Origin: Terriglobia bacterium
GTDB lineage: Bacteria > Acidobacteriota > Terriglobia > Acidiferrales > UBA7541
NCBI GenBank assembly: GCA_963695545.1
Contig: OY968796.1
Span: 2,240,001 to 2,304,000 of the forward strand
Length of the DNA stretch: 64,000 nucleotides
Reading direction: 5' to 3'
The notes beneath the pieces were generated by a model, which was not told where the DNA came from, made no database searches, and saw only the letters and a list, made by a program, of their open reading frames with translations. Shown here one piece after another: positions 1 through 64,000 of the stretch; within the stretch, counting starts at the first letter, position 1; every line of letters begins with the position of its first letter. A program made the translations under genes and the position numbers.

Positions 1-276
1 CGCGCGAGGATTGGCAACCGGATCGTAAAGTCCCGGCGGCGCGAGATGCTGGCTCGCTGCGGTCGACCCCGCGGCTGGTTTTGTGGCCGCGGCGCCAGCC
101 ACGCTGGCGGGAGCGGTAGCGCCTTGCGCGGTCGCGCGAGTAGCGCACGTTAAGAGGAAGGCTGCGGCCAGGCCGAGCAATGGTGCGAGGCGTGAGGCCG
201 CTGAATGGCGCGCGGCGCGGATATCGCTAGACATTCTGGATCGTGGAACTTCGGCGATGTTTTGCGCCTCTTGCAT
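1..276 (-). CDS. N-terminus of a secreted protein, partial, running off the left edge; possibly a glycoside hydrolase
   Basis: Not in the ORF track; translated by hand from ATG 276 (alternative ATG 234): ...MSSDIRAARHSAASRLAPLLGLAAAFLLTCATRATAQGATAPASVAGAAATKPAAGS...YDPVANPRA. Signal peptide-like segment then an Ala/Pro linker; the last residues recall GH31-type N-termini (weak). Confidence 0.55.
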   Translation of the reverse strand, partial: MQEAQNIAEVPRSRMSSDIRAARHSAASRLAPLLGLAAAFLLTCATRATAQGATAPASVAGAAATKPAAGSTAASQHLAPPGLYDPVANPRA

Positions 277-582
277 AATCGCGTTCACCAGCCTCGGGCG
301 ATTCGGATCGGATGAGCCAACCAACAGCGCGTGCCTCGCCCCGCAACTTCGCACGCACGCCACGCCCCGGCGCATGATAACGCTAACGCGCGGCCGCCGA
401 TAGGAGCGCGCCGCCGGTCCTGGTGATCTCTAAGGGTTTTTCCCGTGGCGAATAGGGGTGCTCGTGTATTGATCTGCGGCGCCTTTTGCGTATGATCGCG
501 ACTGCCAGTGTCAGATAATGGTTTCGAGTTGCAGCGACGAAGCGCAGGATACTCAAGGCTGAACCGCTTGATTAAAAAGACG

Positions 583-611
583 TTGACAAGGTTCGGGTGG
601 TCGCTTAAGTT
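583..611 (+). promoter_or_regulatory. sigma70-type promoter of the first FecR-like gene
   Basis: TTGACA (583-588), 17-nt spacer, TAAGTT (606-611); A-rich tract upstream; GGAGG RBS before GTG 639. Confidence 0.7.
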
Positions 612-638
612 GAAGTTACGTGTAGGTGGAGGCCCATC

Positions 639-1307
639 GTGCGCATTTCGACGAAGACCAGAGTTTTCGCGGTGCTGGCGGTCTCAGTACTGGCCGTGTC
701 CGCTGCGGCTGCGCCTGGCTCCGTGGGAACTATGGGAGTCGTGTTGCAGGCCAGTAACGCCAATCTGAGCGGTTCGCCGGTAGTGACTGGCGCGACGATC
801 TTCGGCGGCGATACTCTGGCCACGGACAACGCGGGCGAATTGCGCGCACGGTTTGGATCGTCGCAAATTTATCTGTTCCCCAATTCGACTGTGTCCGTCA
901 GTCCGACTTCGAATGGTTTCAGTGCCGATTTGACGGGCGGATCGGTGCTTTTGTCCTCCGGTGCGGGAGAGACCTATCAGGTTCTAGCGGATGGCGCTGT
1001 CGTGCAGCCGAAGGCGAACGAGAAGAGTGTGGCCCAGATTTCCTGGGTCAGCCCGACCGAGCTAATGCTGTCCAGCCGACAGGGCGATTTGGAAGTGACG
1101 ATGGGCGACGAGACGAAGACGGTCGACGAAGGGTCGTCGTACCGGATGATGATCGCGCCTGCCTCGCAACCTGGCGCTCCCTCTCCGGCCCCGCCGGCGG
1201 CGGTCTCCGGTCAGAACCGTTTCTATTTCGTGGCAATCGTTGCGATAGCGGTGACGACCACAGTCCTGCTGGTTCGTGCGCACATCAGCACGCACGCGAC
1301 CGACTAG
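639..1307 (+). CDS. Exported FecR-like beta-domain protein with C-terminal membrane anchor (copy 1)
   Basis: Signal peptide, GDTLATDNAGELRARFGSSQIYLFPNS FecR-like segment, Pro/Ala linker, C-terminal hydrophobic helix; close paralog at 1552-2226. Confidence 0.75.
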   Translation: MRISTKTRVFAVLAVSVLAVSAAAAPGSVGTMGVVLQASNANLSGSPVVTGATIFGGDTLATDNAGELRARFGSSQIYLFPNSTVSVSPTSNGFSADLTGGSVLLSSGAGETYQVLADGAVVQPKANEKSVAQISWVSPTELMLSSRQGDLEVTMGDETKTVDEGSSYRMMIAPASQPGAPSPAPPAAVSGQNRFYFVAIVAIAVTTTVLLVRAHISTHATD

Positions 1308-1332
1308 CCGATTGCCGAGCATAGATTTTGCG

Positions 1333-1365
1333 GGGCGGTCCGTATCCGGACCGCCCTTTTTTTTT
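1333..1365 (+). terminator. Rho-independent terminator
   Basis: GGGCGGTCCG-TATC-CGGACCGCCC followed by T9. Confidence 0.9.
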
Positions 1366-1495
1366 CGTTTACATCGTCTCGCCTGCGCGCGGCGTATTGG
1401 ATTGGTCGTGTCACTTTTCAGTTTCGCGTCGTTTTGCGAGACTGTGACGAGCGGGCGGGCGCTGTTCCGATCTGAACCAATCAAAAATAAGTGCG

Positions 1496-1524
1496 TTGAC
1501 AGGATTTGAGCGCGCACATAACGT
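1496..1524 (+). promoter_or_regulatory. sigma70-type promoter of the second FecR-like gene
   Basis: TTGACA (1496-1501), 17-nt spacer, TAACGT (1519-1524); same spacing to RBS/start as copy 1. Confidence 0.7.
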
Positions 1525-1551
1525 GAATGCAAGCCTTGGTGGAGGCGCATC

Positions 1552-2226
1552 GTGCGCATGTTAACGAAGTCCGGAATATTCGCAGTGATTGCAGTGGCAG
1601 TCCTCGCGGCTTCTGCGGCGTCTGCACCAGTTCCCACAGCTTCGATGGGATCTATAGTGCAGGCCAACAATGCAAGTCTGAACGGATTGCCGGCGGTGAA
1701 TCGCGCCACGATCTCGAGCGGCGATACTCTGGCCACGGAGAACGCGGGAGCGCTGCGCGCGCAGCTCGGATCGTCGCAGATTTATCTGTTCGCGAATTCC
1801 AGCGTGTCTGTGAACCACACGGCAAGCGGATTCAGCGCCGACTTGGCTAGTGGATCCGTGCTTCTTTCCTCGGGCGCGGGCCAGACCTACCAGGTTTTGG
1901 CCGACGGGGCCGTCGTCCAGCCGAAGTCGAATCAGAAGAGCGTGGCTCAGATTTCCTGGGTGAGCCCAACCGAGCTGATGCTGACCAGCCGTCAAGGCGA
2001 TTTGGAAGTGACCATGGGTGCCGAGACGCAGACCGTGAACGAAGGCTCTTCTTACCGGATGATGATCGCGCCAGCCTCACAGCCTGGGGCTTCGCCTGCG
2101 GGGCAGCCGGCGTCGCCCTCGGGCGGAGGTTCGAGCGCGTTCTACCTGGTGGCCATCAGCGTGGTGGCGGCCGGGACGGGTGTCGCGCTGTGGCGCGCGT
2201 TTGAAAGCACGAGCTCAACCAACTAA
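1552..2226 (+). CDS. Exported FecR-like beta-domain protein with C-terminal membrane anchor (copy 2)
   Basis: Long identical stretches with 639-1307 (e.g. TYQVLADGAVVQPK, KSVAQISWVSPTELML, EGSSYRMMIAPASQPGA). Confidence 0.75.
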   Translation: MRMLTKSGIFAVIAVAVLAASAASAPVPTASMGSIVQANNASLNGLPAVNRATISSGDTLATENAGALRAQLGSSQIYLFANSSVSVNHTASGFSADLASGSVLLSSGAGQTYQVLADGAVVQPKSNQKSVAQISWVSPTELMLTSRQGDLEVTMGAETQTVNEGSSYRMMIAPASQPGASPAGQPASPSGGGSSAFYLVAISVVAAGTGVALWRAFESTSSTN

Positions 2227-2251
2227 CCGAGCATCCATCACAGATTGATAC

Positions 2252-2287
2252 GGGGCAGTCCGAAATCGGGCTGCCCCATTTTCTTTC
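2252..2287 (+). terminator. Rho-independent terminator
   Basis: GGGGCAGTCCGA-AA-TCGGGCTGCCCC followed by a T-rich tract. Confidence 0.75.
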
Positions 2288-2437
2288 TCGCGCGGCGATT
2301 TTGCGGCCTCGCGACGATAGGCCTCCGCTCGCGACGCGCGCGCAGTGCGGAGCACCTGTACTGTCGGGCAATGTGGCAATTTGGGCATTGCGCGGCAACG
2401 CGATCGGGGCGAGGCGCCGTCCAATTGCTAAAATTGC

Positions 2438-3925
2438 ATGATGCGATACTGGCCCCTACGTTTCCTGGCGGCGCTGACGGCCATTGTTGCGGCCGCCACG
2501 CTGGCGCCCGGCTTACTGGGCGACACGATTGTGCTGAAGAATGGCCGGCACATCGAAGCGGATAACGTGGAAGTGCGCGACGGCTGGGTGAGCTACGACA
2601 CGCCGGCTGGTCGAATGAGCCTGCCTGATTCCATCGTGGCGCACATCGTGCGCGAACCCCAAGGGCAGGGCGCGAGCACGGGTTCAGGTTCTGGGACTGC
2701 GACGGTGAACGAACACGCGGCGAACCTGGCGATCGCCCCGCCGGATAGCTTGGCGTCCACCGCTTCGACCAACGAAGCTGGGCGCGCGGCAGTGCACGAC
2801 GGCGCGGTGGATCGCGATGCGCTGTTGCGCATGGAATCAGAAGCGCAAGGCGGCGATGCGACAGCGGTGGCTCGCGTAACGGTGGCGCTTTCGGCCGCGG
2901 CGCAATTCGAGGTGGGCCACGGACAGCTCGACGAGGCGCTGGACGATTATCGCGAGGCGCTGGGATTCGCGCCGAACGACCTTACGCTGCTTCTCGACGC
3001 AGGCTACCTGCACCTAAAGCGCAGCGAGTACTCGGCCGCGCTCGACGTACTGGATCATGCGTTCAGCGTTTCGCCCGATTCGCCGGAAGTTGCCAAGCTG
3101 CGCGGCTGGGCTTACTACGGGCTGAGCCGGATCGAGGCGGCTGTGGCGGAGTGGCAGCGCTCGCTCGATTTGAAGCCTGATCCGGAAGTGCAAAAAGCGC
3201 TGGATAAGGCTACGCGTGACGTGCAAGAGGAAGCGGACTACCGCGAGAACGAAACCGCACACTTCATTTTGCGCTACAACGGCGACGCGACGCCGCAACT
3301 GGCCACCGAGATTTTGCACGCGCTCGAAGACGACTTCAGCGAAATCAGCAACACGCTCGACTACACGCCACCGGAACCTATCAGCGTGGTGCTCTACACC
3401 AATCAGGAATTCACGGACATCACACGCGCGCCGAATTGGGTGGGCGCGCTGAATGACGGACGCATCCGGATCCCCGTGGATGGGCTGGGCACGGTGACGG
3501 ACGCGCTGGCGCATGTGTTGAAGCACGAACTAACGCACAGTTTCCTAACGCAAAAGACGCACGGACTTTGCCCGGTTTGGCTGCAGGAGGGAATTGCGCA
3601 ATACATGGAAGGCAAGCGAAGCGGTGCGGCGGCTGCGTCGCTCGTGGCAACTTTCAATGACCACATGGATGTTTCGCTGGCTTCATACGAAGGGTCGTGG
3701 CTGAATCTCGAGCCCGACGCGGCGACGGCGGCGTATGCGTGGTCGCTCGCGAATGTCGAGGCGATTATCGCGATCGACGGGATGGGTCAATTAACGCTGG
3801 TGCTCGATAAGATTGCCGCGGGTACGGCGACCGAAGACGCCCTGCGCGCGGTGCTGCAGATGAGCTATAGCGATTTGGCAATGAGCACGGCTGGATATCT
3901 TCGCCGGACATATCTCGATAATTGA
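2438..3925 (+). CDS. Secreted TPR-repeat protein with peptidase MA-like (zincin) domain
   Basis: Signal peptide, DTIVLKNG N-terminal motif, TPR-like helices, HELTH (HExxH) followed by PVWLQEGIAQY. Confidence 0.8.
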   Translation: MMRYWPLRFLAALTAIVAAATLAPGLLGDTIVLKNGRHIEADNVEVRDGWVSYDTPAGRMSLPDSIVAHIVREPQGQGASTGSGSGTATVNEHAANLAIAPPDSLASTASTNEAGRAAVHDGAVDRDALLRMESEAQGGDATAVARVTVALSAAAQFEVGHGQLDEALDDYREALGFAPNDLTLLLDAGYLHLKRSEYSAALDVLDHAFSVSPDSPEVAKLRGWAYYGLSRIEAAVAEWQRSLDLKPDPEVQKALDKATRDVQEEADYRENETAHFILRYNGDATPQLATEILHALEDDFSEISNTLDYTPPEPISVVLYTNQEFTDITRAPNWVGALNDGRIRIPVDGLGTVTDALAHVLKHELTHSFLTQKTHGLCPVWLQEGIAQYMEGKRSGAAAASLVATFNDHMDVSLASYEGSWLNLEPDAATAAYAWSLANVEAIIAIDGMGQLTLVLDKIAAGTATEDALRAVLQMSYSDLAMSTAGYLRRTYLDN

Positions 3926-3968
3926 CGCGCGCTCGATCGTGAGCCGCAGCGCGCTTCGCCGATTTCCT

Positions 3969-5144
3969 CTACAACTCAAGTAGCAACGCCGCCAGGAGCG
4001 CTGCGCGCTCCGGCAGCGAGCGCAGAAGTATGAATTCGCCGGGGCTGTGCGCGCCGCCGCCTACGCCGCCCATGCCATCGAGCGTGGGAACGCCGATGGC
4101 CGCCGTGAAGTTTCCGTCGGAGCCGCCTCCGGCGGAGCAGTGGCCGACGTTCACTCCCATTTTCCGCGCGACGCGCTCGGCGCGCGCGTAAAGCGCTTTG
4201 CTCATGCGCGGTTCGAGAGGCGCGCGATTGAAGCCACCGCGCACGGTGAGTTTCGCGCCGGGCAGAATCGGGCGCAACGCGCGCAGGCTACGCTCGAGCG
4301 AGCGCATGGCGCGGAGACTTGGCGCGCGCAGATCCACGAGCGCGAAGGCGCGATCCGGAATAACGTTTGAGCGCGTGCCGCCGTGGATCACACCGGCGCT
4401 CACGGTGACTCCGCGGCCGGGCTGATTGAGGCGCTGCAAACGCGCGATCTGCAGCGACAATTCGAGGGCGGCATTGATTCCGTTTTGCGGATCGAGGCCA
4501 GCGTGCGCGGCGCGGCCCTCGACTTCGAGGGTTACCTCGCCGACGCCTTTGCGCGCGATTTTTAGATCGCCGCGCGCACCTCCGGCGGGTTCGAGCACGA
4601 GCGCCGCGCAACTTGCGCGCGCTTGGCGCTCGATCGCGGCGCGCGAGCTGCGGCTGCCGATTTCTTCGTCGGGCGTCCACAGGCAAACGATCGGGCGGCG
4701 CGGACGTAGCTTCAAGGCGCGCAACGCTTCGACGGCAAAAAGCGCGATCACCAGGCCGCTCTTCATATCGAACGCGCCGGGACCATAAGCGCGGCCGCCA
4801 CGTATTCGGAAAGGCGTCTTCTGAAGCGTTCCAATTTCATACACGGTGTCGAGGTGACCGAGCAGGAGAATCGGAGCGTTACCGCGCGAGCCGGCGGGGC
4901 GCCATTCGGCGCGCACTTGATCGCCCGCAGGGGATTGGCGCAGAAGGCGCACGCCGGCGCCTCGGCGGCGCCACTCCGCAGCCACGATGCGGGCCAAGCG
5001 ATCGAGCGCAGGCTTGTCGGTGCTTGGCGATTCGGCGCACACGAAACGCGCGAGCGTGCGCGTCATTCGCGGCGCGTGGCGGCGAAGCTCGGCAAGCAAG
5101 GCGCGCGGGACGGCGGCGGTTGCAGTTTTGCGCTTGGTTTTCAT
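3969..5144 (-). CDS. M20 family metallopeptidase (glutamate carboxypeptidase-like)
   Basis: GHLDTV, GPGAFDMKSG, PDEEIGS, GRAAHAG, GGSDGNF, AHSPGE motifs; start placed at ATG 5144 (ORF track extends to 5183). Confidence 0.9.
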   Translation of the reverse strand: MKTKRKTATAAVPRALLAELRRHAPRMTRTLARFVCAESPSTDKPALDRLARIVAAEWRRRGAGVRLLRQSPAGDQVRAEWRPAGSRGNAPILLLGHLDTVYEIGTLQKTPFRIRGGRAYGPGAFDMKSGLVIALFAVEALRALKLRPRRPIVCLWTPDEEIGSRSSRAAIERQARASCAALVLEPAGGARGDLKIARKGVGEVTLEVEGRAAHAGLDPQNGINAALELSLQIARLQRLNQPGRGVTVSAGVIHGGTRSNVIPDRAFALVDLRAPSLRAMRSLERSLRALRPILPGAKLTVRGGFNRAPLEPRMSKALYARAERVARKMGVNVGHCSAGGGSDGNFTAAIGVPTLDGMGGVGGGAHSPGEFILLRSLPERAALLAALLLEL

Positions 5145-5284
5145 GTACGATGGCCGCCCGAGATGCTGAGGCGACGCAGGCATTATGCCACTTATTGTTG
5201 GCAGCGAAGCGCGGGGCGACCAGGGATGGCGCCGTTTCGCGGGCGCAGGGTCGCGGACTGTGCTTTAGAAATAAATGGCCTGCG

Positions 5285-5405
5285 ATGAATCTGGAAAAAA
5301 GTCGCGCGGGTAATTTCAATTTGAGCGGGCACACGGCGATCGTTACCGGAGCGGCCACCGGAATTGGCGAAGCTATTGCGCGCCGCCTCGCGAGTGCGGG
5401 CGCAA
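5285..5405 (+). pseudogene. Truncated short-chain dehydrogenase (SDR) 5' fragment
   Basis: MNLEKSRAGNFNLSGHTAIVTGAATGIGEAIARRLASAGA carries TGxxxGIG; the frame then loses SDR character (no NAG, no YxxxK) and stops at 5599. Confidence 0.7.
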
Positions 5406-5699
5406 CGCGCGGGCCTACGAACGCCGCACGCTTCAGTGGTAACGACACAGTGGGGAGCGTACAGAGTCTCCCGGTCTCTGCGGTAAGACAACTCGAATTG
5501 GTAAATCGTGATCGAGATATTGCGGACGCTGTAAAACACCTCGCGTCCGCACTCGGTCGCTGGTACTACCCAATTCGATTTCGCAGGCCGTGGCTGTGAT
5601 GTAGACTCTTTCGCTGGAACTGGTGCAAAAACTCGGGGTGGTGGCCACAGCTGTTTCTTGTCGACGACCAGCTTTGACTACTGCAAGTCTGCAAAGACG

Positions 5700-6368
5700 A
5701 TGAAACCGCAACGGAATATTACTGCCCTCCGCGACCTGGTCCGGGATCGGATTCAACGCAATATCGACGTCAAGCGCGCGTTGCTGGCCGATGTCGGTTT
5801 TCAAGATCAAGTAGCACAGGTCGCGGCGCGAATTGTGAAGTCGCTTCGCGCGGGTGGCAAGGTGATCTTCTTCGGCAACGGTGGAAGCGCCGCCGATGCG
5901 CAACATCTGGCCGCGGAATTCACGGGACGCTATGTGAAGGAACGTCGGGCGCTCGCGGCGATTGCGCTCAATACGAACTCTTCCTCAATGACGTCGATCG
6001 GCAACGATTATGGATTCGATTTTGTGTTCGCGCGTCAAATCGAAGCGCTGGGCAAAGAGGGAGATGTCGCGATTGGCATTTCAACCAGCGGAAATTCGGG
6101 CAATGTGCTTCGAGCCCTCGAATCTGCAAAATCGAAATCGATGTATACGGCCGCTCTGACCGGTGCATCCGGTGGAGCGGTGAAAAATATTGCGGATTGC
6201 ACGATTTGCATTCCTTCGGAAGAGACTCCTCGAATTCAAGAGTGTCATGTGCTCGCCGGTCACCTGATCTGTGAAATTGTGGAATTACTGCTCTTCGGGT
6301 CGCCCGACGTGGAATTCGCTGAAGCTGGTGGCGCGGCGGCGCGGCGTCGGGTCTCGAATCCGAAATAA
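5700..6368 (+). CDS. gmhA: D-sedoheptulose 7-phosphate isomerase (copy 1)
   Basis: FGNGGSAADAQHLAAEF, GNDYGF, ISTSGNS, TPRIQECH motifs. Confidence 0.92.
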   Translation: MKPQRNITALRDLVRDRIQRNIDVKRALLADVGFQDQVAQVAARIVKSLRAGGKVIFFGNGGSAADAQHLAAEFTGRYVKERRALAAIALNTNSSSMTSIGNDYGFDFVFARQIEALGKEGDVAIGISTSGNSGNVLRALESAKSKSMYTAALTGASGGAVKNIADCTICIPSEETPRIQECHVLAGHLICEIVELLLFGSPDVEFAEAGGAAARRRVSNPK

Positions 6369-6527
6369 GGAGCCGCGGGAACCAGCGGAAACGAAAGGGT
6401 GGGTGCTGGAAACTCTCTCGCGAGGCGCCACGAAATAGCTTAGGTTGCTAGGTCAGTCAGCGAAAGCTGCACACCTAATAATTGAGCGAGTCAGTCCGTC
6501 CGTAATGCTTTCGTTCGCACATGATTT

Positions 6528-7157
6528 CTAGAGTGGATAGCGGCCACGTGCCCAGATGATCGAGCGATTCACCATTGAGAGCGGAAAGATAGTTGGGCGC
6601 ACGACGTCGACGAAGAGCACTACGCGATAACCCTCCGTGTCGTTCCAGACTTCGTGCTCGTTGCTATCGTCGAAGATCATGCTTTTTCCCTCCTGCCAAC
6701 AGGCCACGTCGTGTCCGACGCGAATTCTGCAATTGGCTTCGGGCTGTGGGATCAGCAGTCCAAGGTGGTAGCGCAGCACGCCTTTGTAAGGGCCGCGGTG
6801 CGGAGGTATATGCTTGTGGGGCGACAGGATCGAGAACATCGCGCTCTTCATACCCGGAATGGTATGCAGCAATCGCACGGTCTCTGGGCACCGCTCGCAG
6901 TTCTCCTTGAACTTATTGCCAAACGAATAGAAAAGGAACGTCTTCCACTGGTCTCCTTCGGTGAGAGCAGCCTGCGCCTTCGAAACATCCTGGAAGTTCG
7001 GTATGTCCTCGCGGCGCACCATCAGCGCGTCTAATTCCCTGCGGATGGTTTTCCATTCAGACTCTATCCCGGCGACCCAGGGGAAGGTGTCTGTCTCGAA
7101 GAATGTCTTGTCCCCGTCACGATAGAAAAGCACTTTTTCTACGATATCTCGGACCAT
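6528..7157 (-). CDS. Aspartyl/asparaginyl beta-hydroxylase family Fe(II)/2-oxoglutarate dioxygenase
   Basis: CPET, AMFSILSP-HIPPHRGP, LRYHLGL, W-EGK-MIFDDS-EHEVWN, RVVLFVD motifs; GAGGAG RBS. Confidence 0.88.
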   Translation of the reverse strand: MVRDIVEKVLFYRDGDKTFFETDTFPWVAGIESEWKTIRRELDALMVRREDIPNFQDVSKAQAALTEGDQWKTFLFYSFGNKFKENCERCPETVRLLHTIPGMKSAMFSILSPHKHIPPHRGPYKGVLRYHLGLLIPQPEANCRIRVGHDVACWQEGKSMIFDDSNEHEVWNDTEGYRVVLFVDVVRPTIFPLSMVNRSIIWARGRYPL

Positions 7158-7582
7158 ATTCTCCTCCTCACATCGGTGGCGGAACAGATTTCTCCCGGGT
7201 GGCCATGTCGGGCTCTTCTACGCGGGGGCGTGAGACAGTGTATATCACATTCTGAAGCTCTGAAACCGCGGTGGTCCAGAACTCTGACCGTTCGGCGCTC
7301 GGGGGCGGGGAGAGGCCAGAAAGGCCACCTTTCCGCAAGGGCACTGGGTGGTCGACCCGTGAACACGGTGTTAAAGGGATGTCGCTGGACCGGGACGGTA
7401 TAGTGCGGCGGGCGAACGCTTTGGCAAATCGTGGCAAGAGTTTTCACTTATTTTCGGTTAACGCCTCATCTGGGCTGTCGGCGAGCGGGTGTGGGCGACA
7501 CGCGTAGCTACTAAGCTTCTTGTTTTCAGGCACTTGGAATATTATCGCCCCAGGCCATCCTGGCGCGCTCTGGGTCGGAGTC

Positions 7583-7597
7583 TGGCAGGCGGGTTGC
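7583..7597 (+). promoter_or_regulatory. sigma54 (-24/-12) promoter upstream of the polysaccharide operon
   Basis: TGGCAGGCGGGTTGC = TGGCA-N6-TTGC with exact GG-N10-GC spacing, about 100 nt before the first gene. Confidence 0.7.
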
Positions 7598-7629
7598 GAG
7601 AGAGTACTGCAAGAAGGTGGCGTCTTAAT

Positions 7630-7641
7630 GGCGGTAGCCTA
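7630..7641 (+). promoter_or_regulatory. ops-like (operon polarity suppressor) pause element
   Basis: GGCGGTAGCCTA versus RfaH ops consensus GGCGGTAGnnTG, in the leader just upstream of a NusG paralog. Confidence 0.65.
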
Positions 7642-7700
7642 CTTGGACCCCGATTCGACCGGTTCCGAGAGAAGTATTTAGAGGGAGCCACTGGGTCACG

Positions 7701-8273
7701 ATGGAACTCGAAATGGGAAGCCAGAGCTGGTTCGCGGTTCAGGTGAGGACTCGCTGGGAGGCCTCCACGGCCTTGCTGCTTTCCGGCAAGGGCTACGAAA
7801 CCCTGCTACCTACCTATAAGACTAAGAAGCGCTGGAATGGAAGGCTGAGAGAGGTCAACGCGGCGCTATTCCCGGGTTACGTGTTCTGCCAATTCGATGC
7901 TCAGAAGCGGCTACCCGTCCTAGTCACGCCGGGCGTGATTTCAGTGGTGGGCTCCGGCCGAATCCCTATTGCGGTGGCGGACACCGAAATCGCCGCGATC
8001 CAAACAGTTGTTTCGTCGGGTCTGCGCGCGGAGCCATGGCCTTACCTTGAACTGGGGCAAAGAGTTCGAATCGAGCGCGATGCGCTAGAGGGCCTGGAAG
8101 GAATCCTGATTAATTTTAAGGGCAATCATCGACTGGTGGTGTCCGTAACGCTGCTTCGGCGTTCGGTGGCTTTGGAAGTTGACCGTTCTTGTGTGAGATC
8201 TGTCGGCCCGAGTCGATCGACGGTACTTGAGCCGATTGCTTCTCGTTCCATGCTGCAAGGAGTGGTGGCCTAA
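7701..8273 (+). CDS. NusG-paralog transcription antiterminator (RfaH/UpxY/LoaP-like)
   Basis: WFAVQVRTRWE, LFPGYVF NGN motif; KOW-like GQRVRIERDALEGLEGIL; first gene of a long polysaccharide operon. Confidence 0.9.
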   Translation: MELEMGSQSWFAVQVRTRWEASTALLLSGKGYETLLPTYKTKKRWNGRLREVNAALFPGYVFCQFDAQKRLPVLVTPGVISVVGSGRIPIAVADTEIAAIQTVVSSGLRAEPWPYLELGQRVRIERDALEGLEGILINFKGNHRLVVSVTLLRRSVALEVDRSCVRSVGPSRSTVLEPIASRSMLQGVVA

Positions 8274-8368
8274 GTCGACGTTCGATCTTGGGAATTGGTT
8301 AGAGTTGGCCGTCGCGGCGAAGATTCTTTTCTGGTCCGAAATCTTCGGCGACTTAGAAAGGTCTGAGC

Positions 8369-9568
8369 GTGGGCACTGCAATTGGAAATGGGAATATGGT
8401 AATTCCTCCGCACGGAAATCAAGGCTCGCAAAAGGGAAGAGGCCGCAAGGCATTGTCGCGCTTTGGCCACTTGCCGGCTGGGTCGAGAATCGTTCTTAAC
8501 GAAGACGCCTTCCACGCAATGCTGACGATCGAACGCCGGCGAGCGGAACGTTCCGGCAAGCCATTCGTTCTGATGGTCATCGACTCCCAAGCGGTGCACA
8601 AGAACGGGAACGCGGCAAGCTTCGCTGCGCAACTCACTTCTGTCGTTTCCAACGCAACGCGCGAGACGGATTTCGTAGGCTGGTACGCCGAGGGCAGTAG
8701 TCTCGGCGTGATATTTACGGAAATTAATCTAGAGGGAACGAACTCCGTAGCCGACGTCCTGCAGTCCAAGATCACCGCGGCACTGCACGATCATCTCGAT
8801 CAGAAGATCGCAGCTAGCCTCGTGGTCACCGTTCACCTATTTCCGGAAAGCTGGGATAAGGGTTTCCCAGATCGAGTGGCAGACGTCAAACTTTATCCGG
8901 ATCTTTCCCAGAAGGCGTCAAAAAAGCGGCTTGGGATGATTGTGAAGCGCGCGATTGATATTATGGGCGGCGCGCTGTTGCTGATCGCGCTCGCGCCGGT
9001 TCTGGGGATCGTCGCACTGGCAATCAAGCTTTCCTCCAAGGGGCCCGTTCTATTTAGTCAGGACCGGCTAGGTCAATTCGGAGAAGGCTTCAAGTGCCTG
9101 AAGTTTCGTACGATGTATACAAACAACGATCCAAAGCTCCATCGTGAATTCGTACAGCAATTCATCGCCGGAAAGATGGAGAACGAGAACAAGGATGAGA
9201 CCGGGCCCACGGTTTATAAGATTACAAATGATCCACGCGTGACCTCGGTTGGAAGATTTCTCCGCAAGACGAGTCTGGATGAGTTTCCCCAATTCTGGAA
9301 TGTCTTGCGAGGCGAAATGTCTCTGGTGGGCCCCCGCCCACCGGTTCCATACGAATTCGAAGTGTACGATTTCTGGCATCGGCGTAGAGTCCTCGAAGTG
9401 AAGCCAGGCGTCACAGGGTTGTGGCAAGTGAGTGGCCGGAGCAGCACATCTTTCGATGATATGGTCCGGCTTGACTTGCAGTATTCCCGAAGCTGGTCGC
9501 TGTGGCTCGATGTAAAGATCCTACTGGCTACTCCGCGCGCGGTTTTCACTGGTGACGGTGCTTTCTAA
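8369..9568 (+). CDS. Priming sugar (polyprenyl-phosphate glycosylphosphoryl) transferase with N-terminal extension
   Basis: [62 protein letters not shown] motifs. Confidence 0.92.
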
Positions 9569-9771
9569 TGTTCGGGGAAGATGTTTCTTCGTCAATACCG
9601 ACTCTCCGAAACCGTTTAGCTGATTTACCCTGTTGAACCTTTCCCACATGCCGTTCGGGCGCGGTGTTCTGAGGTCGCCTAGGACGGTCCAATCGCTCCC
9701 AAGTCGAGTCGCCTCGATCCAGGCGCCAAGATTTAATCATTCAGTCTTTCTCCGCAGAGTAAAGAGGGAAC

Positions 9772-10773
9772 ATGATTCGAGTAGGTGTCATCGGTTATGG
9801 ATACTGGGGCCCGAATATCGTTCGGAACCTTCACGGATTGGACTCAACGCGGGCCGAGATGGTTTGCGACAAGAGCCCTGCCGCGCTGGCGCGCGCGCGG
9901 AGGGCCTATCCAGGTATTCGAACAGTTTCCGATCCAGGGGAGATACTGCGTTCTCCGGACATCGACGCGGTCGCGGTGGTCACGCCTGTTTGGACTCACT
10001 ACGAGCTGGCAAAACAAGCGCTTGAGAACGGGAAGCACGTTTTTATTGAGAAGCCGTTCACATCCACCTCCGCTCAAGGCGAAGAGCTGATCGAACTCGC
10101 GGCGCGGAAGAAGCTTACGATCATGGTGGACCATACATTCTTATTCACCGGAGCAGTGCGCAAGATCCGCGAGTTAACCGAGAGCGGGTCTCTCGGCGAT
10201 CTGTACTACTACGATTCGCTGCGCATAAACCTTGGCCTGTTTCAGCATGACGTTAGCGTGATATGGGACTTGGCACCGCACGATCTGTCCATCATGGACC
10301 ACATCATTAAGGGTCAGCCTGAGGCCGTGGTGGCCACGGGCGAGAGGCACTTGAACGGCGTGGAAGACGTCGCGTTCATGACGATCTATTTCCCGCGAAA
10401 TGTGATTGCGCACATCAACGTCAACTGGCTCTCGCCGGTGAAGATCCGGACCACGCTCATCGGCGGCCAAAAGAAAATGCTCGTTTGGAACGACCTGGTA
10501 GCCGATGAAAAAATACGCGTCTACGATAGGGGCGTTACCATTGATTCGGGAGAAGGCATTCGGGATCTTCTTGTGAGCTATCGCACGGGCGACATGTGGG
10601 CGCCGCAGGTGGAACAATTGGAGGCGTTGCACGTGGAGATGGACTATTTTGCGGACTGCATTATGAACAACAAGACCCCCTTCAACGACGGTCACGCCGG
10701 GCTGCGCGTCGTGCGAATGCTGGAAGCGGCGGAAGCTTCGATTCAAAAAAGAGGCGAATTGGTCCGCCTGTGA
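9772..10773 (+). CDS. Gfo/Idh/MocA oxidoreductase (NDP-sugar dehydrogenase, WbpB/WlbA-like role)
   Basis: GVIGYGYWG, HVFIEKP, WDLAPHDLS motifs. Confidence 0.88.
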   Translation: MIRVGVIGYGYWGPNIVRNLHGLDSTRAEMVCDKSPAALARARRAYPGIRTVSDPGEILRSPDIDAVAVVTPVWTHYELAKQALENGKHVFIEKPFTSTSAQGEELIELAARKKLTIMVDHTFLFTGAVRKIRELTESGSLGDLYYYDSLRINLGLFQHDVSVIWDLAPHDLSIMDHIIKGQPEAVVATGERHLNGVEDVAFMTIYFPRNVIAHINVNWLSPVKIRTTLIGGQKKMLVWNDLVADEKIRVYDRGVTIDSGEGIRDLLVSYRTGDMWAPQVEQLEALHVEMDYFADCIMNNKTPFNDGHAGLRVVRMLEAAEASIQKRGELVRL

Positions 10774-10939
10774 GCGATTAGTTCCGCGTCGCGACGAATG
10801 CAACTCTTGCCAGAGATGCTAAGCTGTTCGATGTCTAGCGCCGAATTTAAGATCTAACCTTGGGGTGTGGCGAGTTCGTCGGTGCGGAGTATGAAGACCG
10901 CACCGAGGGCGTGCCCCTCTCAGAGGTGGTTGTTGAGTC

Positions 10940-11935
10940 TTGAATGGGAAGGGTGGGAAGCCTTTGCAGCAAAAGATCGATGATTGCCGGGCGGGGACCG
11001 CTGTGGCCGACGATCTTTCATGGGCGCTGTTCCGCAAGATGCTCCAGGTGCGTCGCGTGGAAGAGTCTCTACTTCAGCTGTTTTCTCGGGGCCTGCTATT
11101 CGGCACCGTGCATACGTGTATTGGCCAGGAGGTCTGCGGCGTCGGAGTGACCCAAGCCCTTAACCCCGCCAAGGACGTTTTGTGGTCGAATCATCGAGGG
11201 CACGGTCATTACCTGTCGTTCACGGGAGACCTGCAAGGACTCTTGTCCGAAATCCTGGGAAAGGCCGGTGGGGCCTGCGGCGGAGTCGGAGGCAGTCAGC
11301 ACCTGCATTATCGCAACGTATATACGAACGGTATTCTGGGAGGAACGGTCCCTTGCGCGGTTGGCTGCGCATTCGCCGAAAAATTCAAGGGCAACGATGC
11401 CGTCGTGGTGGTTTTTCTCGGCGATGGCGCTCTCGGGGAGGGCATTGTTTACGAGGGCATGAATATTGCATCACTTTGGGGCTTGCCGGTTCTCTTCGTT
11501 CTGGAGGACAACGGATACGCGCAAAGCACTCCTCGGTCATACGAGCACTCGGGCGACATCGAAACGCGGGCAAGAACTTTTGCGATTCCTACGACCATCC
11601 TGAAGGCCGACAACGCAATCGATGTGTGGCGCGCGACGGGCAAAATCGTCAGTGAAATGAGACTCGATCTGCGCCCCCAGATGCTGGTGCTGCAGACGTA
11701 CCGATTGGCGCCGCACAGTAAGGGCGATGATAACCGCGATGAAAAGGAGATCGCCGCCCACTGGGCCGCGGATCCGCTCGCGCGCCATCGTGAAATACTA
11801 AGGGCCGAAAACCCGGAGCGCCTCGAGCAGATTGAAAAGGAAATCGGCGACGAAGTTCAGCGTTGCATAAATGTCGCGATCGACGATCAACCCACTGACC
11901 TCGCCCGATTCCTTGGACACATAGACAAACCATGA
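10940..11935 (+). CDS. ThDP-dependent 2-oxoacid dehydrogenase E1 alpha-like subunit
   Basis: HTCIGQE, SNHRGHGH, GDGALGEG...EDN ThDP motif, TYRLAPHSKGDD; exact start uncertain. Confidence 0.9.
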   Translation: MNGKGGKPLQQKIDDCRAGTAVADDLSWALFRKMLQVRRVEESLLQLFSRGLLFGTVHTCIGQEVCGVGVTQALNPAKDVLWSNHRGHGHYLSFTGDLQGLLSEILGKAGGACGGVGGSQHLHYRNVYTNGILGGTVPCAVGCAFAEKFKGNDAVVVVFLGDGALGEGIVYEGMNIASLWGLPVLFVLEDNGYAQSTPRSYEHSGDIETRARTFAIPTTILKADNAIDVWRATGKIVSEMRLDLRPQMLVLQTYRLAPHSKGDDNRDEKEIAAHWAADPLARHREILRAENPERLEQIEKEIGDEVQRCINVAIDDQPTDLARFLGHIDKP

Positions 11936-12930
11936 CCTATCTGGAAGAGTTGAATACCGGCCTTCGACAGGTTCTCTCAACCACAGAGGACGTCGTCCTA
12001 TTCGGTGAAGATTTGCTGGATCCGTACGGCGGCGCGTTTAAGGTGACTCGTGGTTTGCAGCACGATTTTCCGCGGCGAGTGCTGACGACACCGATAAGTG
12101 AGGCGGCGCTCACCGGCATGGCCACGGGTATGGCGCTGCGAGGCCTTCGCCCGGTTTTGGAGATCATGTTTGGCGATTTTATGGGACTTTGCATGGATCA
12201 AATTTTGAACCATGCCTCGAAGTTCCGAATGATGTACAACGACCAGGTCAAGATTCCAATCACGATCCGGACGCCCATGGGCGGCGGGCGAGGCTATGGA
12301 CCCACGCACAGTCAATGCATCGAAAAACTTTTCCTGGGCATTCCGGACATACGGATTGTCGCACCGTCTATATTTTGTGAAGTCGCGCAACTTTTGAAGC
12401 AGGCGATATTCGATGATCGGCCTGTTTTGTTTATCGAGCATAAACTTTTGTATTCAGCTGAATTGCTGACTTCCTCGGTACCTGGACTTTTGATCGAGAA
12501 TAAGCTCGGTGGCTACGGCTATCCGGTTTCGGTCATCCGCAACTACACTTCCGGCAGTCCTGACGTTACGCTGATCACTTACGGAGGCGCGTCGCGCTTC
12601 GTGCCGACGATCTTCCAGCACCTCGCAGAAGAGGAAGTCCGGGCCGTCGCCTGCATACCTGCTCTGATCAAACCGCCGCCTTTCCAATTGATAGAAGAGC
12701 TCGTAGCTGAGTCGGGCCGTGCGGTCATCGTCGAAGAGGGAATCGTGCAATGGGGCTGGGGCGCGGAGTTGGCAGCGCGTCTGCATGATTCTTTGTTTGG
12801 CAAACTGACCAAACCGGTGCGCAGAATTGGTGCGTTGGACACGATTATTCCTGCGTCGAAGACTCTCGAGCAGGCGGTCCTTCCCTCAAGCCAAGACATT
12901 GAGAAGGCGCTTCTGGAGATGGTCGAGTGA
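11932..12930 (+). CDS. 2-oxoacid dehydrogenase E1 beta-like subunit
   Basis: FGED, TPISEAALTG, RPVLEIMFGDF, GPTHSQ, FIEHKLLY; ATGA overlap with E1 alpha. Confidence 0.9.
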   Translation: MTYLEELNTGLRQVLSTTEDVVLFGEDLLDPYGGAFKVTRGLQHDFPRRVLTTPISEAALTGMATGMALRGLRPVLEIMFGDFMGLCMDQILNHASKFRMMYNDQVKIPITIRTPMGGGRGYGPTHSQCIEKLFLGIPDIRIVAPSIFCEVAQLLKQAIFDDRPVLFIEHKLLYSAELLTSSVPGLLIENKLGGYGYPVSVIRNYTSGSPDVTLITYGGASRFVPTIFQHLAEEEVRAVACIPALIKPPPFQLIEELVAESGRAVIVEEGIVQWGWGAELAARLHDSLFGKLTKPVRRIGALDTIIPASKTLEQAVLPSSQDIEKALLEMVE

Positions 12931-14072
12931 CACATTTCATTGAAGCGCCCATGGTCAATGTGAATGACGACACCGTGATCCTGACCCGCTGGGTCAAACC
13001 GGAGGGGAGTTTGGTGCACAAAGGCGAGCCGATCGCCGTCATCGAAACGACCAAAGCCACCTTCGATCTGGAGTCCGAACATGCTGGTTACCTTCGTGCT
13101 TTTGCCGCGGACGGTGCAACAGTAGCGGTGGGTGAAATCCTCGGGGCCATTTGTGAGACCGCTGATGAACGGCCTGAGAAACCAGTTGCTCCCGCACCGG
13201 TGATCGCCGCGGGCGGTGCGGCGTCGCGAAAGGTCACGAAAAAGGCGGAGATTGCCGCTCGCAAAGCGGGTCTCGACCTTGAGAAATTGATCGCGGAAAT
13301 CCCCGGAACCGGAGCCGTGACGGAGGCGGAGATTCGAGATTATTTAGCCCATCGTGGATCTCGCACGGCCGCTGCGCCACGTTTGGACGCGCGGGATTTG
13401 GTCGATGATGCGTATCCCCAAAATCGGCAGCAGCGCCTCCTACTCATTGGAGGCGGATTGGGCGCGGTGCAGCTTTTAGATTCCCTAACGCGCGTGGAGA
13501 ATCAACGGGCGACCGCCATCGTAGACGACAACGCCGATCTACATGGCAAGACCGTGATGGGCGTTCCGGTTCTCGGCGGACAGAATGACATCGAAGGACT
13601 CTTCGCGCGAAAGCTGTTTGACGCTGCCGTGGTGTCGGTCAGCACCAGCGTTGCCTTTCGACAGCGCATGTTTGAGAACCTCGCGCAGTTGAAAATTCCG
13701 ATGGCGAACGTCATCGATCCTAGCGCACGGGTGCAAAGAAACGCAGCACTCGGCACAGGGAACGTGATCCTGGCATATTGCCACGTCGGTTCATGTGCGG
13801 TGATCGGAAACGGAAACTTTCTAAGCCCCTTCGTTGACGTTGAGCATCATTGCGCTGTTGGAGATTTTTGTACTTTCGGACCGGGAGTCATGATGAGCTC
13901 TCTGGTGAATATCGGTAACGGCGTGAAATTTGGGACTGGAGTTTTTATCGAACCCAAGATAACGATCGGATCGAACAGTATCATCGGCTCAGGCGCGATA
14001 CTCGTCGGCAACATTCCAGAGAATTCCATTGTGAAAACAACAATGGGCTACACAGTTCGTCCTCGCGGATGA
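12927..14072 (+). CDS. Fusion: lipoyl domain + subunit-binding-like segment + PglD/NeuD-type left-handed beta-helix acyltransferase
   Basis: IETTKATFDLES (lipoyl Lys43); KKAEIAARKAGLDLE..IPGTGAVTEAEI (E3/E1-binding-like); LLLIGGG..IVDDN..GVPVLGG (PglD N-domain); hexapeptide repeats with VEHH; GTGA overlap with E1 beta. Confidence 0.85.
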   Translation: MTHFIEAPMVNVNDDTVILTRWVKPEGSLVHKGEPIAVIETTKATFDLESEHAGYLRAFAADGATVAVGEILGAICETADERPEKPVAPAPVIAAGGAASRKVTKKAEIAARKAGLDLEKLIAEIPGTGAVTEAEIRDYLAHRGSRTAAAPRLDARDLVDDAYPQNRQQRLLLIGGGLGAVQLLDSLTRVENQRATAIVDDNADLHGKTVMGVPVLGGQNDIEGLFARKLFDAAVVSVSTSVAFRQRMFENLAQLKIPMANVIDPSARVQRNAALGTGNVILAYCHVGSCAVIGNGNFLSPFVDVEHHCAVGDFCTFGPGVMMSSLVNIGNGVKFGTGVFIEPKITIGSNSIIGSGAILVGNIPENSIVKTTMGYTVRPRG

Positions 14073-14239
14073 GACGACATCCCGAATTTCGCGAGACGTC
14101 AATCGTCGAGAACGCCCTATTTATCAGTAGCTCGACCATCTAGAAACTGAATCCGCACTCAGCAATTCACTTCTGAAATTCACATTACGAAGCACGATCC
14201 GAATCATCAACGGTTCTTACCCCCACCAAAGGTGAACCT

Positions 14240-15445
14240 ATGACACAGAGCGGGAAAATACCGTTTGTCGATCTTGTGACGCTCCACCGTGAGCTTGAGG
14301 CGGAGCTGCTCGATGTGTGCAAGCGAGTGATCGAGACGGCTGGCTTTATCGGAGGTCCCGAGGTAGAGGGCTTCGAGAAGGAATTTGCGCAGTATTGCGA
14401 TACGAAGTATTGCGTCGGCGTGAATAGCGGGACCGACGCGCTTCGCTTCGCGTTGGTGGCGGCGGGAATTCAGTCCGGCGAGATCGTGCTCACCGTGCCG
14501 CACACCTTCATCGCCACGACCGAGGCTATCTCGCAGGCGGGCGCGCGGCCGGATTTTGTCGACATCGACGAACGCACCTTCACGATGGATCCTGACAGGC
14601 TGCGAGCGTACTTAGAAACACGATGCGTGTTGGACCAACGCACGGGGCGCTACGTCCATAAGACTCTGGGGCGACCCGTTGCGGCGGTCGTTCCGGTTCA
14701 TCTTTACGGCCAGATGGCCGATATGGACCCGATTCTCGAGCTCGCGGCGCGCTACAAGTTGGTCGTGATCGAGGACGCCTGCCAGGCACACGGAGCGGAA
14801 TACTTTTCCAAGAAACAGAATCGCTGGTTGAAAGCCGGATCGATCGGGCGTGCGGCCGCGTTCAGTTTTTATCCCGGGAAAAATCTGGGCGCGTGTGGTG
14901 AAGGTGGCGCGGTGACCACGAACGATCAGGAGCTGGCGCGACATTGCGTCATGCTGCGCGATCACGGGTCGATCAAGAAGTATTACCACGACATCGAAGG
15001 TTACAACGGGCGACTTGATTCCATTCAAGCGGGAATGCTGCGCGTGAAATTGCGGCATCTATCGAAATGGAACGAGCAGCGCCGTGAGTGCGCGGGGCGA
15101 TACAACGAGCTTCTGGCGCAACTGCCAGGCAGCGTCAAACTGCCTTATGAACCTTCTTATTCGAGGTCGGTCTATCATCTGTACGTGGTGTCTGCGTCGA
15201 ATCGAGTCGGACTCCAGGATCATTTGAATGCAGCTGGAATCGGCACCGGCATCCATTATCCGATCCCGCTTCATCTTCAGAATGCGTATCGCGAGCTCAA
15301 GTACAAACTTGGAGATTTCCCTATCTCTGAGCAGGCCGCTGCACAGGTACTCTCGTTACCGATGTACGCCGGTCTGCGCGCTGACCAGCAAAGCCAAGTT
15401 GCGGAAACGATGATGGAATTCGCTTCAGTTCATTCGGCTCAATAA
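14240..15445 (+). CDS. DegT/DnrJ/EryC1/StrS sugar aminotransferase
   Basis: NSGTDAL, PVHLYGQ, IEDACQAHGA, FSFYPGKNLGACGEGG, GYNGRLD, LSLPMY. Confidence 0.93.
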   Translation: MTQSGKIPFVDLVTLHRELEAELLDVCKRVIETAGFIGGPEVEGFEKEFAQYCDTKYCVGVNSGTDALRFALVAAGIQSGEIVLTVPHTFIATTEAISQAGARPDFVDIDERTFTMDPDRLRAYLETRCVLDQRTGRYVHKTLGRPVAAVVPVHLYGQMADMDPILELAARYKLVVIEDACQAHGAEYFSKKQNRWLKAGSIGRAAAFSFYPGKNLGACGEGGAVTTNDQELARHCVMLRDHGSIKKYYHDIEGYNGRLDSIQAGMLRVKLRHLSKWNEQRRECAGRYNELLAQLPGSVKLPYEPSYSRSVYHLYVVSASNRVGLQDHLNAAGIGTGIHYPIPLHLQNAYRELKYKLGDFPISEQAAAQVLSLPMYAGLRADQQSQVAETMMEFASVHSAQ

Positions 15446-15561
15446 TTCGTACCCGCCTGCGTCTTAGCTTGGTCCGATCTACCAACGCATTCAGCATCAT
15501 CTAGAGCAATCGTAGCCGAGTCATTGCACTCGGCGATGCAGTTCCACACTTGAAGGAGCAA

Positions 15562-16722
15562 ATGTCCGCGATCCCGTCCATGGCAGGCGCTTCGATCGGT
15601 GCCGGAACCTCGGCGCCGGCGACTCTTTCTGACCCGGTGCGGCTTGGCGAGCTGACTGCCTTGGCCATCGCTGGGCTTCGGCCGATGCTTGATCCCGCCA
15701 CTCGCCTGTTCTGCCACCGATTGGTGCGCACGCGAAGCGGCTTGGTTCGCGAAGGCGTGTCGTTGCGGTACAGTGCGATGACACTTTTGGGTTTGCACCG
15801 TTTGAAATCTTGCGGAAAACAGTTGCCTGTCGATATCCAGCCGATTCTGGATGCATTGCTCGAGAATGTCGGTTGGATGGATAACATCGGCGACGTTGGT
15901 CTTGTGCTCTGGTTGCTCGCTGAAGCGGCTCCGGACCGGCTGAACAAATTTCATGAGGCGATGAATCTTGAACACGCTCTAGAGAGACACCCGGGCGCGC
16001 AAGAAGGGCGAACGATGGAACTCGCGTGGTTTCTTACCGGGCTATCGTGCGCTGCGATCGCTCGGCGTGCGGAACTGTCGGGCGTGAGCGATTTGGCCGC
16101 GGAAACGTATCGACGTCTCGAGGAGAACCTCGGGGAGAGCGGGATTTTCGGCCACCAGTCCGGACACGCCACGTTCGGCGGATTGTTGCGTGGGAGGATC
16201 GGAAGTTTCGCTGACCAGACCTATGCGATCTATGCGATCTCGCGCTTCGTCGCAGCGTTCGAAGAGGATGAGCCGCTAAGCGCGGCGCGCAATTGTGCGG
16301 AGGCGATCTGCGGAGCGCAAGGTCCTCTGGGACAATGGTGGTGGCACTATGATTCCGCTTCGGGAGAGGCCGTTCGGGGCTATCCGGTCTTTTCCGTTCA
16401 CCAGGATGCCATGGCTCCTATGGCGCTTCTCTCGCTTGGAAAGTTGCTTGGGGAGGATTTTTCGGAATTCGTCGCGAAGGGCATTCGGTGGGTTGGCGGT
16501 CAGAACGAACTTGGAGTTGATCTGCGCGACGGGCGAGCAGGCGTCATCTGGCGCGGAATTCAACTAACGGCAAAGTTCCAGATGTACCTCGATGATTTTC
16601 TCGGGATGATCCGAAATCGAGCCGACGTCGGCGCGCACCGCGAGATCGCGGTTCTACGCGAGTGTCGACCGTACGAATTGGGGTGGTTGTTGTATGCATT
16701 TGCGGAAGAAGCGGCGCAATAG
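15562..16722 (+). CDS. Hypothetical protein, probable (alpha/alpha)-toroid fold
   Basis: Long ORF in operon orientation, GGAG RBS before ATG 15562; helical repeats with Q..GQWWWHYD and SVHQDAMAPM; no function assignable. Confidence 0.65.
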   Translation: MSAIPSMAGASIGAGTSAPATLSDPVRLGELTALAIAGLRPMLDPATRLFCHRLVRTRSGLVREGVSLRYSAMTLLGLHRLKSCGKQLPVDIQPILDALLENVGWMDNIGDVGLVLWLLAEAAPDRLNKFHEAMNLEHALERHPGAQEGRTMELAWFLTGLSCAAIARRAELSGVSDLAAETYRRLEENLGESGIFGHQSGHATFGGLLRGRIGSFADQTYAIYAISRFVAAFEEDEPLSAARNCAEAICGAQGPLGQWWWHYDSASGEAVRGYPVFSVHQDAMAPMALLSLGKLLGEDFSEFVAKGIRWVGGQNELGVDLRDGRAGVIWRGIQLTAKFQMYLDDFLGMIRNRADVGAHREIAVLRECRPYELGWLLYAFAEEAAQ

Positions 16723-16819
16723 GATGTATTTTGTGTGCTGTCAGTCGGGAGAACTTGCAAAGTTCGCTTTTTAACCGAAGTAAGACGGCTTGAAGGCTCT
16801 TCGTTCTGGACATTGTGCG

Positions 16820-17716
16820 ATGCCAAACATTCCTAGCTACGTTCTGGTGACCCCGGCTCGAAACGAGGCGGCTTTTATCGAGCTCACGCTCAGATCAGTC
16901 GTGGCGCAAACGGTCCCACCCGTAAAATGGGTAATCGTAAGCGACGGGTCGACGGATGGCACTGACGATATCGTCAAGAAGTACGCTGCAGATTGCCCGT
17001 GGATTGAACTGATCCAGATGCCGGAGCGACAGGAGCGCCACTTTGCCGGCAAGGCCGCTGCCGTCAATGCCGGGTGCAAGAAAATGGCCGAAGTGGAGTA
17101 TGAAGTGATCGGCAATTTGGACGCAGACGTTTCATTTGACGAGGACTACTTTGCGTTCCTCATGCGCAAATTTGCGGAGAATCCGAACCTCGGAGTCGGC
17201 GGCACAGCCTTCCAAGAAGGCGGCTCGACTTACAACTACGATTTCGTGGGCATCGAGCATGTTTCTGGCATGTGCCAAATGTTCCGGCGCGAATGCTTTG
17301 AGGATATTGGCGGCTATCAGGGCGTAAAGTCAGGTGGTATCGATCTAATCGCTGTGTTGAGCGCGCGTGCGAAGGGTTGGGAAACGAGAACGTTTGTCGA
17401 AAAGAGTTTCATTCACCATCGCATCCAGGGAACTGCGCTGCACGCCGGTCTTCGCGAAAAATTGCACATAGGTCGTAAGGACTATCTGCTGGGCAATCAT
17501 CCTGGCTGGGAGCTTTTGCGGGGCGTTTATCAGATGCAACGAAAACCGTACGTGCTTGGCGGACTGCTGATTCTCGGCTCTTACTTTTGGAGTTCGATTC
17601 GCGGGATTGAAAGAAGCATCCCCGCGGAACTTATGGCCCTTCGTCGAAGGGAACAGGTGGCGCGATTGAAGGCCGTTCTGCGCCGCCGTTTTGGTCTTAG
17701 TGCGTCACTGACTTAG
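16820..17716 (+). CDS. Glycosyltransferase family 2
   Basis: YVLVTPARNE, IVSDGSTDGT, NLDAD (DxD). Confidence 0.9.
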   Translation: MPNIPSYVLVTPARNEAAFIELTLRSVVAQTVPPVKWVIVSDGSTDGTDDIVKKYAADCPWIELIQMPERQERHFAGKAAAVNAGCKKMAEVEYEVIGNLDADVSFDEDYFAFLMRKFAENPNLGVGGTAFQEGGSTYNYDFVGIEHVSGMCQMFRRECFEDIGGYQGVKSGGIDLIAVLSARAKGWETRTFVEKSFIHHRIQGTALHAGLREKLHIGRKDYLLGNHPGWELLRGVYQMQRKPYVLGGLLILGSYFWSSIRGIERSIPAELMALRRREQVARLKAVLRRRFGLSASLT

Positions 17717-17764
17717 AGACTGCGCCGACGACTTGAAAGATTCAATGAGGTCGAAAGAAAAGTA

Positions 17765-18922
17765 ATGCTTCAATCTGATACTTCCGCCAAACAGCTTGGG
17801 TCTCACGGCGGTCCCGCCGGCGCGCGCGACCGCCAGCGTGAGAATGCGGACGGCAGCGACTTCATCGTCGCGAGAGACGAGCTGATCCTGGTGACGGGGG
17901 CAAGCGGGTTCATTGGATCGCGGCTCGTGCAGACGTTGCTGGATCTTGGATTTCGGAATGTGCGCTGCTTTGCAAGACCATCCAGCAACGCGGCGCGGGT
18001 TGAGGCACTTTCCAGTATTCGTGACGGCGGCGCGCGAATAGAGATCGTAAAAGGGAATCTTCTATCACGCGAAGACTGCGTCTCTGCGACGAAGGACGCA
18101 TCCGTCATCTTCCATTTGGCTGCCGGCCGAGGCGAGAAATCTTTTCCCGATGCGTTTATCAATTCTGTGGTGACAACGCGGAACTTGCTCGAAGCGAGCT
18201 TGAGCCACAAATGCCTGAAACGATTCGTGAATATCAGTTCGTTTTCGGTTTATTCCAATCAGCGAAAGTTGAAGCGCCAACTGCTGGATGAGTCTTGTCC
18301 GGTTGAAGAGAACCCCGCGCTTCGCGGCGAAGCCTATTGCTTCGCAAAGGCCGAGCAAGACGAAATCGTGGCCGAGTATGGCAGGAAGTTTGGAATTCCA
18401 TATGTCATTATCAGGCCCGGCCAGGTTTATGGACCTGGCAACGAAGGAATTACCGCGCGGGTGGGGATAGGCACATTTGGCGTGTTTCTACATCTCGGCG
18501 GTTCAAACACGATTCCATTCACGTTTGTGGATAACTGTGTGGAAGCCATCGCGCTCGCGGGGTTGAAGAAGGGCACTGATGGAGAAATCTTCAACGTCGT
18601 TGATGACGACCTGCCGTCGAGTCGTGAGTTCTTGCGACTCTACAAAAGGAACGTCAAAAAGTTTAGATCGTTATATGTTCCGCATGCCTTGAGTTACGGG
18701 CTCTGCTATCTGTGGGAGAAATATTCGAGTTGGTCAGAGGACCAGCTGCCTCCCGCTTTCAATCGCAGAAAATGGCACGCCTACTGGAAAAAAACACGCT
18801 ACAGTAACGAAAAACTCAAGATCCGAGTGGGTTGGACTCCAAAAATCGGGACGGAAGAGGGAATGCGGCGGTTTTTCGAAAGCTGCCGAAACGACGAGAG
18901 CGCGTGCTTAAGGTCGCCATAG
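17765..18922 (+). CDS. NAD-dependent epimerase/dehydratase (extended SDR)
   Basis: LVTGASGFIG, FHLAA, ISSFSVY, YCFAK (YxxxK), RPGQVYGP. Confidence 0.88.
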   Translation: MLQSDTSAKQLGSHGGPAGARDRQRENADGSDFIVARDELILVTGASGFIGSRLVQTLLDLGFRNVRCFARPSSNAARVEALSSIRDGGARIEIVKGNLLSREDCVSATKDASVIFHLAAGRGEKSFPDAFINSVVTTRNLLEASLSHKCLKRFVNISSFSVYSNQRKLKRQLLDESCPVEENPALRGEAYCFAKAEQDEIVAEYGRKFGIPYVIIRPGQVYGPGNEGITARVGIGTFGVFLHLGGSNTIPFTFVDNCVEAIALAGLKKGTDGEIFNVVDDDLPSSREFLRLYKRNVKKFRSLYVPHALSYGLCYLWEKYSSWSEDQLPPAFNRRKWHAYWKKTRYSNEKLKIRVGWTPKIGTEEGMRRFFESCRNDESACLRSP

Positions 18923-20031
18923 TTGGCTGCGGCAAAATCGCAGACTCTCACGCCTCGCAAATCCAAAGGATCAGGGGATGCGAGATCGTCGGAGTCTGCG
19001 ATCGAGAGCCGCTGATGGCGCGCCAACTTTTCAGGCGCTTTCCGATCAAGCAATATTTCAGCGACCTGACAGAACTTCTGGCCGAATCCAAGCCGGATGT
19101 CGTCCACATCACGACGCCGCCGCAAGGGCATTACGACATCGCCAAGATCTGCCTAGAATCGGGATGCCACGTTTATGTCGAAAAGCCATTCACCGTTTGG
19201 GAAGAAGAAGCCAAAGCGCTGATCTCACTGGCTGCCGAAAAAGGCCTGAAGATCACCGCAGGTCACGACGATCAGTTCAGCCACGTGGCGCGCCGCATGC
19301 GAACTTTGATTCAAAGGGGTTACCTTGGCGGCGATCCGGTGCATATGGAGAGCTATTATTGCTACGAATTGGCGCGATCGGGGTATGCGGGAGCGCTTCT
19401 CGGCGACAAGCAGCACTGGGTTCGGCGACTGCCGGGGAAGCTGCTGCAAAACATCATCAGCCACGGCATCGCCAGGATTGCTGAGTATATGACGAGCGAA
19501 TCGCCGGACGTAATCGCGCACGGGTTTACGAGCCAGCTTCTTAAGAGCATGGGCGAAACCGAGATCGTGGACGAATTGAGAGTGATCATCAACGACGAAG
19601 GTCGCGCCACCGGGTATTTCACTTTCTCTTCGCAGATGCGCCCAACGCTCCACCAGTTTCGGATTTACGGCCCCAAGAACGGCGTTATTCTCGATCAAGA
19701 TGAGGAGACGCTGATTAAGCTCCGAGGAGCCAGATACAAGAGCTACGCCGAGAAGTTCGTTCCGCCAGTGGATATGGCGGGCCAGAATCTCCGAAACCTC
19801 GGCACCAACCTCAAAATTTTCTTGGAAAGAGATTTCCAGATGAAGTCGGGAATGAAGTATCTGATCGAATCTTTTTATCGTTCGATTGTCGAAGGCACGC
19901 CGGACCCGATTCCGACCCGCGAAATTTTGCTTACCGCCAAAATTATGGAATCTATTTTTGTCCAACTCGGCCAAGGGGCGCCGGTTCAATCGCCCCCGGA
20001 GGCTTCGCTTCATACCGCGCGAACCAGCTGA
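18904..20031 (+). CDS. Gfo/Idh/MocA oxidoreductase
   Basis: KVAIVGCGKIA, ITTPPQGH, HVYVEKP; probable GTG start at 18904. Confidence 0.85.
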   Translation: MLKVAIVGCGKIADSHASQIQRIRGCEIVGVCDREPLMARQLFRRFPIKQYFSDLTELLAESKPDVVHITTPPQGHYDIAKICLESGCHVYVEKPFTVWEEEAKALISLAAEKGLKITAGHDDQFSHVARRMRTLIQRGYLGGDPVHMESYYCYELARSGYAGALLGDKQHWVRRLPGKLLQNIISHGIARIAEYMTSESPDVIAHGFTSQLLKSMGETEIVDELRVIINDEGRATGYFTFSSQMRPTLHQFRIYGPKNGVILDQDEETLIKLRGARYKSYAEKFVPPVDMAGQNLRNLGTNLKIFLERDFQMKSGMKYLIESFYRSIVEGTPDPIPTREILLTAKIMESIFVQLGQGAPVQSPPEASLHTARTS

Positions 20032-20192
20032 CACAACAATCGCCTATATCCATCGCAGGAACGATGCAATCTTTATGAAACAAAGTGTTTAGCGGCCGGA
20101 AACGCACCGGTGATCACTTCGAGTTCGCAGTCGATTCAGTTGATCTGATTTCTGCAAAGATCAAGATCTAGGTTTCTAGGCTTGTCTACCGA

Positions 20193-20283
20193 GGAGAGGT
20201 CGCCGCTGGCTAAGGCAGCAGCCAGTTCGCTGGCTGCGGTGGGTAACACCGCCCGAGGGTTCGAGTCCCTTCCCTCTCCGCCA
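20193..20283 (+). tRNA. tRNA-Ser-like RNA (91 nt, encoded CCA) with no canonical anticodon loop
   Basis: Acceptor GGAGAGG (20193-99)/CCTCTCC (20273-79), discriminator G, CCA; D-arm GCC-GCTGGCTAA-GGC; anticodon arm GCAGCCAG-TTCG-CTGGCTGC (8 bp, 4-nt loop); long variable arm GGTG-GGTAA-CACC; T-arm GAGGG-TTCGAGT-CCCTT plus one extra C. Confidence 0.85.
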
Positions 20284-20383
20284 CTTTCATCCAGTCCTGT
20301 TGTTGGTGTTCGCCCGCGGCGATTAGCGCCCGCGAAGCGGCTCAGGAAGGCTTGGCCCACATCCAGGGCCAAGAGGTAAATGA

Positions 20384-21295
20384 TTGATGAAGGCACTGAC
20401 TGAGGTTTGTGGAAAGGCGATCGCGGTTCGCGGACGCATCATCCGCATCGGGCACATCGACGGGGACAAGTTCAAGTTCCTGGATGATCCCGAATCTTTG
20501 ATCGCGGGACTGCGAAAATCCGACACGCGGATCGATCTTTTCACTTTCATGCAGGGGCTGCCAGTGAGTTCTCCGAAATATAGCTATCCCATGGAATGGG
20601 ACAATCTGGCCGTTTTGTCGGTCTCGACTTTCGAACAGTGGTGGAATGAGCGCCTCGGCTTCAAGGCTAGGAATAAGGCCAAGCAGGCGGAAAAAAAGAA
20701 GGTTGTCATCCGAGAAGCACCGTTTGACGACAACCTCGTGCGAGGAATCTGGGAGATCTACAACGAGACTCCCGTTCGCCAAGGCAGACCGTTCCCACAC
20801 TACGGCAAGAGTATCGAATCTGTGCGAGCGATGAGCGCGACATTCCTGGACTCGAGCGTTTTTATCGGGGCGTATCTCGGCGAAGAATTGATAGGCTTCA
20901 TCAAACTGACGATGGACGACAGCGGAACGCAAGCCGGAATTCTGCACATCGTTTCGATGATCAAGCACCGCGACAAGGCGCCGACGAACGCCCTGGTCGC
21001 GCAAGCTGTTCGATCGTGCGCCTCCCGAAAAATTCCTTATCTCGTTTACTCTAACTTCGCGTACGGGAAAAAACAGACGAGTTCACTCAGCGACTTCAAA
21101 GAACGCAACGGATTCGAGCGAGTCAATTTGCCTCGCTATTACGTACCCTTGACACCTTTGGGATGGCTCACGCTTAAGTTGGGCCTTCATCGGCAGCTTG
21201 CTGACTATCTTCCCGAAGCGGTGCTATCGAAGGCCCTTGAGTTTCGCGACTCGTGGTACAACCGCAAGTTTCCAGTCCGCACGCAAGATTCCTAA
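20384..21295 (+). CDS. FemABX/GNAT-fold protein (candidate aminoacyl-tRNA-dependent transferase)
   Basis: KARNKAKQAEKKKVVIRE, FIGAYLGEELIG, APTNALVAQAVRSC, G...SLSDFKERNGF correspond to the Fem/Acetyltransf_6 pattern (RNxxKA; pxxLLxWxai; GL..FK..fG). Confidence 0.7.
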   Translation: MMKALTEVCGKAIAVRGRIIRIGHIDGDKFKFLDDPESLIAGLRKSDTRIDLFTFMQGLPVSSPKYSYPMEWDNLAVLSVSTFEQWWNERLGFKARNKAKQAEKKKVVIREAPFDDNLVRGIWEIYNETPVRQGRPFPHYGKSIESVRAMSATFLDSSVFIGAYLGEELIGFIKLTMDDSGTQAGILHIVSMIKHRDKAPTNALVAQAVRSCASRKIPYLVYSNFAYGKKQTSSLSDFKERNGFERVNLPRYYVPLTPLGWLTLKLGLHRQLADYLPEAVLSKALEFRDSWYNRKFPVRTQDS

Positions 21296-21306
21296 GGGGT
21301 TAAAAC

Positions 21307-23127
21307 ATGCCAGGAATCGTCGGATTGGTTACGAAAAGACCGCGCGAGTGGGCCGAGCGGCAACTTATGCGGATGGTCGAGGCGATCCGCCACGAGTCTT
21401 TCTATGTGACGGGTACATGGATCGACGAGGAGCAAGGGGTATACGTAGGCTGGGCCGCGCGCGAGAATTCGTTCTCCGACGGCATGCCTCTGCGGAATGA
21501 GCGCAAAGATATCGTCCTGGTTTTTTCCGGCGAGGATTATCCCGAACCCGGCACCTCACGGCGTCTGAAAGAGCGCGGACATGAATGCGAAACAGGCGGC
21601 CCATCGTATTTGGTTCATCGCTACGAGGAGGATCCCAATTTCCTTAGGAATCTCAACGGGCGGTTCCACGGATTAATTGCGGACCGCGCGCGCGGTACGA
21701 ACGTGCTCTTCAACGATCGATATGGGATGCATCGGCTTTATTACCAGGAGTCAACCGAAGCTTTCTATTTCGCTGGGGAGGCCAAAGCGATCCTGCAAGT
21801 CCGCCCTGATGCGCGCAGCGCAGATCCGCGCGGCCTCGGTGAGTTCATCGCGTGCGGATGCGTCCTAGAAAATCGCACGCTTTTCCGCGGTATTCATGTA
21901 TTGCCGCCGGGCTCGGCATGGAGATTTCGGGGCGGCACGCTCGAGCAGAAAGCCAGCTACTTCGAGCCTCGTGAATGGGAAACACAAGAGCCTCTCGATG
22001 CGGAAAGCTACTATCGCGAGCTGCGTGACGTTTTCACGGCCAATCTCCCGCGCTACTTTAACGGCAAGGAGGGCCTCGGAGTATCGCTCACCGGTGGTCT
22101 CGATACTCGCATCATCATGGCTTGGCGCAAGGCGCCTCCCGGCTCGCTGCCTTGCTACACCTTTGGAAGCATGTTCCACGAGAATCAAGACGTCCACTTG
22201 GCGCGCCGGGTCGCAGAAATCTGCGGCCAGCCCTACCAGGTCATCACCGTCGGCGATGAATTCCTGTCGAAGTTCGCACACTATGCCGAGCGATCGATTT
22301 ATCTTTCGGACGCATGCGTCGACCTCAGCCGCTCTCCCGACCTTTACGCGAACGAGAAAGCCCGCGAGATAGCGCCCGTGCGGATCGTGGGCACGTATGG
22401 CAGCGAGATGCTTTTGCACGCAGTCATGTTTAAACCGGGAGAGCCTGCGCCGGGATTATTTGATCCGGAGCTTCTGAAGCAGGTGCATGCCGCTCGGGAG
22501 ACCTACGATGCAATTCGCCGCACCAATCCGGTTACGTTTGTTGCTTTCCGCCAGTCGCCATGGCACCACTACGGTATCCTCATGTTGGAGCAAATGCAGG
22601 TCGCCGTTCGCTCGCCGTACCTCGACAACGATTTAGTCAAGACCGTGTACAAGGCACCCGGCTCAATCGCGGAGAACGAGGCAGCCAGACTGCGCCTCAT
22701 CCAGGAGGGCAATCCAGCGCTCGGGAGATTGCGCACTGATCGCGGGGTCGGGGGGCGCAACATTTTAGCCGCTGGCTTTGCGCGGGCATATTACGAGTTC
22801 ACGTTCAAAGCCGAATATGCTTACGACTACGGCATGCCGCAGAGGGTGGCCCAGATCGATCATTTGTTTGCCTCGCTGCATTTAGAACGACTTTGGCTTG
22901 GTCGCCACAAGATGTATCACTTTCGAGTGTGGTATCGCGACCAGTTGGCCAATTACGTTCGCGAAACGCTGCTTGACTCGCGCTCGCTCGCGCGCCCTTA
23001 CCTCAAACCGGATGCGGTGCGAGCGATCGTCGAAAGTCATCTTAAGGGCAATCGCAACTACACCACTGAGATTCACCGGCTACTTTCGCTGGAGTTGTTG
23101 CATCGACTTTTTGTGGATGCCAGATGA
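21307..23127 (+). CDS. Asparagine synthetase-like (AsnB family) ATP-dependent amide ligase lacking the N-terminal Cys
   Basis: Begins MPGIVG instead of MCGIxG; LNGRF, NDRYGMHRLYY, SLTGGLDTR PP-loop, RSPYLDNDLV. Confidence 0.85.
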   Translation: MPGIVGLVTKRPREWAERQLMRMVEAIRHESFYVTGTWIDEEQGVYVGWAARENSFSDGMPLRNERKDIVLVFSGEDYPEPGTSRRLKERGHECETGGPSYLVHRYEEDPNFLRNLNGRFHGLIADRARGTNVLFNDRYGMHRLYYQESTEAFYFAGEAKAILQVRPDARSADPRGLGEFIACGCVLENRTLFRGIHVLPPGSAWRFRGGTLEQKASYFEPREWETQEPLDAESYYRELRDVFTANLPRYFNGKEGLGVSLTGGLDTRIIMAWRKAPPGSLPCYTFGSMFHENQDVHLARRVAEICGQPYQVITVGDEFLSKFAHYAERSIYLSDACVDLSRSPDLYANEKAREIAPVRIVGTYGSEMLLHAVMFKPGEPAPGLFDPELLKQVHAARETYDAIRRTNPVTFVAFRQSPWHHYGILMLEQMQVAVRSPYLDNDLVKTVYKAPGSIAENEAARLRLIQEGNPALGRLRTDRGVGGRNILAAGFARAYYEFTFKAEYAYDYGMPQRVAQIDHLFASLHLERLWLGRHKMYHFRVWYRDQLANYVRETLLDSRSLARPYLKPDAVRAIVESHLKGNRNYTTEIHRLLSLELLHRLFVDAR

Positions 23128-23166
23128 ACGCGCGGCGCCAAGTTCAAGTGGCCGAAAGAATATAAG

Positions 23167-24600
23167 ATGAATCCGACTGTAGCCCTTCTGGTCTTTGGCG
23201 TCGGGATCGCCGGCCTTTTCTACCTCGATCGCGATAAATCTGCCCACACGTCTATCGCCCTCTGGCTCCCGGTCATTTGGGTTTGGATCATCGGTTCGAG
23301 ACCGCTCTCGGCGTGGCTGAACCTTGGCGCGCCAACCACCGACGCCGGCATGCAGGCTATTCAGCTTGATGGAAGCCAGCCCGACCGGATTTTCTTTCAG
23401 ATTCTGGTGATCTTGGCCGCGATTGTCGTCATCGGCCGAGCGATGCGCACGCGAGCCTTTCTCGCGGCGAACTGGCCGATCTTGATATTCTTTTTTTATT
23501 GTTTAGTCAGCGTCCTCTGGTCCGACTTCCCGGACGTCTCGGCCAAACGCTGGATCAAGGCCATCGGGGATCTATTGATGGTCCTGATTGTCGTAACCGA
23601 TGCCGAGCCGATGGCGGCGCTGAAACGATTCTTTTCTCGGACTGGCTTTATGTTGCTGCCTCCGTCAATTCTTTTAATTAAATATTACGGCGATCTTGGA
23701 CGTTCATACGATCCGTGGTTTGGGTTCACTTACATCACCGGCGTAACCACCAACAAGAATTCGCTTGGGGTCATAACATTTACTCTCTCATTGGCTGCAA
23801 TTTGGCGAATTCTCACACTCCTCCGATCGCCTGAATCACCCGACCGCGGCAGGCATCTGCTGGCTCAAGCGGTCTTGCTTGCATTCGGGATATGGATACT
23901 GTCGATCGCCAACTCAGCGACCTCCATCGCGTGCTTTATCGTCGGCGCGGGATTGATGTTGGTCACGGGCCTGCGGGTCTTTAGACGCCGGCCCGAAGCC
24001 GTGCATGCGCTCGTGCTCGCGCTGTTAGTGCTCGCTGGCGCAGCCTTGCTTTTCGGTGGCGAAGGGGAAGTCGTGCACGCGCTAGGGCGGCAAACGAACC
24101 TCACCGGGCGTACGCAGATCTGGGGCCTTGTTATTCCCATGGCGCCGAACGCATTGGTTGGCGCGGGATTCGAGAGCTTCTGGTTGGGCGCGCGTCTCCA
24201 GAAATTATGGCAAGCACTCCCCAATCTGCACCTTAACGAGTCCCACGATGGCTACGTTGAGATCTACGTTCAACTGGGCTGGATCGGACTCTGTTTGTTC
24301 GCGACCGTGCTGATCAACGGCTACCGGAGGTCCGTTGCGACTTTTCGCCATGATCCCGCGCTCGGTAGCCTATTGCTGGCCTATATATTGACTGCGGCGC
24401 TTTATAGCGTCACTGAGGCCGGCTTCAGGATGTTGAATCCCATGTGGATCATCTTTTTGCTCGCAGTCGTAGCCTCGGGCGGCGTCGCATCCGGCGCCAT
24501 CACCCAAACGTCGCAGCCTCACGCGGCGCCCGTGGACGATGTTCGCCCGTCGCCTGCCAAAAACCGCGTTGCCGCCAGATCTTTTGCGAGGAACATTTGA
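23167..24600 (+). CDS. O-antigen ligase / Wzy polymerase family membrane protein
   Basis: Many TM helices; NKNSLG, NLTGRTQIW, GAGFESFW, ESHDGYVEIYVQLGWIG. Confidence 0.85.
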   Translation: MNPTVALLVFGVGIAGLFYLDRDKSAHTSIALWLPVIWVWIIGSRPLSAWLNLGAPTTDAGMQAIQLDGSQPDRIFFQILVILAAIVVIGRAMRTRAFLAANWPILIFFFYCLVSVLWSDFPDVSAKRWIKAIGDLLMVLIVVTDAEPMAALKRFFSRTGFMLLPPSILLIKYYGDLGRSYDPWFGFTYITGVTTNKNSLGVITFTLSLAAIWRILTLLRSPESPDRGRHLLAQAVLLAFGIWILSIANSATSIACFIVGAGLMLVTGLRVFRRRPEAVHALVLALLVLAGAALLFGGEGEVVHALGRQTNLTGRTQIWGLVIPMAPNALVGAGFESFWLGARLQKLWQALPNLHLNESHDGYVEIYVQLGWIGLCLFATVLINGYRRSVATFRHDPALGSLLLAYILTAALYSVTEAGFRMLNPMWIIFLLAVVASGGVASGAITQTSQPHAAPVDDVRPSPAKNRVAARSFARNI

Positions 24601-26183
24601 AGCCCTTCGATCGCGACGGCAATTTCCGTTCCGTCGTAAGTTCGGATGGGCTGCGGCGGGCGGCTGTCCGAGGCGCCGGGGCGACCATTGGTGCTCAGGC
24701 GGGTAGCTTCGTTGTGCAGATCGGATCAATCGTCGATCCTGGCGCGGTTACTTAGCCCGGCTGATTTCGGGATCGTGACTATGGTCACGACGTTTAGCCT
24801 CCTGTTTCGCAGCTTCGGTTTGAATGGATTCACAGAATTGATCATGCAGCGCGAAGAGATTTCGCGTTCTCTGGCGAGCAATCTCTTCTGGGTCAATCTG
24901 GGCATCAGCACGATTCTCACTTTTGGGTTCGCCAGCGCGGGTCCGTTGCTGGCGCTTTTCTATCATAACTCGGCCGTAGCTCGAGTGACAGAGGGCATGT
25001 CGCTGACGATTGGGCTGAGCTGCCTGGGGTGGATACACTTGGGGCTTTTGCAGCGCGCGATGCAATTCAGGATTGCCGCAATCATTAGTTTCGTTGGGCA
25101 GATCGTTTTGGTGATCGTCTCGATCGTCCTGGCGATGGCGGGATGGCACTATTGGGCATTGGTTTGGGGAATTGTGGCGCAGTCGGCGGTGGGATCAGCG
25201 GGCGCGTGGTTGATGTGCCGATGGGTACCGAGTTGGCCGGCTCGCGCCTCGGGCACCCGTTCAGGGCTGAAGTTCGCGACCACGTTTATGCGCATTTCGC
25301 TTTCAGCTACTTGACGCGCAATACGGACAACCTCCTGGTTGGCTGGCGCTATGGCGCTCAGTCGCTTGGATTTTATAAAAAGGCCTATGACTTGTTCGTT
25401 CTTCCGGAAACCCAGTTGTTGTCACCGGTTTCCGCCGTGGTCGTGAGTACGCTTAGCCGCGTCGTCGGGGATCGCGAGCAATTTAAACGCTATTTTCTGC
25501 GGGCGATATCGGTTTTGGCGCTCGTGGGAATGGGAATCGGAGCGGATTTTGCTTTAGTGGGAAAAGACATCATTCGTTTTCTTCTGGGGCCTGGCTGGGA
25601 AGCGGCTGGCCGAATCTTCGCCTTATTCGGTCCGGGAATCGGAGTGATGTTGCTTTATAACACGCACGGGTGGATTCATCTTTCGATCGGCCGCCCCGAG
25701 CGGTGGTTTCGCTGGGGTTTGATGGAGTTTGTGTGCACCGCGAGTCTTTTTTTGCTGACTTTGCGCTGGGGCCCTTCCGGAATCGCCTTGGCTTGGACGA
25801 TTTCGTTTTTCATTCTGATGTTTCCTGGCTTCTGGTATGCCGGAAAGCCGATTGGAATGGGCATGGGGCCGGTATTTGGCGTCATCTGGAAATTTTTTGC
25901 GGCATCGGCTGCTGGCTGCCTGTGGCACTTTTCTATCGTGATGGCTACGCCGCGTTTTGCGGCGACGCCAGGGGCCGCGGCGCTCTTCTGAGGCTGATTT
26001 TGGTTTCCCTCGTATTTTTCGCATTGTATCTCATCGGAGTGATTGCGCTTCACCGGGGGCTTAAGCCCCTTAAGGAGACGGTCTCGCTTGCTTCACGACC
26101 TGCTGCCCCAACGTAGAGTCGGTGGCGTGAATTCCGCTGCAGCAGTCGATGCGAATGTTGTCGCGCCCATAGCGGAAATCTGA
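24597..26183 (+). pseudogene. wzx: Wzx (PST family) flippase copy 1, at least 4 frameshifts (pseudogene or assembly error)
   Basis: TTG start LKPFDRDGNF matches the paralog at 30895; similarity changes frame at about 24735, 25282, 25985 and 26090 and ends LHDLLPQR...AEI* at 26183. Confidence 0.8.
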
Positions 26184-26289
26184 GAATCGAGGGGCCAACT
26201 TCCGCCCAAACTTGGACGGCGAGTCCGTGGCAGAGTTCTTTTTTGAGCGGCACAACTCCAGGGAATCGGTGCCGAAAGAGGAGATTCCA

Positions 26290-27123
26290 GTGAATACTAC
26301 CATCCGAAGAATTTTAACAGCCAACAGTGTGTCGCGACGGCTCTACTTCGCGGCACGGCAAGCGTACCGAAGCCGCCAGGTGGCGAGGGACGCAGGGCGA
26401 TACTTCCTGAACGCCGACGAATTCAAGAACGCTCTTGTCGCGCGCGGGGTGACTGCCACGGTCGATCTCCGCACGGCGGATGGCCTTACAATCACAATAA
26501 GGCAGAACCACGGCGATGCGGCCACGGTCGGAGAAATCTTTCTGGACGATTGTTACGGCCGCGACCTGACCCTTCCCGACAACCCAGTCGTCATAGACGT
26601 CGGCGGTTTTATCGGCGACTTTTCTTTGTACGCAGTGAAGCGCCTCAACGCGCGCAGAGTGATTGTTTGCGAGCCGTCGCCGCGGAACTGGGCACTCCTC
26701 CTCAAGAACATTGCTAACAACGGTTACGAAGATCGGATCGAGCCGGTGAACAAGGCAGTTACGGATGGCGGGAACGCAATGATGAATATTGACGCCCCTG
26801 ACGAAGACCAGTGTATGGTCTCCGCGTACGGGCCAAGCGGGCAGCCGTTGAGCGCCGTCTCCGGGATTTCCCTGGGGCAGCTCCTCCGGGACCATGCCGT
26901 CGAAATCGTCGATCTGTTGAAGATAGACTGTGAGGGTGGAGAATACGCAATTCTCGAGAGCACGCCGGCCGACGTGCTGAGCCGCATCCGGAATATCGTG
27001 TTCGAGTATCACGATGTCGACGGGGGTAGCTGGGCCAAGCTGGAGAGCGTGAAGCAACGGCTTCTGCGGGAAGGATATGCTCTGCACATGAGTCGGGGTC
27101 TAGTAACGGCTTCGCGTCGGTGA
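26290..27123 (+). CDS. FkbM family methyltransferase
   Basis: VIDVGGFIGDFS, CEPSPRN, DLLKIDCEGGEYAIL, IVFEYH; GAGGAG RBS before GTG 26290. Confidence 0.88.
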   Translation: MNTTIRRILTANSVSRRLYFAARQAYRSRQVARDAGRYFLNADEFKNALVARGVTATVDLRTADGLTITIRQNHGDAATVGEIFLDDCYGRDLTLPDNPVVIDVGGFIGDFSLYAVKRLNARRVIVCEPSPRNWALLLKNIANNGYEDRIEPVNKAVTDGGNAMMNIDAPDEDQCMVSAYGPSGQPLSAVSGISLGQLLRDHAVEIVDLLKIDCEGGEYAILESTPADVLSRIRNIVFEYHDVDGGSWAKLESVKQRLLREGYALHMSRGLVTASRR

Positions 27124-27272
27124 GGCCATCAAGGGGCTTCGGCTTGGTCTCGAGGCCGCTTAGTACAACTCGTATCAGCCGAAAACGCCGACGTCGGCGA
27201 TTATCGCCGTTGCGTTCAGGAAAGAGATGAGACGGCTCGGCGGGGTTTCTTCGGTTTATAGGGAGATGATGG

Positions 27273-28661
27273 ATGAACCGTTCGCGGATCTTGGTGTTGG
27301 CGCCGGACTGTAATCCGGAGCTGGTCAGCATTCCTTACGTGACTTATTCTCATGCGGCAGCGCTCGCCCAACTCCACGACGTCTCCTTGGTCGTCGGGGC
27401 GCCCAGCGAGGCCCCTGTACGCCGCGCAAAGGCGCCGTTCCGCAGCATAGAAGTGGTCCGGACACCATGGCTCGACCGCATCTTTGCGTGGGGTTTTCGC
27501 AATGTCTTAAAAAGCCAATTTGACACGCAGTGGCTGACGGCTTACAACTACCCGTTTTCTCTCGCCTTTGAATGGCGCGCCTGGCGACAGTTGCGGCGCC
27601 GCATCTTTGCGGGAGAGTTCGATGTCGTTCTACGCGTCTCGCCAATGGCAGCAGTCCTGCCGAGTCCATTCGCTTACTTCTTGCGTAAGGGGCCCATACC
27701 GTTCGTGATCGGGCCGGTCACTGGCGGTTTGCCCTGGCCGTCCGGCTTTGACCAGCTCAAGAACCAGAAGGAATGGGTAGCAAACCTGCGGAATCTATAC
27801 CGATATGCGCCATTCGCTCGCTCCACCTATCGCCGTGCGGGAGCGATCATAGCCGCTTCGTCCCAAACGTATTCCGAGTTTGCCGAGTATCGCGACAAAA
27901 TGTTTTTTGTCCCGGAGCCGGGCATCGGTCGCTCCCTGTGTACCGGCGACTCGCGCAGTCCAGAGGCCGGCGCCAAACTTGAGCTGATTTTCGTCGGCGG
28001 CCTGGTTCCCCGTAAGGCTTGCGATCTTGCTTTGCGCGCGGCTGCTCCCCTTTTGCAAAGCGATCTGGCCTTTTTTACCGCGGTCGGCGACGGCCCGGAG
28101 CGGAGCCGCCTCGAGCAACTCACGAAGTCTCTTGGGATTGAAAAGTCTGTGCGCTTCTGCGGCTGGCAGACCCATGCGGAAACGCTAAGTCACTTGCGGT
28201 CCGCGGACGTGATGGTGTTTCCATCCGTTCGCGACAACGGTGCAGGCGCAGTTTTCGAGGCGCTTGCCTCTGGCGCCGTACCTGTGGTCACAGATTTCGG
28301 AGGGCCAGGAGACATCGTTCATTCAGACGTGGGATATAAGGTGCCTCTCACGAATGAGCGCGACATCGTGGCGCGGATGGAAAAGATTCTGAAGGAACTG
28401 GCCCACAATAGGGGTCACCTCGAGCAGTTACGGCGGCAAGGTATGGCTTATGCACGGGAACGCCTAACCTGGGATGCGAAAGCGCAGGATACTTCTCAAG
28501 TGCTGCAGTGGGTCTTGGGTCGGGGCCCGAAGCCAAATTTCCACCGCCTAAGGTGTTGGCTGCCGGCATTGGTTCCTCCCAGCAAGAAGCCGCGCCGCCC
28601 GCCAAAAGCCCGGTGTCGGGATAGACGGTATTTTCAGGAAGCGCGGGATTTAGCAGCGTAA
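27273..28661 (+). CDS. Glycosyltransferase family 4
   Basis: FVGGLVPRKA, VGDGPER, FPSVRDNGAGAVFEALASG; the C-terminal tail after about 28540 may be frameshifted. Confidence 0.88.
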   Translation: MNRSRILVLAPDCNPELVSIPYVTYSHAAALAQLHDVSLVVGAPSEAPVRRAKAPFRSIEVVRTPWLDRIFAWGFRNVLKSQFDTQWLTAYNYPFSLAFEWRAWRQLRRRIFAGEFDVVLRVSPMAAVLPSPFAYFLRKGPIPFVIGPVTGGLPWPSGFDQLKNQKEWVANLRNLYRYAPFARSTYRRAGAIIAASSQTYSEFAEYRDKMFFVPEPGIGRSLCTGDSRSPEAGAKLELIFVGGLVPRKACDLALRAAAPLLQSDLAFFTAVGDGPERSRLEQLTKSLGIEKSVRFCGWQTHAETLSHLRSADVMVFPSVRDNGAGAVFEALASGAVPVVTDFGGPGDIVHSDVGYKVPLTNERDIVARMEKILKELAHNRGHLEQLRRQGMAYARERLTWDAKAQDTSQVLQWVLGRGPKPNFHRLRCWLPALVPPSKKPRRPPKARCRDRRYFQEARDLAA

Positions 28662-28710
28662 GGACTTCCCCTGGAGAGGTTTTAGCCGCGATCCGACGCG
28701 CCGATGCGGC

Positions 28711-30570
28711 CTAGTTATTTACTGTCGCGTTCACCGTCGCCGGGGGGTCCACGCTGGCTTGCGAATTGCCGGTTGCCAGCGGGTGCGGGTATGGGTACGG
28801 TGTGTAGGCTGCCGTCCACGTGTTTGGCGACAAGCATTCATACAGTGTGCCCTGTGAGCCTACGTCTGTAGCGAAATATCCGACAGCCACACCACAGCTC
28901 GTGGGCCGGTTCGCCAGCGTGCCCCAGCCGGTGCCGCTCGTGCCGTTGAACGGAGTTGAGGGATTTGTCTGTACACCAGACGCCTGATCGTAAAAATCCC
29001 GGTTGGCAATCAGGCGTGTGTTGGTATTGGCATAAATGCCGGGATTGCTGGGGGTTCCGCCGGAATAGGTATCGTCCCATCTGTAGATTGGATCAAGGGC
29101 TTCGCCCACCCAGCCTGTTGGCGTCGGGGTCGTGCCGGAAATGAAGCTCCCTTGGCCGCGCCCCGGCTGCTCTTGGCACACCGTCGCGCGGAGGACTTGG
29201 TAGCTGTCGCCATTGTTGAAACCTTTCCACGGTGAAGGGACTCCACCTATTTCCGCATAGATAGTGATTGTCGTGCTTGTGTTCGACACCACTTCGGCAT
29301 AGAAGCCTTGCGTGACATCGTAGACCGAATAAGGTTCACCGGTTGGAGTTAAGTTCGTGAAACTTTGCGAGTTGTCCGTCATGGTCAGTACGCCGTTTCC
29401 GCTAGTGCTCATGGATCCGTGATAATACTCGGTACCGTCGTTTTGGTCGTAAGCGCCTGCGCCCCCGCAATAGTAAAAAGGAGCGCTCCACGAGCCGAGA
29501 TTCCGATAAACGGCAAGTTCTAGGGCAGTTGAACTTCCAGCGGCGCTGCCAGAGAAAATGAATTGGTTGCCAAAGAACAACCCGGTTCCGCTACGCAATC
29601 CTCCATCAAGGCCAGAGCACCCGCTCGAAGCGGGCGCGCAGTAATAGATGTTGTTGTATACTTCGGCCTCTCTGCCGCCGCGCGCCCTGCCTCCGGAATC
29701 CGTCCCGTGATTCTGGAAAATCCCAAAGCCGTTGCCTGTTACGTGGAAGACGTTGTTACGCACGACGACTCGGCAACCGCCACGATTCGGAAACGTATCG
29801 GCTTGTTCGCAGTCGTTGATGGCATAGTATCCGCCTTTATAGAGCAGATTGTTCTCGGCGAAGATATTATTGGCCCCTCCAAGACTATCTGGTTGAGCCC
29901 AGGAATTGTCACCATACTGGCCCGTACCGAGATAGGTGCCCATTTCTGCGTTGAATAGTTCAAAATCAGCAGGACCAGTACACGGAGTCGTGGATGTGCA
30001 CAAGGTGTTGTGATCCAAGACCCCGAACGCCATTTCCACCAGGACGGCCGCTTCGGAATTTGAGCCGTAAAGCTGTTGCGACCAAGGCGAACCGTACCCG
30101 AACCAAATATTGTCGATCCGAATGTTTGGGCAGCCGCTAGAGGTACAGGTGCCGACCACGTAGACAGGATCGTAAAGTCCACTCGCTCCACCTTGCGGGT
30201 CGATATTCATATTTTGGAGCGTCGTGACATTGTTCGAGGATGAATAGGTCGGCGTGAAATCGAAAATCGGTCCGCTCGTGTTGTCGTCCACAATGGTCAG
30301 ACAGTTGGTGCCGGAACCGGTGGTCGCGGCGCCGCTATTTGGCGTCGCGCCGAGTCCAGTGATCGTGATGCTCTTGGTGATAATCAGAGGAAGTGTCCAC
30401 ACCGAAGTCGATGGGCCGCACGGGATCTGCACCGTGTCACCGTTCACGGTCAGAGCGACTTCCACGGCAACGGCGGCTTCGGCGCTAGATAACGCGGTAT
30501 AGGTGGTCGCTCGCGCCGCCGAAGAACCCAAGGCAATCATCAAGGCGATAAAAATGATTCTGATCTTCAC
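28711..30570 (-). CDS. Secreted Thr/Gly/Ser/Asn-rich protein, probable right-handed beta-helix (pectin lyase-like)
   Basis: Signal peptide MKIRIIFIALMIALGSSAARA; GDTVQIP, IFAENN, VVVRNN, EVYNN beta-helix-like rungs; paired Cys; C-terminal YTPYPYPHPL; GGAG RBS. Confidence 0.7.
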   Translation of the reverse strand: MKIRIIFIALMIALGSSAARATTYTALSSAEAAVAVEVALTVNGDTVQIPCGPSTSVWTLPLIITKSITITGLGATPNSGAATTGSGTNCLTIVDDNTSGPIFDFTPTYSSSNNVTTLQNMNIDPQGGASGLYDPVYVVGTCTSSGCPNIRIDNIWFGYGSPWSQQLYGSNSEAAVLVEMAFGVLDHNTLCTSTTPCTGPADFELFNAEMGTYLGTGQYGDNSWAQPDSLGGANNIFAENNLLYKGGYYAINDCEQADTFPNRGGCRVVVRNNVFHVTGNGFGIFQNHGTDSGGRARGGREAEVYNNIYYCAPASSGCSGLDGGLRSGTGLFFGNQFIFSGSAAGSSTALELAVYRNLGSWSAPFYYCGGAGAYDQNDGTEYYHGSMSTSGNGVLTMTDNSQSFTNLTPTGEPYSVYDVTQGFYAEVVSNTSTTITIYAEIGGVPSPWKGFNNGDSYQVLRATVCQEQPGRGQGSFISGTTPTPTGWVGEALDPIYRWDDTYSGGTPSNPGIYANTNTRLIANRDFYDQASGVQTNPSTPFNGTSGTGWGTLANRPTSCGVAVGYFATDVGSQGTLYECLSPNTWTAAYTPYPYPHPLATGNSQASVDPPATVNATVNN

Positions 30571-30708
30571 AGTGGGCTCTCCTGAAATCCGTTAACGTTT
30601 GCGAGTACCGCTTTTGTTACTTCTAACACGGAGTTCGCTTGTTCCGAGAAGAGATCGCGTTTCATCTCCGTATGCTACATTGTTGCCTTGAAGGAAGGCT
30701 AGGCCAAC

Positions 30709-30733
30709 TGTCCCAAGGGCCAGTTTTGGGACA
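30709..30733. promoter_or_regulatory. Inverted repeat in a divergent intergenic region (possible regulator site)
   Basis: TGTCCCAA-N9-TTGGGACA between the secreted-protein gene and wzx copy 2. Confidence 0.4.
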
Positions 30734-30894
30734 CCTAGTGTATCTCATCATCCGCCAGAAACGACCAGAGCCCATATGCCTGAAAATGGTTGGCTTGTTT
30801 GACAGGTAAGGGCTGACTTTCCCGATACGCGACGTGATCGGATCGTGGAGTCGGGCAACGGTGAGGTTGCCACTAGAACTCCCGTGAGGAACAT

Positions 30895-32469
30895 TTGAAA
30901 CCGTTTGACGCAAATGGTGATTTTCAACCCATTGCAGCGGGCGACGGACTGCGCCGGGTGGCTGTCCGCGGCGCTGGAATGACGATTGTTGCGTCGGGAG
31001 CGTCGTTTGTCGTGCAGTTGACCTCGACCGTGGTTCTCGCGCGATTGCTTACGCCCAATGATTTCGGCATCGTGACCATGGTCACCACGTTTTGTCTCCT
31101 TCTGTGCAGCTTCGGCCTGAACGGGTTTTCGGAAGTGATCCTGCAGCGCGACGATGTGACGCATGCCCTTGCCAGCAATCTGTTCTGGATTAACCTTGGC
31201 GGCAGCGTCGTCCTGACCATCGTCTTCGCATGTGTGGGATCACTCCTAGCGGCCTTCTATCATGACCCGCTGGTGAAGAACGTGACCATCGCGATGTCGT
31301 TGATGATCTTCATCAGCAGTTTTGTGGTGGTCCATCAAGCGCTGCTCAATCGCGCCACGCGTTTTACGGCCGTTGCGGCCAACGTGGTCGTGGCGCGTGC
31401 GGTCTCGACGGTTGTCTCAATCATCCTGGCGCTGGCGGGCTGGGGTTATTGGGCGCTGGTCGTGGGCTTTATTTCGCTACCGCTCAGCATGTCCGTAGGC
31501 GTTTGGATCCTTTGTCGGTGGACGCCAAGCCTGCCACGCCGGGCCCCGGGCACCGGAGCGGCCGTGAAATTCGCGATGAATGTGTACTCCCACTACGGCT
31601 TCAGTTACTGTATGAATAATACTGACAACATGCTCGTTGGATGGCGGTTTGGCGCCCCGGCGCTCGGGTTTTACAAGAAGGCCTTCGACCTTTTCTACCT
31701 TCCCGTCAACCAAGTCGTGTCACCGATATCGGCCGTTGCCGTCGCGACGCTCAGCCGGTTCAAAAACGATCGCGCCTACTATCAGCGTCACCTTTTGGCG
31801 GGCATATCGTTCTTGGCGTTCTCGGGTATGGCGCTTGGCGGCGACTTGACGCTTGTCGGCAGAGATCTAATCCGCTGTTTGCTGGGTCCAGGCTGGGCAG
31901 AATCCGGACGAATCTTCACATTTTTTGGTCCTGGTATCGGCGTGATGTTGCTCTACAACACGCACGGGTGGATTCATCTTTCGGCCGGCCGGCCGGATCG
32001 CTGGTTCCGCTGGGGCGTGATCGAGTTTCTCTTTACGCTGAGCCTCTTCGTGGTTGGCTTGCATTGGGGCCCCAGCGGCATCGCCTCGGCCTGGACCGTC
32101 TCTTATTTCGTTCTGATCCTCCCCGCCTTTTGGTATGCCGGTAAGCCCATCGATTTTGGAGTGGCGCCCGTCCTGGGTGTGATCTGGAAATTTTTCGCAG
32201 CATCGGTGGTGGCCGGCTGTGGTGCGGCGTTGCTCCTTCACGTCGCGCCGTTATTTCCGCGCGTGGGTGGCGCGCCTGGCGCGTTCGTGCGGGCCGCGTC
32301 GGATTCTCTGCTTTTTCTAGCGCTGTACATTTGTGCGGTCCTCGCGTTCCATCGCGGGCTTGCTCCCATTCGGCAAACTGGCCGACTCATCAAGGATTTT
32401 CTGCCCCAGCGGTCTGCGGCGCGGGTGGCGGTAGCCGAGCCGGCAGTACCCGCGACGACCGGGGTCTAG
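30895..32469 (+). CDS. wzx: Wzx (PST family) flippase copy 2, intact
   Basis: VLARLLTPNDFG, DNMLVGWRFGAPALGFYKKAF, many TM helices. Confidence 0.9.
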   Translation: MKPFDANGDFQPIAAGDGLRRVAVRGAGMTIVASGASFVVQLTSTVVLARLLTPNDFGIVTMVTTFCLLLCSFGLNGFSEVILQRDDVTHALASNLFWINLGGSVVLTIVFACVGSLLAAFYHDPLVKNVTIAMSLMIFISSFVVVHQALLNRATRFTAVAANVVVARAVSTVVSIILALAGWGYWALVVGFISLPLSMSVGVWILCRWTPSLPRRAPGTGAAVKFAMNVYSHYGFSYCMNNTDNMLVGWRFGAPALGFYKKAFDLFYLPVNQVVSPISAVAVATLSRFKNDRAYYQRHLLAGISFLAFSGMALGGDLTLVGRDLIRCLLGPGWAESGRIFTFFGPGIGVMLLYNTHGWIHLSAGRPDRWFRWGVIEFLFTLSLFVVGLHWGPSGIASAWTVSYFVLILPAFWYAGKPIDFGVAPVLGVIWKFFAASVVAGCGAALLLHVAPLFPRVGGAPGAFVRAASDSLLFLALYICAVLAFHRGLAPIRQTGRLIKDFLPQRSAARVAVAEPAVPATTGV

Positions 32470-32640
32470 CAGGGAAGCTCCGGCTCCGCACGTTTAAAGC
32501 GCATTTCCACGCCGGATGGTAGCATCGAACTTCGCGGAACATCCGACGTGCGGACAATGGGCTTTGGCTCTATCTTCTTGCGCAAGAGAGCTGTCCGCGA
32601 CACGAGGAAGAAACACCAGTTTGCGTTAATGGAGGAAATT

Positions 32641-33588
32641 ATGGACGCCGAGCTAATCGAAAAGAAAAAGAACGAGGTCATCAGGAAATATGGGCCGTGG
32701 ACAGGCCACAACGTGCACTTGCAGGAAGGCATCTACACCATTGGGCCGAGGATTGTCGGTGATGAAATCAGGCTGAGGCGCATCACGCAAATTGTGTTCG
32801 ACCTTATGGGCGGGACGGTAGAGGATTTGCGAGTCCTTGACTTGGCCTGCCTCGAAGGTCTGTTCGCCATAGAATTTGCCCGCCACAAGGCGAATTGCCT
32901 GGGGATCGAGGGGCGAGAAGCAAATATCGAAAAGGCACGCTTTGTCAAAGAAGTCTTGTCTCTCGACAATTTAGAGCTTGTTCAGGATGACGTTCGCAAC
33001 CTGTCCGCGGAGAAGTACGGTCACTTCGACGTGGTGCTTTGTCTTGGGATTCTGTATCACTTGGATCAGCCCGATGTGTTCTCGTTTATCGAAAGGCTCG
33101 GTGAAGTGTCCAAACGGCTGTGCATTGTCGACACTAGAGTTACTCTTCACCCGAAAATGAAGGTTACCCACAACAATAGGACCCACTATGGAAGTAAGGG
33201 CGAGGAACACGAGCCCACAGATTCAAAGGACAGTAAGCTGGCCAGGCTGTGGGCTTCTTTGGACAACAACTACAACTTCTATCTTAGTCGAGCGACAATT
33301 TGCAATGCTTTGTTACACGCCGGATTTACGTCAGTGTACCAATGTAACGTGCCAGGAGAGCCTGAGAAGCCGGCCGATCGAATCGCTTTCGTCGCGATCA
33401 AGGGAGAAGTTGGCGATCTTCTCAGCGCTCCCCTGATGAGGTCTCGGCCTAGCGATGAGATGCCGGAACGTCCTCGTCGCGAACGCTCTGTTCCGGTTGA
33501 AGCAATCAGGAGAATGAGCCACCTGCTGCCTCGCGGAGTGAGGAAGGTCGGCAAGAAACTAATTGGCAAAGAAAACAAGTTGACATAG
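32641..33588 (+). CDS. Class I SAM-dependent methyltransferase
   Basis: RVLDLACLEG, GIEGR, FDVVLCLGILYHL; GGAGG RBS before ATG 32641. Confidence 0.85.
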   Translation: MDAELIEKKKNEVIRKYGPWTGHNVHLQEGIYTIGPRIVGDEIRLRRITQIVFDLMGGTVEDLRVLDLACLEGLFAIEFARHKANCLGIEGREANIEKARFVKEVLSLDNLELVQDDVRNLSAEKYGHFDVVLCLGILYHLDQPDVFSFIERLGEVSKRLCIVDTRVTLHPKMKVTHNNRTHYGSKGEEHEPTDSKDSKLARLWASLDNNYNFYLSRATICNALLHAGFTSVYQCNVPGEPEKPADRIAFVAIKGEVGDLLSAPLMRSRPSDEMPERPRRERSVPVEAIRRMSHLLPRGVRKVGKKLIGKENKLT

Positions 33589-33591
33589 ACG

Positions 33592-34861
33592 ATGCACCCC
33601 AATCCTATCTACGAGAAGGCCTCAGCTGCAAACCTTGATACCGTGGAGCCTATTACGCCCCGGGCGCCGGCGGATATCGAAATCGCTCTGCTTACGGCCT
33701 GCAGAGACAAACACTACGTGTACGGCCTAGCTAAGGCGCTGGCATCAAGCGGAGTCGGCGTCGAAGTCATCGGAAGTGATGAGATCGACTGCCCCGACTT
33801 TCATGAGACGCCGCGCCTGAATTTTCTCAATCTGGGCGGGAAGCAGCCGAAAACCGATAGCCTCGCGAGGAAGTCAGTCAGGGCCATCAGATATTATGCG
33901 CGACTGATCCGATACGCGGCCCTCACCAAGCGAAACTCTGTTTCACATCCTGTGGAACTACAAGTTCGAGTATTTCGATCGAACGGTGTTAATGATGTAC
34001 TACAAGTTATTGGGAAAAAAAATCATACTAACTGCTCATAACGTGAATGCTGACTCTAGGGATTCAAATGACTCGTGGTTCAATCGCGTTACGCTCAAGT
34101 TCCAGTACCGACTTTCCGATCACATTTTTGTTCACACTCAAAAGATGAAGAACGAGCTCTGCCAGAACTTTCAAGTTGTCAAAGAAGCCGTCACCGTTAT
34201 CAGACATCCGATTAACACTGCCGTACCTGTCACGGACCTCGCGCCTGCCGAGGCGAAACGGCGCTTAGGCCTTGCGGGCGACGAGAAGACCATCCTGTTT
34301 TTCGGAAACATTGGACCCTACAAGGGTCTTGACTATCTGATCGCCGCATTTCAGATGATCGCTGCTCGAAATGCGGGGCATCGTCTTATCATAGCTGGGA
34401 AGCCAAGGGGAGGGTCTGAGAAGTACGTGAGTGATATTCGTGCGGCCACGAGCCGGGACGTTGATCTGGGGCGGATAATCCAGCGGATCGAGCACGTTCC
34501 TGATCAGGACATCGAGATCTATTTCAAAGCGGCCGACGTTTTGGTGTTGCCTTACACCTATATCTTTCAGAGCGGCGTGCTTTTTCTGGGGTATAGCTTC
34601 GGACTTCCGGTAATCGCGACTGACGTCGGGTCTCTTCGGGAGGATGTGATCGAGGGTAAAACAGGATTTCTCTGTCGGCCATCCGACTCGGCCGACTTGG
34701 CCAGGGCTATCGAGGCATATTTTGAGAGCGATTTGTTCAAGAACCTTGGCAGTCGGCGACGACAGATACGAGAATCCGCTCGCGAAAGAAATTCGTGGGA
34801 TGCGGCAAGCGAATTGACGCGAAATGCTTACGCCGCGTTGCTGCGCAGGCATCTGCCGTGA
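33592..34861 (+). pseudogene. Glycosyltransferase family 4, split by a frameshift near 33935
   Basis: N-part in ORF 33592-34041; LFHILWNYKFEYFDRTV continues in the frame of ORF 33986-34861 (FFGNIGPYKG, VLPY..IFQSGV, PVIATDVG). Confidence 0.8.
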
Positions 34862-35043
34862 GACGCATCGTATCAGTTTTCATCTCCGCATTCGACACGC
34901 AGGAGCGTTCGGCTGAGATGCGCCGTTTGTTGTTTTGCTGGTGAAGTCAAGATCCCGCTATCGACTGCCGAAGGTCAGAGGCGTAGCGCCACATCACGAC
35001 AAAGTTTGCTGAGCGGCCTGGTCAATTCTTCTGGAGAAACTCT

Positions 35044-36090
35044 ATGATAATTACACGCACCCCGCTTCGCATTTCGTTTTTTGGAGGAGGCACTGACTAT
35101 CCGGTCTGGTACCGCCAGCATGGCGGAGCCGTATTGTCGACGACCATCGATAAATCTTGCTACATCACAACCAGGTGGCTTCCGCCCTTTTTCGAGTACC
35201 ACAGTCGCATTTCTTATACGAAGGTGGAGAACGTCGGTGCGAACACCGAAATTGAACACCCATCTGTGCGCGCTTGCCTGCAGTTCATGGGAATCGACGG
35301 TGGCGTGGAAGTTCATCACATAGCTGACTTGCCGGCGCGGACCGGTTTGGGTACGAGCTCGGCGTTTACGGTTGGCCTGCTTCTCGGCCTGTATGCGCTG
35401 AAAGACAAGATGCGAGACAAGCAAAGCCTTGCTGCCGACGCAATACACGTAGAACAGGATTTGATTCAAGAAGCTGTTGGGGCGCAGGATCAAGTGAGCG
35501 CTGCGTACGGGGGCTTCAATCGTATTAACTTCCAACCCGACGGCGCGATTGACGTGAAGCGCATTCTGGCCGCTCCTAGCAGATTGACCGAGCTGGAGCA
35601 GCATTTGGCGCTCTACTTCACAGGGTTTGCTCGCACTGCTTCAGAGATCGCCAAAGAGCAACTCAAGGCGACCCCTAATCGGCAACGGGAGTTGAACGAA
35701 ATGTTCCAGATGGTGAGCGAGGCTGAGGACATCGTCACCAGCCCCGGCCGTTCATTGAATGAATTTGGGAGACTGCTGCACGAGGGTTGGCAGATAAAGC
35801 GGACGTTGACGCAGCGGATCTCGAATGACAGCATTGATGAAATCTACGAGGCCGGGCTAAGCGCCGGCGCGCTTGGGGGAAAGCTCCTGGGCGCTGGTGG
35901 GGGAGGATTCATGCTGTTCTTCGTGCCACCCGAGCGGAGGGAAGCACTCAGGGCACGCTTGAAGAAGCTTTTGTGCGTCCCATTCGGGTTCTCCAATCGA
36001 GGCAGCGATGTCGCCGTCTACGAGTCCGAGGTAGCTTACGACAAATCGCTTGCGAGCGACCGGTCCGAGATCTATGCCCAACGCGGCTGA
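35044..36090 (+). CDS. hddA: D-glycero-alpha-D-manno-heptose 7-phosphate kinase (GHMP family)
   Basis: RTPLRISFFGGGTD, DLPARTGLGTSSAF, GAQDQ, GGKLLGAGGGGF. Confidence 0.88.
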   Translation: MIITRTPLRISFFGGGTDYPVWYRQHGGAVLSTTIDKSCYITTRWLPPFFEYHSRISYTKVENVGANTEIEHPSVRACLQFMGIDGGVEVHHIADLPARTGLGTSSAFTVGLLLGLYALKDKMRDKQSLAADAIHVEQDLIQEAVGAQDQVSAAYGGFNRINFQPDGAIDVKRILAAPSRLTELEQHLALYFTGFARTASEIAKEQLKATPNRQRELNEMFQMVSEAEDIVTSPGRSLNEFGRLLHEGWQIKRTLTQRISNDSIDEIYEAGLSAGALGGKLLGAGGGGFMLFFVPPERREALRARLKKLLCVPFGFSNRGSDVAVYESEVAYDKSLASDRSEIYAQRG

Positions 36091-36820
36091 CGCGATACTG
36101 CTCTGTGGCGGAGCTGGCCTTCGACTGAGAAGCGTTACGGGAAATGCCCCCAAAGCGCTAGCGAGTATCGGCGGCCGGCCATTTCTGGAATTGCTTCTCG
36201 GCCAGCTGCGACGGCATGGGTTCCAACGCATCATTCTGGCTGTGGGCTATGGGAACGACGCGATCCGCTCGTACTTCGGTGATCGGGCGCTCGGCCTGAC
36301 GCTAGGATATGCGATCGAGTCAGAACCGCTAGGGACCGGCGGCGCGTTGCGCAATGCGGTCGATCTCATCGAATCGAACGCGGCGCTGATTATGAACGGC
36401 GACAGCTACACCGACGCTGATTTGTCCGCGTTTGTGGCCGACTACCGCGAAGCAGAACCCGATATCTCGATGATTGTGGTGCCGGCGGATGGTCGCGTGG
36501 ATTGCGGTCTGGTGTCGGTGAATTCCAGCCGAGAAGTGGTCGGATTCAAGGAAAAGCAGTCTACGTCTGGGACGCCGTACGTCAACGCCGGCATATACCT
36601 TACGACGAAGCGCACCCTCAGCGGTATCCCTGCTGGAGTGCAGATCTCCTTGGAACATGAGCTTTTCCCGCGATGGCTTGCTGAAGGTAGGCATATCAGG
36701 GCGTTTAGCTATTCGGGTAGTTGCATCGATATCGGCACTCCAGAGCGGTATCGGGAAGCGCAAGATTCCTTGGCGAGCGTCGAAGTTGATGGGAGCTTGC
36801 CGGGGCCCGAGGGTGAGTGA
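36074..36820 (+). CDS. hddC: Heptose 1-phosphate guanylyltransferase-like nucleotidyltransferase
   Basis: ILLCGGAGLRLR, PKALA, EPLGTGGAL, NGDSY, IDIGTPE; lies between hddA and gmhA. Confidence 0.8.
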   Translation: MPNAADAILLCGGAGLRLRSVTGNAPKALASIGGRPFLELLLGQLRRHGFQRIILAVGYGNDAIRSYFGDRALGLTLGYAIESEPLGTGGALRNAVDLIESNAALIMNGDSYTDADLSAFVADYREAEPDISMIVVPADGRVDCGLVSVNSSREVVGFKEKQSTSGTPYVNAGIYLTTKRTLSGIPAGVQISLEHELFPRWLAEGRHIRAFSYSGSCIDIGTPERYREAQDSLASVEVDGSLPGPEGE

Positions 36821-36884
36821 GCTTAAATTCAACTAGTGCTTGTGCTCGATTGAGAAACGAGCGCAGCGCTAACCTGGACGGCCT

Positions 36885-37556
36885 ATGAAAGAGCACGAGA
36901 AGATTGAGTTCCTGCATGAGCTGGTGCGCGATCGAATTCAGCGCAACATTGACGTCAAGCAAGTGTTACTGAGCGATGCCAATTTTCGCAACCTCGTGGC
37001 GCAAGTGTCGATGCAAATCGTGAAATCGCTCCGTACGGGCGGCAAAGTCATCTTCTTCGGAAATGGTGGAAGCGCCGCGGACGCGCAGCATCTGGCGGCG
37101 GAATTCACAGGGCGCTACTTGAAAGAGCGGCGAGCACTGCCTGCGCTCGCGCTCAATGCGAACTCGTCGTCCGTAACGGCCATCGGAAACGATTACGGAT
37201 TCGAATTTGTGTTCGCCCGGCAATTGGAAGCGCTGGGCAACGAAGGGGACGTTGCCGTGGGCATTTCGACCAGCGGGAATTCGCGAAATGTGCTCTGCGC
37301 GCTACAAGCGGCCAAGACGAAATCCATGTACACGGTGGCCCTCACCGGAGCGACCGGCGGATCGATGAGAAATGTCGCGGACTGCACGATTCGCATTCCT
37401 TCAGACGAAACTCCCCGAATTCAAGAGTGTCATATTCTAGCGGGTCATTTGATCTGTGAAATTGTGGAGCTGATGATGTTCGATTCTTCCGGACGGACCG
37501 ATTCTGTAGATGACATCGCTGCGGGACGTCCGCGCACTGTTCCGGAAAAAAACTAG
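36885..37556 (+). CDS. gmhA: D-sedoheptulose 7-phosphate isomerase (copy 2)
   Basis: Same motifs as 5700-6368, closely similar sequence. Confidence 0.92.
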   Translation: MKEHEKIEFLHELVRDRIQRNIDVKQVLLSDANFRNLVAQVSMQIVKSLRTGGKVIFFGNGGSAADAQHLAAEFTGRYLKERRALPALALNANSSSVTAIGNDYGFEFVFARQLEALGNEGDVAVGISTSGNSRNVLCALQAAKTKSMYTVALTGATGGSMRNVADCTIRIPSDETPRIQECHILAGHLICEIVELMMFDSSGRTDSVDDIAAGRPRTVPEKN

Positions 37557-37572
37557 GGAACGGGAATCCAGC

Positions 37573-38208
37573 TTGCTGCGTATATTTTTTTCTGATCCTA
37601 CGAGGACTGGCAGAGGCCCGGCCATTTTTATTGACCGCGACGGCGTAATAAACTGCAGGCGACCCGGAGATTATGTTCTGAATTGGTCGCAGTTCGTTTT
37701 TGTGCCAGGCATTCGGTCGGCGCTAAGGCAGCTCTCAAGTTTAGGGTTGCCAATAATAATTGCGTCTAATCAGGCGGCCGTTGGTAAAGGTCTGTTAGCT
37801 GCGGATAGGCTTCAAGAGATCACAGCTCAGTTGCATCAAATCCTTCATGCTGATGGCACAATACTCACCGCTGCCTATTATTGTCCGCATAAGCCGAGCG
37901 ACGATTGTGTTTGCAGAAAACCCAAGCCGGAGTTGCTGTACAAAGCGGCCCATGATTTCAATCTTGATTTGGGCCGATCCATTTTCATTGGCGATTCCGA
38001 CACAGATGTCCAAGCAGCCCAGGCGGCCGGCTGTAAGCCCATACTTTTCGGTTCCGGCCATGCGGCATCTTCCGGCTCATCGGCATGGGCCGTCGGACTC
38101 CCTACTGCGCGCGCGGCGAACGAAGTCTTCGATATTGCGGCGAATTGCCTGTACAAGGGAGACCGTAGTGGATCAGGCGATCGCGGTACTCGACCTGCTG
38201 GATTATAA
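37573..38208 (+). CDS. gmhB: D-glycero-D-manno-heptose 1,7-bisphosphate phosphatase (HAD IIIA)
   Basis: FIDRDGVIN, SNQ, CPH..DCVCRKPKP, IGDSDTD; start uncertain (37510-37573). Confidence 0.88.
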   Translation: MLRIFFSDPTRTGRGPAIFIDRDGVINCRRPGDYVLNWSQFVFVPGIRSALRQLSSLGLPIIIASNQAAVGKGLLAADRLQEITAQLHQILHADGTILTAAYYCPHKPSDDCVCRKPKPELLYKAAHDFNLDLGRSIFIGDSDTDVQAAQAAGCKPILFGSGHAASSGSSAWAVGLPTARAANEVFDIAANCLYKGDRSGSGDRGTRPAGL

Positions 38209-38468
38209 AAGATGACATTGCGAGTTCGCGAATAACGGCACTGCTTTTTCGCTAAAGGGAGCTGGGATCATTCGATCGAACGCCGAGCAAATCCAACTAG
38301 GCAGTGTTTGAGCGAGCCGTTTCCCTCATCGGGTGAGGGCGCCGCACGTCCACGGCCACTGACGCCTTAAAGTACGTCAAGTTCTTGTCGCCTAATCTGG
38401 AATCATTCCACAACAAAACAGGTAGCCGCTGGCTCCTGGGCAGGTAGACTTAAAATGGAGATCAGAAC

Positions 38469-39113
38469 ATGCCAATCGCGCAACGCACGCTGACTTTTGT
38501 TCGAGGATTCCTTCTAAGCTACGGTCCCTCCAACATTAAGAAAATGCTATGGGACAAGGAATTCTCCGGAACGAAATGGGATTTCATCGATAACACCGCG
38601 GGAGACTGCGTCTACCCGCACCTTGAAAAGTATTCGCAGAATGGAGACATTTTGGATCTCGGGTGCGGACCGGGAAATACAGCAAACGAACTAGCGGTGA
38701 CCGCGTACAAGACTTATATAGGTGTCGACATATCCGAGGCGGCCTTGGCTAAAGCGGCAAGGCGGACACAATCGAGCGGCAGAACGGATAAGAATGCATT
38801 TGTGAGGTCGGACTTCCTCGGGTACGAGCCGATCCGCGCATTTGACGTAATCCTGTTCCGGGAGTCCATGTATCACATCCCCTATGGGAAAGTTCAGCCT
38901 ATACTCAATAAATATTCAACCCACCTGAAGCCAGGTGGGGTTTTTATGGTCAGACTCTTTGCCGCAAAAATCGAGACCGGGAAAATCAAGCGTCGCGTGA
39001 CCCGCAAATTGGATTTGATCAAGCGCGAATTCGACGTTGTGGAGGCGACGGAACACAGTGATATCGCGGGTCGGCCAACCGTCCTAGTTTTTCGACCGCG
39101 GCGCATAAGCTGA
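38469..39113 (+). CDS. Class I SAM-dependent methyltransferase
   Basis: ILDLGCGPG, GVDISE, FDVILF, LKPGG. Confidence 0.85.
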   Translation: MPIAQRTLTFVRGFLLSYGPSNIKKMLWDKEFSGTKWDFIDNTAGDCVYPHLEKYSQNGDILDLGCGPGNTANELAVTAYKTYIGVDISEAALAKAARRTQSSGRTDKNAFVRSDFLGYEPIRAFDVILFRESMYHIPYGKVQPILNKYSTHLKPGGVFMVRLFAAKIETGKIKRRVTRKLDLIKREFDVVEATEHSDIAGRPTVLVFRPRRIS

Positions 39114-39344
39114 GCGGTTCCATCGCGATGTGAGTGTGGGAATTGTTTTGCAATCGCGCATTCGTTCCGATTCTCAGTATCTACCGAGTTCGATATTGGC
39201 CAGTCGCGAAACACATTCTCAGGTCTCCGTGTCCTCTCCGGGAACCCCAAGCAGGAATGAATAGTTCTCAGGATAAGGATTCGCAATCTACTGTTCCCTA
39301 GGGCCAGAGAGTAAGACTTGGTCCAAGGGCGAAAGGAGTGTCCT

Positions 39345-40658
39345 TTGAAAATCAGCGTCTTCGGATTGGGTTATGTTGGAACCGTTTCGGCGGGATGCCT
39401 CGCCCAAGACGGTCATAAGGTCATCGGTGTAGATCCTGTCCGCACGAAAGTTGAACTCATAAATGCCGGGCGCTGCCCCATCATTGAGGCGGATATCGGC
39501 GAAATCATCGCGGCGACGGTCAAGAGCGGCCGGCTCCGGGCAACCGGCGATCAAGAAGAGGCTATTCGCGAAACAGAACTGTCCTTCGTCTGCGTCGGCA
39601 CTCCGAGCCAGGCCAACGGCAATCTCGATCTGACCTACATCCGACGTGTTTGCGAATTGATCGGCAAGAGCCTGAAGAACAAACCGGGTCGCCATACGGT
39701 CGTCATCCGCAGCACGGTTTTACCCGGGAACGATGCGTCAGATTGTTATTCCTACGCTAGAGGAATGGTCGGAGAAGAAGGCAGGAGTTGACTTCGGCGT
39801 TTGCAATAATCCTGAATTCTTGCGGGAAGGTTCGGCGGTAAAGGATTTCAATTCGCCTCCCAAAACCGTCATTGGGGAACTGGATCCTCCAGCGGGGACT
39901 TACTGGAAGCGCTGTACGCGAAACTGAAGGCACCTTTCATTCGGACGGATATAGAGACCGCGGAGATGGTCAAGTACGTCGATAACAGCTGGCATGCGCT
40001 GAAGATTGGTTTTGCGAACGAGATCGGAAATTTATGCAAGTCGTTCTCCATCGACGCGCACGAGGTCATGAAGATTTTCTGCCAAGACAAGAAGCTCAAC
40101 ATCTCTCCGGCATATCTCTTGCCGGGTTTTGCCTTCGGCGGTTCTTGCTTGCCCAAGGATCTGCGAGCCCTGGCGTACAAAGCCAAAGTGAGCGATTTGG
40201 AGTTGCCCATCATGAATGCAATTCTGCCCAGTAACGAATTGCAGATTGGAAAGGGCGTGCAACTCATAACGGACAAAGGGCACAAGCGAATCGGCATCTT
40301 GGGCTTCAGCTTCAAGGCCGGCACAGACGATCTGCGAGAAAGTCCCATGATCGATGTCATAGAGCGCCTCATCGGCAAGGGCTATGACCTGCGAATTTAT
40401 GACAGGAACGTAAATTTGGCCAGTTTGGTGGGCGCCAATCGCGATTTCATTCTCAATCACATTCCGCACATCTCGAGGTTGATGGTGAATCGCATCGATG
40501 CGGTTCTGGACCACGCTCAAACAATCGTGATCGGTAATAAGGATCCGGAGTTTCAGGATGTGATCGATCACCTGCGCGAAGGTCAACGCGTGGTGGATTT
40601 CGTCCGAATCTCAAGTCATAGGAGTGAAAATGGCAAGTACGACGGTATCTGCTGGTAA
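39345..40658 (+). pseudogene. NDP-sugar dehydrogenase (AlgD/Ugd family, AlgD-like), frameshifts near 39730 and 39890
   Basis: KISVFGLGYVG, CVGTPS, RSTVLPG | NPEFLREG | KYVDN, FGGSCLPKD, FKAGTDDLRESP, GICW spread over three frames. Confidence 0.85.
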
Positions 40659-41847
40659 GCAGCTCGGGAACTCGAGTGTCGGTGAAGTTTCGAAGCGCCA
40701 GATATACGAATCTATTGGCCGGCTCTCCGACTGGCTGGAGAAGAATGACTATCGTGGATACGATACCTTCGACGGCTTGAGCGCGAGGTATCTTCGCCCA
40801 CTGACCTTCGAAAACAAGTTCCTGCGAATCGCGCTTCAACAAGGGGTCCGCCGGTTTCCACTAAACCTGAGGCCGCTGCTCGGGATTCCTAAGGAGCGCT
40901 CGACGAAGGGCATGGGTTTTCTGGCCCGAGGTTTCATGCGTCTTCATCAAGCGACTGGCGACGCTGCCTGGGAAAGCAAAGCGGAGCTGGCTCTAGCTTG
41001 GCTCGTCGAACACGAATCTACAGGATGGGCTGGGGCGTGTTGGGGAAATCATTTCGATTATCAATCGCGGGACGGGTATACGCCTAAAGATATGCCGTCC
41101 GTCGTGTGGACGTCCCACATAGGACACGCTTTCTTGGATGGCTACAACCACTTCAAGAAGGACAGCTACCTCGAAGTCGCGGTTAGCTCTTGTGAGCACA
41201 TCCTGCACGACCTGGGCGCTTTTGTCGAAGGAGAGGAACACTGTATAAACTATTTTCCGCACTCCAATAACCACATTCATAACGCCAATACGCTGGGCGG
41301 CAGCTTGCTTGCCCGCGTCTATTCGTACACGGGAAATGAATCCTACCGATCATTCGCGAAAAAGGCGATGGCCTATACGGCCAAACATCAGAGAGCCAAC
41401 GGATCCTGGTATTACGGTGAAGCACCTAACGTTCGTTGGGTCGACAACTTTCACACCGGATACGTGCTGGACTGTTTCAAATACTACGAGACGGCCACCG
41501 GCGATGAAGAGTTTGACGCAAAGATGAATGCAGGATATCAATTTTGGAAGAACACATTTTTTCTGCCTGACGGCACTCCCAGGTATTATGACTACAAAAC
41601 GCTGCCGATTGATATTCAGTGCGCCTCCCAGGCGATCGATACGCTTGTTTTCTTCAATGACCGAGACCCTGAAAACCTTCCGTTGGCGCTGAACGTCGCC
41701 AAATGGACGATCGACAACATGCAGGATCCCACCGGATATTTCTACTATCGCCGGTATTCGCCGTGGATTGTGAACAAAACCCCCACCTTGCACTGGGGAC
41801 AGGCGACGATGTTTTGCGCGCTGACCGGACTTTACAATTTGCTGTAG
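40630..41847 (+). CDS. Conserved hypothetical protein, probable (alpha/alpha)-toroid fold
   Basis: CWGNHFDYQSR, IHNAN, Q..NGSWYYG, WVDNFHTGYVL, MQD..GYFYY; function unknown. Confidence 0.65.
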   Translation: MASTTVSAGKQLGNSSVGEVSKRQIYESIGRLSDWLEKNDYRGYDTFDGLSARYLRPLTFENKFLRIALQQGVRRFPLNLRPLLGIPKERSTKGMGFLARGFMRLHQATGDAAWESKAELALAWLVEHESTGWAGACWGNHFDYQSRDGYTPKDMPSVVWTSHIGHAFLDGYNHFKKDSYLEVAVSSCEHILHDLGAFVEGEEHCINYFPHSNNHIHNANTLGGSLLARVYSYTGNESYRSFAKKAMAYTAKHQRANGSWYYGEAPNVRWVDNFHTGYVLDCFKYYETATGDEEFDAKMNAGYQFWKNTFFLPDGTPRYYDYKTLPIDIQCASQAIDTLVFFNDRDPENLPLALNVAKWTIDNMQDPTGYFYYRRYSPWIVNKTPTLHWGQATMFCALTGLYNLL

Positions 41848-41859
41848 GACAGGGACCTC

Positions 41860-44517
41860 TTGGCCGCCAAGAAAAAAATCCTGATCATCGTGGAAAACGC
41901 GCCCGTGCCTTTCGACCCGCGTGTGTGGAATGAAGCGCGCGCACTGCAGAGGCACGAGTACGACGTTACAGTGCTGAGCCCCCGGCGTAAGGGTTACGCG
42001 AAAACGTGCGAGGTGATCGACGGAGTTCGAATCTACCGCCACCCTCTGCCCAAAGACGGGAACACTCTGCTCGGCTACACGTACGAATACGGCTGTGCCC
42101 TGTTTTGGGAATTTCTTTTCGCGTGGTGGATTTATCTACGGCATGGTTTCGATGTCATCCAGAGCTGCAATCCTCCCGATGATATTTTTCTGGTCGCCCT
42201 CCCGTTTAAACTCCTGGGGGTCAAATACATCTTCGATCACCATGACGCGTGCCCGGAGCTGTACCTCTCGAAGTACGACAAAAAGGGAGTCTTCTACAAA
42301 ATCCAGGTGTGGCTCGAGAAAATGACTTACCGCGTCAGCGACGTCGTAATGGCTACGAACGAAAGTTACAGAAACCTGGCCATGACTCGCGGGAAGCTCG
42401 CTCCGGAAGACGTGTTCGTCGTTCGCAATGGACCGAATCTGGATACTCTAAAGGCTGTTACCCCCAAACCTGACCTGAAATTCGGCAAGCCTTATCTAGT
42501 GGGCTATGTCGGAAACATGAGCGAGCAGGATGGACTGGACATACTCCTCGATGTTGCGGCTCATGTAAAGCACTTGGGACGGCGTGACGTTCATTTCACA
42601 TGTGTGGGGGGAGGCCCGGGCCTGGCTGGACTCCGCAAGATGAACCGCGACAAGAATCTAGAGGATATCGTCACATTCACCGGACGAATTCCCGATGGTG
42701 AGTTGCTGGACATCTTATCCACCGCCGACGTTTGCGTAAATCCGGACAAACCGTGCCAGATGAACGACATGTCGACGATGATCAAAATCATGGAGTACAT
42801 GGCTCTAGGCAAGCCCATTGTTCAATTCGAATCGAAGGAAGGTAGATTCAGCGCTGATGAGGCCTCCTTATACAGCGATCCTGAAAACCAGGTAAGCGAC
42901 TTCGCAAGCAAAATCCTCTGGTTGCTCGAGAATCCCGATGAGCGGAAAAGAATGGGCGAGTTCGGGCGAAAAAGGATCGAAGAAGAACTTGCCTGGCAGT
43001 ATTCCGTTCCAAGCCTGCTTGCAGCTTATCGGAGAGCCTTCACTAAGCGAGCAAAACGAACCGAAGCGGATTCTGACCTAGATAGATTCTTGGCCGACCG
43101 GAAGCTTGGGCTGGGTCATTCCGTAAATCGCGTTCTCTCCGATTACTACCGTGTTCCCGAACGCGAGCTCGGGCCCGTATGGGCGGCAGAACCGTCTGGC
43201 GAGACCGGATTCTTTCGGTTCGGGCCGGAAGTGATTTGTTTTGGGCAATCTGCGTCGGGCGTCTCGTCGAAAGTGGACAACTCGGACGCCTACGACGCGC
43301 TGAAAAGTGCGCGCCGAAAAGACTCGGAGGTCTATTTGCCGTTTGATCCGGCGCAGATCATTGAAAACCTCCGCAGAGAGCGCTACGTGAGGCGTTCGCG
43401 CGCGAATCAACGCCGCATCGTCGACCATCCCCTGGCTCGCAAGAGCTACTACTACATCCGAGAGCTGTTGCCAGTTTCGATTCGTAAGCATCTTCAGAAA
43501 GTCTACCTTAGTGGTTGGCAAAAGCTCCGATTCCCGAGCTGGCCCGTGGATTTCACGGTTGACAAAATTCACGAAGAGCTTCTTCGTCTCTCGATGGAAG
43601 CTGGTGGCGTGGAACGGGTCCCGTTCATTTGGTTTTGGCCCGAGGGCGCTTCCAATTGCTTGATCATGACGCATGACGTGGAAACCGCGGCGGGCAGGGA
43701 TTTCACTCCGGTATTGATTGATCTTGATCACTTCTATGGCTTTAACGCTTCCTTCCAAGTCATCCCAGAAAAGCGCTACGAAGTTCCTGATGAGTACGTG
43801 CGGCAGATAAGAAGCCGCGGATGTGAATTCAACATACACGATTTGAATCATGATGGGCATTTGTATCAAGAGCGGGAGAAATTTCTCCAAAGAGCCAAGC
43901 AAATTAACAAATACATCACCAAATTCGACACGCGCGGGTTCCGAGCCGGAGCCATGTACCGCAATCTCGATTGGTACGGCGCGTACGACTTTTCGTACGA
44001 CATGTCGGTACCGAACGTTGCCCATCTGGAGCCGCAACGCGGCGGCTGTTGCACCGTGATGCCTTATTTCATCGGCAATATACTTGAGATACCTTTGATG
44101 ACGATCCAAGACTACTCACTCTTTCACATCCTGGGTGACTATTCGATCGATCTATGGAAACAGCAGATCGAAATAATTCTGAAGGGGAACGGTTTGATTA
44201 GCTTCGTGGTCCATCCCGACTACGTGATCGAGAAGCGCGCCCGGGCCGTGTACGCGGAACTTTTGCAACATTTGGCAAAGCTGCGAGACGAACGAAAGCT
44301 GTGGAGCGCTCTTCCTGGCGAGGTAAACCGATGGTGGAGAAACCGAAACCAGATGAAATTGATCGCGGCGGGCGACGGTTGGAGGATTGAAGGCCCAGAC
44401 TCTGATCGTGCGCGAGTCGCGTACGCGACCTTGGATGGCGATCGGCTCAAGTACACCGTTGAAAGTCAGTCCCGAGCACTTGTCCCTCCGACGGAGGACG
44501 GCATTCATTCGAATTAA
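41860..44517 (+). CDS. GT4 glycosyltransferase fused to a polysaccharide deacetylase-like domain
   Basis: N-half: FDHHD..PE, YVGNM, KIMEYMALGKP; C-half: LIMTHDVET, IHDLNHDG, GFRAG, EIPL, HPDY. Confidence 0.8.
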   Translation: MAAKKKILIIVENAPVPFDPRVWNEARALQRHEYDVTVLSPRRKGYAKTCEVIDGVRIYRHPLPKDGNTLLGYTYEYGCALFWEFLFAWWIYLRHGFDVIQSCNPPDDIFLVALPFKLLGVKYIFDHHDACPELYLSKYDKKGVFYKIQVWLEKMTYRVSDVVMATNESYRNLAMTRGKLAPEDVFVVRNGPNLDTLKAVTPKPDLKFGKPYLVGYVGNMSEQDGLDILLDVAAHVKHLGRRDVHFTCVGGGPGLAGLRKMNRDKNLEDIVTFTGRIPDGELLDILSTADVCVNPDKPCQMNDMSTMIKIMEYMALGKPIVQFESKEGRFSADEASLYSDPENQVSDFASKILWLLENPDERKRMGEFGRKRIEEELAWQYSVPSLLAAYRRAFTKRAKRTEADSDLDRFLADRKLGLGHSVNRVLSDYYRVPERELGPVWAAEPSGETGFFRFGPEVICFGQSASGVSSKVDNSDAYDALKSARRKDSEVYLPFDPAQIIENLRRERYVRRSRANQRRIVDHPLARKSYYYIRELLPVSIRKHLQKVYLSGWQKLRFPSWPVDFTVDKIHEELLRLSMEAGGVERVPFIWFWPEGASNCLIMTHDVETAAGRDFTPVLIDLDHFYGFNASFQVIPEKRYEVPDEYVRQIRSRGCEFNIHDLNHDGHLYQEREKFLQRAKQINKYITKFDTRGFRAGAMYRNLDWYGAYDFSYDMSVPNVAHLEPQRGGCCTVMPYFIGNILEIPLMTIQDYSLFHILGDYSIDLWKQQIEIILKGNGLISFVVHPDYVIEKRARAVYAELLQHLAKLRDERKLWSALPGEVNRWWRNRNQMKLIAAGDGWRIEGPDSDRARVAYATLDGDRLKYTVESQSRALVPPTEDGIHSN

Positions 44518-44793
44518 CGCGGGGCCGTTTAACGCGCCTTCTTCGGAGTCAGGATCGGAAGACCCTTAAGGCACCTAATTGAACAACTTCGGAGCTGAAA
44601 GGATCTGTTAATCAAACCGCAGACGTTCCTTTTGCTTGGTTTGTGATTTTGTCCGCCACGGAGATATCGAGATTTCCGCGCGTTGCGGCAGTGCGCGGCT
44701 AGATTGGCGCGCGCCCTCCGAACCGCGCGCTCGGCAGTTAAACACGTGATCCCTGCTGTCGCGTTCAAAGGCAGCTCACCCAGAGAGGTTGCG

Positions 44794-45990
44794 ATGCTGA
44801 ATTGTGATGTGGCAATCCTTGGCGCCGGTCCATATGGCTTAGCGGCGGGCGCGCATTTGCGGAATATCAAGGGTCTTGATGTTCGAGTGTTTGGTGAGCC
44901 CATGGATTTCTGGAAATCGCACATGCCGGAGGGTATGTTCCTGCGATCGCCTTGGGCAGCTTCGCAGATATCGGATCCGCAATCGTCTCTAACTATGGAC
45001 GCATTCCGTCAGGCCACGGGCACGGAGATATCCAAACCGATTCCGCTTGATCGGTTTGTCGACTATGGACTTTGGTTTCAGAGTCAAGCCGTCCCGGAAG
45101 TGGATCGCCGCCACATCGAGCGAATCGATCAGCGTGCAGGAAGTCTCTGTGTAACTCTCGAGGATGGTGAACAGCTTTCCTGCAAGCGCGTTGTAGTCGC
45201 GGCGGGTATCAGCACGTTCGCGCGTCGTCTCTCGCAGTTTGAGGGGATTTCGCCCGAATTCGTAACGCACGCGTCGGATGGGAGAGACGTCCACAGATTC
45301 GCTGGCAAGCGGGTCGCCGTGGTCGGCGCGGGACAAAGCGCGCTTGAATCGGCAGCTCTGATTCATGAAGCGGGCGCGGAAGTGGAAGTGATCGCCCGCC
45401 AGTCGAGCGTGCATTGGCTGGGCTGGCGGGCGAGAATGCAGAAGCTCGGTCCCATCGCGAAGTTGCTCTATTCACCGCACGACATAGGTCCGGCCGGCGT
45501 CAGCCGAATCGTCGCCATGCCGCAATCCATGAAATATTTTCCGCGTGTCGTGCAAAATCGTTTTCGAATCCGTGCGCTCCGCCCTGCCGGGGCGCGCTGG
45601 CTTCAGCCCCGCTTCCACAGCATTCCCATTACCACCAGACGGCAGATTACGACCGTGGCGATGTCGGGCGACCGGCTGAATCTCCGGTTGGATGATGGCA
45701 CTACTCGCGATGTGGATCATGTTTTGCTCGGCACCGGATACAAGGTCGATGTCTCGCGCTATCCATTTCTGCCGGCGGAGTTGAGCAATAAGTTAGATCA
45801 AGCGAATGGCTTCGTGAAAGTAAACCGGGGATTCGAGTCATCCGTTCCGGGCTTACATTTCCTGGGCGCTCCTACTGCCTGGACTTTCGGCCCGCTCATG
45901 TATTTCGTTTGTGGAACTGATTTCGCCGCTCGACAACTGGCCGCATATGTTTCGCGCACAGGCACACGTTCGGGAAGTGGTTCAAAGTGA
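44794..45990 (+). CDS. FAD/NAD(P)-dependent oxidoreductase
   Basis: VAILGAGPYGL, VVGAGQSALE, LGTGY, FESSVPGLHFLG; paralog at 60518-61759. Confidence 0.85.
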   Translation: MLNCDVAILGAGPYGLAAGAHLRNIKGLDVRVFGEPMDFWKSHMPEGMFLRSPWAASQISDPQSSLTMDAFRQATGTEISKPIPLDRFVDYGLWFQSQAVPEVDRRHIERIDQRAGSLCVTLEDGEQLSCKRVVVAAGISTFARRLSQFEGISPEFVTHASDGRDVHRFAGKRVAVVGAGQSALESAALIHEAGAEVEVIARQSSVHWLGWRARMQKLGPIAKLLYSPHDIGPAGVSRIVAMPQSMKYFPRVVQNRFRIRALRPAGARWLQPRFHSIPITTRRQITTVAMSGDRLNLRLDDGTTRDVDHVLLGTGYKVDVSRYPFLPAELSNKLDQANGFVKVNRGFESSVPGLHFLGAPTAWTFGPLMYFVCGTDFAARQLAAYVSRTGTRSGSGSK

Positions 45991-46018
45991 TGTCTCCTGC
46001 CAAGGGAGCTTAATTCAG

Positions 46019-47221
46019 ATGGTGGATCAGAATACCCGGCCTGCCGATGAGCCCGGCGCCAAAGTTGGCGCCGTTGTCGTTGGAGGCGACTTTCATGGAC
46101 TGGGCATCATGCGCAGTCTCGGAAGCCGAGGTGTGCCAATTTGCGTCGTGGATGACGAATACTCCATCGGCCGTTATTCCAGATATGCGACTCATTACGT
46201 GCGCGCTCCCAATCTTCGCAAGGAAGAGGAGACCGTCGAGTTCTTGCTCGCCATGGGCCGTCGCTTGAACTTAAAAGGATGGGTTCTGTTCCCCACTCGC
46301 GACGAGCACGTTGCCACGTTCTCGCGGCACCGAAGCGCTCTGGCGGAGTTCTTTCGAGTTCCGACACCGGAATGGGAAAGTGTAAAGTGGGCCTGGAACA
46401 AGTGGAACACGTATTCCCTGGCCGAGAAGCTTGGGATTCCAATTCCAAAAACTTGGTGTCCGCGCAGCGTCGAAGAGCTCGATGCGATTGAAGCGAGCTT
46501 TCCGATCGGCATCAAGCCCGCCGTCAAAGAGGATTTTTTCTACGCGACGAAAGCAAAGGCCTGGCGCGCGAATAATCGCGACGAACTAAAGGCCTTATTT
46601 CTAAGAGCCTCGGCCCACGTTGGATCAAATGAAGTCTTAGTTCAGGAAATTATTCCCGGCGATGGTCATAGCCAATTTTCTTGCTGCGTTTTTTTCAAGG
46701 AAGGGAAAGTCATCGCCAACATGGAGGCGCAACGATGGCGTCAGCATCCGCCGGAATTCGGCCGGGCCGCCACATTTGTTGAGAGCGTCGACCTTCCTTC
46801 GATCGTAGACCCCACGCTCCGGTTTCTCCGGGCGATCAATTACTACGGCTTGGCGGAAGTGGAGTTCAAGCTGGATTCCAGAGATGGAAAATATAAGTTG
46901 CTGGACGTAAACGCCAGGACGTGGGGATTCCATGCACTAGGGCGGCCGGCGGGGGTCGACTTTTCGTACCTACTTTTCGCCGACCAGGTCGGTGAGACCC
47001 TGGCGCCGTGCCGAAGCCGGGCGGGCGTCGGTTGGATTCGCATGATTACCGACATTCCGACCAGCATATCCGACATTCTTCATGGCAGGCTCAAGCTGAA
47101 CGCATACTCCACATCATTGAAGCACTTCCGCGTTGAATCCGTTTTCAGTCGAGAGGACATCCTTCCGAGTATCGCTGAGATCGTCCTGCTTCCGTACCTG
47201 GCCGTGAAGCGTGGTTACTAA
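46019..47221 (+). CDS. ATP-grasp carboxylate-amine ligase (D-aspartate ligase-like)
   Basis: LGIMRSLG, LFPTRD, IPIPKT, IKPA, VQEIIPG, EVEFKLDSRDGKYKLLDVNAR. Confidence 0.82.
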   Translation: MVDQNTRPADEPGAKVGAVVVGGDFHGLGIMRSLGSRGVPICVVDDEYSIGRYSRYATHYVRAPNLRKEEETVEFLLAMGRRLNLKGWVLFPTRDEHVATFSRHRSALAEFFRVPTPEWESVKWAWNKWNTYSLAEKLGIPIPKTWCPRSVEELDAIEASFPIGIKPAVKEDFFYATKAKAWRANNRDELKALFLRASAHVGSNEVLVQEIIPGDGHSQFSCCVFFKEGKVIANMEAQRWRQHPPEFGRAATFVESVDLPSIVDPTLRFLRAINYYGLAEVEFKLDSRDGKYKLLDVNARTWGFHALGRPAGVDFSYLLFADQVGETLAPCRSRAGVGWIRMITDIPTSISDILHGRLKLNAYSTSLKHFRVESVFSREDILPSIAEIVLLPYLAVKRGY

Positions 47222-47332
47222 GGTACGCTCGTAAATATTTTCCCGACACAAGCGACGGGGCTCCGAACCAAAGAAAGCGCTCGGCAACAGTTCTTTCAGG
47301 AATAGATATCCGGCTTGAAATAGAGAGAAATT

Positions 47333-48385
47333 GTGTCGACAGTTTACAAATTAGATCCGTTGCGCGACCCTCGATGGAAAGCCCTGGTTGAGCGGCACCC
47401 GAGCGCATCGGTATTCCACACGACCGGCTGGCTCGAAGCCCTCCAGCGAACCTATGGGTATAGGCCGGTGGTGTTTACGACGTCGCCGCCAACGGGGGAA
47501 TTGCGCAACGGACTTGTTTTTTGTCGGATACGTAGTTGGATCACCGGGCCGCGAATGGTTTCACTTCCGTTTTCCGACCATTGCGAGCCATTGGTCAATT
47601 CCCCGGAAGAGCTTGCGTTCCTTCTGGATTACCTGCAGGCAGAAATGGAACACCAGGAATGGAGGTATTTGGAGGTCAGGCCGATCAATGGATGTGCGAG
47701 CCCAATAGCGAAGGAGAGCGGCTTCGGCGCCGCCAAGCATTACTACCTACATCGGATGGACATCAAGCCAAATGACGAGGACATTTTTCGGAGCCTTCAC
47801 AAGGATTCGGTGCAACGGCGGATCAAACGCGCAGCAAAAGCGGGGCTTGAATGCGAATGTGGGCGATCCGACAGGCTGTTAAAGGATTTCTACCATCTGC
47901 TATTGCTTACGCGAAGCCGCCATCGTCTTCCGCCGCAGCCATTCGCGTGGTTTCACAATTTGGCCTCCGCGATGGGCAGTTCGCTTGAAATTCGAGTGTC
48001 CTACAAAAATCAAGCGCCGACCAACGCCATTCTGACGCTGCGTTTTCGAGACATCGTTTATTACAAGTATGGGTGCTCAGATTCGAGGTTTAAGAATTTG
48101 GGCGCGATGCCTTTACTTCTGTGGCGCGCAATTCAGGAATCAAAAGCGGCGGGCGCAAATGAGTTTGACCTCGGCCGGTCGGAAATTGATAACGAAGGGT
48201 TAATCGCGTTCAAGAACCATTGGGTGCAGGACCACACTCAAATCGCCTATTGGAGATACCCTGCGCCCGATTCTATGGCTTTGGCTGGAGACTGGAAGCT
48301 GAATATGGTCAAACAGATTTGTGCGTGGATGCCGTACAGATTGCTTGCGATGACAGGAAACTTGCTTTACCGCCATATCGGATGA
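47333..48385 (+). CDS. FemAB-like GNAT protein
   Basis: FHTTGWL, SLPFSDHC, QRRIKRAAK, LLLWRAIQ, FDLGRS..NEGLIAFKNHW. Confidence 0.82.
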   Translation: MSTVYKLDPLRDPRWKALVERHPSASVFHTTGWLEALQRTYGYRPVVFTTSPPTGELRNGLVFCRIRSWITGPRMVSLPFSDHCEPLVNSPEELAFLLDYLQAEMEHQEWRYLEVRPINGCASPIAKESGFGAAKHYYLHRMDIKPNDEDIFRSLHKDSVQRRIKRAAKAGLECECGRSDRLLKDFYHLLLLTRSRHRLPPQPFAWFHNLASAMGSSLEIRVSYKNQAPTNAILTLRFRDIVYYKYGCSDSRFKNLGAMPLLLWRAIQESKAAGANEFDLGRSEIDNEGLIAFKNHWVQDHTQIAYWRYPAPDSMALAGDWKLNMVKQICAWMPYRLLAMTGNLLYRHIG

Positions 48386-48630
48386 GCAAGGATGGTTCAC
48401 GATTTTCATTCCACGCGAAGCATGCGAAGTCTCTCGACTGATCGATGGGCTCCGACGTTCTGATACTGGCACGCGTACACGAGCGATCCGTCAAGGTCAT
48501 GGAAATGCGCGCGCTCCGTCGAGAAAAATCCTCTTCACGCATGGATACCTCACCACGCGCGCGTGCGGAGCGCCGCTCTCCGAGAGGGCGTTACCGATAT
48601 GAAGCCGGTACAATCAGGCTGGCGAGACAC

Positions 48631-49551
48631 ATGGCTGAACCAGAGCGTATCTCAAATGCCCGCCCGCTATTCAGTATCGTCATAGCGGTCTACGACGATT
48701 GGGCGCTTCTCGATCAGTGTCTTCAATCCTTGGCTCAACAATCGAGCGAGGTGAGCTACGAAGTCATCGTCGTGGACGACGGTAGTAGAGATCCTGCCCC
48801 TGATTCAATCCGCCGTTGGATCGATTGTTATCCACTGATGGTCATTAGAGAATCGCACGCCGGAATCTCTGCCGCGCGAAATCGAGGCGTTCAGATTTCT
48901 AGTGGTGCGGTGTTGCTTTTCGTGGACGCTGATTGCAGGGTTCAGCCAAACTGTCTTGTGGCCCTCGCGTCGACCATTTCAAAATTTCCGCAGCAGAATT
49001 GTTTTCAGTTGCATCTCGTTGGAGATTGTTCGGGGCTGGTTGGGCGCGCGGAAGAACTGCGGCTGGCGACGCTTCAAGATCAGATGCTGCAGCAGGACGG
49101 CCGGATCCGATATCTAAATACCTCGGGATTTGCCATTCGGCGCGCCGCAGTAGACGTTGAGAATGGAATCTTCGATCCTATCGCCCTTCGGGCGGAAGAC
49201 ACGCTATTGTTGGCGACTCTGATTCAACGCGGCGAGCTGCCTCTATTTGTTACTGGCGCGTTCGTTCAACACGCGATTCGACTGTCTTTGCTACAGTGCA
49301 TTCGGAAGGATTTTCGGTCCGTCCACCTGGTCGGAAAGACGTATGACATCATCTCCTCGAAGGGCGTGAAATTTAGACTGAGTCATCGCGAACGTTTGGC
49401 GATGCTGCGATCGATGTGGAAAAGCTCCGGACGGGAATCGATCGGAAGGTCGGCATGGTTCGTAGTAACCGGGCGGCGAGCGCTGCGCCTGATCCTTTCA
49501 TTTTCTTACCGATGCTTCCACGGATTCTCGCAGAATTCCACGACGCTCTGA
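48631..49551 (+). CDS. Glycosyltransferase family 2
   Basis: FSIVIAVYD, VIVVDDGS, ARNRG, FVDAD, AEDT. Confidence 0.85.
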   Translation: MAEPERISNARPLFSIVIAVYDDWALLDQCLQSLAQQSSEVSYEVIVVDDGSRDPAPDSIRRWIDCYPLMVIRESHAGISAARNRGVQISSGAVLLFVDADCRVQPNCLVALASTISKFPQQNCFQLHLVGDCSGLVGRAEELRLATLQDQMLQQDGRIRYLNTSGFAIRRAAVDVENGIFDPIALRAEDTLLLATLIQRGELPLFVTGAFVQHAIRLSLLQCIRKDFRSVHLVGKTYDIISSKGVKFRLSHRERLAMLRSMWKSSGRESIGRSAWFVVTGRRALRLILSFSYRCFHGFSQNSTTL

Positions 49552-50042
49552 AATTGATCGGGAGCTTGCGAAATACTCTCGGGGTTCGCGGTCGGCGGCA
49601 GTCGGTTGCCACGCGAGGAGTAGCGCGGGAAAATTGGCGGCGCCGGGAATCGGAGTGCCTCCGCATCTTGATTCACAACGCCCGCTGAACCAGCTTGCAA
49701 TTCGGTCATTGGCATGCTATTTCGAGCGCTAAGCATGTTTGCGGGTATGATCGTAACGATGGAGTCAACTGCCTAGGGGTCTGAGGAAACTCGCGTTGAT
49801 GACTTTTTGCCGGAAGTAAAAATGGTGGAAAGTGGGTAGAGCGCAGCCGGTCTATATTTAGGCGAAATTGTTTCCACTCCCGGGGGCGGAATGGCTGCAG
49901 GAAACGGTCAATTCGGTACTAAGACACTTGTTTACAGCGACATACGAGAAGTCAGTAGTGGTCCGTCGATTGCTCTCTTCATGGTCAAATGCATGTCTAC
50001 TCGATCGCTACGAAGGAGACGGAGCCCGAACAGACCCCATTG

Positions 50043-51140
50043 ATGAGCGACACGACTGCAATCGGGGACGATGCCACTCGCCAGCTGGCGCGCATTTGGC
50101 AGGAACTCCTGGGCGTCGATCCGATAGGTCTCGACCAAAACTACTTTGATTTGGGCGGCGACTCATCGGTGGCGGTGCACGTATTCGCTCGGATCGAGCG
50201 AGAATTCAAAGTCAAGTTGCCCCTCGCCACCCTATTCGAGGCTCCCACCATCGAAGAGCTCGCGCAGGTTCTGCGTCGCGAGTCCTCACCATCCGGATGG
50301 TCGCCGCTTGTCGCTATTCAGCCGGCGGGAACGCGGCCTACTTTCTTCTGCATGCATGGGGCTGGCGGAAACATTTTGATTTATCGTGACCTCGCGCGCC
50401 GATTGGGCTCCAATCAGCCGTTTTATGGCTTGCAGGCTCCTGGATTAGATGGGAGTCGTCCTCTGCTGACGCGCGTGGAGGAGATGGCGGCCCTGTACGC
50501 GAAAGAGATTCGGAAGATGCAGCCTCGCGGGCCCTACTTCCTTGGCGGTTACTGCATGGGCGGAACCGTTGCGCTCGAGGTTGCGCAACAGCTTCAAGCG
50601 TGTGGAGAACAAGTGGCCTTGCTCGCGATGTTCGATACCATGGATTGGTCTAAGATCCCCATCCCGTCGTTCTTAGGCAAAGGCTACCAGTCCTTCCAGA
50701 GGCTCGCCTTCCACGGAGCGAATTTCTTCCGCCTGGACGGCCGCGGTAAGCTCCAGTTTTTTAAGGAAAAAATGAAAACGCTTCGCAGCCGAATCCCGGT
50801 GTGGCGAGGAATGCTACTGGCAGAATTCGCGAGTCAACCCCGTGCCGTTGCGTCAGAATCCCTCTTGCTCGCGAAGGTCTGGCAAACAAACGACCGAGCG
50901 TGCGTCAACTACCTCCCGCGACCCTACGCGGGAACGATCACTGATGTTCGCCCCCTGAAGCAGTATCGCGCTTTCAATAAAACCGACGCAAAATGGGATC
51001 AGCTGGCGAAAGGCGGACTAAAGGTCGTGGTGCTGCCGACGTATCCCGCCGGGATGCTTGTCGAGCCATTCGTCAAGTATTTGGCTACTGTCCTAGAGAA
51101 ATCGATTGACGATGCGATTGGAAGATGCGGAGATACCTAG
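50043..51140 (+). CDS. Standalone carrier protein (PCP) + thioesterase-fold didomain, copy 1
   Basis: NYFDLGGDS phosphopantetheine motif; GPYFLGGYCMGG (Cys at the nucleophile position); start 49989-50043. Confidence 0.85.
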   Translation: MSDTTAIGDDATRQLARIWQELLGVDPIGLDQNYFDLGGDSSVAVHVFARIEREFKVKLPLATLFEAPTIEELAQVLRRESSPSGWSPLVAIQPAGTRPTFFCMHGAGGNILIYRDLARRLGSNQPFYGLQAPGLDGSRPLLTRVEEMAALYAKEIRKMQPRGPYFLGGYCMGGTVALEVAQQLQACGEQVALLAMFDTMDWSKIPIPSFLGKGYQSFQRLAFHGANFFRLDGRGKLQFFKEKMKTLRSRIPVWRGMLLAEFASQPRAVASESLLLAKVWQTNDRACVNYLPRPYAGTITDVRPLKQYRAFNKTDAKWDQLAKGGLKVVVLPTYPAGMLVEPFVKYLATVLEKSIDDAIGRCGDT

Positions 51141-51184
51141 CAATTCCCAGGTGGATCCCGCCTACAAGGCCGTGGAGGAGTTGA

Positions 51185-52048
51185 ATGACGGCCGCCATTA
51201 GCTGGTCTAAGACTTGGACATATTTAGACGGAGTTTGGCACGAGGGGAACGTGCCAATCATGGGGCCGCGTACCCACGCCGCTTGGCTCTGCTCCGTGGT
51301 GTTTGATGGCGCGCGGTATTTTGAAGGCGTTGCGCCCGATCTCGATCTCCATTGCGCGCGCGTCAACGACTCCGCTGCCAAACTATTCCTGAAGCCGACG
51401 GTTCCGACGGAGACATGGGTCAAGCTAGCCTGGGAAGGGATCGCCCGGTTCGATAAGGATGCCCCGCTCTACATTCGACCAATGTACTGGGCAGAAAAGG
51501 AAGGTCCTTGGATTCAGGCGCACGAGCCGGAGTCGACGCGATGGTGCTTGACGATCTACGAAGCACCCATGCGGCCACCTAAGGGTTTCTCGGTGACACT
51601 GTCACCGTATCGCAGACCGACGCTCGACACAATGCCGGTTGATGCGAAGGCTGGATGTCTTTATCCCAATAACGCGCGGGCTCTTTTTGAGGTGCAAGCG
51701 CGGGGTTTCGACAATGCGATTGTATGTGACATGCTCGGGAATGTCGCCGAACTGGCCACATCGAACATTTTTATGGCCAAGAACGGTGTAGTGTACACGC
51801 CCGTTCCGAACGGAACATTTCTCGCGGGCATCACTCGCCACAGGGTGATCGGTCTGCTGCGTGGAGCCGGTGTGAGCGTAGTCGAGAAGGCGCTGGCGTA
51901 TCGAGACTTCAAGGATGCGGACGAGATATTCTCGACAGGAAACTATTCCAAAGTAGTTCCAGTGACGCGCATTGATGATCGTACACTTTCATTTGGGCCT
52001 TTGTATGCCAAAGCACGAGAACTCTACTGGGCGTTCGCGCATTCATGA
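51185..52048 (+). CDS. Class IV PLP aminotransferase (branched-chain amino acid aminotransferase-like)
   Basis: VFDGAR, LYIRP, DAKAGCLY, ELATSNIF, FLAGITR, ADEIFSTGN. Confidence 0.88.
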   Translation: MTAAISWSKTWTYLDGVWHEGNVPIMGPRTHAAWLCSVVFDGARYFEGVAPDLDLHCARVNDSAAKLFLKPTVPTETWVKLAWEGIARFDKDAPLYIRPMYWAEKEGPWIQAHEPESTRWCLTIYEAPMRPPKGFSVTLSPYRRPTLDTMPVDAKAGCLYPNNARALFEVQARGFDNAIVCDMLGNVAELATSNIFMAKNGVVYTPVPNGTFLAGITRHRVIGLLRGAGVSVVEKALAYRDFKDADEIFSTGNYSKVVPVTRIDDRTLSFGPLYAKARELYWAFAHS

Positions 52049-52150
52049 ACATCGTGCCATCCGGTCAACCGACGAGAAAGCACCCCGATCGTTAGCGCAC
52101 CGCTCAGACCCGGAAGGTAATATCTTCGATTCCATCTCGTCGCGTGGACT

Positions 52151-53200
52151 ATGACGTCTAAGCCCATCTCTTCAACTGCTGAAGTGCTGACGCCGATTTG
52201 GGAACGCTTGCTGCAACGGTCTCCGATCGGTGCCGACGATAATTTTTTCGATCTCGGCGGCGATTCGTTGCTGGCCGTTCAGCTTTTTGCGGAAATCGAG
52301 CGAGCATGTGGTCGGGACTTGGTTCCCGTGACAATTTATTGTGCTCCGACGATCGCTTCTTTGTCTGCGATTCTCGACGAGCCCACCGCGCCGCGTTTCC
52401 CGCCTCTTCTGCAATTGAAGGCTGGCACTGAAGCGTCGCCGGTTTTCGTTGCGCACGGCCTTGGCGGCACCGCCATGGATTTTTTCCAACTCGTGAAACA
52501 CATCCAAACGCAACGTCCCATTTATGGGATGCAAGCCAAGGGCGCCGATGGCGCCGACGAACCCTTCGACCGGATCGAAGACTTGGCACAATTTCATCTC
52601 GACGCAATTCAGCAATTGCAGCCCCACGGTCCCTACTTTCTGGTCGGTTACTCTCTCGGAGGACTTGTGACGCTTGAGATGGCGCAACGCCTAACGGAGA
52701 AGGGAGAAAACGTCGCGCTGCTGGCCATGCTGGAAAGTTATCCGCACCCGAGGTTCCTTTCGGCGGTAGAGCGCACGCGCCTCGCCACTCGCATGGCGAG
52801 GAGCCGCGCTTCGGCCGTCGGTCGATTGCCCATACGCAATGTACTTTCCTACATTATTCACCCGTCTGAACGCGGCTCGAGTGGGTCCCGAGATGGGAAC
52901 GGAGACGCAGCAGGCAAGCCGGCGGTTAGCGCATCCGTTTCGCCGACGATGCAACGCGCTCGTGATACTGCCTACACCGCTTTGACGCGATATCGCCCGA
53001 AGTTTTACAGCGGATCGATAAAATTCGTGAGGGCCGAGATCGTCTCCGACTTCCCTGATGATCCTGCCGCAATTTGGTCTAGCTTGGCCGGTAAGTTTGA
53101 AGTTGAGACGGTGCCGGGTGATCATCTCGGCATCCTCGGCATACACTTCGAGACCCTCGCCTCCGTAATTTCCCGTTACTTGGCCGAAGCCTCGTCTTAA
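52151..53200 (+). CDS. Standalone carrier protein (PCP) + thioesterase didomain, copy 2
   Basis: NFFDLGGDSL; GPYFLVGYSLGG; VPGDHLGI. Confidence 0.88.
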   Translation: MTSKPISSTAEVLTPIWERLLQRSPIGADDNFFDLGGDSLLAVQLFAEIERACGRDLVPVTIYCAPTIASLSAILDEPTAPRFPPLLQLKAGTEASPVFVAHGLGGTAMDFFQLVKHIQTQRPIYGMQAKGADGADEPFDRIEDLAQFHLDAIQQLQPHGPYFLVGYSLGGLVTLEMAQRLTEKGENVALLAMLESYPHPRFLSAVERTRLATRMARSRASAVGRLPIRNVLSYIIHPSERGSSGSRDGNGDAAGKPAVSASVSPTMQRARDTAYTALTRYRPKFYSGSIKFVRAEIVSDFPDDPAAIWSSLAGKFEVETVPGDHLGILGIHFETLASVISRYLAEASS

Positions 53201-53265
53201 CAGCGCAGCTGGAATTCGATGCTCTTCGCTCGGGCGCTCCAACTCTTCGCCGGCCCGGCTCCAGT

Positions 53266-54498
53266 CTAGAGCGTCACCGGCAGCGTCTTCAGCCCTCTGA
53301 ATCCGAAATTCGGCGCCCATTCCGGCTTCTGCGTCGCGAGCTGCATCCGCGGAAACCGCCTCACCATTCCCAAAACTGCAGCCTGCCCTTCCAGACGAGC
53401 CAATTGATTCCCGATGCAGAAATGCGCGCCGGCACCAAACGCCAGATGCTGATTGTTCACGCGTTTCAGGTTTAGCCGGTCAGGTTCGTCAAACTGTTCT
53501 GCGTCCCGGTTCGCGGCCCCGAGCATGCACAGAATTGTTTGCCCCCGCCGCAGCCGCACGCCGCAAATCTCCGCCTCGTCTTTTACAATCCGCGCGGTGT
53601 ATTGAATCGGACTTTCGTATCGCAGCATTTCCTCCACGGCCGTGCGAATTATTTCAGGATTTTCACGCAGGCCGCGAGCCTCGAGTGGATTCTGCAGTAG
53701 CGAGCACATTCCATTGCCAATCAGGTTTCGGGTCGTCTCGTGTCCGGCGAAGAGCAGCATTACGCACTGCGCGTAGAGCTCGTCTTCGGTCAACGTCTCT
53801 CCATCCGCCTCGATGTCAATTAAGAGGCTGATCAGGTCGTTGCCTTTGTTCCGCCGCCGCTCCGCCACAGCCTGACGAAAAAAGTCCGTCAGTGCAATCA
53901 CCGCCTGCTGCGCCGCCCGCGCCTCCTCCGGTGTGCGGTTCGGACTCCCCATGAAATTCGCGATCGCCTCCGACCACTCGATGAACCGTTCATGCAGCGT
54001 CTCCGGCACGCCGAGCATATCTGCGATAACGTGCACCGGCATCGGATAGGCGATCGCCCGCATCAAGTCCGTCTCGGTCACGCGCGTGAGCGGCGCGAGC
54101 ATTCGGTCCACGACCGCCTCGATTTGCGGGCGCAGCTCTTCCGCCCCCGCCGGCGAAAATCCCTTGTTCATCAGTTTTCGCAACCGCGTATGCTCGGGCG
54201 CGTCCATGAAAATCATCCACATCCCCATCATCCGCGCCAGGTCCTGAAACTCAGCCTGTTGCTCTGGCGGCATCGTAAGCAAAAGTCTTCCCGTCCGCCT
54301 TGCCGAGAGTCGCGCATCTCGCGTCGCCGCAGAGCAGTCCGCGTGGCTGATCACTGCCCACACCGCCCACATCCCACCGCTCACGTCCACGTAGTGGAGC
54401 GGCCCCTCCTCCAGGAGGCGCCGGTAGGTCGGATAGGGGTCTTGAACGAATTCAGGCGTAAACAGGATCTTCGGGGCAGGCGTTGCCGGTCGTGCCAT
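53266..54498 (-). CDS. Cytochrome P450
   Basis: DAPEHTRLR, AGHETT, EEMLR (ExxR), HLAFGAGAHFCIG. Confidence 0.95.
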   Translation of the reverse strand: MARPATPAPKILFTPEFVQDPYPTYRRLLEEGPLHYVDVSGGMWAVWAVISHADCSAATRDARLSARRTGRLLLTMPPEQQAEFQDLARMMGMWMIFMDAPEHTRLRKLMNKGFSPAGAEELRPQIEAVVDRMLAPLTRVTETDLMRAIAYPMPVHVIADMLGVPETLHERFIEWSEAIANFMGSPNRTPEEARAAQQAVIALTDFFRQAVAERRRNKGNDLISLLIDIEADGETLTEDELYAQCVMLLFAGHETTRNLIGNGMCSLLQNPLEARGLRENPEIIRTAVEEMLRYESPIQYTARIVKDEAEICGVRLRRGQTILCMLGAANRDAEQFDEPDRLNLKRVNNQHLAFGAGAHFCIGNQLARLEGQAAVLGMVRRFPRMQLATQKPEWAPNFGFRGLKTLPVTL

Positions 54499-54642
54499 CG
54501 TCGATCATCTCTCCGAACTTCGCGGAAATTGAACAGCTGCGCGAACCTGAATTTACATTGTTCAGTTACGAAATTCGAGGCGAATCGCTCGCCGTCGTTT
54601 CTCACGACCGTCGTAATATAGGACGTCTCATTACTCTCTAAT

Positions 54643-56190
54643 ATGAACGGCGCTGAAAGTCTAGTTCGCACGCTGATCGCTGCCGGAGTGGGCGCCTGTT
54701 TCACCAACCCTGGCACGTCCGAAATGCATATTGTTGCCGCACTGGACGGCGCGGCGGAAATGCATTGCGTGCTCGGCCTGTTCGAGGGTGTCGTAACCGG
54801 GGCCGCGGACGGCTACGCGCGCATGTCTGGAAAGCCGGCATGCACTCTGCTGCACCTCGGTCCTGGGCTGGCGAATGGCGGCGCTAATTTGCATAACGCG
54901 AGTCGAGCTCGCGTGCCGATGGTTAACATCGTCGGCCAGCATGCGATCCACCATCTGCGCTATGACGCGCCGCTTACCTCCGATATCGAAGCGATTGCGC
55001 GCCCATTTTCAAAATGGGTGTGCACATCGGTCGCCGCCTCGGATATAGGACGCGATGCTGCTCGAGCGATCGTCGCGGCGCGCACAGCGCCGGGGCAGAT
55101 TGCAACGCTGATCGTTCCCGCCGATGTCGCCTGGACCGACGGCGGCGCGATCGCTAAAATACCGGCTCTCCTGGAGCCGCCGTTACCATCGAGCGGCGCG
55201 ATTGACCGTGCGGCCTCGATGCTCCGGACCGGATTGCCCACCGCACTGTTGCTCGACGGGAATGCGCTGTACGGAAATGGGCTCATCGCGGCTGGGCGCA
55301 TCTCCGCGGCTACAGGCGCGAGATTGCTCGCGCCTTATCCCATTACCCGCGTCCAGCGCGGGGCTGGTACTCCTTCGGTACAGCGAATTCCTTATATGCC
55401 AGAGCAGGCCCTCGAGCTTCTCAAAGATTTTCGTCAGCTGATATTGGTGGGCGCGCCCGTACCGGTTGCCTATTTTGCTCGCCCGGGCAGAAGCAGCGAG
55501 CTGGTGTCTTCCGAATGTGAGATTCATGCGCTAGCGAGTCCGGGCGATGATTATCCTGGCGCTCTCGACGCGTTGGCGGTGGCATTATCGCTGCAAAACG
55601 GGGCGCGATCGCCGGAGAAGAAGATAGACCGGCCGCCCGCGCCAGCCGGCGAAATTACTCTGCCCGGTCTCGCAACTTCTATCGCGGCGATGTTGCCTGA
55701 GGACGCTATCGTAGTCGATGAAGCGATGACGTCGGGTCGAGGCATCATGGCGGCGACAAGCGGAGGCCCGCCACACGATTGGCTGGGGAATACGGGTGGC
55801 TCAATCGGTATCGCGCTGCCACTCGCTGTGGGCGCGGCGGTCGCGTGTCCCGCGCGGCGCGTGCTATGCCTCACGGCGGACGGCAGCGGAATGTACACGC
55901 CGCAGGCGCTGTGGACCATGGCGCGAGAAGGACTGAAGGTCACCACTGTGGTTTTTGCAAATCGTACATATGCGGTGCTTCAGCGCGAGTTTCTCAGCCT
56001 TGGTCTCGGCGCGCCCGGGCCGCGCGCCGCGGATCTATTCGATATCGGGCGCCCAACACTCGACTGGGTTCATTTGGCAAAGGGTCTGGGCGTGCCGGCC
56101 TGCCGTGTCACTTCGCTCGACGCATTCGCAAAAGCGCTGAGAGATGGATTTGACAGCGATGGACCTACGTTGATCGAAGTTCCTCTGTAA
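54643..56190 (+). CDS. ThDP-dependent enzyme, acetolactate synthase large subunit-like
   Basis: NPGTSE, FEGVVTGAADGY, LHLGPG, ADGSGMY...N ThDP motif. Confidence 0.85.
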   Translation: MNGAESLVRTLIAAGVGACFTNPGTSEMHIVAALDGAAEMHCVLGLFEGVVTGAADGYARMSGKPACTLLHLGPGLANGGANLHNASRARVPMVNIVGQHAIHHLRYDAPLTSDIEAIARPFSKWVCTSVAASDIGRDAARAIVAARTAPGQIATLIVPADVAWTDGGAIAKIPALLEPPLPSSGAIDRAASMLRTGLPTALLLDGNALYGNGLIAAGRISAATGARLLAPYPITRVQRGAGTPSVQRIPYMPEQALELLKDFRQLILVGAPVPVAYFARPGRSSELVSSECEIHALASPGDDYPGALDALAVALSLQNGARSPEKKIDRPPAPAGEITLPGLATSIAAMLPEDAIVVDEAMTSGRGIMAATSGGPPHDWLGNTGGSIGIALPLAVGAAVACPARRVLCLTADGSGMYTPQALWTMAREGLKVTTVVFANRTYAVLQREFLSLGLGAPGPRAADLFDIGRPTLDWVHLAKGLGVPACRVTSLDAFAKALRDGFDSDGPTLIEVPL

Positions 56191-56244
56191 CCGCTCGGCT
56201 CTCAACTCACACTCCGCGAAGCTCCGCCCCGGGAAAACGCGCTT

Positions 56245-57816
56245 TCACTCTGGCTTGGCGGTGGATGGCAGTAGTTTCGCGAGCTCGTCCTTTTTGACTT
56301 TTCCGGTTAGAGTCAACGGCATCTCGGGAACCAGAATAATTTGCGATGGGTGTTTGTACGGCGCAAGGTTGCGCATCGCGTGGCTTGTCAGTTCGGCGAT
56401 CGTGGGCGGTGAATCGGCCGACGGTTGAACGAATGCGACGACCTCCTCCCCGCCTCCTTCCATTCCTTCAACGGTTCGGCCAATCACGGCCGACCGGACG
56501 ACGCCAGGGTGGGAATTCAGCACCGCCTCAACCTCTGCCGGATAAACATTCATCCCAAATCGCACGATCAATTCCTTAGTGCGCCCCACGATAAATAGAT
56601 TTCCATCTTCCAATCGAGCGAGGTCGCGGGTGTTGAACCATCCCTCGGCGTCGATGGCGGCGGCCGTCTCCTCTGGGGCGCGATAGTAACCCTTCATCAC
56701 GTTCGGCCCGCGCACCCATAATTCACCCACTTCACCTTGAGCCACTGGCTTGCCGTCCGCCCCCACGAATTTCACTTCGATTCCGGGAAACACCTGGCCG
56801 ACAGAAATGTCGTTGCGGGGTTCCTCGATTCTCGCTTGCGCTATGTTCGGCGAGCATTCCGTGACGCCGTAACCGTTATAGAGCGGCATGCCAAAAAGCG
56901 CTTCTACGGCCGTTTTTACCGCAGGTTGCAGCGGCGCGCCGGAGGACGAGATGATTCGAAGCGCAGGGAATTTCAATTTCTCCAATCTTTTTATTTTTGA
57001 GTACTCAACCAACAAGCCGAACATCGACGGCACGCCGAGTACGACCGTGAGTCGATCACGTTCCAGCGCCGCGAGCGCCGCGACGGGATCAAAACGCGGC
57101 GCCACGTACAGCGTCGCGCCGCTAAGCAGCGTGCCTAAAAGTACCACCGAGAGCCCTACAGCATGCGACATCGGCAGAACGCCGTAGAGACGATCATCCG
57201 GCGTCAGCGAGCGAATTTTTGCCGAAATCGCCGCGACAAACAGCAAATTCCTGTGAGTTAGTACCACGCCTTTGGGTAGTCCGGTTGTCCCTGACGTATA
57301 GATCAGAGCCGCGACGCGATCAGCTCGGTTCTCTTCAACCGCCTCGGGCTCGACTTTCTCGTTCATCGAGCCAAAACCGATCGGGCCCAGTCCGGCGACA
57401 TCTCCCATCGTCGCACCATGCCGCTTGGCATGCTGCGTAGCGTGCGGCGAGACGCTGGTAGTGTAAATTACGCGGCGCGCGCCACAGTGATCGCGGATGT
57501 CGTCGATCTCGCGAGCTGAAAGCCGCGCGTTCACGAACACCGGCCATGCGTCGATACCCGCCGCAGCCAGGAAAATCGCGATCAGCGCTCGACAGTTCTC
57601 GCATACGATCATGACTCGATCACCCGCGCGCACGCCCGATTCGCGGAGCCAGGAGCTAGTTTCGGCGACCACCTCGCCCAGTTGCCGATAGGTCCAGCTA
57701 CCCGCGGCCTCCACCACCGCCGGCCGGTCAGGGGAGCGTTCGGTCCACGGCCCGATGACGTCGCTTACGCTCTCCGGCAGCGCTTTCAAGATTTCGGATA
57801 CGTGAATGTCATTCAT
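56245..57816 (-). CDS. Class I adenylate-forming enzyme (acyl-CoA/acyl-carrier ligase)
   Basis: YTSGTTGLPKG, GYGVTE, NTRD, GRTKE, NVYPAEVE, TGKV. Confidence 0.9.
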   Translation of the reverse strand: MNDIHVSEILKALPESVSDVIGPWTERSPDRPAVVEAAGSWTYRQLGEVVAETSSWLRESGVRAGDRVMIVCENCRALIAIFLAAAGIDAWPVFVNARLSAREIDDIRDHCGARRVIYTTSVSPHATQHAKRHGATMGDVAGLGPIGFGSMNEKVEPEAVEENRADRVAALIYTSGTTGLPKGVVLTHRNLLFVAAISAKIRSLTPDDRLYGVLPMSHAVGLSVVLLGTLLSGATLYVAPRFDPVAALAALERDRLTVVLGVPSMFGLLVEYSKIKRLEKLKFPALRIISSSGAPLQPAVKTAVEALFGMPLYNGYGVTECSPNIAQARIEEPRNDISVGQVFPGIEVKFVGADGKPVAQGEVGELWVRGPNVMKGYYRAPEETAAAIDAEGWFNTRDLARLEDGNLFIVGRTKELIVRFGMNVYPAEVEAVLNSHPGVVRSAVIGRTVEGMEGGGEEVVAFVQPSADSPPTIAELTSHAMRNLAPYKHPSQIILVPEMPLTLTGKVKKDELAKLLPSTAKPE

Positions 57817-58010
57817 ACCCGATCATCATACCAGCGCGCTTTGGCCACGTGTGGGCTGCGTGACGCGTACTGCGATGTCTGCGGCCGGTAAATTCTGGCC
57901 AGTTGGAACTGCGCGGGGAATATTACGGGGAGAAATATCACATAGCGTGTATCGACGAAGAGGCCGTACGGCCGAAACACATTAGCCTCAGACAATTTGA
58001 ATGGACGAAC

Positions 58011-59057
58011 TCACCCGCGCACTGCGGGGGTCGCGGCCCGAATCGACGACGCGTCGGCCTTCCCGGTGATCAGATACCGTAACCAATTGCTGTAAACGGT
58101 CGCGGCCGATTTTTGCCAGGTACCTTGGATGGCCTCGGAAATGGCGGCCTCGGGAAATCTTGCCAAGAGTTCCTCGCGTGGATCCGCAATAACGCTCTCT
58201 TGAAAATCCGATAGCAGTTTGGTGGCTATAGGGTCGAAGTATCCTTCTGGCATCGTCGGGTACGATTCTCTGTCCCGCCTCAAAAACCGTTTTATGTCTC
58301 TTCGGAACTCTTTGAGCAGGGTTCGCGTCTCGTATTCCGGATGACCCTGAAAGTGCACGAAGAAGCTGTTCTTCTTCTTTTTGACAAATAGGTCAACGCC
58401 CGCTTCCGCTGATTGCGTCAGGATCTCATATCCACAGGAAGTGAGCGCATCGGCTCGGACTTCATTCCAGCGAGAATGTGGAATCTGCATCCCATCCCCG
58501 AGGCCTTCGGTCAGCGCATGGCCGCGCACTTTCTTATACTCGAAAACGCCGAACTGTTTGTCAGGGAGGCGATGGCGAGGGATGCCGTCGCTGTAGAGGA
58601 CGCCGGCGTGAGCTGCCAGGCACGACAGTACCGTTGAAGTCGTGTTGCCTTCGGCCCAGTCAAGAACTTCGGTCAGGGCGGGCCAGTACGGTTCGTCCCG
58701 CAAGTCAGGGAGGAGCGGTTCAGTGCCAGTCACGATCACGCCGTCGAATCTACTGTTCAGAAGATCGCTTATCCCAGAATAGAAATCGTCGAGGTGTTTC
58801 CTTCCCGCGTCATTACGGGAAAGTTCGGGCAGGGAATAGAGCTTGAGAGATAACGGAATGTCGCCAGCCGCAGATTCGAGAAGTTCGAAGAATTGCACTT
58901 CGGTGTCCTCGAGCGCGGAGTCTGGCATGTTGTTGATCAGCGCGATTCTAACCGGCCCGGACCGCGATGTCCGATTGTCCGCGCTTCGCGCAGCCCGCGA
59001 ACGGTTCTTCCGCGACAAAAGATTCGGAACCCTTCCTCCGTCGATTGTGATTGACAT
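58011..59057 (-). CDS. metA: Homoserine O-acyltransferase (MetA family)
   Basis: IALINNMPD, TEVQF, DGVIVTG, SCLAAH, PHSRWN, QGHPEY. Confidence 0.85.
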   Translation of the reverse strand: MSITIDGGRVPNLLSRKNRSRAARSADNRTSRSGPVRIALINNMPDSALEDTEVQFFELLESAAGDIPLSLKLYSLPELSRNDAGRKHLDDFYSGISDLLNSRFDGVIVTGTEPLLPDLRDEPYWPALTEVLDWAEGNTTSTVLSCLAAHAGVLYSDGIPRHRLPDKQFGVFEYKKVRGHALTEGLGDGMQIPHSRWNEVRADALTSCGYEILTQSAEAGVDLFVKKKKNSFFVHFQGHPEYETRTLLKEFRRDIKRFLRRDRESYPTMPEGYFDPIATKLLSDFQESVIADPREELLARFPEAAISEAIQGTWQKSAATVYSNWLRYLITGKADASSIRAATPAVRG

Positions 59058-59099
59058 TCCCTGGTACCTAGGCTGACGACGACCACGATCGCGACAGGC

Positions 59100-60377
59100 T
59101 TACGGAGTCGCTTTATCGAGTGCCTGCGCGAGGTCGGCGATTATGTCGTCGATGTGTTCGATGCCCACGCTCAACCGAATCATTTCCGGCGTCACGCCCG
59201 CTTTCAATTGCTCTTCGGGCGTCAGCTGACGATGTGTGGTGGACGCGGGATGACAAGCCAGCGATTTGGCATCGCCCATGTTGACCATGCGCTTGAACAA
59301 AGCGAGAGCGTCAAAGCATTTCACACCGGTCTCGAACCCGCCCTTAACTCCAAACGTAAGCAGGGAACAAGGCCGCGAGCCCAGATATCTCTGCGCCATC
59401 GGATACAACGGGCTATCCGGAAATCCCGCGTAATTTACCCACGCCACGCGTTTGTGGCCGCGCAAAAACTCCGCTACCTTCCGTGCATTCTCCACATGGC
59501 GTTCCACGCGAAGCGCCATCGTCTCGATCCCTTGCAGCAACAAGAATCCGTTGAAGGGCGAGAGCGTCGATCCCGTGTTTCGCTGGGCGACGGTCCGGCA
59601 GCGCGCCACGTACGCGGCCGCTCCATAGTGCTCGGTATATACCACGCCGTGATAGGCTATTTCAGGCTTGCTGAACATGTAGAAGCGCTCCGGATGATCG
59701 CGCCACGGAAATTTTCCGCTGTCAACTATCATCCCGCCCAACGTCGTGCCATGCCCGCCCATGAATTTCGTCATGGAGTGCACCACGACGTCCGCGCCAT
59801 ATTCAATGGGCCTCAATAAGATCGGCGTTGCCACGGTGTTGTCGACGATCAGTGGCACGCCGTGCTTGTGCGCTACGCGCGCGAGTCCTTCGATATCCGC
59901 GACGTTTCCAGCGGGGTTTCCGACACTTTCGCAAAAAACCGCGCGCGTGTTTTCGTCGATCAATTTCTCGACCGCGTCGGGATGATCACTCTCGGCAAAC
60001 CTTCCCGCAATTCCTTGCTTGGGCAAAATGTGTGCCAACAGCGTGTAGGTCGCGCCGTAGAGTTGCGGAAGCGAAACGATGTTGTTACCCAGCTCCGCGA
60101 TGTTGATCAGGGAGTAGTGGATTGCGGCCATTCCCGAGCTCACGCTCAGCGCTTCCACGCCGCCTTCAAGCGCCGCAACTCGCTTTTCCAGAATTGTGTT
60201 GGTCGGATTTCCGATGCGCGTGTAGATATTCCCCTGGACTTCGAGGTTAAATAACGCCGCGCCGTGCGCCGCGTCGTCGAATTCGAACGCGACCGTCTGG
60301 TAGATCGGCACGGCCACGGCTTTGGTCGTGGGGTCGCCGTCGTAGCCGGCGTGAATTGCCATGGTCTCGAGCTTCAT
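59100..60377 (-). CDS. metY: O-acetylhomoserine aminocarboxypropyltransferase / sulfhydrylase
   Basis: VPIYQT, YTRIGNPT, VDNT, HSMTKF, GDAKSL..HPASTTHRQL, IRLSVGIE; start at ATG 60377. Confidence 0.9.
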   Translation of the reverse strand: MKLETMAIHAGYDGDPTTKAVAVPIYQTVAFEFDDAAHGAALFNLEVQGNIYTRIGNPTNTILEKRVAALEGGVEALSVSSGMAAIHYSLINIAELGNNIVSLPQLYGATYTLLAHILPKQGIAGRFAESDHPDAVEKLIDENTRAVFCESVGNPAGNVADIEGLARVAHKHGVPLIVDNTVATPILLRPIEYGADVVVHSMTKFMGGHGTTLGGMIVDSGKFPWRDHPERFYMFSKPEIAYHGVVYTEHYGAAAYVARCRTVAQRNTGSTLSPFNGFLLLQGIETMALRVERHVENARKVAEFLRGHKRVAWVNYAGFPDSPLYPMAQRYLGSRPCSLLTFGVKGGFETGVKCFDALALFKRMVNMGDAKSLACHPASTTHRQLTPEEQLKAGVTPEMIRLSVGIEHIDDIIADLAQALDKATP

Positions 60378-60517
60378 ACGTTCAGTCGCCTCGGCATCAG
60401 AAACACATCTCTGGTGGCGTCGAACCAGAGCTCTTACGCGCCTCGATAGACATTCGCCTAACGCGTCTTGCGGTTGCGTGGGCCGAGTTTGGCTCAACTG
60501 CGCCGCGGCGGCGTCGG

Positions 60518-61759
60518 TCAGTCCGCGATCGTCTCAGCCCTGGATACCGGCGCAGGTGCCGGATTCCGCGCGAGCGCTTTCGTCATCGCCTGCGTCAGAC
60601 GTCGTGCAGCGAAACCCGCGCCGAACGCGAAGCGCATGACCGGCCCGAAGCTGTTCGCAGCCGCGAGCCCGACGAAATAAATGCCGGGAACGGATGACTC
60701 GAAATCTGACGACAACACCGGCGAGCCGTCCACACATTTGAGCTTCGAGCGGATGTCAGAATTGAGGAACGCCAGGCTTTCCGGATCAACTTTGTATCCG
60801 GTCGCGGCGATGACGTGCTCGGCGACGATTTCGCGTTCGGAACCGTCTAGACCGCGCAGATGCAGCCGCACTTTGCCATCGTCGATCGCGGCGCGCTGAA
60901 CAGCGAATCCAAGAAGAAGAGGCACGCGCCCTAGCACCTTGTCCTTAATAAACCAGCCTCCGGACGGGCCAAGCGTGGTTCGGACGATATTGATGCGCAC
61001 ACTCTCCGGTAAATAGTGAAACAACGCGGGCCCATCCGAGAAGAAGCGGGAACTCAGGCCCGGGCCGAGTCCTGAATCCGGATGTCGGATGCGCTTCCAT
61101 AACGATCGACGTTTACCCGGCGTCGGCGCGTTGTGAAATTTCAGGGAGGTGGCGCGAGCCACAAGCTGTACATCGGCGTCGGCGTCGCGCAGCAATCCAG
61201 CCATATCAATTGCCGAAGAGCCGGCGCCGACTACGACGACGCTGCGGCCCTTGAACGCTGCAAGATCGCGATGAAGGTAACTATGCGACACAAACTCCGG
61301 TGCGAGATTCGCCAGGACATCCGGAATGCGCGCAAAATGCGTGATTCCAACGGCGAGTACAACGCGACGTGCCTTGACCTCTTCGCCGTCGTCCAATCGC
61401 AAAAGAAATCCGTCCGCGGAGCACTCGATGCCGGCGACCAATTTGTCTTCGAGTTCCGGAACCATGCGGTCCTTGAAGGCGAGCCCATAATCGCCGAACG
61501 TGGCGAGGTGCACCGGAATGCCCATATCCGCGTATTCGATCCCACGTTCCGCGCAGAATTGTTTCAAAGTAAATTTGGCATCGGGATCGTAGATGTTCGA
61601 AGCGAAGCCGTCAGATTTAAGCTTCATGCCCTTTGGCATGTGTGCTTCCCAGCTATCCATCGGACGTCCAAAGATGCGGAACGGGATTCCGCGGCCGCGG
61701 AAGTGCGCGGCGATTGAAAGTCCGTAAGGTCCTGCGCCGATAATGGCAACTTCAGTCAT
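60518..61759 (-). CDS. FAD/NAD(P)-dependent oxidoreductase, paralog of 44794-45990
   Basis: VAIIGAGPYGL, HMPKGM, VVGAGSSAID, AATGY, FESSVPGIYFVG, FGPVMRF. Confidence 0.85.
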   Translation of the reverse strand: MTEVAIIGAGPYGLSIAAHFRGRGIPFRIFGRPMDSWEAHMPKGMKLKSDGFASNIYDPDAKFTLKQFCAERGIEYADMGIPVHLATFGDYGLAFKDRMVPELEDKLVAGIECSADGFLLRLDDGEEVKARRVVLAVGITHFARIPDVLANLAPEFVSHSYLHRDLAAFKGRSVVVVGAGSSAIDMAGLLRDADADVQLVARATSLKFHNAPTPGKRRSLWKRIRHPDSGLGPGLSSRFFSDGPALFHYLPESVRINIVRTTLGPSGGWFIKDKVLGRVPLLLGFAVQRAAIDDGKVRLHLRGLDGSEREIVAEHVIAATGYKVDPESLAFLNSDIRSKLKCVDGSPVLSSDFESSVPGIYFVGLAAANSFGPVMRFAFGAGFAARRLTQAMTKALARNPAPAPVSRAETIAD

Positions 61760-62270
61760 AGTCCTAACCAAGGATCCTTCCAAGTGGTCTCTGTTGCTCG
61801 CTGTGTCACATGCACCCCGCCGTCCGGGGGCATTAGCGATACTGGCCCGAAATCGGAAATCTGTCCAGACGCTGTGTGCGGGCCACCATCGTTTGAGATA
61901 CGTCCCGCGATCCATTTGTCTGCAATCGAATCGCCCACTTTGCGTCCTATAAATACCTTATAATGAGCCATATATAGGTCCTCAAAAGAGAAGGGAGCGA
62001 TTCAAATACCCTTTTCCGGCCAAGCAATTCCTCAAGAACGCGCCGTAGCACCAGTGGCAACCTGAGACCATTCCCACCGTCGGAAAGCGCTTTGCGAACG
62101 TCAAGCAGAGCGCGGGTCGCTCGGCATCAGGCGCTAGCCGTGGCAAAGCGGACATCCTGTATACTCTCCTCCAATTCGTGGCGTTTGCCCGCGCAATTTT
62201 GTGAGCAATTCGATGGAGCCCCGGGTTGCTAAGCGGTCGATGGCCCGATCCCGGTCAAGCAGCAGAGCCC

Positions 62271-63353
62271 ATGCAACGAAGAATTCCTCAACTCGACGGC
62301 GTCCGGGGCGTGGCGATTCTCGTCGTGATGCTTCACAACATCAGCCTGAAATATCCTCTATTCCACTCGCAACGGTTGTTCGCTGATGGCTGGATGGGAG
62401 TCGATCTCTTTTTTGTGCTTTCCGGTTTCCTGATTACCGGCATCCTGGTTGATACAAAGCAATCGGAGGCTTATTTCAAAAATTTTTACGTCCGTCGCTG
62501 TCTGAGAATATGGCCCCTTTATTACTCGCTGCTCTTTTTCATGTTCGTCGTTGTTCGTTTCGTGAGCAAGTCGCAATACCATGACATTATTCAACAGTCG
62601 TCGCCCTGGTGGGCCTTTCCGCTGTTCCTGCAGAACTTCTTGCTTCCGATTTCAACCAATGCGGCCGGCCCCTTGGGTGTCACCTGGTCGCTCGCCATTG
62701 AGGAACAGTTTTATTTGGTCTGGGCCCTGGTTGTGCGATTTTGTTCGGCCACTAGCCTGCGGCGCGTCGCCGTCGCGGAGATTTGCATTTCGCCCGTGCT
62801 ACGCTATTTCCTCTCGCTCCGCCACGTCGATCTCTACATAAACGTATTCTGCCGATTGGACGGCCTGATGGCCGGAGCGCTTCTTGCGCTTCTTGTTCGA
62901 TCTGACAAATTTATCCCATCGAAGTGGCTCAAGCGCGCCTGGATTTTGCTGGCGATCGCAACGCCGCTTGCAATCTTGACCGCGCGCTACAATCTCGGAT
63001 GGATTCTGTATTCCCTTACGGCGCTGGCTTCGGTGTCCTTCGTTTACGTTTCGTTGTTTTCACCACGAAAGTGGCTACGGTCAGTGATGACCAACCGATT
63101 CCTGGTCTATACCGGGGTCACGAGTTACGGGCTGTACTTGCTGCACAAGATTCCCTTTGGCGTGGTGCAAACGCTTCGTCTGGATCGTCATCCCTTCGTT
63201 CCGCTACCGTTCATATTCGTAACGAGTTTTGCGATGGCGGCGATCTCCTGGAATCTTCTTGAGAAGCCATTCCTGAACTTGAAGCGTTACTTCGAGTCCC
63301 AGCCGAGTGAGCGGGCTGGCCGCGGTCTCTCGATTTCAGTCGCTTCGCGCTGA
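62271..63353 (+). CDS. Acyltransferase family 3 (OafA-like membrane O-acyltransferase)
   Basis: LDGVRGVA, GVDLFFVLSGFLIT, FYVRRCLRIWPLY, WSLAIEEQFY, SYGLYLLH, EKPFL. Confidence 0.92.
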   Translation: MQRRIPQLDGVRGVAILVVMLHNISLKYPLFHSQRLFADGWMGVDLFFVLSGFLITGILVDTKQSEAYFKNFYVRRCLRIWPLYYSLLFFMFVVVRFVSKSQYHDIIQQSSPWWAFPLFLQNFLLPISTNAAGPLGVTWSLAIEEQFYLVWALVVRFCSATSLRRVAVAEICISPVLRYFLSLRHVDLYINVFCRLDGLMAGALLALLVRSDKFIPSKWLKRAWILLAIATPLAILTARYNLGWILYSLTALASVSFVYVSLFSPRKWLRSVMTNRFLVYTGVTSYGLYLLHKIPFGVVQTLRLDRHPFVPLPFIFVTSFAMAAISWNLLEKPFLNLKRYFESQPSERAGRGLSISVASR

Positions 63354-63440
63354 ACTTTTGTCGGACGAGGGGATCGCAACAGAGTCTTGGAGCTTCATGG
63401 AAGGCGCGTTTCTCGAAATCGGATGCCTCGTATACTTTGC

Positions 63441-64000
63441 TCAGTGTTTCTTCAGCAGGCACGCACCGGTCCACGGATAATTTCCTTGCACCACCTTGGG
63501 TTCGGGCAATAAGGAGAGCAACTCCTCTGGTGCCCGGCCCAACTGTGCCGCGGTCCTGAGGAACCCCTGCGTGTCCGTTGGTTCCCAGCCGTACGCCGCG
63601 AAAAAATTCGCGCCGTCCGAGGGACCAAACTTGAACGCCGCGCCCGCGTCGCTGAGCTGCTTTCCGGTCGAGCGCTGCATGTATTTCAGCTGGCCGGGCG
63701 AGGCAAGGTCGATGATCCAGCTTCGGAAATGCTCCCCGAGAGCAAGATCCCGCGCCAAGGATGCAACCTCGTCGCTCGTGAAATAGATCAACAACCCTTC
63801 GGTAACGACTGCGATTTTCTTCGCTCGCTGGTCGAGATCCGTGAAAAGAGCTTGGCGTTTGGGGTTGTCGGACAGGTCCAAGCTGACGCGCTCGAGCCTG
63901 CATTTTGGTTTTTCGTTTCCAAGAATTTCTTGCTTGTACGAGACGATTTCTGGCAAGTCCACTTCCACCCATTGAAATTCCGGACGGAGCTCCATGCGGT
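63441..64000 (-). CDS. SAM-dependent methyltransferase (LCM-like), 5' end beyond the window
   Basis: RMEL..QWVEVDLP, SLDL, VTEGLLIY motifs; frame open to the right edge. Confidence 0.78.
   Translation of the reverse strand, partial: RMELRPEFQWVEVDLPEIVSYKQEILGNEKPKCRLERVSLDLSDNPKRQALFTDLDQRAKKIAVVTEGLLIYFTSDEVASLARDLALGEHFRSWIIDLASPGQLKYMQRSTGKQLSDAGAAFKFGPSDGANFFAAYGWEPTDTQGFLRTAAQLGRAPEELLSLLPEPKVVQGNYPWTGACLLKKH

Follow-up and report, generated by a model that had tools for sequence, protein, structure and literature searches.

Three adjacent, same-strand genes of a Terriglobia bacterium are best read as encoding one self-contained machine, which would both generate an acyl group and transfer it to a nucleotide-linked amino sugar. 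The first two genes encode E1α- and E1β-like subunits. The third encodes a fusion of 381 residues, in which a lipoyl domain and an E2-type subunit-binding segment precede a PglD/PerB-type acyltransferase. If this reading is correct, the module represents an undescribed route by which amino sugars are acylated directly from a 2-oxoacid, with no coenzyme A involved. No description of a lipoyl-armed sugar acyltransferase module was found in the literature searched.

Organization of the locus

The window is a stretch of 64,000 nucleotides of contig OY968796.1; the genome that carries the fusion originates from a soil metagenome. The positions of the three genes and their neighbors are given in Table 1. 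The stop codon of the E1α gene is joined to the start of the E1β gene by a 4-nt overlap, ATGA, at 11932-11935, and a second 4-nt overlap, GTGA, at 12927-12930 joins the E1β stop to the GTG start of the fusion. Both overlaps can be read directly in the DNA, in support of the translational coupling proposed in the initial annotation. The GTG start is supported by P8, a residue conserved to at least 90% that would be lost if translation began at the alternative start Met9. The E1α gene begins with TTG, and this start is uncertain because the first ~28 residues are unconserved.

The open reading frames also place the trio between a Gfo/Idh/MocA dehydrogenase and a DegT aminotransferase, as had been noted earlier. 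The dehydrogenase is probably the maker of a keto sugar and the aminotransferase probably the maker of an amino sugar. The trio thus stands at the slot where WbpD-type logic would place an N-acetyltransferase, and no second hexapeptide acyltransferase was found with Pfam in the polysaccharide cluster of the window. No PP-binding (ACP) gene adjoins the trio; those at 49989 and 52151, at a distance of 36 kb, are the nearest.

Table 1. The module, the domains of the fusion protein and the flanking genes, in window coordinates
Feature	Position	Strand	Evidence and remarks
NusG-like protein, head of the same-strand polysaccharide cluster	7701..8273	+	PF02357 5.2e-16
Bac_transf priming phosphoglycosyl transferase	8369..9568	+	PF02397 3.9e-66; TIGR03025 292.4 bits
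Gfo/Idh/MocA sugar dehydrogenase	9772..10773	+	PF01408 4e-27
E1α-like ThDP-binding subunit, 331 aa	10940..11935	+	PF00676 E1_dh 1.7e-51; start codon uncertain
E1β-like subunit, 332 aa	11932..12930	+	Transket_pyr 4.3e-32, Transketolase_C 7.7e-20
Fusion, 381 aa: lipoyl, E2-type subunit-binding segment, PglD/PerB-type N-acyltransferase	12927..14072	+	Pfam, NCBIfam
Lipoyl domain, residues 1-80	12927..13166	+	Biotin_lipoyl residues 5-75; Lys43 codon 13053-13055
Peripheral-subunit-binding-domain-like segment, residues 104-145	13236..13361	+	hhalign to host E2
PglD_N-type Rossmann-like nucleotide-binding domain, residues 169-254	13431..13688	+	TIGR03570, Foldseek
Left-handed β-helix acyltransferase domain, residues 255-375	13689..14051	+	Hexapep 5.9e-15; His307 codon 13845-13847
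DegT/DnrJ/EryC1 sugar aminotransferase	14240..15445	+	PF01041 1.5e-109

The fusion protein

The N-terminal part of the fusion is built like that of an E2. Biotin_lipoyl (PF00364) matches residues 5-75 in Pfam (5e-10) and is matched in 103 of 103 aligned members of the family. The ETTKA motif, already recognized in the initial annotation, contains Lys43, the predicted lipoylation site; both K43 and E40 are invariant in the 103 aligned homologues. When the lipoyl and subunit-binding regions are aligned with the host's own E2, hhalign gives a probability of 97% over 149 columns and pairs residues 104-148 of the fusion with the subunit-binding domain (residues 203-246) of the E2, in good agreement with the E2-like segment noticed earlier. 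The homology to the true E2 covers the N-terminal 150 residues and ends where the E2 catalytic domain would start. No 2-oxoacid_dh (PF00198) CAT-like catalytic domain was matched in the fusion by Pfam, and the acetoin dehydrogenase AcoC model NF011457 aligns to residues 4-120 only.

The AF2 model of the fusion has a mean pLDDT of 91.4. Three helices are found at residues 105-143 (pLDDT about 85-89), and the subunit-binding segment is flanked by Ala/Pro-rich linkers, residues 92-99 and 146-155, with pLDDT <50. T104, A107 and A111 of this segment are invariant in the aligned homologues; with the Pfam E3_binding model, only 15 of 103 members give a match, and a weak one.

The remainder of the polypeptide belongs to a different class of enzymes. 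The NeuD/PglB/VioB model TIGR03570 spans residues 171-370 (1.8e-41), with a score of 142 bits that lies below the curated cut-off of 160.8. Of the 103 members of the family, 96 have a PglD_N match and all have a Hexapep (PF00132) match. The C-terminal half can be superimposed with Foldseek onto PerB (4ea7) and onto the acetyltransferase domain of NgPglB (4m98) with TM scores of 0.88-0.90 and an rmsd of 1.3-1.6 Å. G175 and G177 of the Gly-rich loop and D200 and D201 of the DD motif are either invariant or conserved to 90% or more. His307, the predicted catalytic histidine, is part of an EHH motif and does not vary among the 103 aligned members, whose identity goes down to 35%. Its counterpart in the alignment with PerB is His141, which has been mutated in PDB entries 4eaa and 4eab (to Asn in 4eaa). 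The earlier proposal that a PglD/NeuD hexapeptide acyltransferase with an EH(H) motif occupies the catalytic slot of an E2 is therefore upheld by both the missing PF00198 match and the position of His307. S324, which is invariant in the family, and a second Ser after it stand at the place of A158-G159 in PerB, which we take to be the oxyanion-hole region.

The E1 subunits

By sequence, the E1 of the module is closest to that of pyruvate dehydrogenase, yet it falls under the pyruvate dehydrogenase E1 equivalog cut-offs. The top match of E1α in the PDB is human PDH E1α (4.6e-41). E1α scores 221.8 bits against the pyruvate dehydrogenase E1α equivalog TIGR03182 (cut-off 393.85) and 154.3 bits against TIGR03181 (equivalog cut-off 411.35), and E1β scores 193.9 bits against NF006667 (cut-off 321).

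The catalytic residues are well preserved. The ThDP/Mg-binding GDG...N motif and the cofactor-activating βE57 are present, at positions equivalent to those of the human and G. stearothermophilus enzymes. Conservation is at least 97% for G161-D162-G163, N191 and H259 of E1α (66 family members) and for E57, F83 and H126 of E1β (69 family members); in the E1α of the window, N191 is accompanied by Y193. The three E1β residues align with E59β, F85β and H128β of the G. stearothermophilus E1p, and αH259 corresponds to the His before the phospho-Ser in the human protein. H128β and H271α have been implicated in the reductive acetylation of lipoate by the G. stearothermophilus E1p, according to the available text of PMC2663715. 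Both histidines for reductive acylation of lipoate are thus kept in the module, as βH126 and αH259.

The E1α of the window is 41-67% identical to module E1α subunits from other phyla and only 25-28% identical to the other E1α subunits of the host genome. Furthermore, across loci the identity of the fusion is correlated with that of each E1 subunit (Spearman 0.76 and 0.62, n=61).

Conservation and neighborhood of the module

The search for homologues of the fusion gave 173 matches. Among the 120 of these that were listed, 112 contain both PF00364 and PF00132, and the ESM Atlas holds many clusters with the three Pfam domains of the fusion, none of them with a functional name. Cultured carriers of the full-length fusion are Pelagicoccus mobilis, Rheinheimera nanhaiensis, Acanthopleuribacter pedis and Actinoplanes spp. 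In every one of the 103 members the lipoyl domain is joined to the acyltransferase and not to an E1.

The presence of an adjacent E1 could be assessed at 67 loci with at least 2.1 kb of upstream sequence. E1α and E1β lie beside the fusion in 64 of these, from many phyla: directly upstream in 61, upstream with a gap of 927 nt in one (L048), and downstream in two. Two of the other loci (L021 and L049) have no adjacent E1, and the third (L066) has only an E1β-like fragment upstream. E1α-E1β-fusion is a conserved three-gene unit.

Neighbors within 7 kb were counted at 45 loci flanked by at least 6 kb on both sides. They are mostly nucleotide-sugar and glycan genes, in many phyla, and some loci hold dTDP-sugar genes. 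A DegT homologue is the commonest neighbor across phyla (26 of 45 loci; 31 loci by unbiased clustering of neighbors). A Gfo/Idh/MocA homologue is found in 18 loci, one or the other of these two in 31, and a priming transferase homologue in 12. The sugar context is not universal, and none of the three kinds of gene is present within 7 kb in 13 of the 45 loci.

E3, E2 and lipoylation genes

As reported in the initial annotation, the window has no E3 gene: the lipoamide-dehydrogenase model has no match at genome positions 2240001-2304000. Neither an E3 nor an E2 catalytic domain was found within 7 kb of the module in any of 80 loci, and a tblastn comparison of the host E2 with these loci matched only its N-terminal lipoyl/PSBD part. 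The sole PF00198 domain of the host genome is at 1019715. The genome encodes LipA, LipB and one true Lpd, and the housekeeping E3 gene is 1.2 Mb away from the module. Among 25 other carrier genomes, 24 have an Lpd that scores over the cut-off, and all 25 have a LipA match at E<=1e-60. This does not discriminate between readings because these are common genes and because the two carriers that lack any E2 catalytic domain have GcvH.

Proposed mechanism

The conserved catalytic residues suggest that the ThDP-dependent E1α/E1β would decarboxylate a 2-oxoacid, or cleave another ThDP donor, and reductively acylate the lipoyl group on Lys43. As its sequence and model show, the fusion keeps the E2 design of lipoyl domain, flexible linker, subunit-binding domain and flexible linker, and its core is a PglD/PerB-type left-handed β-helix acyltransferase, presumably a trimer. 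The S-acyl-dihydrolipoyl arm would occupy the donor groove instead of acyl-CoA. His307 would deprotonate the amine of the NDP-amino sugar, in this window the likely product of the flanking dehydrogenase and aminotransferase, and the acyl group would pass directly to the nitrogen. The arm would then be reoxidised by the housekeeping E3, with the subunit-binding segment holding E1 and/or E3. The N-acylated sugar probably feeds the neighboring priming transferase and ends in a surface polysaccharide.

That E1 loads the lipoyl group of Lys43, that the arm replaces acyl-CoA at the β-helix active site and that the housekeeping E3 reoxidises it is, taken together, rather likely. Transfer from lipoamide to the sugar would be direct and the module independent of CoA, although its sequence would also be compatible with an acyl-CoA site. 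β-Helix acyltransferases able to take a thioester tethered to a carrier protein are exemplified by LpxA and LpxD. The route from ThDP through lipoamide to an NDP-amino sugar, as put forward in the initial annotation, is partly supported, by the architecture, by the E1 residues for lipoate acylation and by the conserved three-gene unit; a sugar context is not present at all loci.

Since the E1 is closest to that of pyruvate dehydrogenase, acetyl from pyruvate is a real possibility for the transferred group, although a group other than acetyl that has no ready CoA pool, such as glycolyl, is favored over it. With plain acetyl there would be no clear gain over an ordinary acetyl-CoA enzyme. In its broadest form the proposal has a chance that we would put only just short of even: the fusion would be a third kind of 'E2', a trimeric β-helix sugar N-acyltransferase with its own lipoyl arm as acyl carrier, which N-acylates an amino sugar directly from a 2-oxoacid without CoA or ACP and installs an acyl group that lacks a CoA pool, e.g. 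glycolyl. In this form, the 2-oxoacid donor might even be the co-product of the neighboring transamination.

Alternative explanations

The fusion could instead be an ordinary acetyl-CoA-dependent N-acetyltransferase, with the E1 acting separately on a sugar (e.g. in a ThDP-dependent two-carbon branching of a keto sugar) and with the lipoyl and subunit-binding domains serving as a scaffold or redox acceptor. The fusion indeed has everything that a normal PglD/PerB enzyme needs for catalysis, and the module is flanked by keto-sugar-forming enzymes. Pairs like AviB1/AviB2, which have no lipoyl partner, have been proposed to branch sugars (available text of PMC4753412). However, a pure scaffold would need neither Lys43 nor E40, which never vary, and βH126 and αH259, at least 97% conserved, are specific to the reductive acylation of lipoate. 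The constant joining of the lipoyl domain to the acyltransferase rather than to the E1 also argues against separate roles, and this explanation is unlikely.

According to a second explanation, the β-helix is a non-homologous substitute for the E2 core, the acyl group goes from dihydrolipoyl-Lys43 to CoA or pantetheine, and the trio works as a 2-oxoacid dehydrogenase of an unconventional kind, whose acyl-CoA product is used by this or another enzyme. The order of lipoyl, subunit-binding and catalytic domains is exactly that of an E2, and PDB complexes show that β-helix acyltransferases bind CoA thioesters. The acetoin dehydrogenase AcoC reportedly carries a lipoyl domain on a catalytic fold that is not that of an E2. 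Furthermore, in 8-11 Caldilineaceae-type loci a type II pantothenate-kinase-like gene, an aldo-keto reductase and a hotdog thioesterase precede the module and no sugar genes are nearby, a setting more suggestive of CoA or thioester chemistry than of sugars. Nevertheless, this explanation is rather improbable. The nucleotide-sugar-binding N-terminal domain is retained in 96 of 103 members with its Gly-rich loop and DD motif invariant or nearly so, most loci are sugar clusters, and canonical E2s are already present in 23 of the 25 carrier genomes. The fold would also seem to offer one donor groove and a sugar pocket, with no obvious second thiol site.

A third explanation, that the acceptor is some other amine or alcohol (a small metabolite, a lipid or a peptide) and that glycan clusters are one of several uses of the module, is distinctly improbable. 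The 13 loci without DegT, Gfo or priming transferase speak for it, as do the contexts in Actinoplanes and Caldilineaceae, which are minimal or not glycan-related, and the NeuD-family score under the cut-off. The fold and nucleotide-binding motifs, however, match those of NDP-sugar N-acetyltransferases, DegT is the top neighbor across phyla, and dTDP-sugar genes occur in other loci.

An assembly or annotation artefact, the first of which the initial annotation had named as a possible refutation, or a decaying gene might be considered for a genome of metagenomic origin, but is practically ruled out by the more than 100 full-length homologues in independent assemblies and cultured strains, by a contig that was obtained in the same study from a different sample and covers 12497-14400 with zero differences, by the open frame and by the invariant catalytic residues.

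Comparison with known systems

The module shares with PDH/BCKDH-type complexes (E1α2β2, E2, E3) the E1α/E1β folds and catalytic residues, the lipoyl domain with a modifiable Lys, the Ala/Pro-rich linkers, the subunit-binding domain and the E2 order, as well as a probable dependence on E3 and LipA/LipB. It differs in having a PglD-type β-helix acyltransferase instead of the PF00198 domain, in the lack of an E3 gene at all 80 loci, and in its presumed acceptor, which is an amine and not CoA.

ThDP-dependent E1-like enzymes and lipoyl domains are also used for biosynthesis, rather than energy metabolism, by QncN/QncL/QncM (quinocarcin) and SclQ1-4 (scleric acid). As far as the available text of PMC6335953 describes them, a glycolyl unit is loaded onto a lipoyl domain linked to an E2-type acyltransferase domain, and an ACP that feeds an NRPS serves as acceptor. 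The catalytic domain of the present module is, in contrast, a β-helix sugar acyltransferase, and no ACP stands beside the trio.

E1α/E1β-like pairs have been recruited to sugar-modification clusters before: AviB1/AviB2 and Pau11/Pau12 have been proposed to use pyruvate to attach an acetyl branch at C-4 of the sugars of avilamycin and paulomycin, and branched octoses occur in Gram-negative LPS (available text of PMC4753412). The bond proposed there is a C-C bond, and a lipoyl protein is not mentioned in that text. The present module, in contrast, never lacks a lipoyl domain; it is part of an N-acyltransferase and is encoded next to E1 in 64 of the 67 testable loci.

The resemblance to NeuD, PglD, the acetyltransferase domain of PglB, PerB and VioB comprises the two-domain fold, the His at the position of PerB His141, the Gly-rich loop, the DD motif and the setting in sugar clusters beside DegT aminotransferases. 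The known members of that family use acetyl-CoA as the donor, whereas the fusion has ~165 additional N-terminal residues (lipoyl and PSBD) and is partnered with E1α/β.

The WbpB/WbpE/WbpD (and GnnA/GnnB) logic is a route to 3-acylamino sugars. Here too, a Gfo/Idh/MocA dehydrogenase, a DegT-type aminotransferase and a β-helix acyltransferase stand side by side, and the top NCBIfam match of the dehydrogenase is UDP-GlcNAc 3-dehydrogenase, though at 152 bits it is far under the cut-off of 450. The acyltransferase, however, is of the PglD class and not of the WbpD/WlbB class, and it brings along its own E1 and lipoyl arm.

Gene organization

The genes for E1α, E1β and a 381-residue fusion protein form a three-gene module that lies, as the initial annotation described, between genes for a Gfo/Idh/MocA dehydrogenase and a DegT aminotransferase. 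The stop and start codons of adjacent genes overlap as ATGA (E1α/E1β) and GTGA (E1β/fusion), and these overlaps, noted in the initial annotation, are borne out in the DNA. The low-GC stretch at about 6-52 kb of the window is a surface-polysaccharide cluster containing Wzy, two flippase-type genes, glycosyltransferases, methyltransferases and a heptose-nucleotide set. No second hexapeptide acyltransferase was found in this cluster beyond the fusion.

Features of the module, its flanking genes and the fusion protein
Feature	Position	Strand	Basis
NusG-like gene	7701-8273	same as module	ORF list
Bac_transf priming transferase	8369-9568	same as module	ORF list
Gfo/Idh/MocA dehydrogenase	9772-10773	same as module	ORF list
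E1α	10940-11935	same as DegT and Gfo/Idh/MocA genes	Pfam E1_dh, 1.7e-51
E1β	11932-12930	same as E1α	Pfam Transket_pyr + Transketolase_C
Fusion protein, 381 aa	12927-14072	same as E1α and E1β	Pfam, NCBIfam
DegT aminotransferase	14240-15445	same as module	ORF list
Lipoyl domain, β-barrel	residues 1-80		AlphaFold2 model
Ala/Pro-rich linker, disordered	residues 92-99		AlphaFold2 model
Three short helices	residues 105-143		AlphaFold2 model
Second disordered linker	residues 146-155		AlphaFold2 model
Rossmann-like domain	residues 169-254		AlphaFold2 model
Left-handed β-helix	residues 255-375		AlphaFold2 model

A search with the lipoamide-dehydrogenase model found no E3 in the 64-kb window, in agreement with the initial annotation. 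The Pyr_redox_2 protein at 44683-45990 was considered as a cluster-encoded E3 and rejected, being flavin-monooxygenase-like and without a match to that model; it is grouped with a weak ATP-grasp-like protein and a FemAB/GNAT-like protein (44683-48385).

Several other features of the window deserve mention. The 390-residue protein encoded directly after DegT (15550-16722) has no Pfam or NCBIfam match, and its homologs are found near the module at three loci of other genomes, L001 (45% identity), L023 and L030 (28-29%). A GHMP kinase, a nucleotidyltransferase, a SIS isomerase and a HAD phosphatase (35044-38208) look like a nucleotide-heptose pathway, and a second SIS protein is encoded upstream of the cluster (5658-6368). 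Two separate ORFs encode the parts of a UDP-glucose/GDP-mannose dehydrogenase, one the N-terminal NAD domain (39318-39791) and the other the central and C-terminal domains (39966-40658); a frameshift, pseudogene formation or faulty assembly could account for the split. Two carrier-protein and thioesterase didomain proteins (49989-51140 and 52151-53200) stand on either side of a class IV aminotransferase (51185-52048), followed by a P450 (53266-54498, minus strand) and an acetolactate-synthase-like ThDP enzyme (54643-56190). The region 49989-56190 may be a tailoring or small-molecule unit ending the glycan cluster.

Structure of the fusion protein

Pfam and NCBIfam identify a Biotin_lipoyl domain (residues 5-75), a match to the NeuD/PglB/VioB model (residues 171-370, 1.8e-41) and Hexapep repeats. 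The E2 catalytic domain (2-oxoacid_dh, PF00198) is absent from the protein in the same scan. An AlphaFold2 model built on 103 homologs has a mean pLDDT of 91.4. The family profile aligns with the genome's own E2 with a probability of 97% over 149 columns; the alignment takes in the lipoyl domain as well as the canonical subunit-binding motif and stops where the E2 catalytic domain would begin. Pfam E3_binding gives only weak matches to the subunit-binding segment, in 15 of 103 members.

Superposition of the C-terminal half on PerB (GDP-perosamine N-acetyltransferase) and on the Neisseria PglB acetyltransferase domain gives TM scores, normalized by target, of 0.88-0.90 and an rmsd of 1.3-1.6 Å. 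In the alignment, His307 (EHH motif) corresponds to His141 of PerB, which is replaced in two deposited mutants, H141N and H141A. The nucleotide-binding domain has a conserved Gly-rich loop and a conserved Asp-Asp pair. Ser324 is invariant in the family and the next residue is also Ser; the PerB equivalent is Ala158-Gly159, so that this is a family-specific change at a position probably near the thioester site. The lipoyl::PglD-type architecture put forward from the sequence is confirmed by the domain searches, the AlphaFold2 model, the profile alignment with the genome's own E2 and the PerB superposition. A complex prediction for the lipoyl domain (residues 1-88) with three copies of the acyltransferase part (residues 160-381) scored 0.00 in a run without controls and carries no weight either way.

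The fusion is a family, not an accident. A protein search gave 173 relatives; Biotin_lipoyl and Hexapep occur together, at about 370-410 residues, in 112 of the 120 that were listed, and the remaining eight are mostly short fragments. Among 103 aligned members, down to 35% identity, Biotin_lipoyl and Hexapep are matched in all and PglD_N in 96; E40, K43, T104, A107, A111, H307, G318 and P319 are invariant. In the ESM Atlas the combination of these three domains recurs in many clusters, and not one of them bears a functional name. A contig that comes from a different sample within the same study spans positions 12497-14400 of the window without a single difference. The relatives and this contig show that the fusion is not the assembly artefact against which the initial annotation had cautioned. 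The sequencing-run search for expression data returned four soil-metagenome DNA runs from one study, with no RNA run among them.

Linkage of the module across genomes

A scan of one genome per species gave 136 relatives, the best 80 of which were analyzed as loci. According to the record titles, these 80 belong to Acidobacteriota, Chloroflexota, Planctomycetota, Armatimonadota, Verrucomicrobiota, Actinomycetota, Pseudomonadota, Desulfobacterota, Bacillota, Nitrospinota and others. Cultured carriers among them include Pelagicoccus mobilis (KCTC 13126), Rheinheimera nanhaiensis (E407-8), Acanthopleuribacter pedis, Catellatospora, Micromonospora and four Actinoplanes species. A search of 60 other genomes of the window's own taxonomic family, three of them of the same genus, gave no match to the fusion, which fits a mobile, strain-variable glycan gene set.

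Upstream sequence of 2.1 kb or more is available at 67 loci, and in 61 of these E1α and E1β immediately precede the fusion on the same strand. They are upstream with a 927-nt gap in L048 and immediately downstream in L062 and L069; L066 has only an E1β-like fragment upstream, and L021 and L049 have neither gene beside the fusion. Across 61 loci, the sequence identities of the fusion are correlated with those of E1β (Spearman 0.76) and E1α (0.62), which is purely descriptive because kin are not independent. The module E1α is 25-28% identical to the three other E1αs of its genome and 41-67% identical to module E1αs elsewhere, and therefore constitutes an orthologous group of its own. No E3 was found within 7 kb of the fusion in any of the 80 loci, and the only E2 matches are on the fusion's own N-terminus. 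The initial annotation had proposed a CoA-independent transfer of an acyl group from lipoamide to an NDP-amino sugar. Support for this reading is partial: it is strong for the architecture and the linkage, and the chemistry is a plausible proposal.

Some loci have peculiarities. In Acanthopleuribacter pedis (L067) another fusion-like fragment and an additional transketolase-like β subunit are encoded near the module (674-997 and 10752-11720), and a Nitrospinales locus (L064) has a second acyltransferase-like match (79-783). The record of L051 is labeled 'uncultured Enterobacteriaceae bacterium', yet the locus has 70% GC with DUF1552 and TIR protein neighbors, and the label looks wrong.

Genomic neighborhood

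Neighbors within 7 kb were counted at 45 loci with at least 6 kb on both sides of the module. A DegT aminotransferase is present at 26, a Gfo/Idh/MocA dehydrogenase at 18 and a priming transferase at 12 of them, and these families rank first after the module itself in an unbiased clustering of all ORFs. Other loci carry dTDP-sugar genes (RmlC-like isomerase, 4,6-dehydratase-type enzymes, C- and O-methyltransferases), and glycosyltransferases and radical-SAM enzymes are also found. The sugar-gene partners differ between loci, suggesting that the acceptor pathway varies while the donor module is constant. The module is bordered by radical-SAM/SPASM and B12-binding radical-SAM genes in three unrelated lineages (L044, L059 and L067), which suggests further unusual sugar tailoring.

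All three of the leading families are absent within 7 kb at 13 of the 45 loci, mostly of Caldilineaceae-type Chloroflexota. In the Caldilineaceae-type loci (L012, L013, L016, L017, L020, L022, L027, L028, L031 and L048) genes for a type II pantothenate-kinase-like protein, an aldo-keto reductase and a hotdog thioesterase precede E1α on the same strand, about 2-5 kb upstream of the fusion, and no sugar genes were found within 7 kb of the module. These loci keep alive a CoA-linked reading of the module, although their weight is limited because they represent a single lineage.

E1 competence and supply of lipoate and E3

The ThDP/Mg motif (G161-D162-G163 ... N191), βE57, βF83, βH126 and αH259 align with catalytic residues of the human and G. 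stearothermophilus PDH E1, and the catalytic residues are at least 97% conserved in 66 α and 69 β sequences. In a study of G. stearothermophilus E1p (PMC2663715), H128β is the proposed proton donor in the reductive acetylation of lipoate, H271α aids this reaction, and the H128β position is described as His in all known E1s and not in other ThDP enzymes. The retention of residues equivalent to H128β and H271α argues that the module E1 would still be able to work on a lipoyl arm.

The host genome encodes LipA, LipB and one true lipoamide dehydrogenase, which sits in a separate Lpd-LipB-E1-E2 operon 1.2 Mb from the module. This operon (Lpd-LipB-E1α-E1β-E2, 1014607-1020389 of the genome) contains the genome's only E2 catalytic domain; two more E1 sets (at 3549961 and, as a fused α-β protein, at 2589007) have no E2 of their own. 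In 25 other carrier genomes, Lpd is above the cut-off in 24 and LipA is present in all. Their presence is needed by the lipoyl-arm model, yet does not discriminate. Two carriers without any E2 catalytic domain (G014 and G020) were considered as genomes in which the module is the sole client of E3 and LipA; this was rejected, as both have GcvH, which already explains Lpd and LipA.

Proposed mechanism and the acyl group

The most economical reading, which is plausible, is a four-step scheme. E1 would reductively acylate a lipoyl group carried by Lys43. The tethered S-acyl-dihydrolipoyl arm would then replace acyl-CoA in the donor groove of the β-helix, presumably within a trimer, so that the transfer would be direct and independent of CoA. 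His307 would activate the sugar amine, and the acyl group would pass onto the nitrogen. Finally, E3 supplied in trans would reoxidize the arm. LpxA and LpxD are β-helix enzymes that use carrier-tethered thioester donors (acyl-ACP).

That the module E1 is nearest to PDH E1 speaks for acetyl as the acyl group. Against acetyl, many phyla maintain the two extra genes, which argues for a group not obtainable from acetyl-CoA. The identity of the group could not be inferred from E1 pocket residues or conserved neighbors, and no consistent 2-oxoacid-supplying gene emerged. The module probably marks surface polysaccharides with an N-acyl group as yet linked to no gene.

If the scheme is true, the lipoyl arm would serve glycan tailoring as a dedicated acyl carrier, beyond its part in the oxidation of 2-oxoacids and glycine, and nucleotide-sugar biochemistry would gain a CoA-independent acyl-donor route. 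It would also mean that an acyltransferase of unrelated fold had taken the place of the E2 catalytic core by modular exchange. The module is compact, moves between phyla and occurs in cultured strains, and it could be put to use in producing N-acylated sugars from inexpensive 2-oxoacids.

Comparison with known systems

No description of the fusion architecture or of the idea was found in the open-access literature (PMC, bioRxiv), the nearest being the Qnc/Scl and AviB papers. The Qnc/Scl glycolyl loaders rely on three parts, namely a lipoyl domain, an E2-type domain and an ACP (PMC6335953), and AviB1/AviB2 are an E1-like pair proposed for C-branching (PMC4753412). NF011457 (AcoC) had no match in 24 genomes, and the controls likewise had none. 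The first half-reaction proposed for the module is like that of the 2-oxoacid dehydrogenases, whereas the fusion protein, because it lacks PF00198, is not an E2. The fusion resembles PglD and PerB in its fold and catalytic His, but it falls below the family cut-off and possesses an additional arm.
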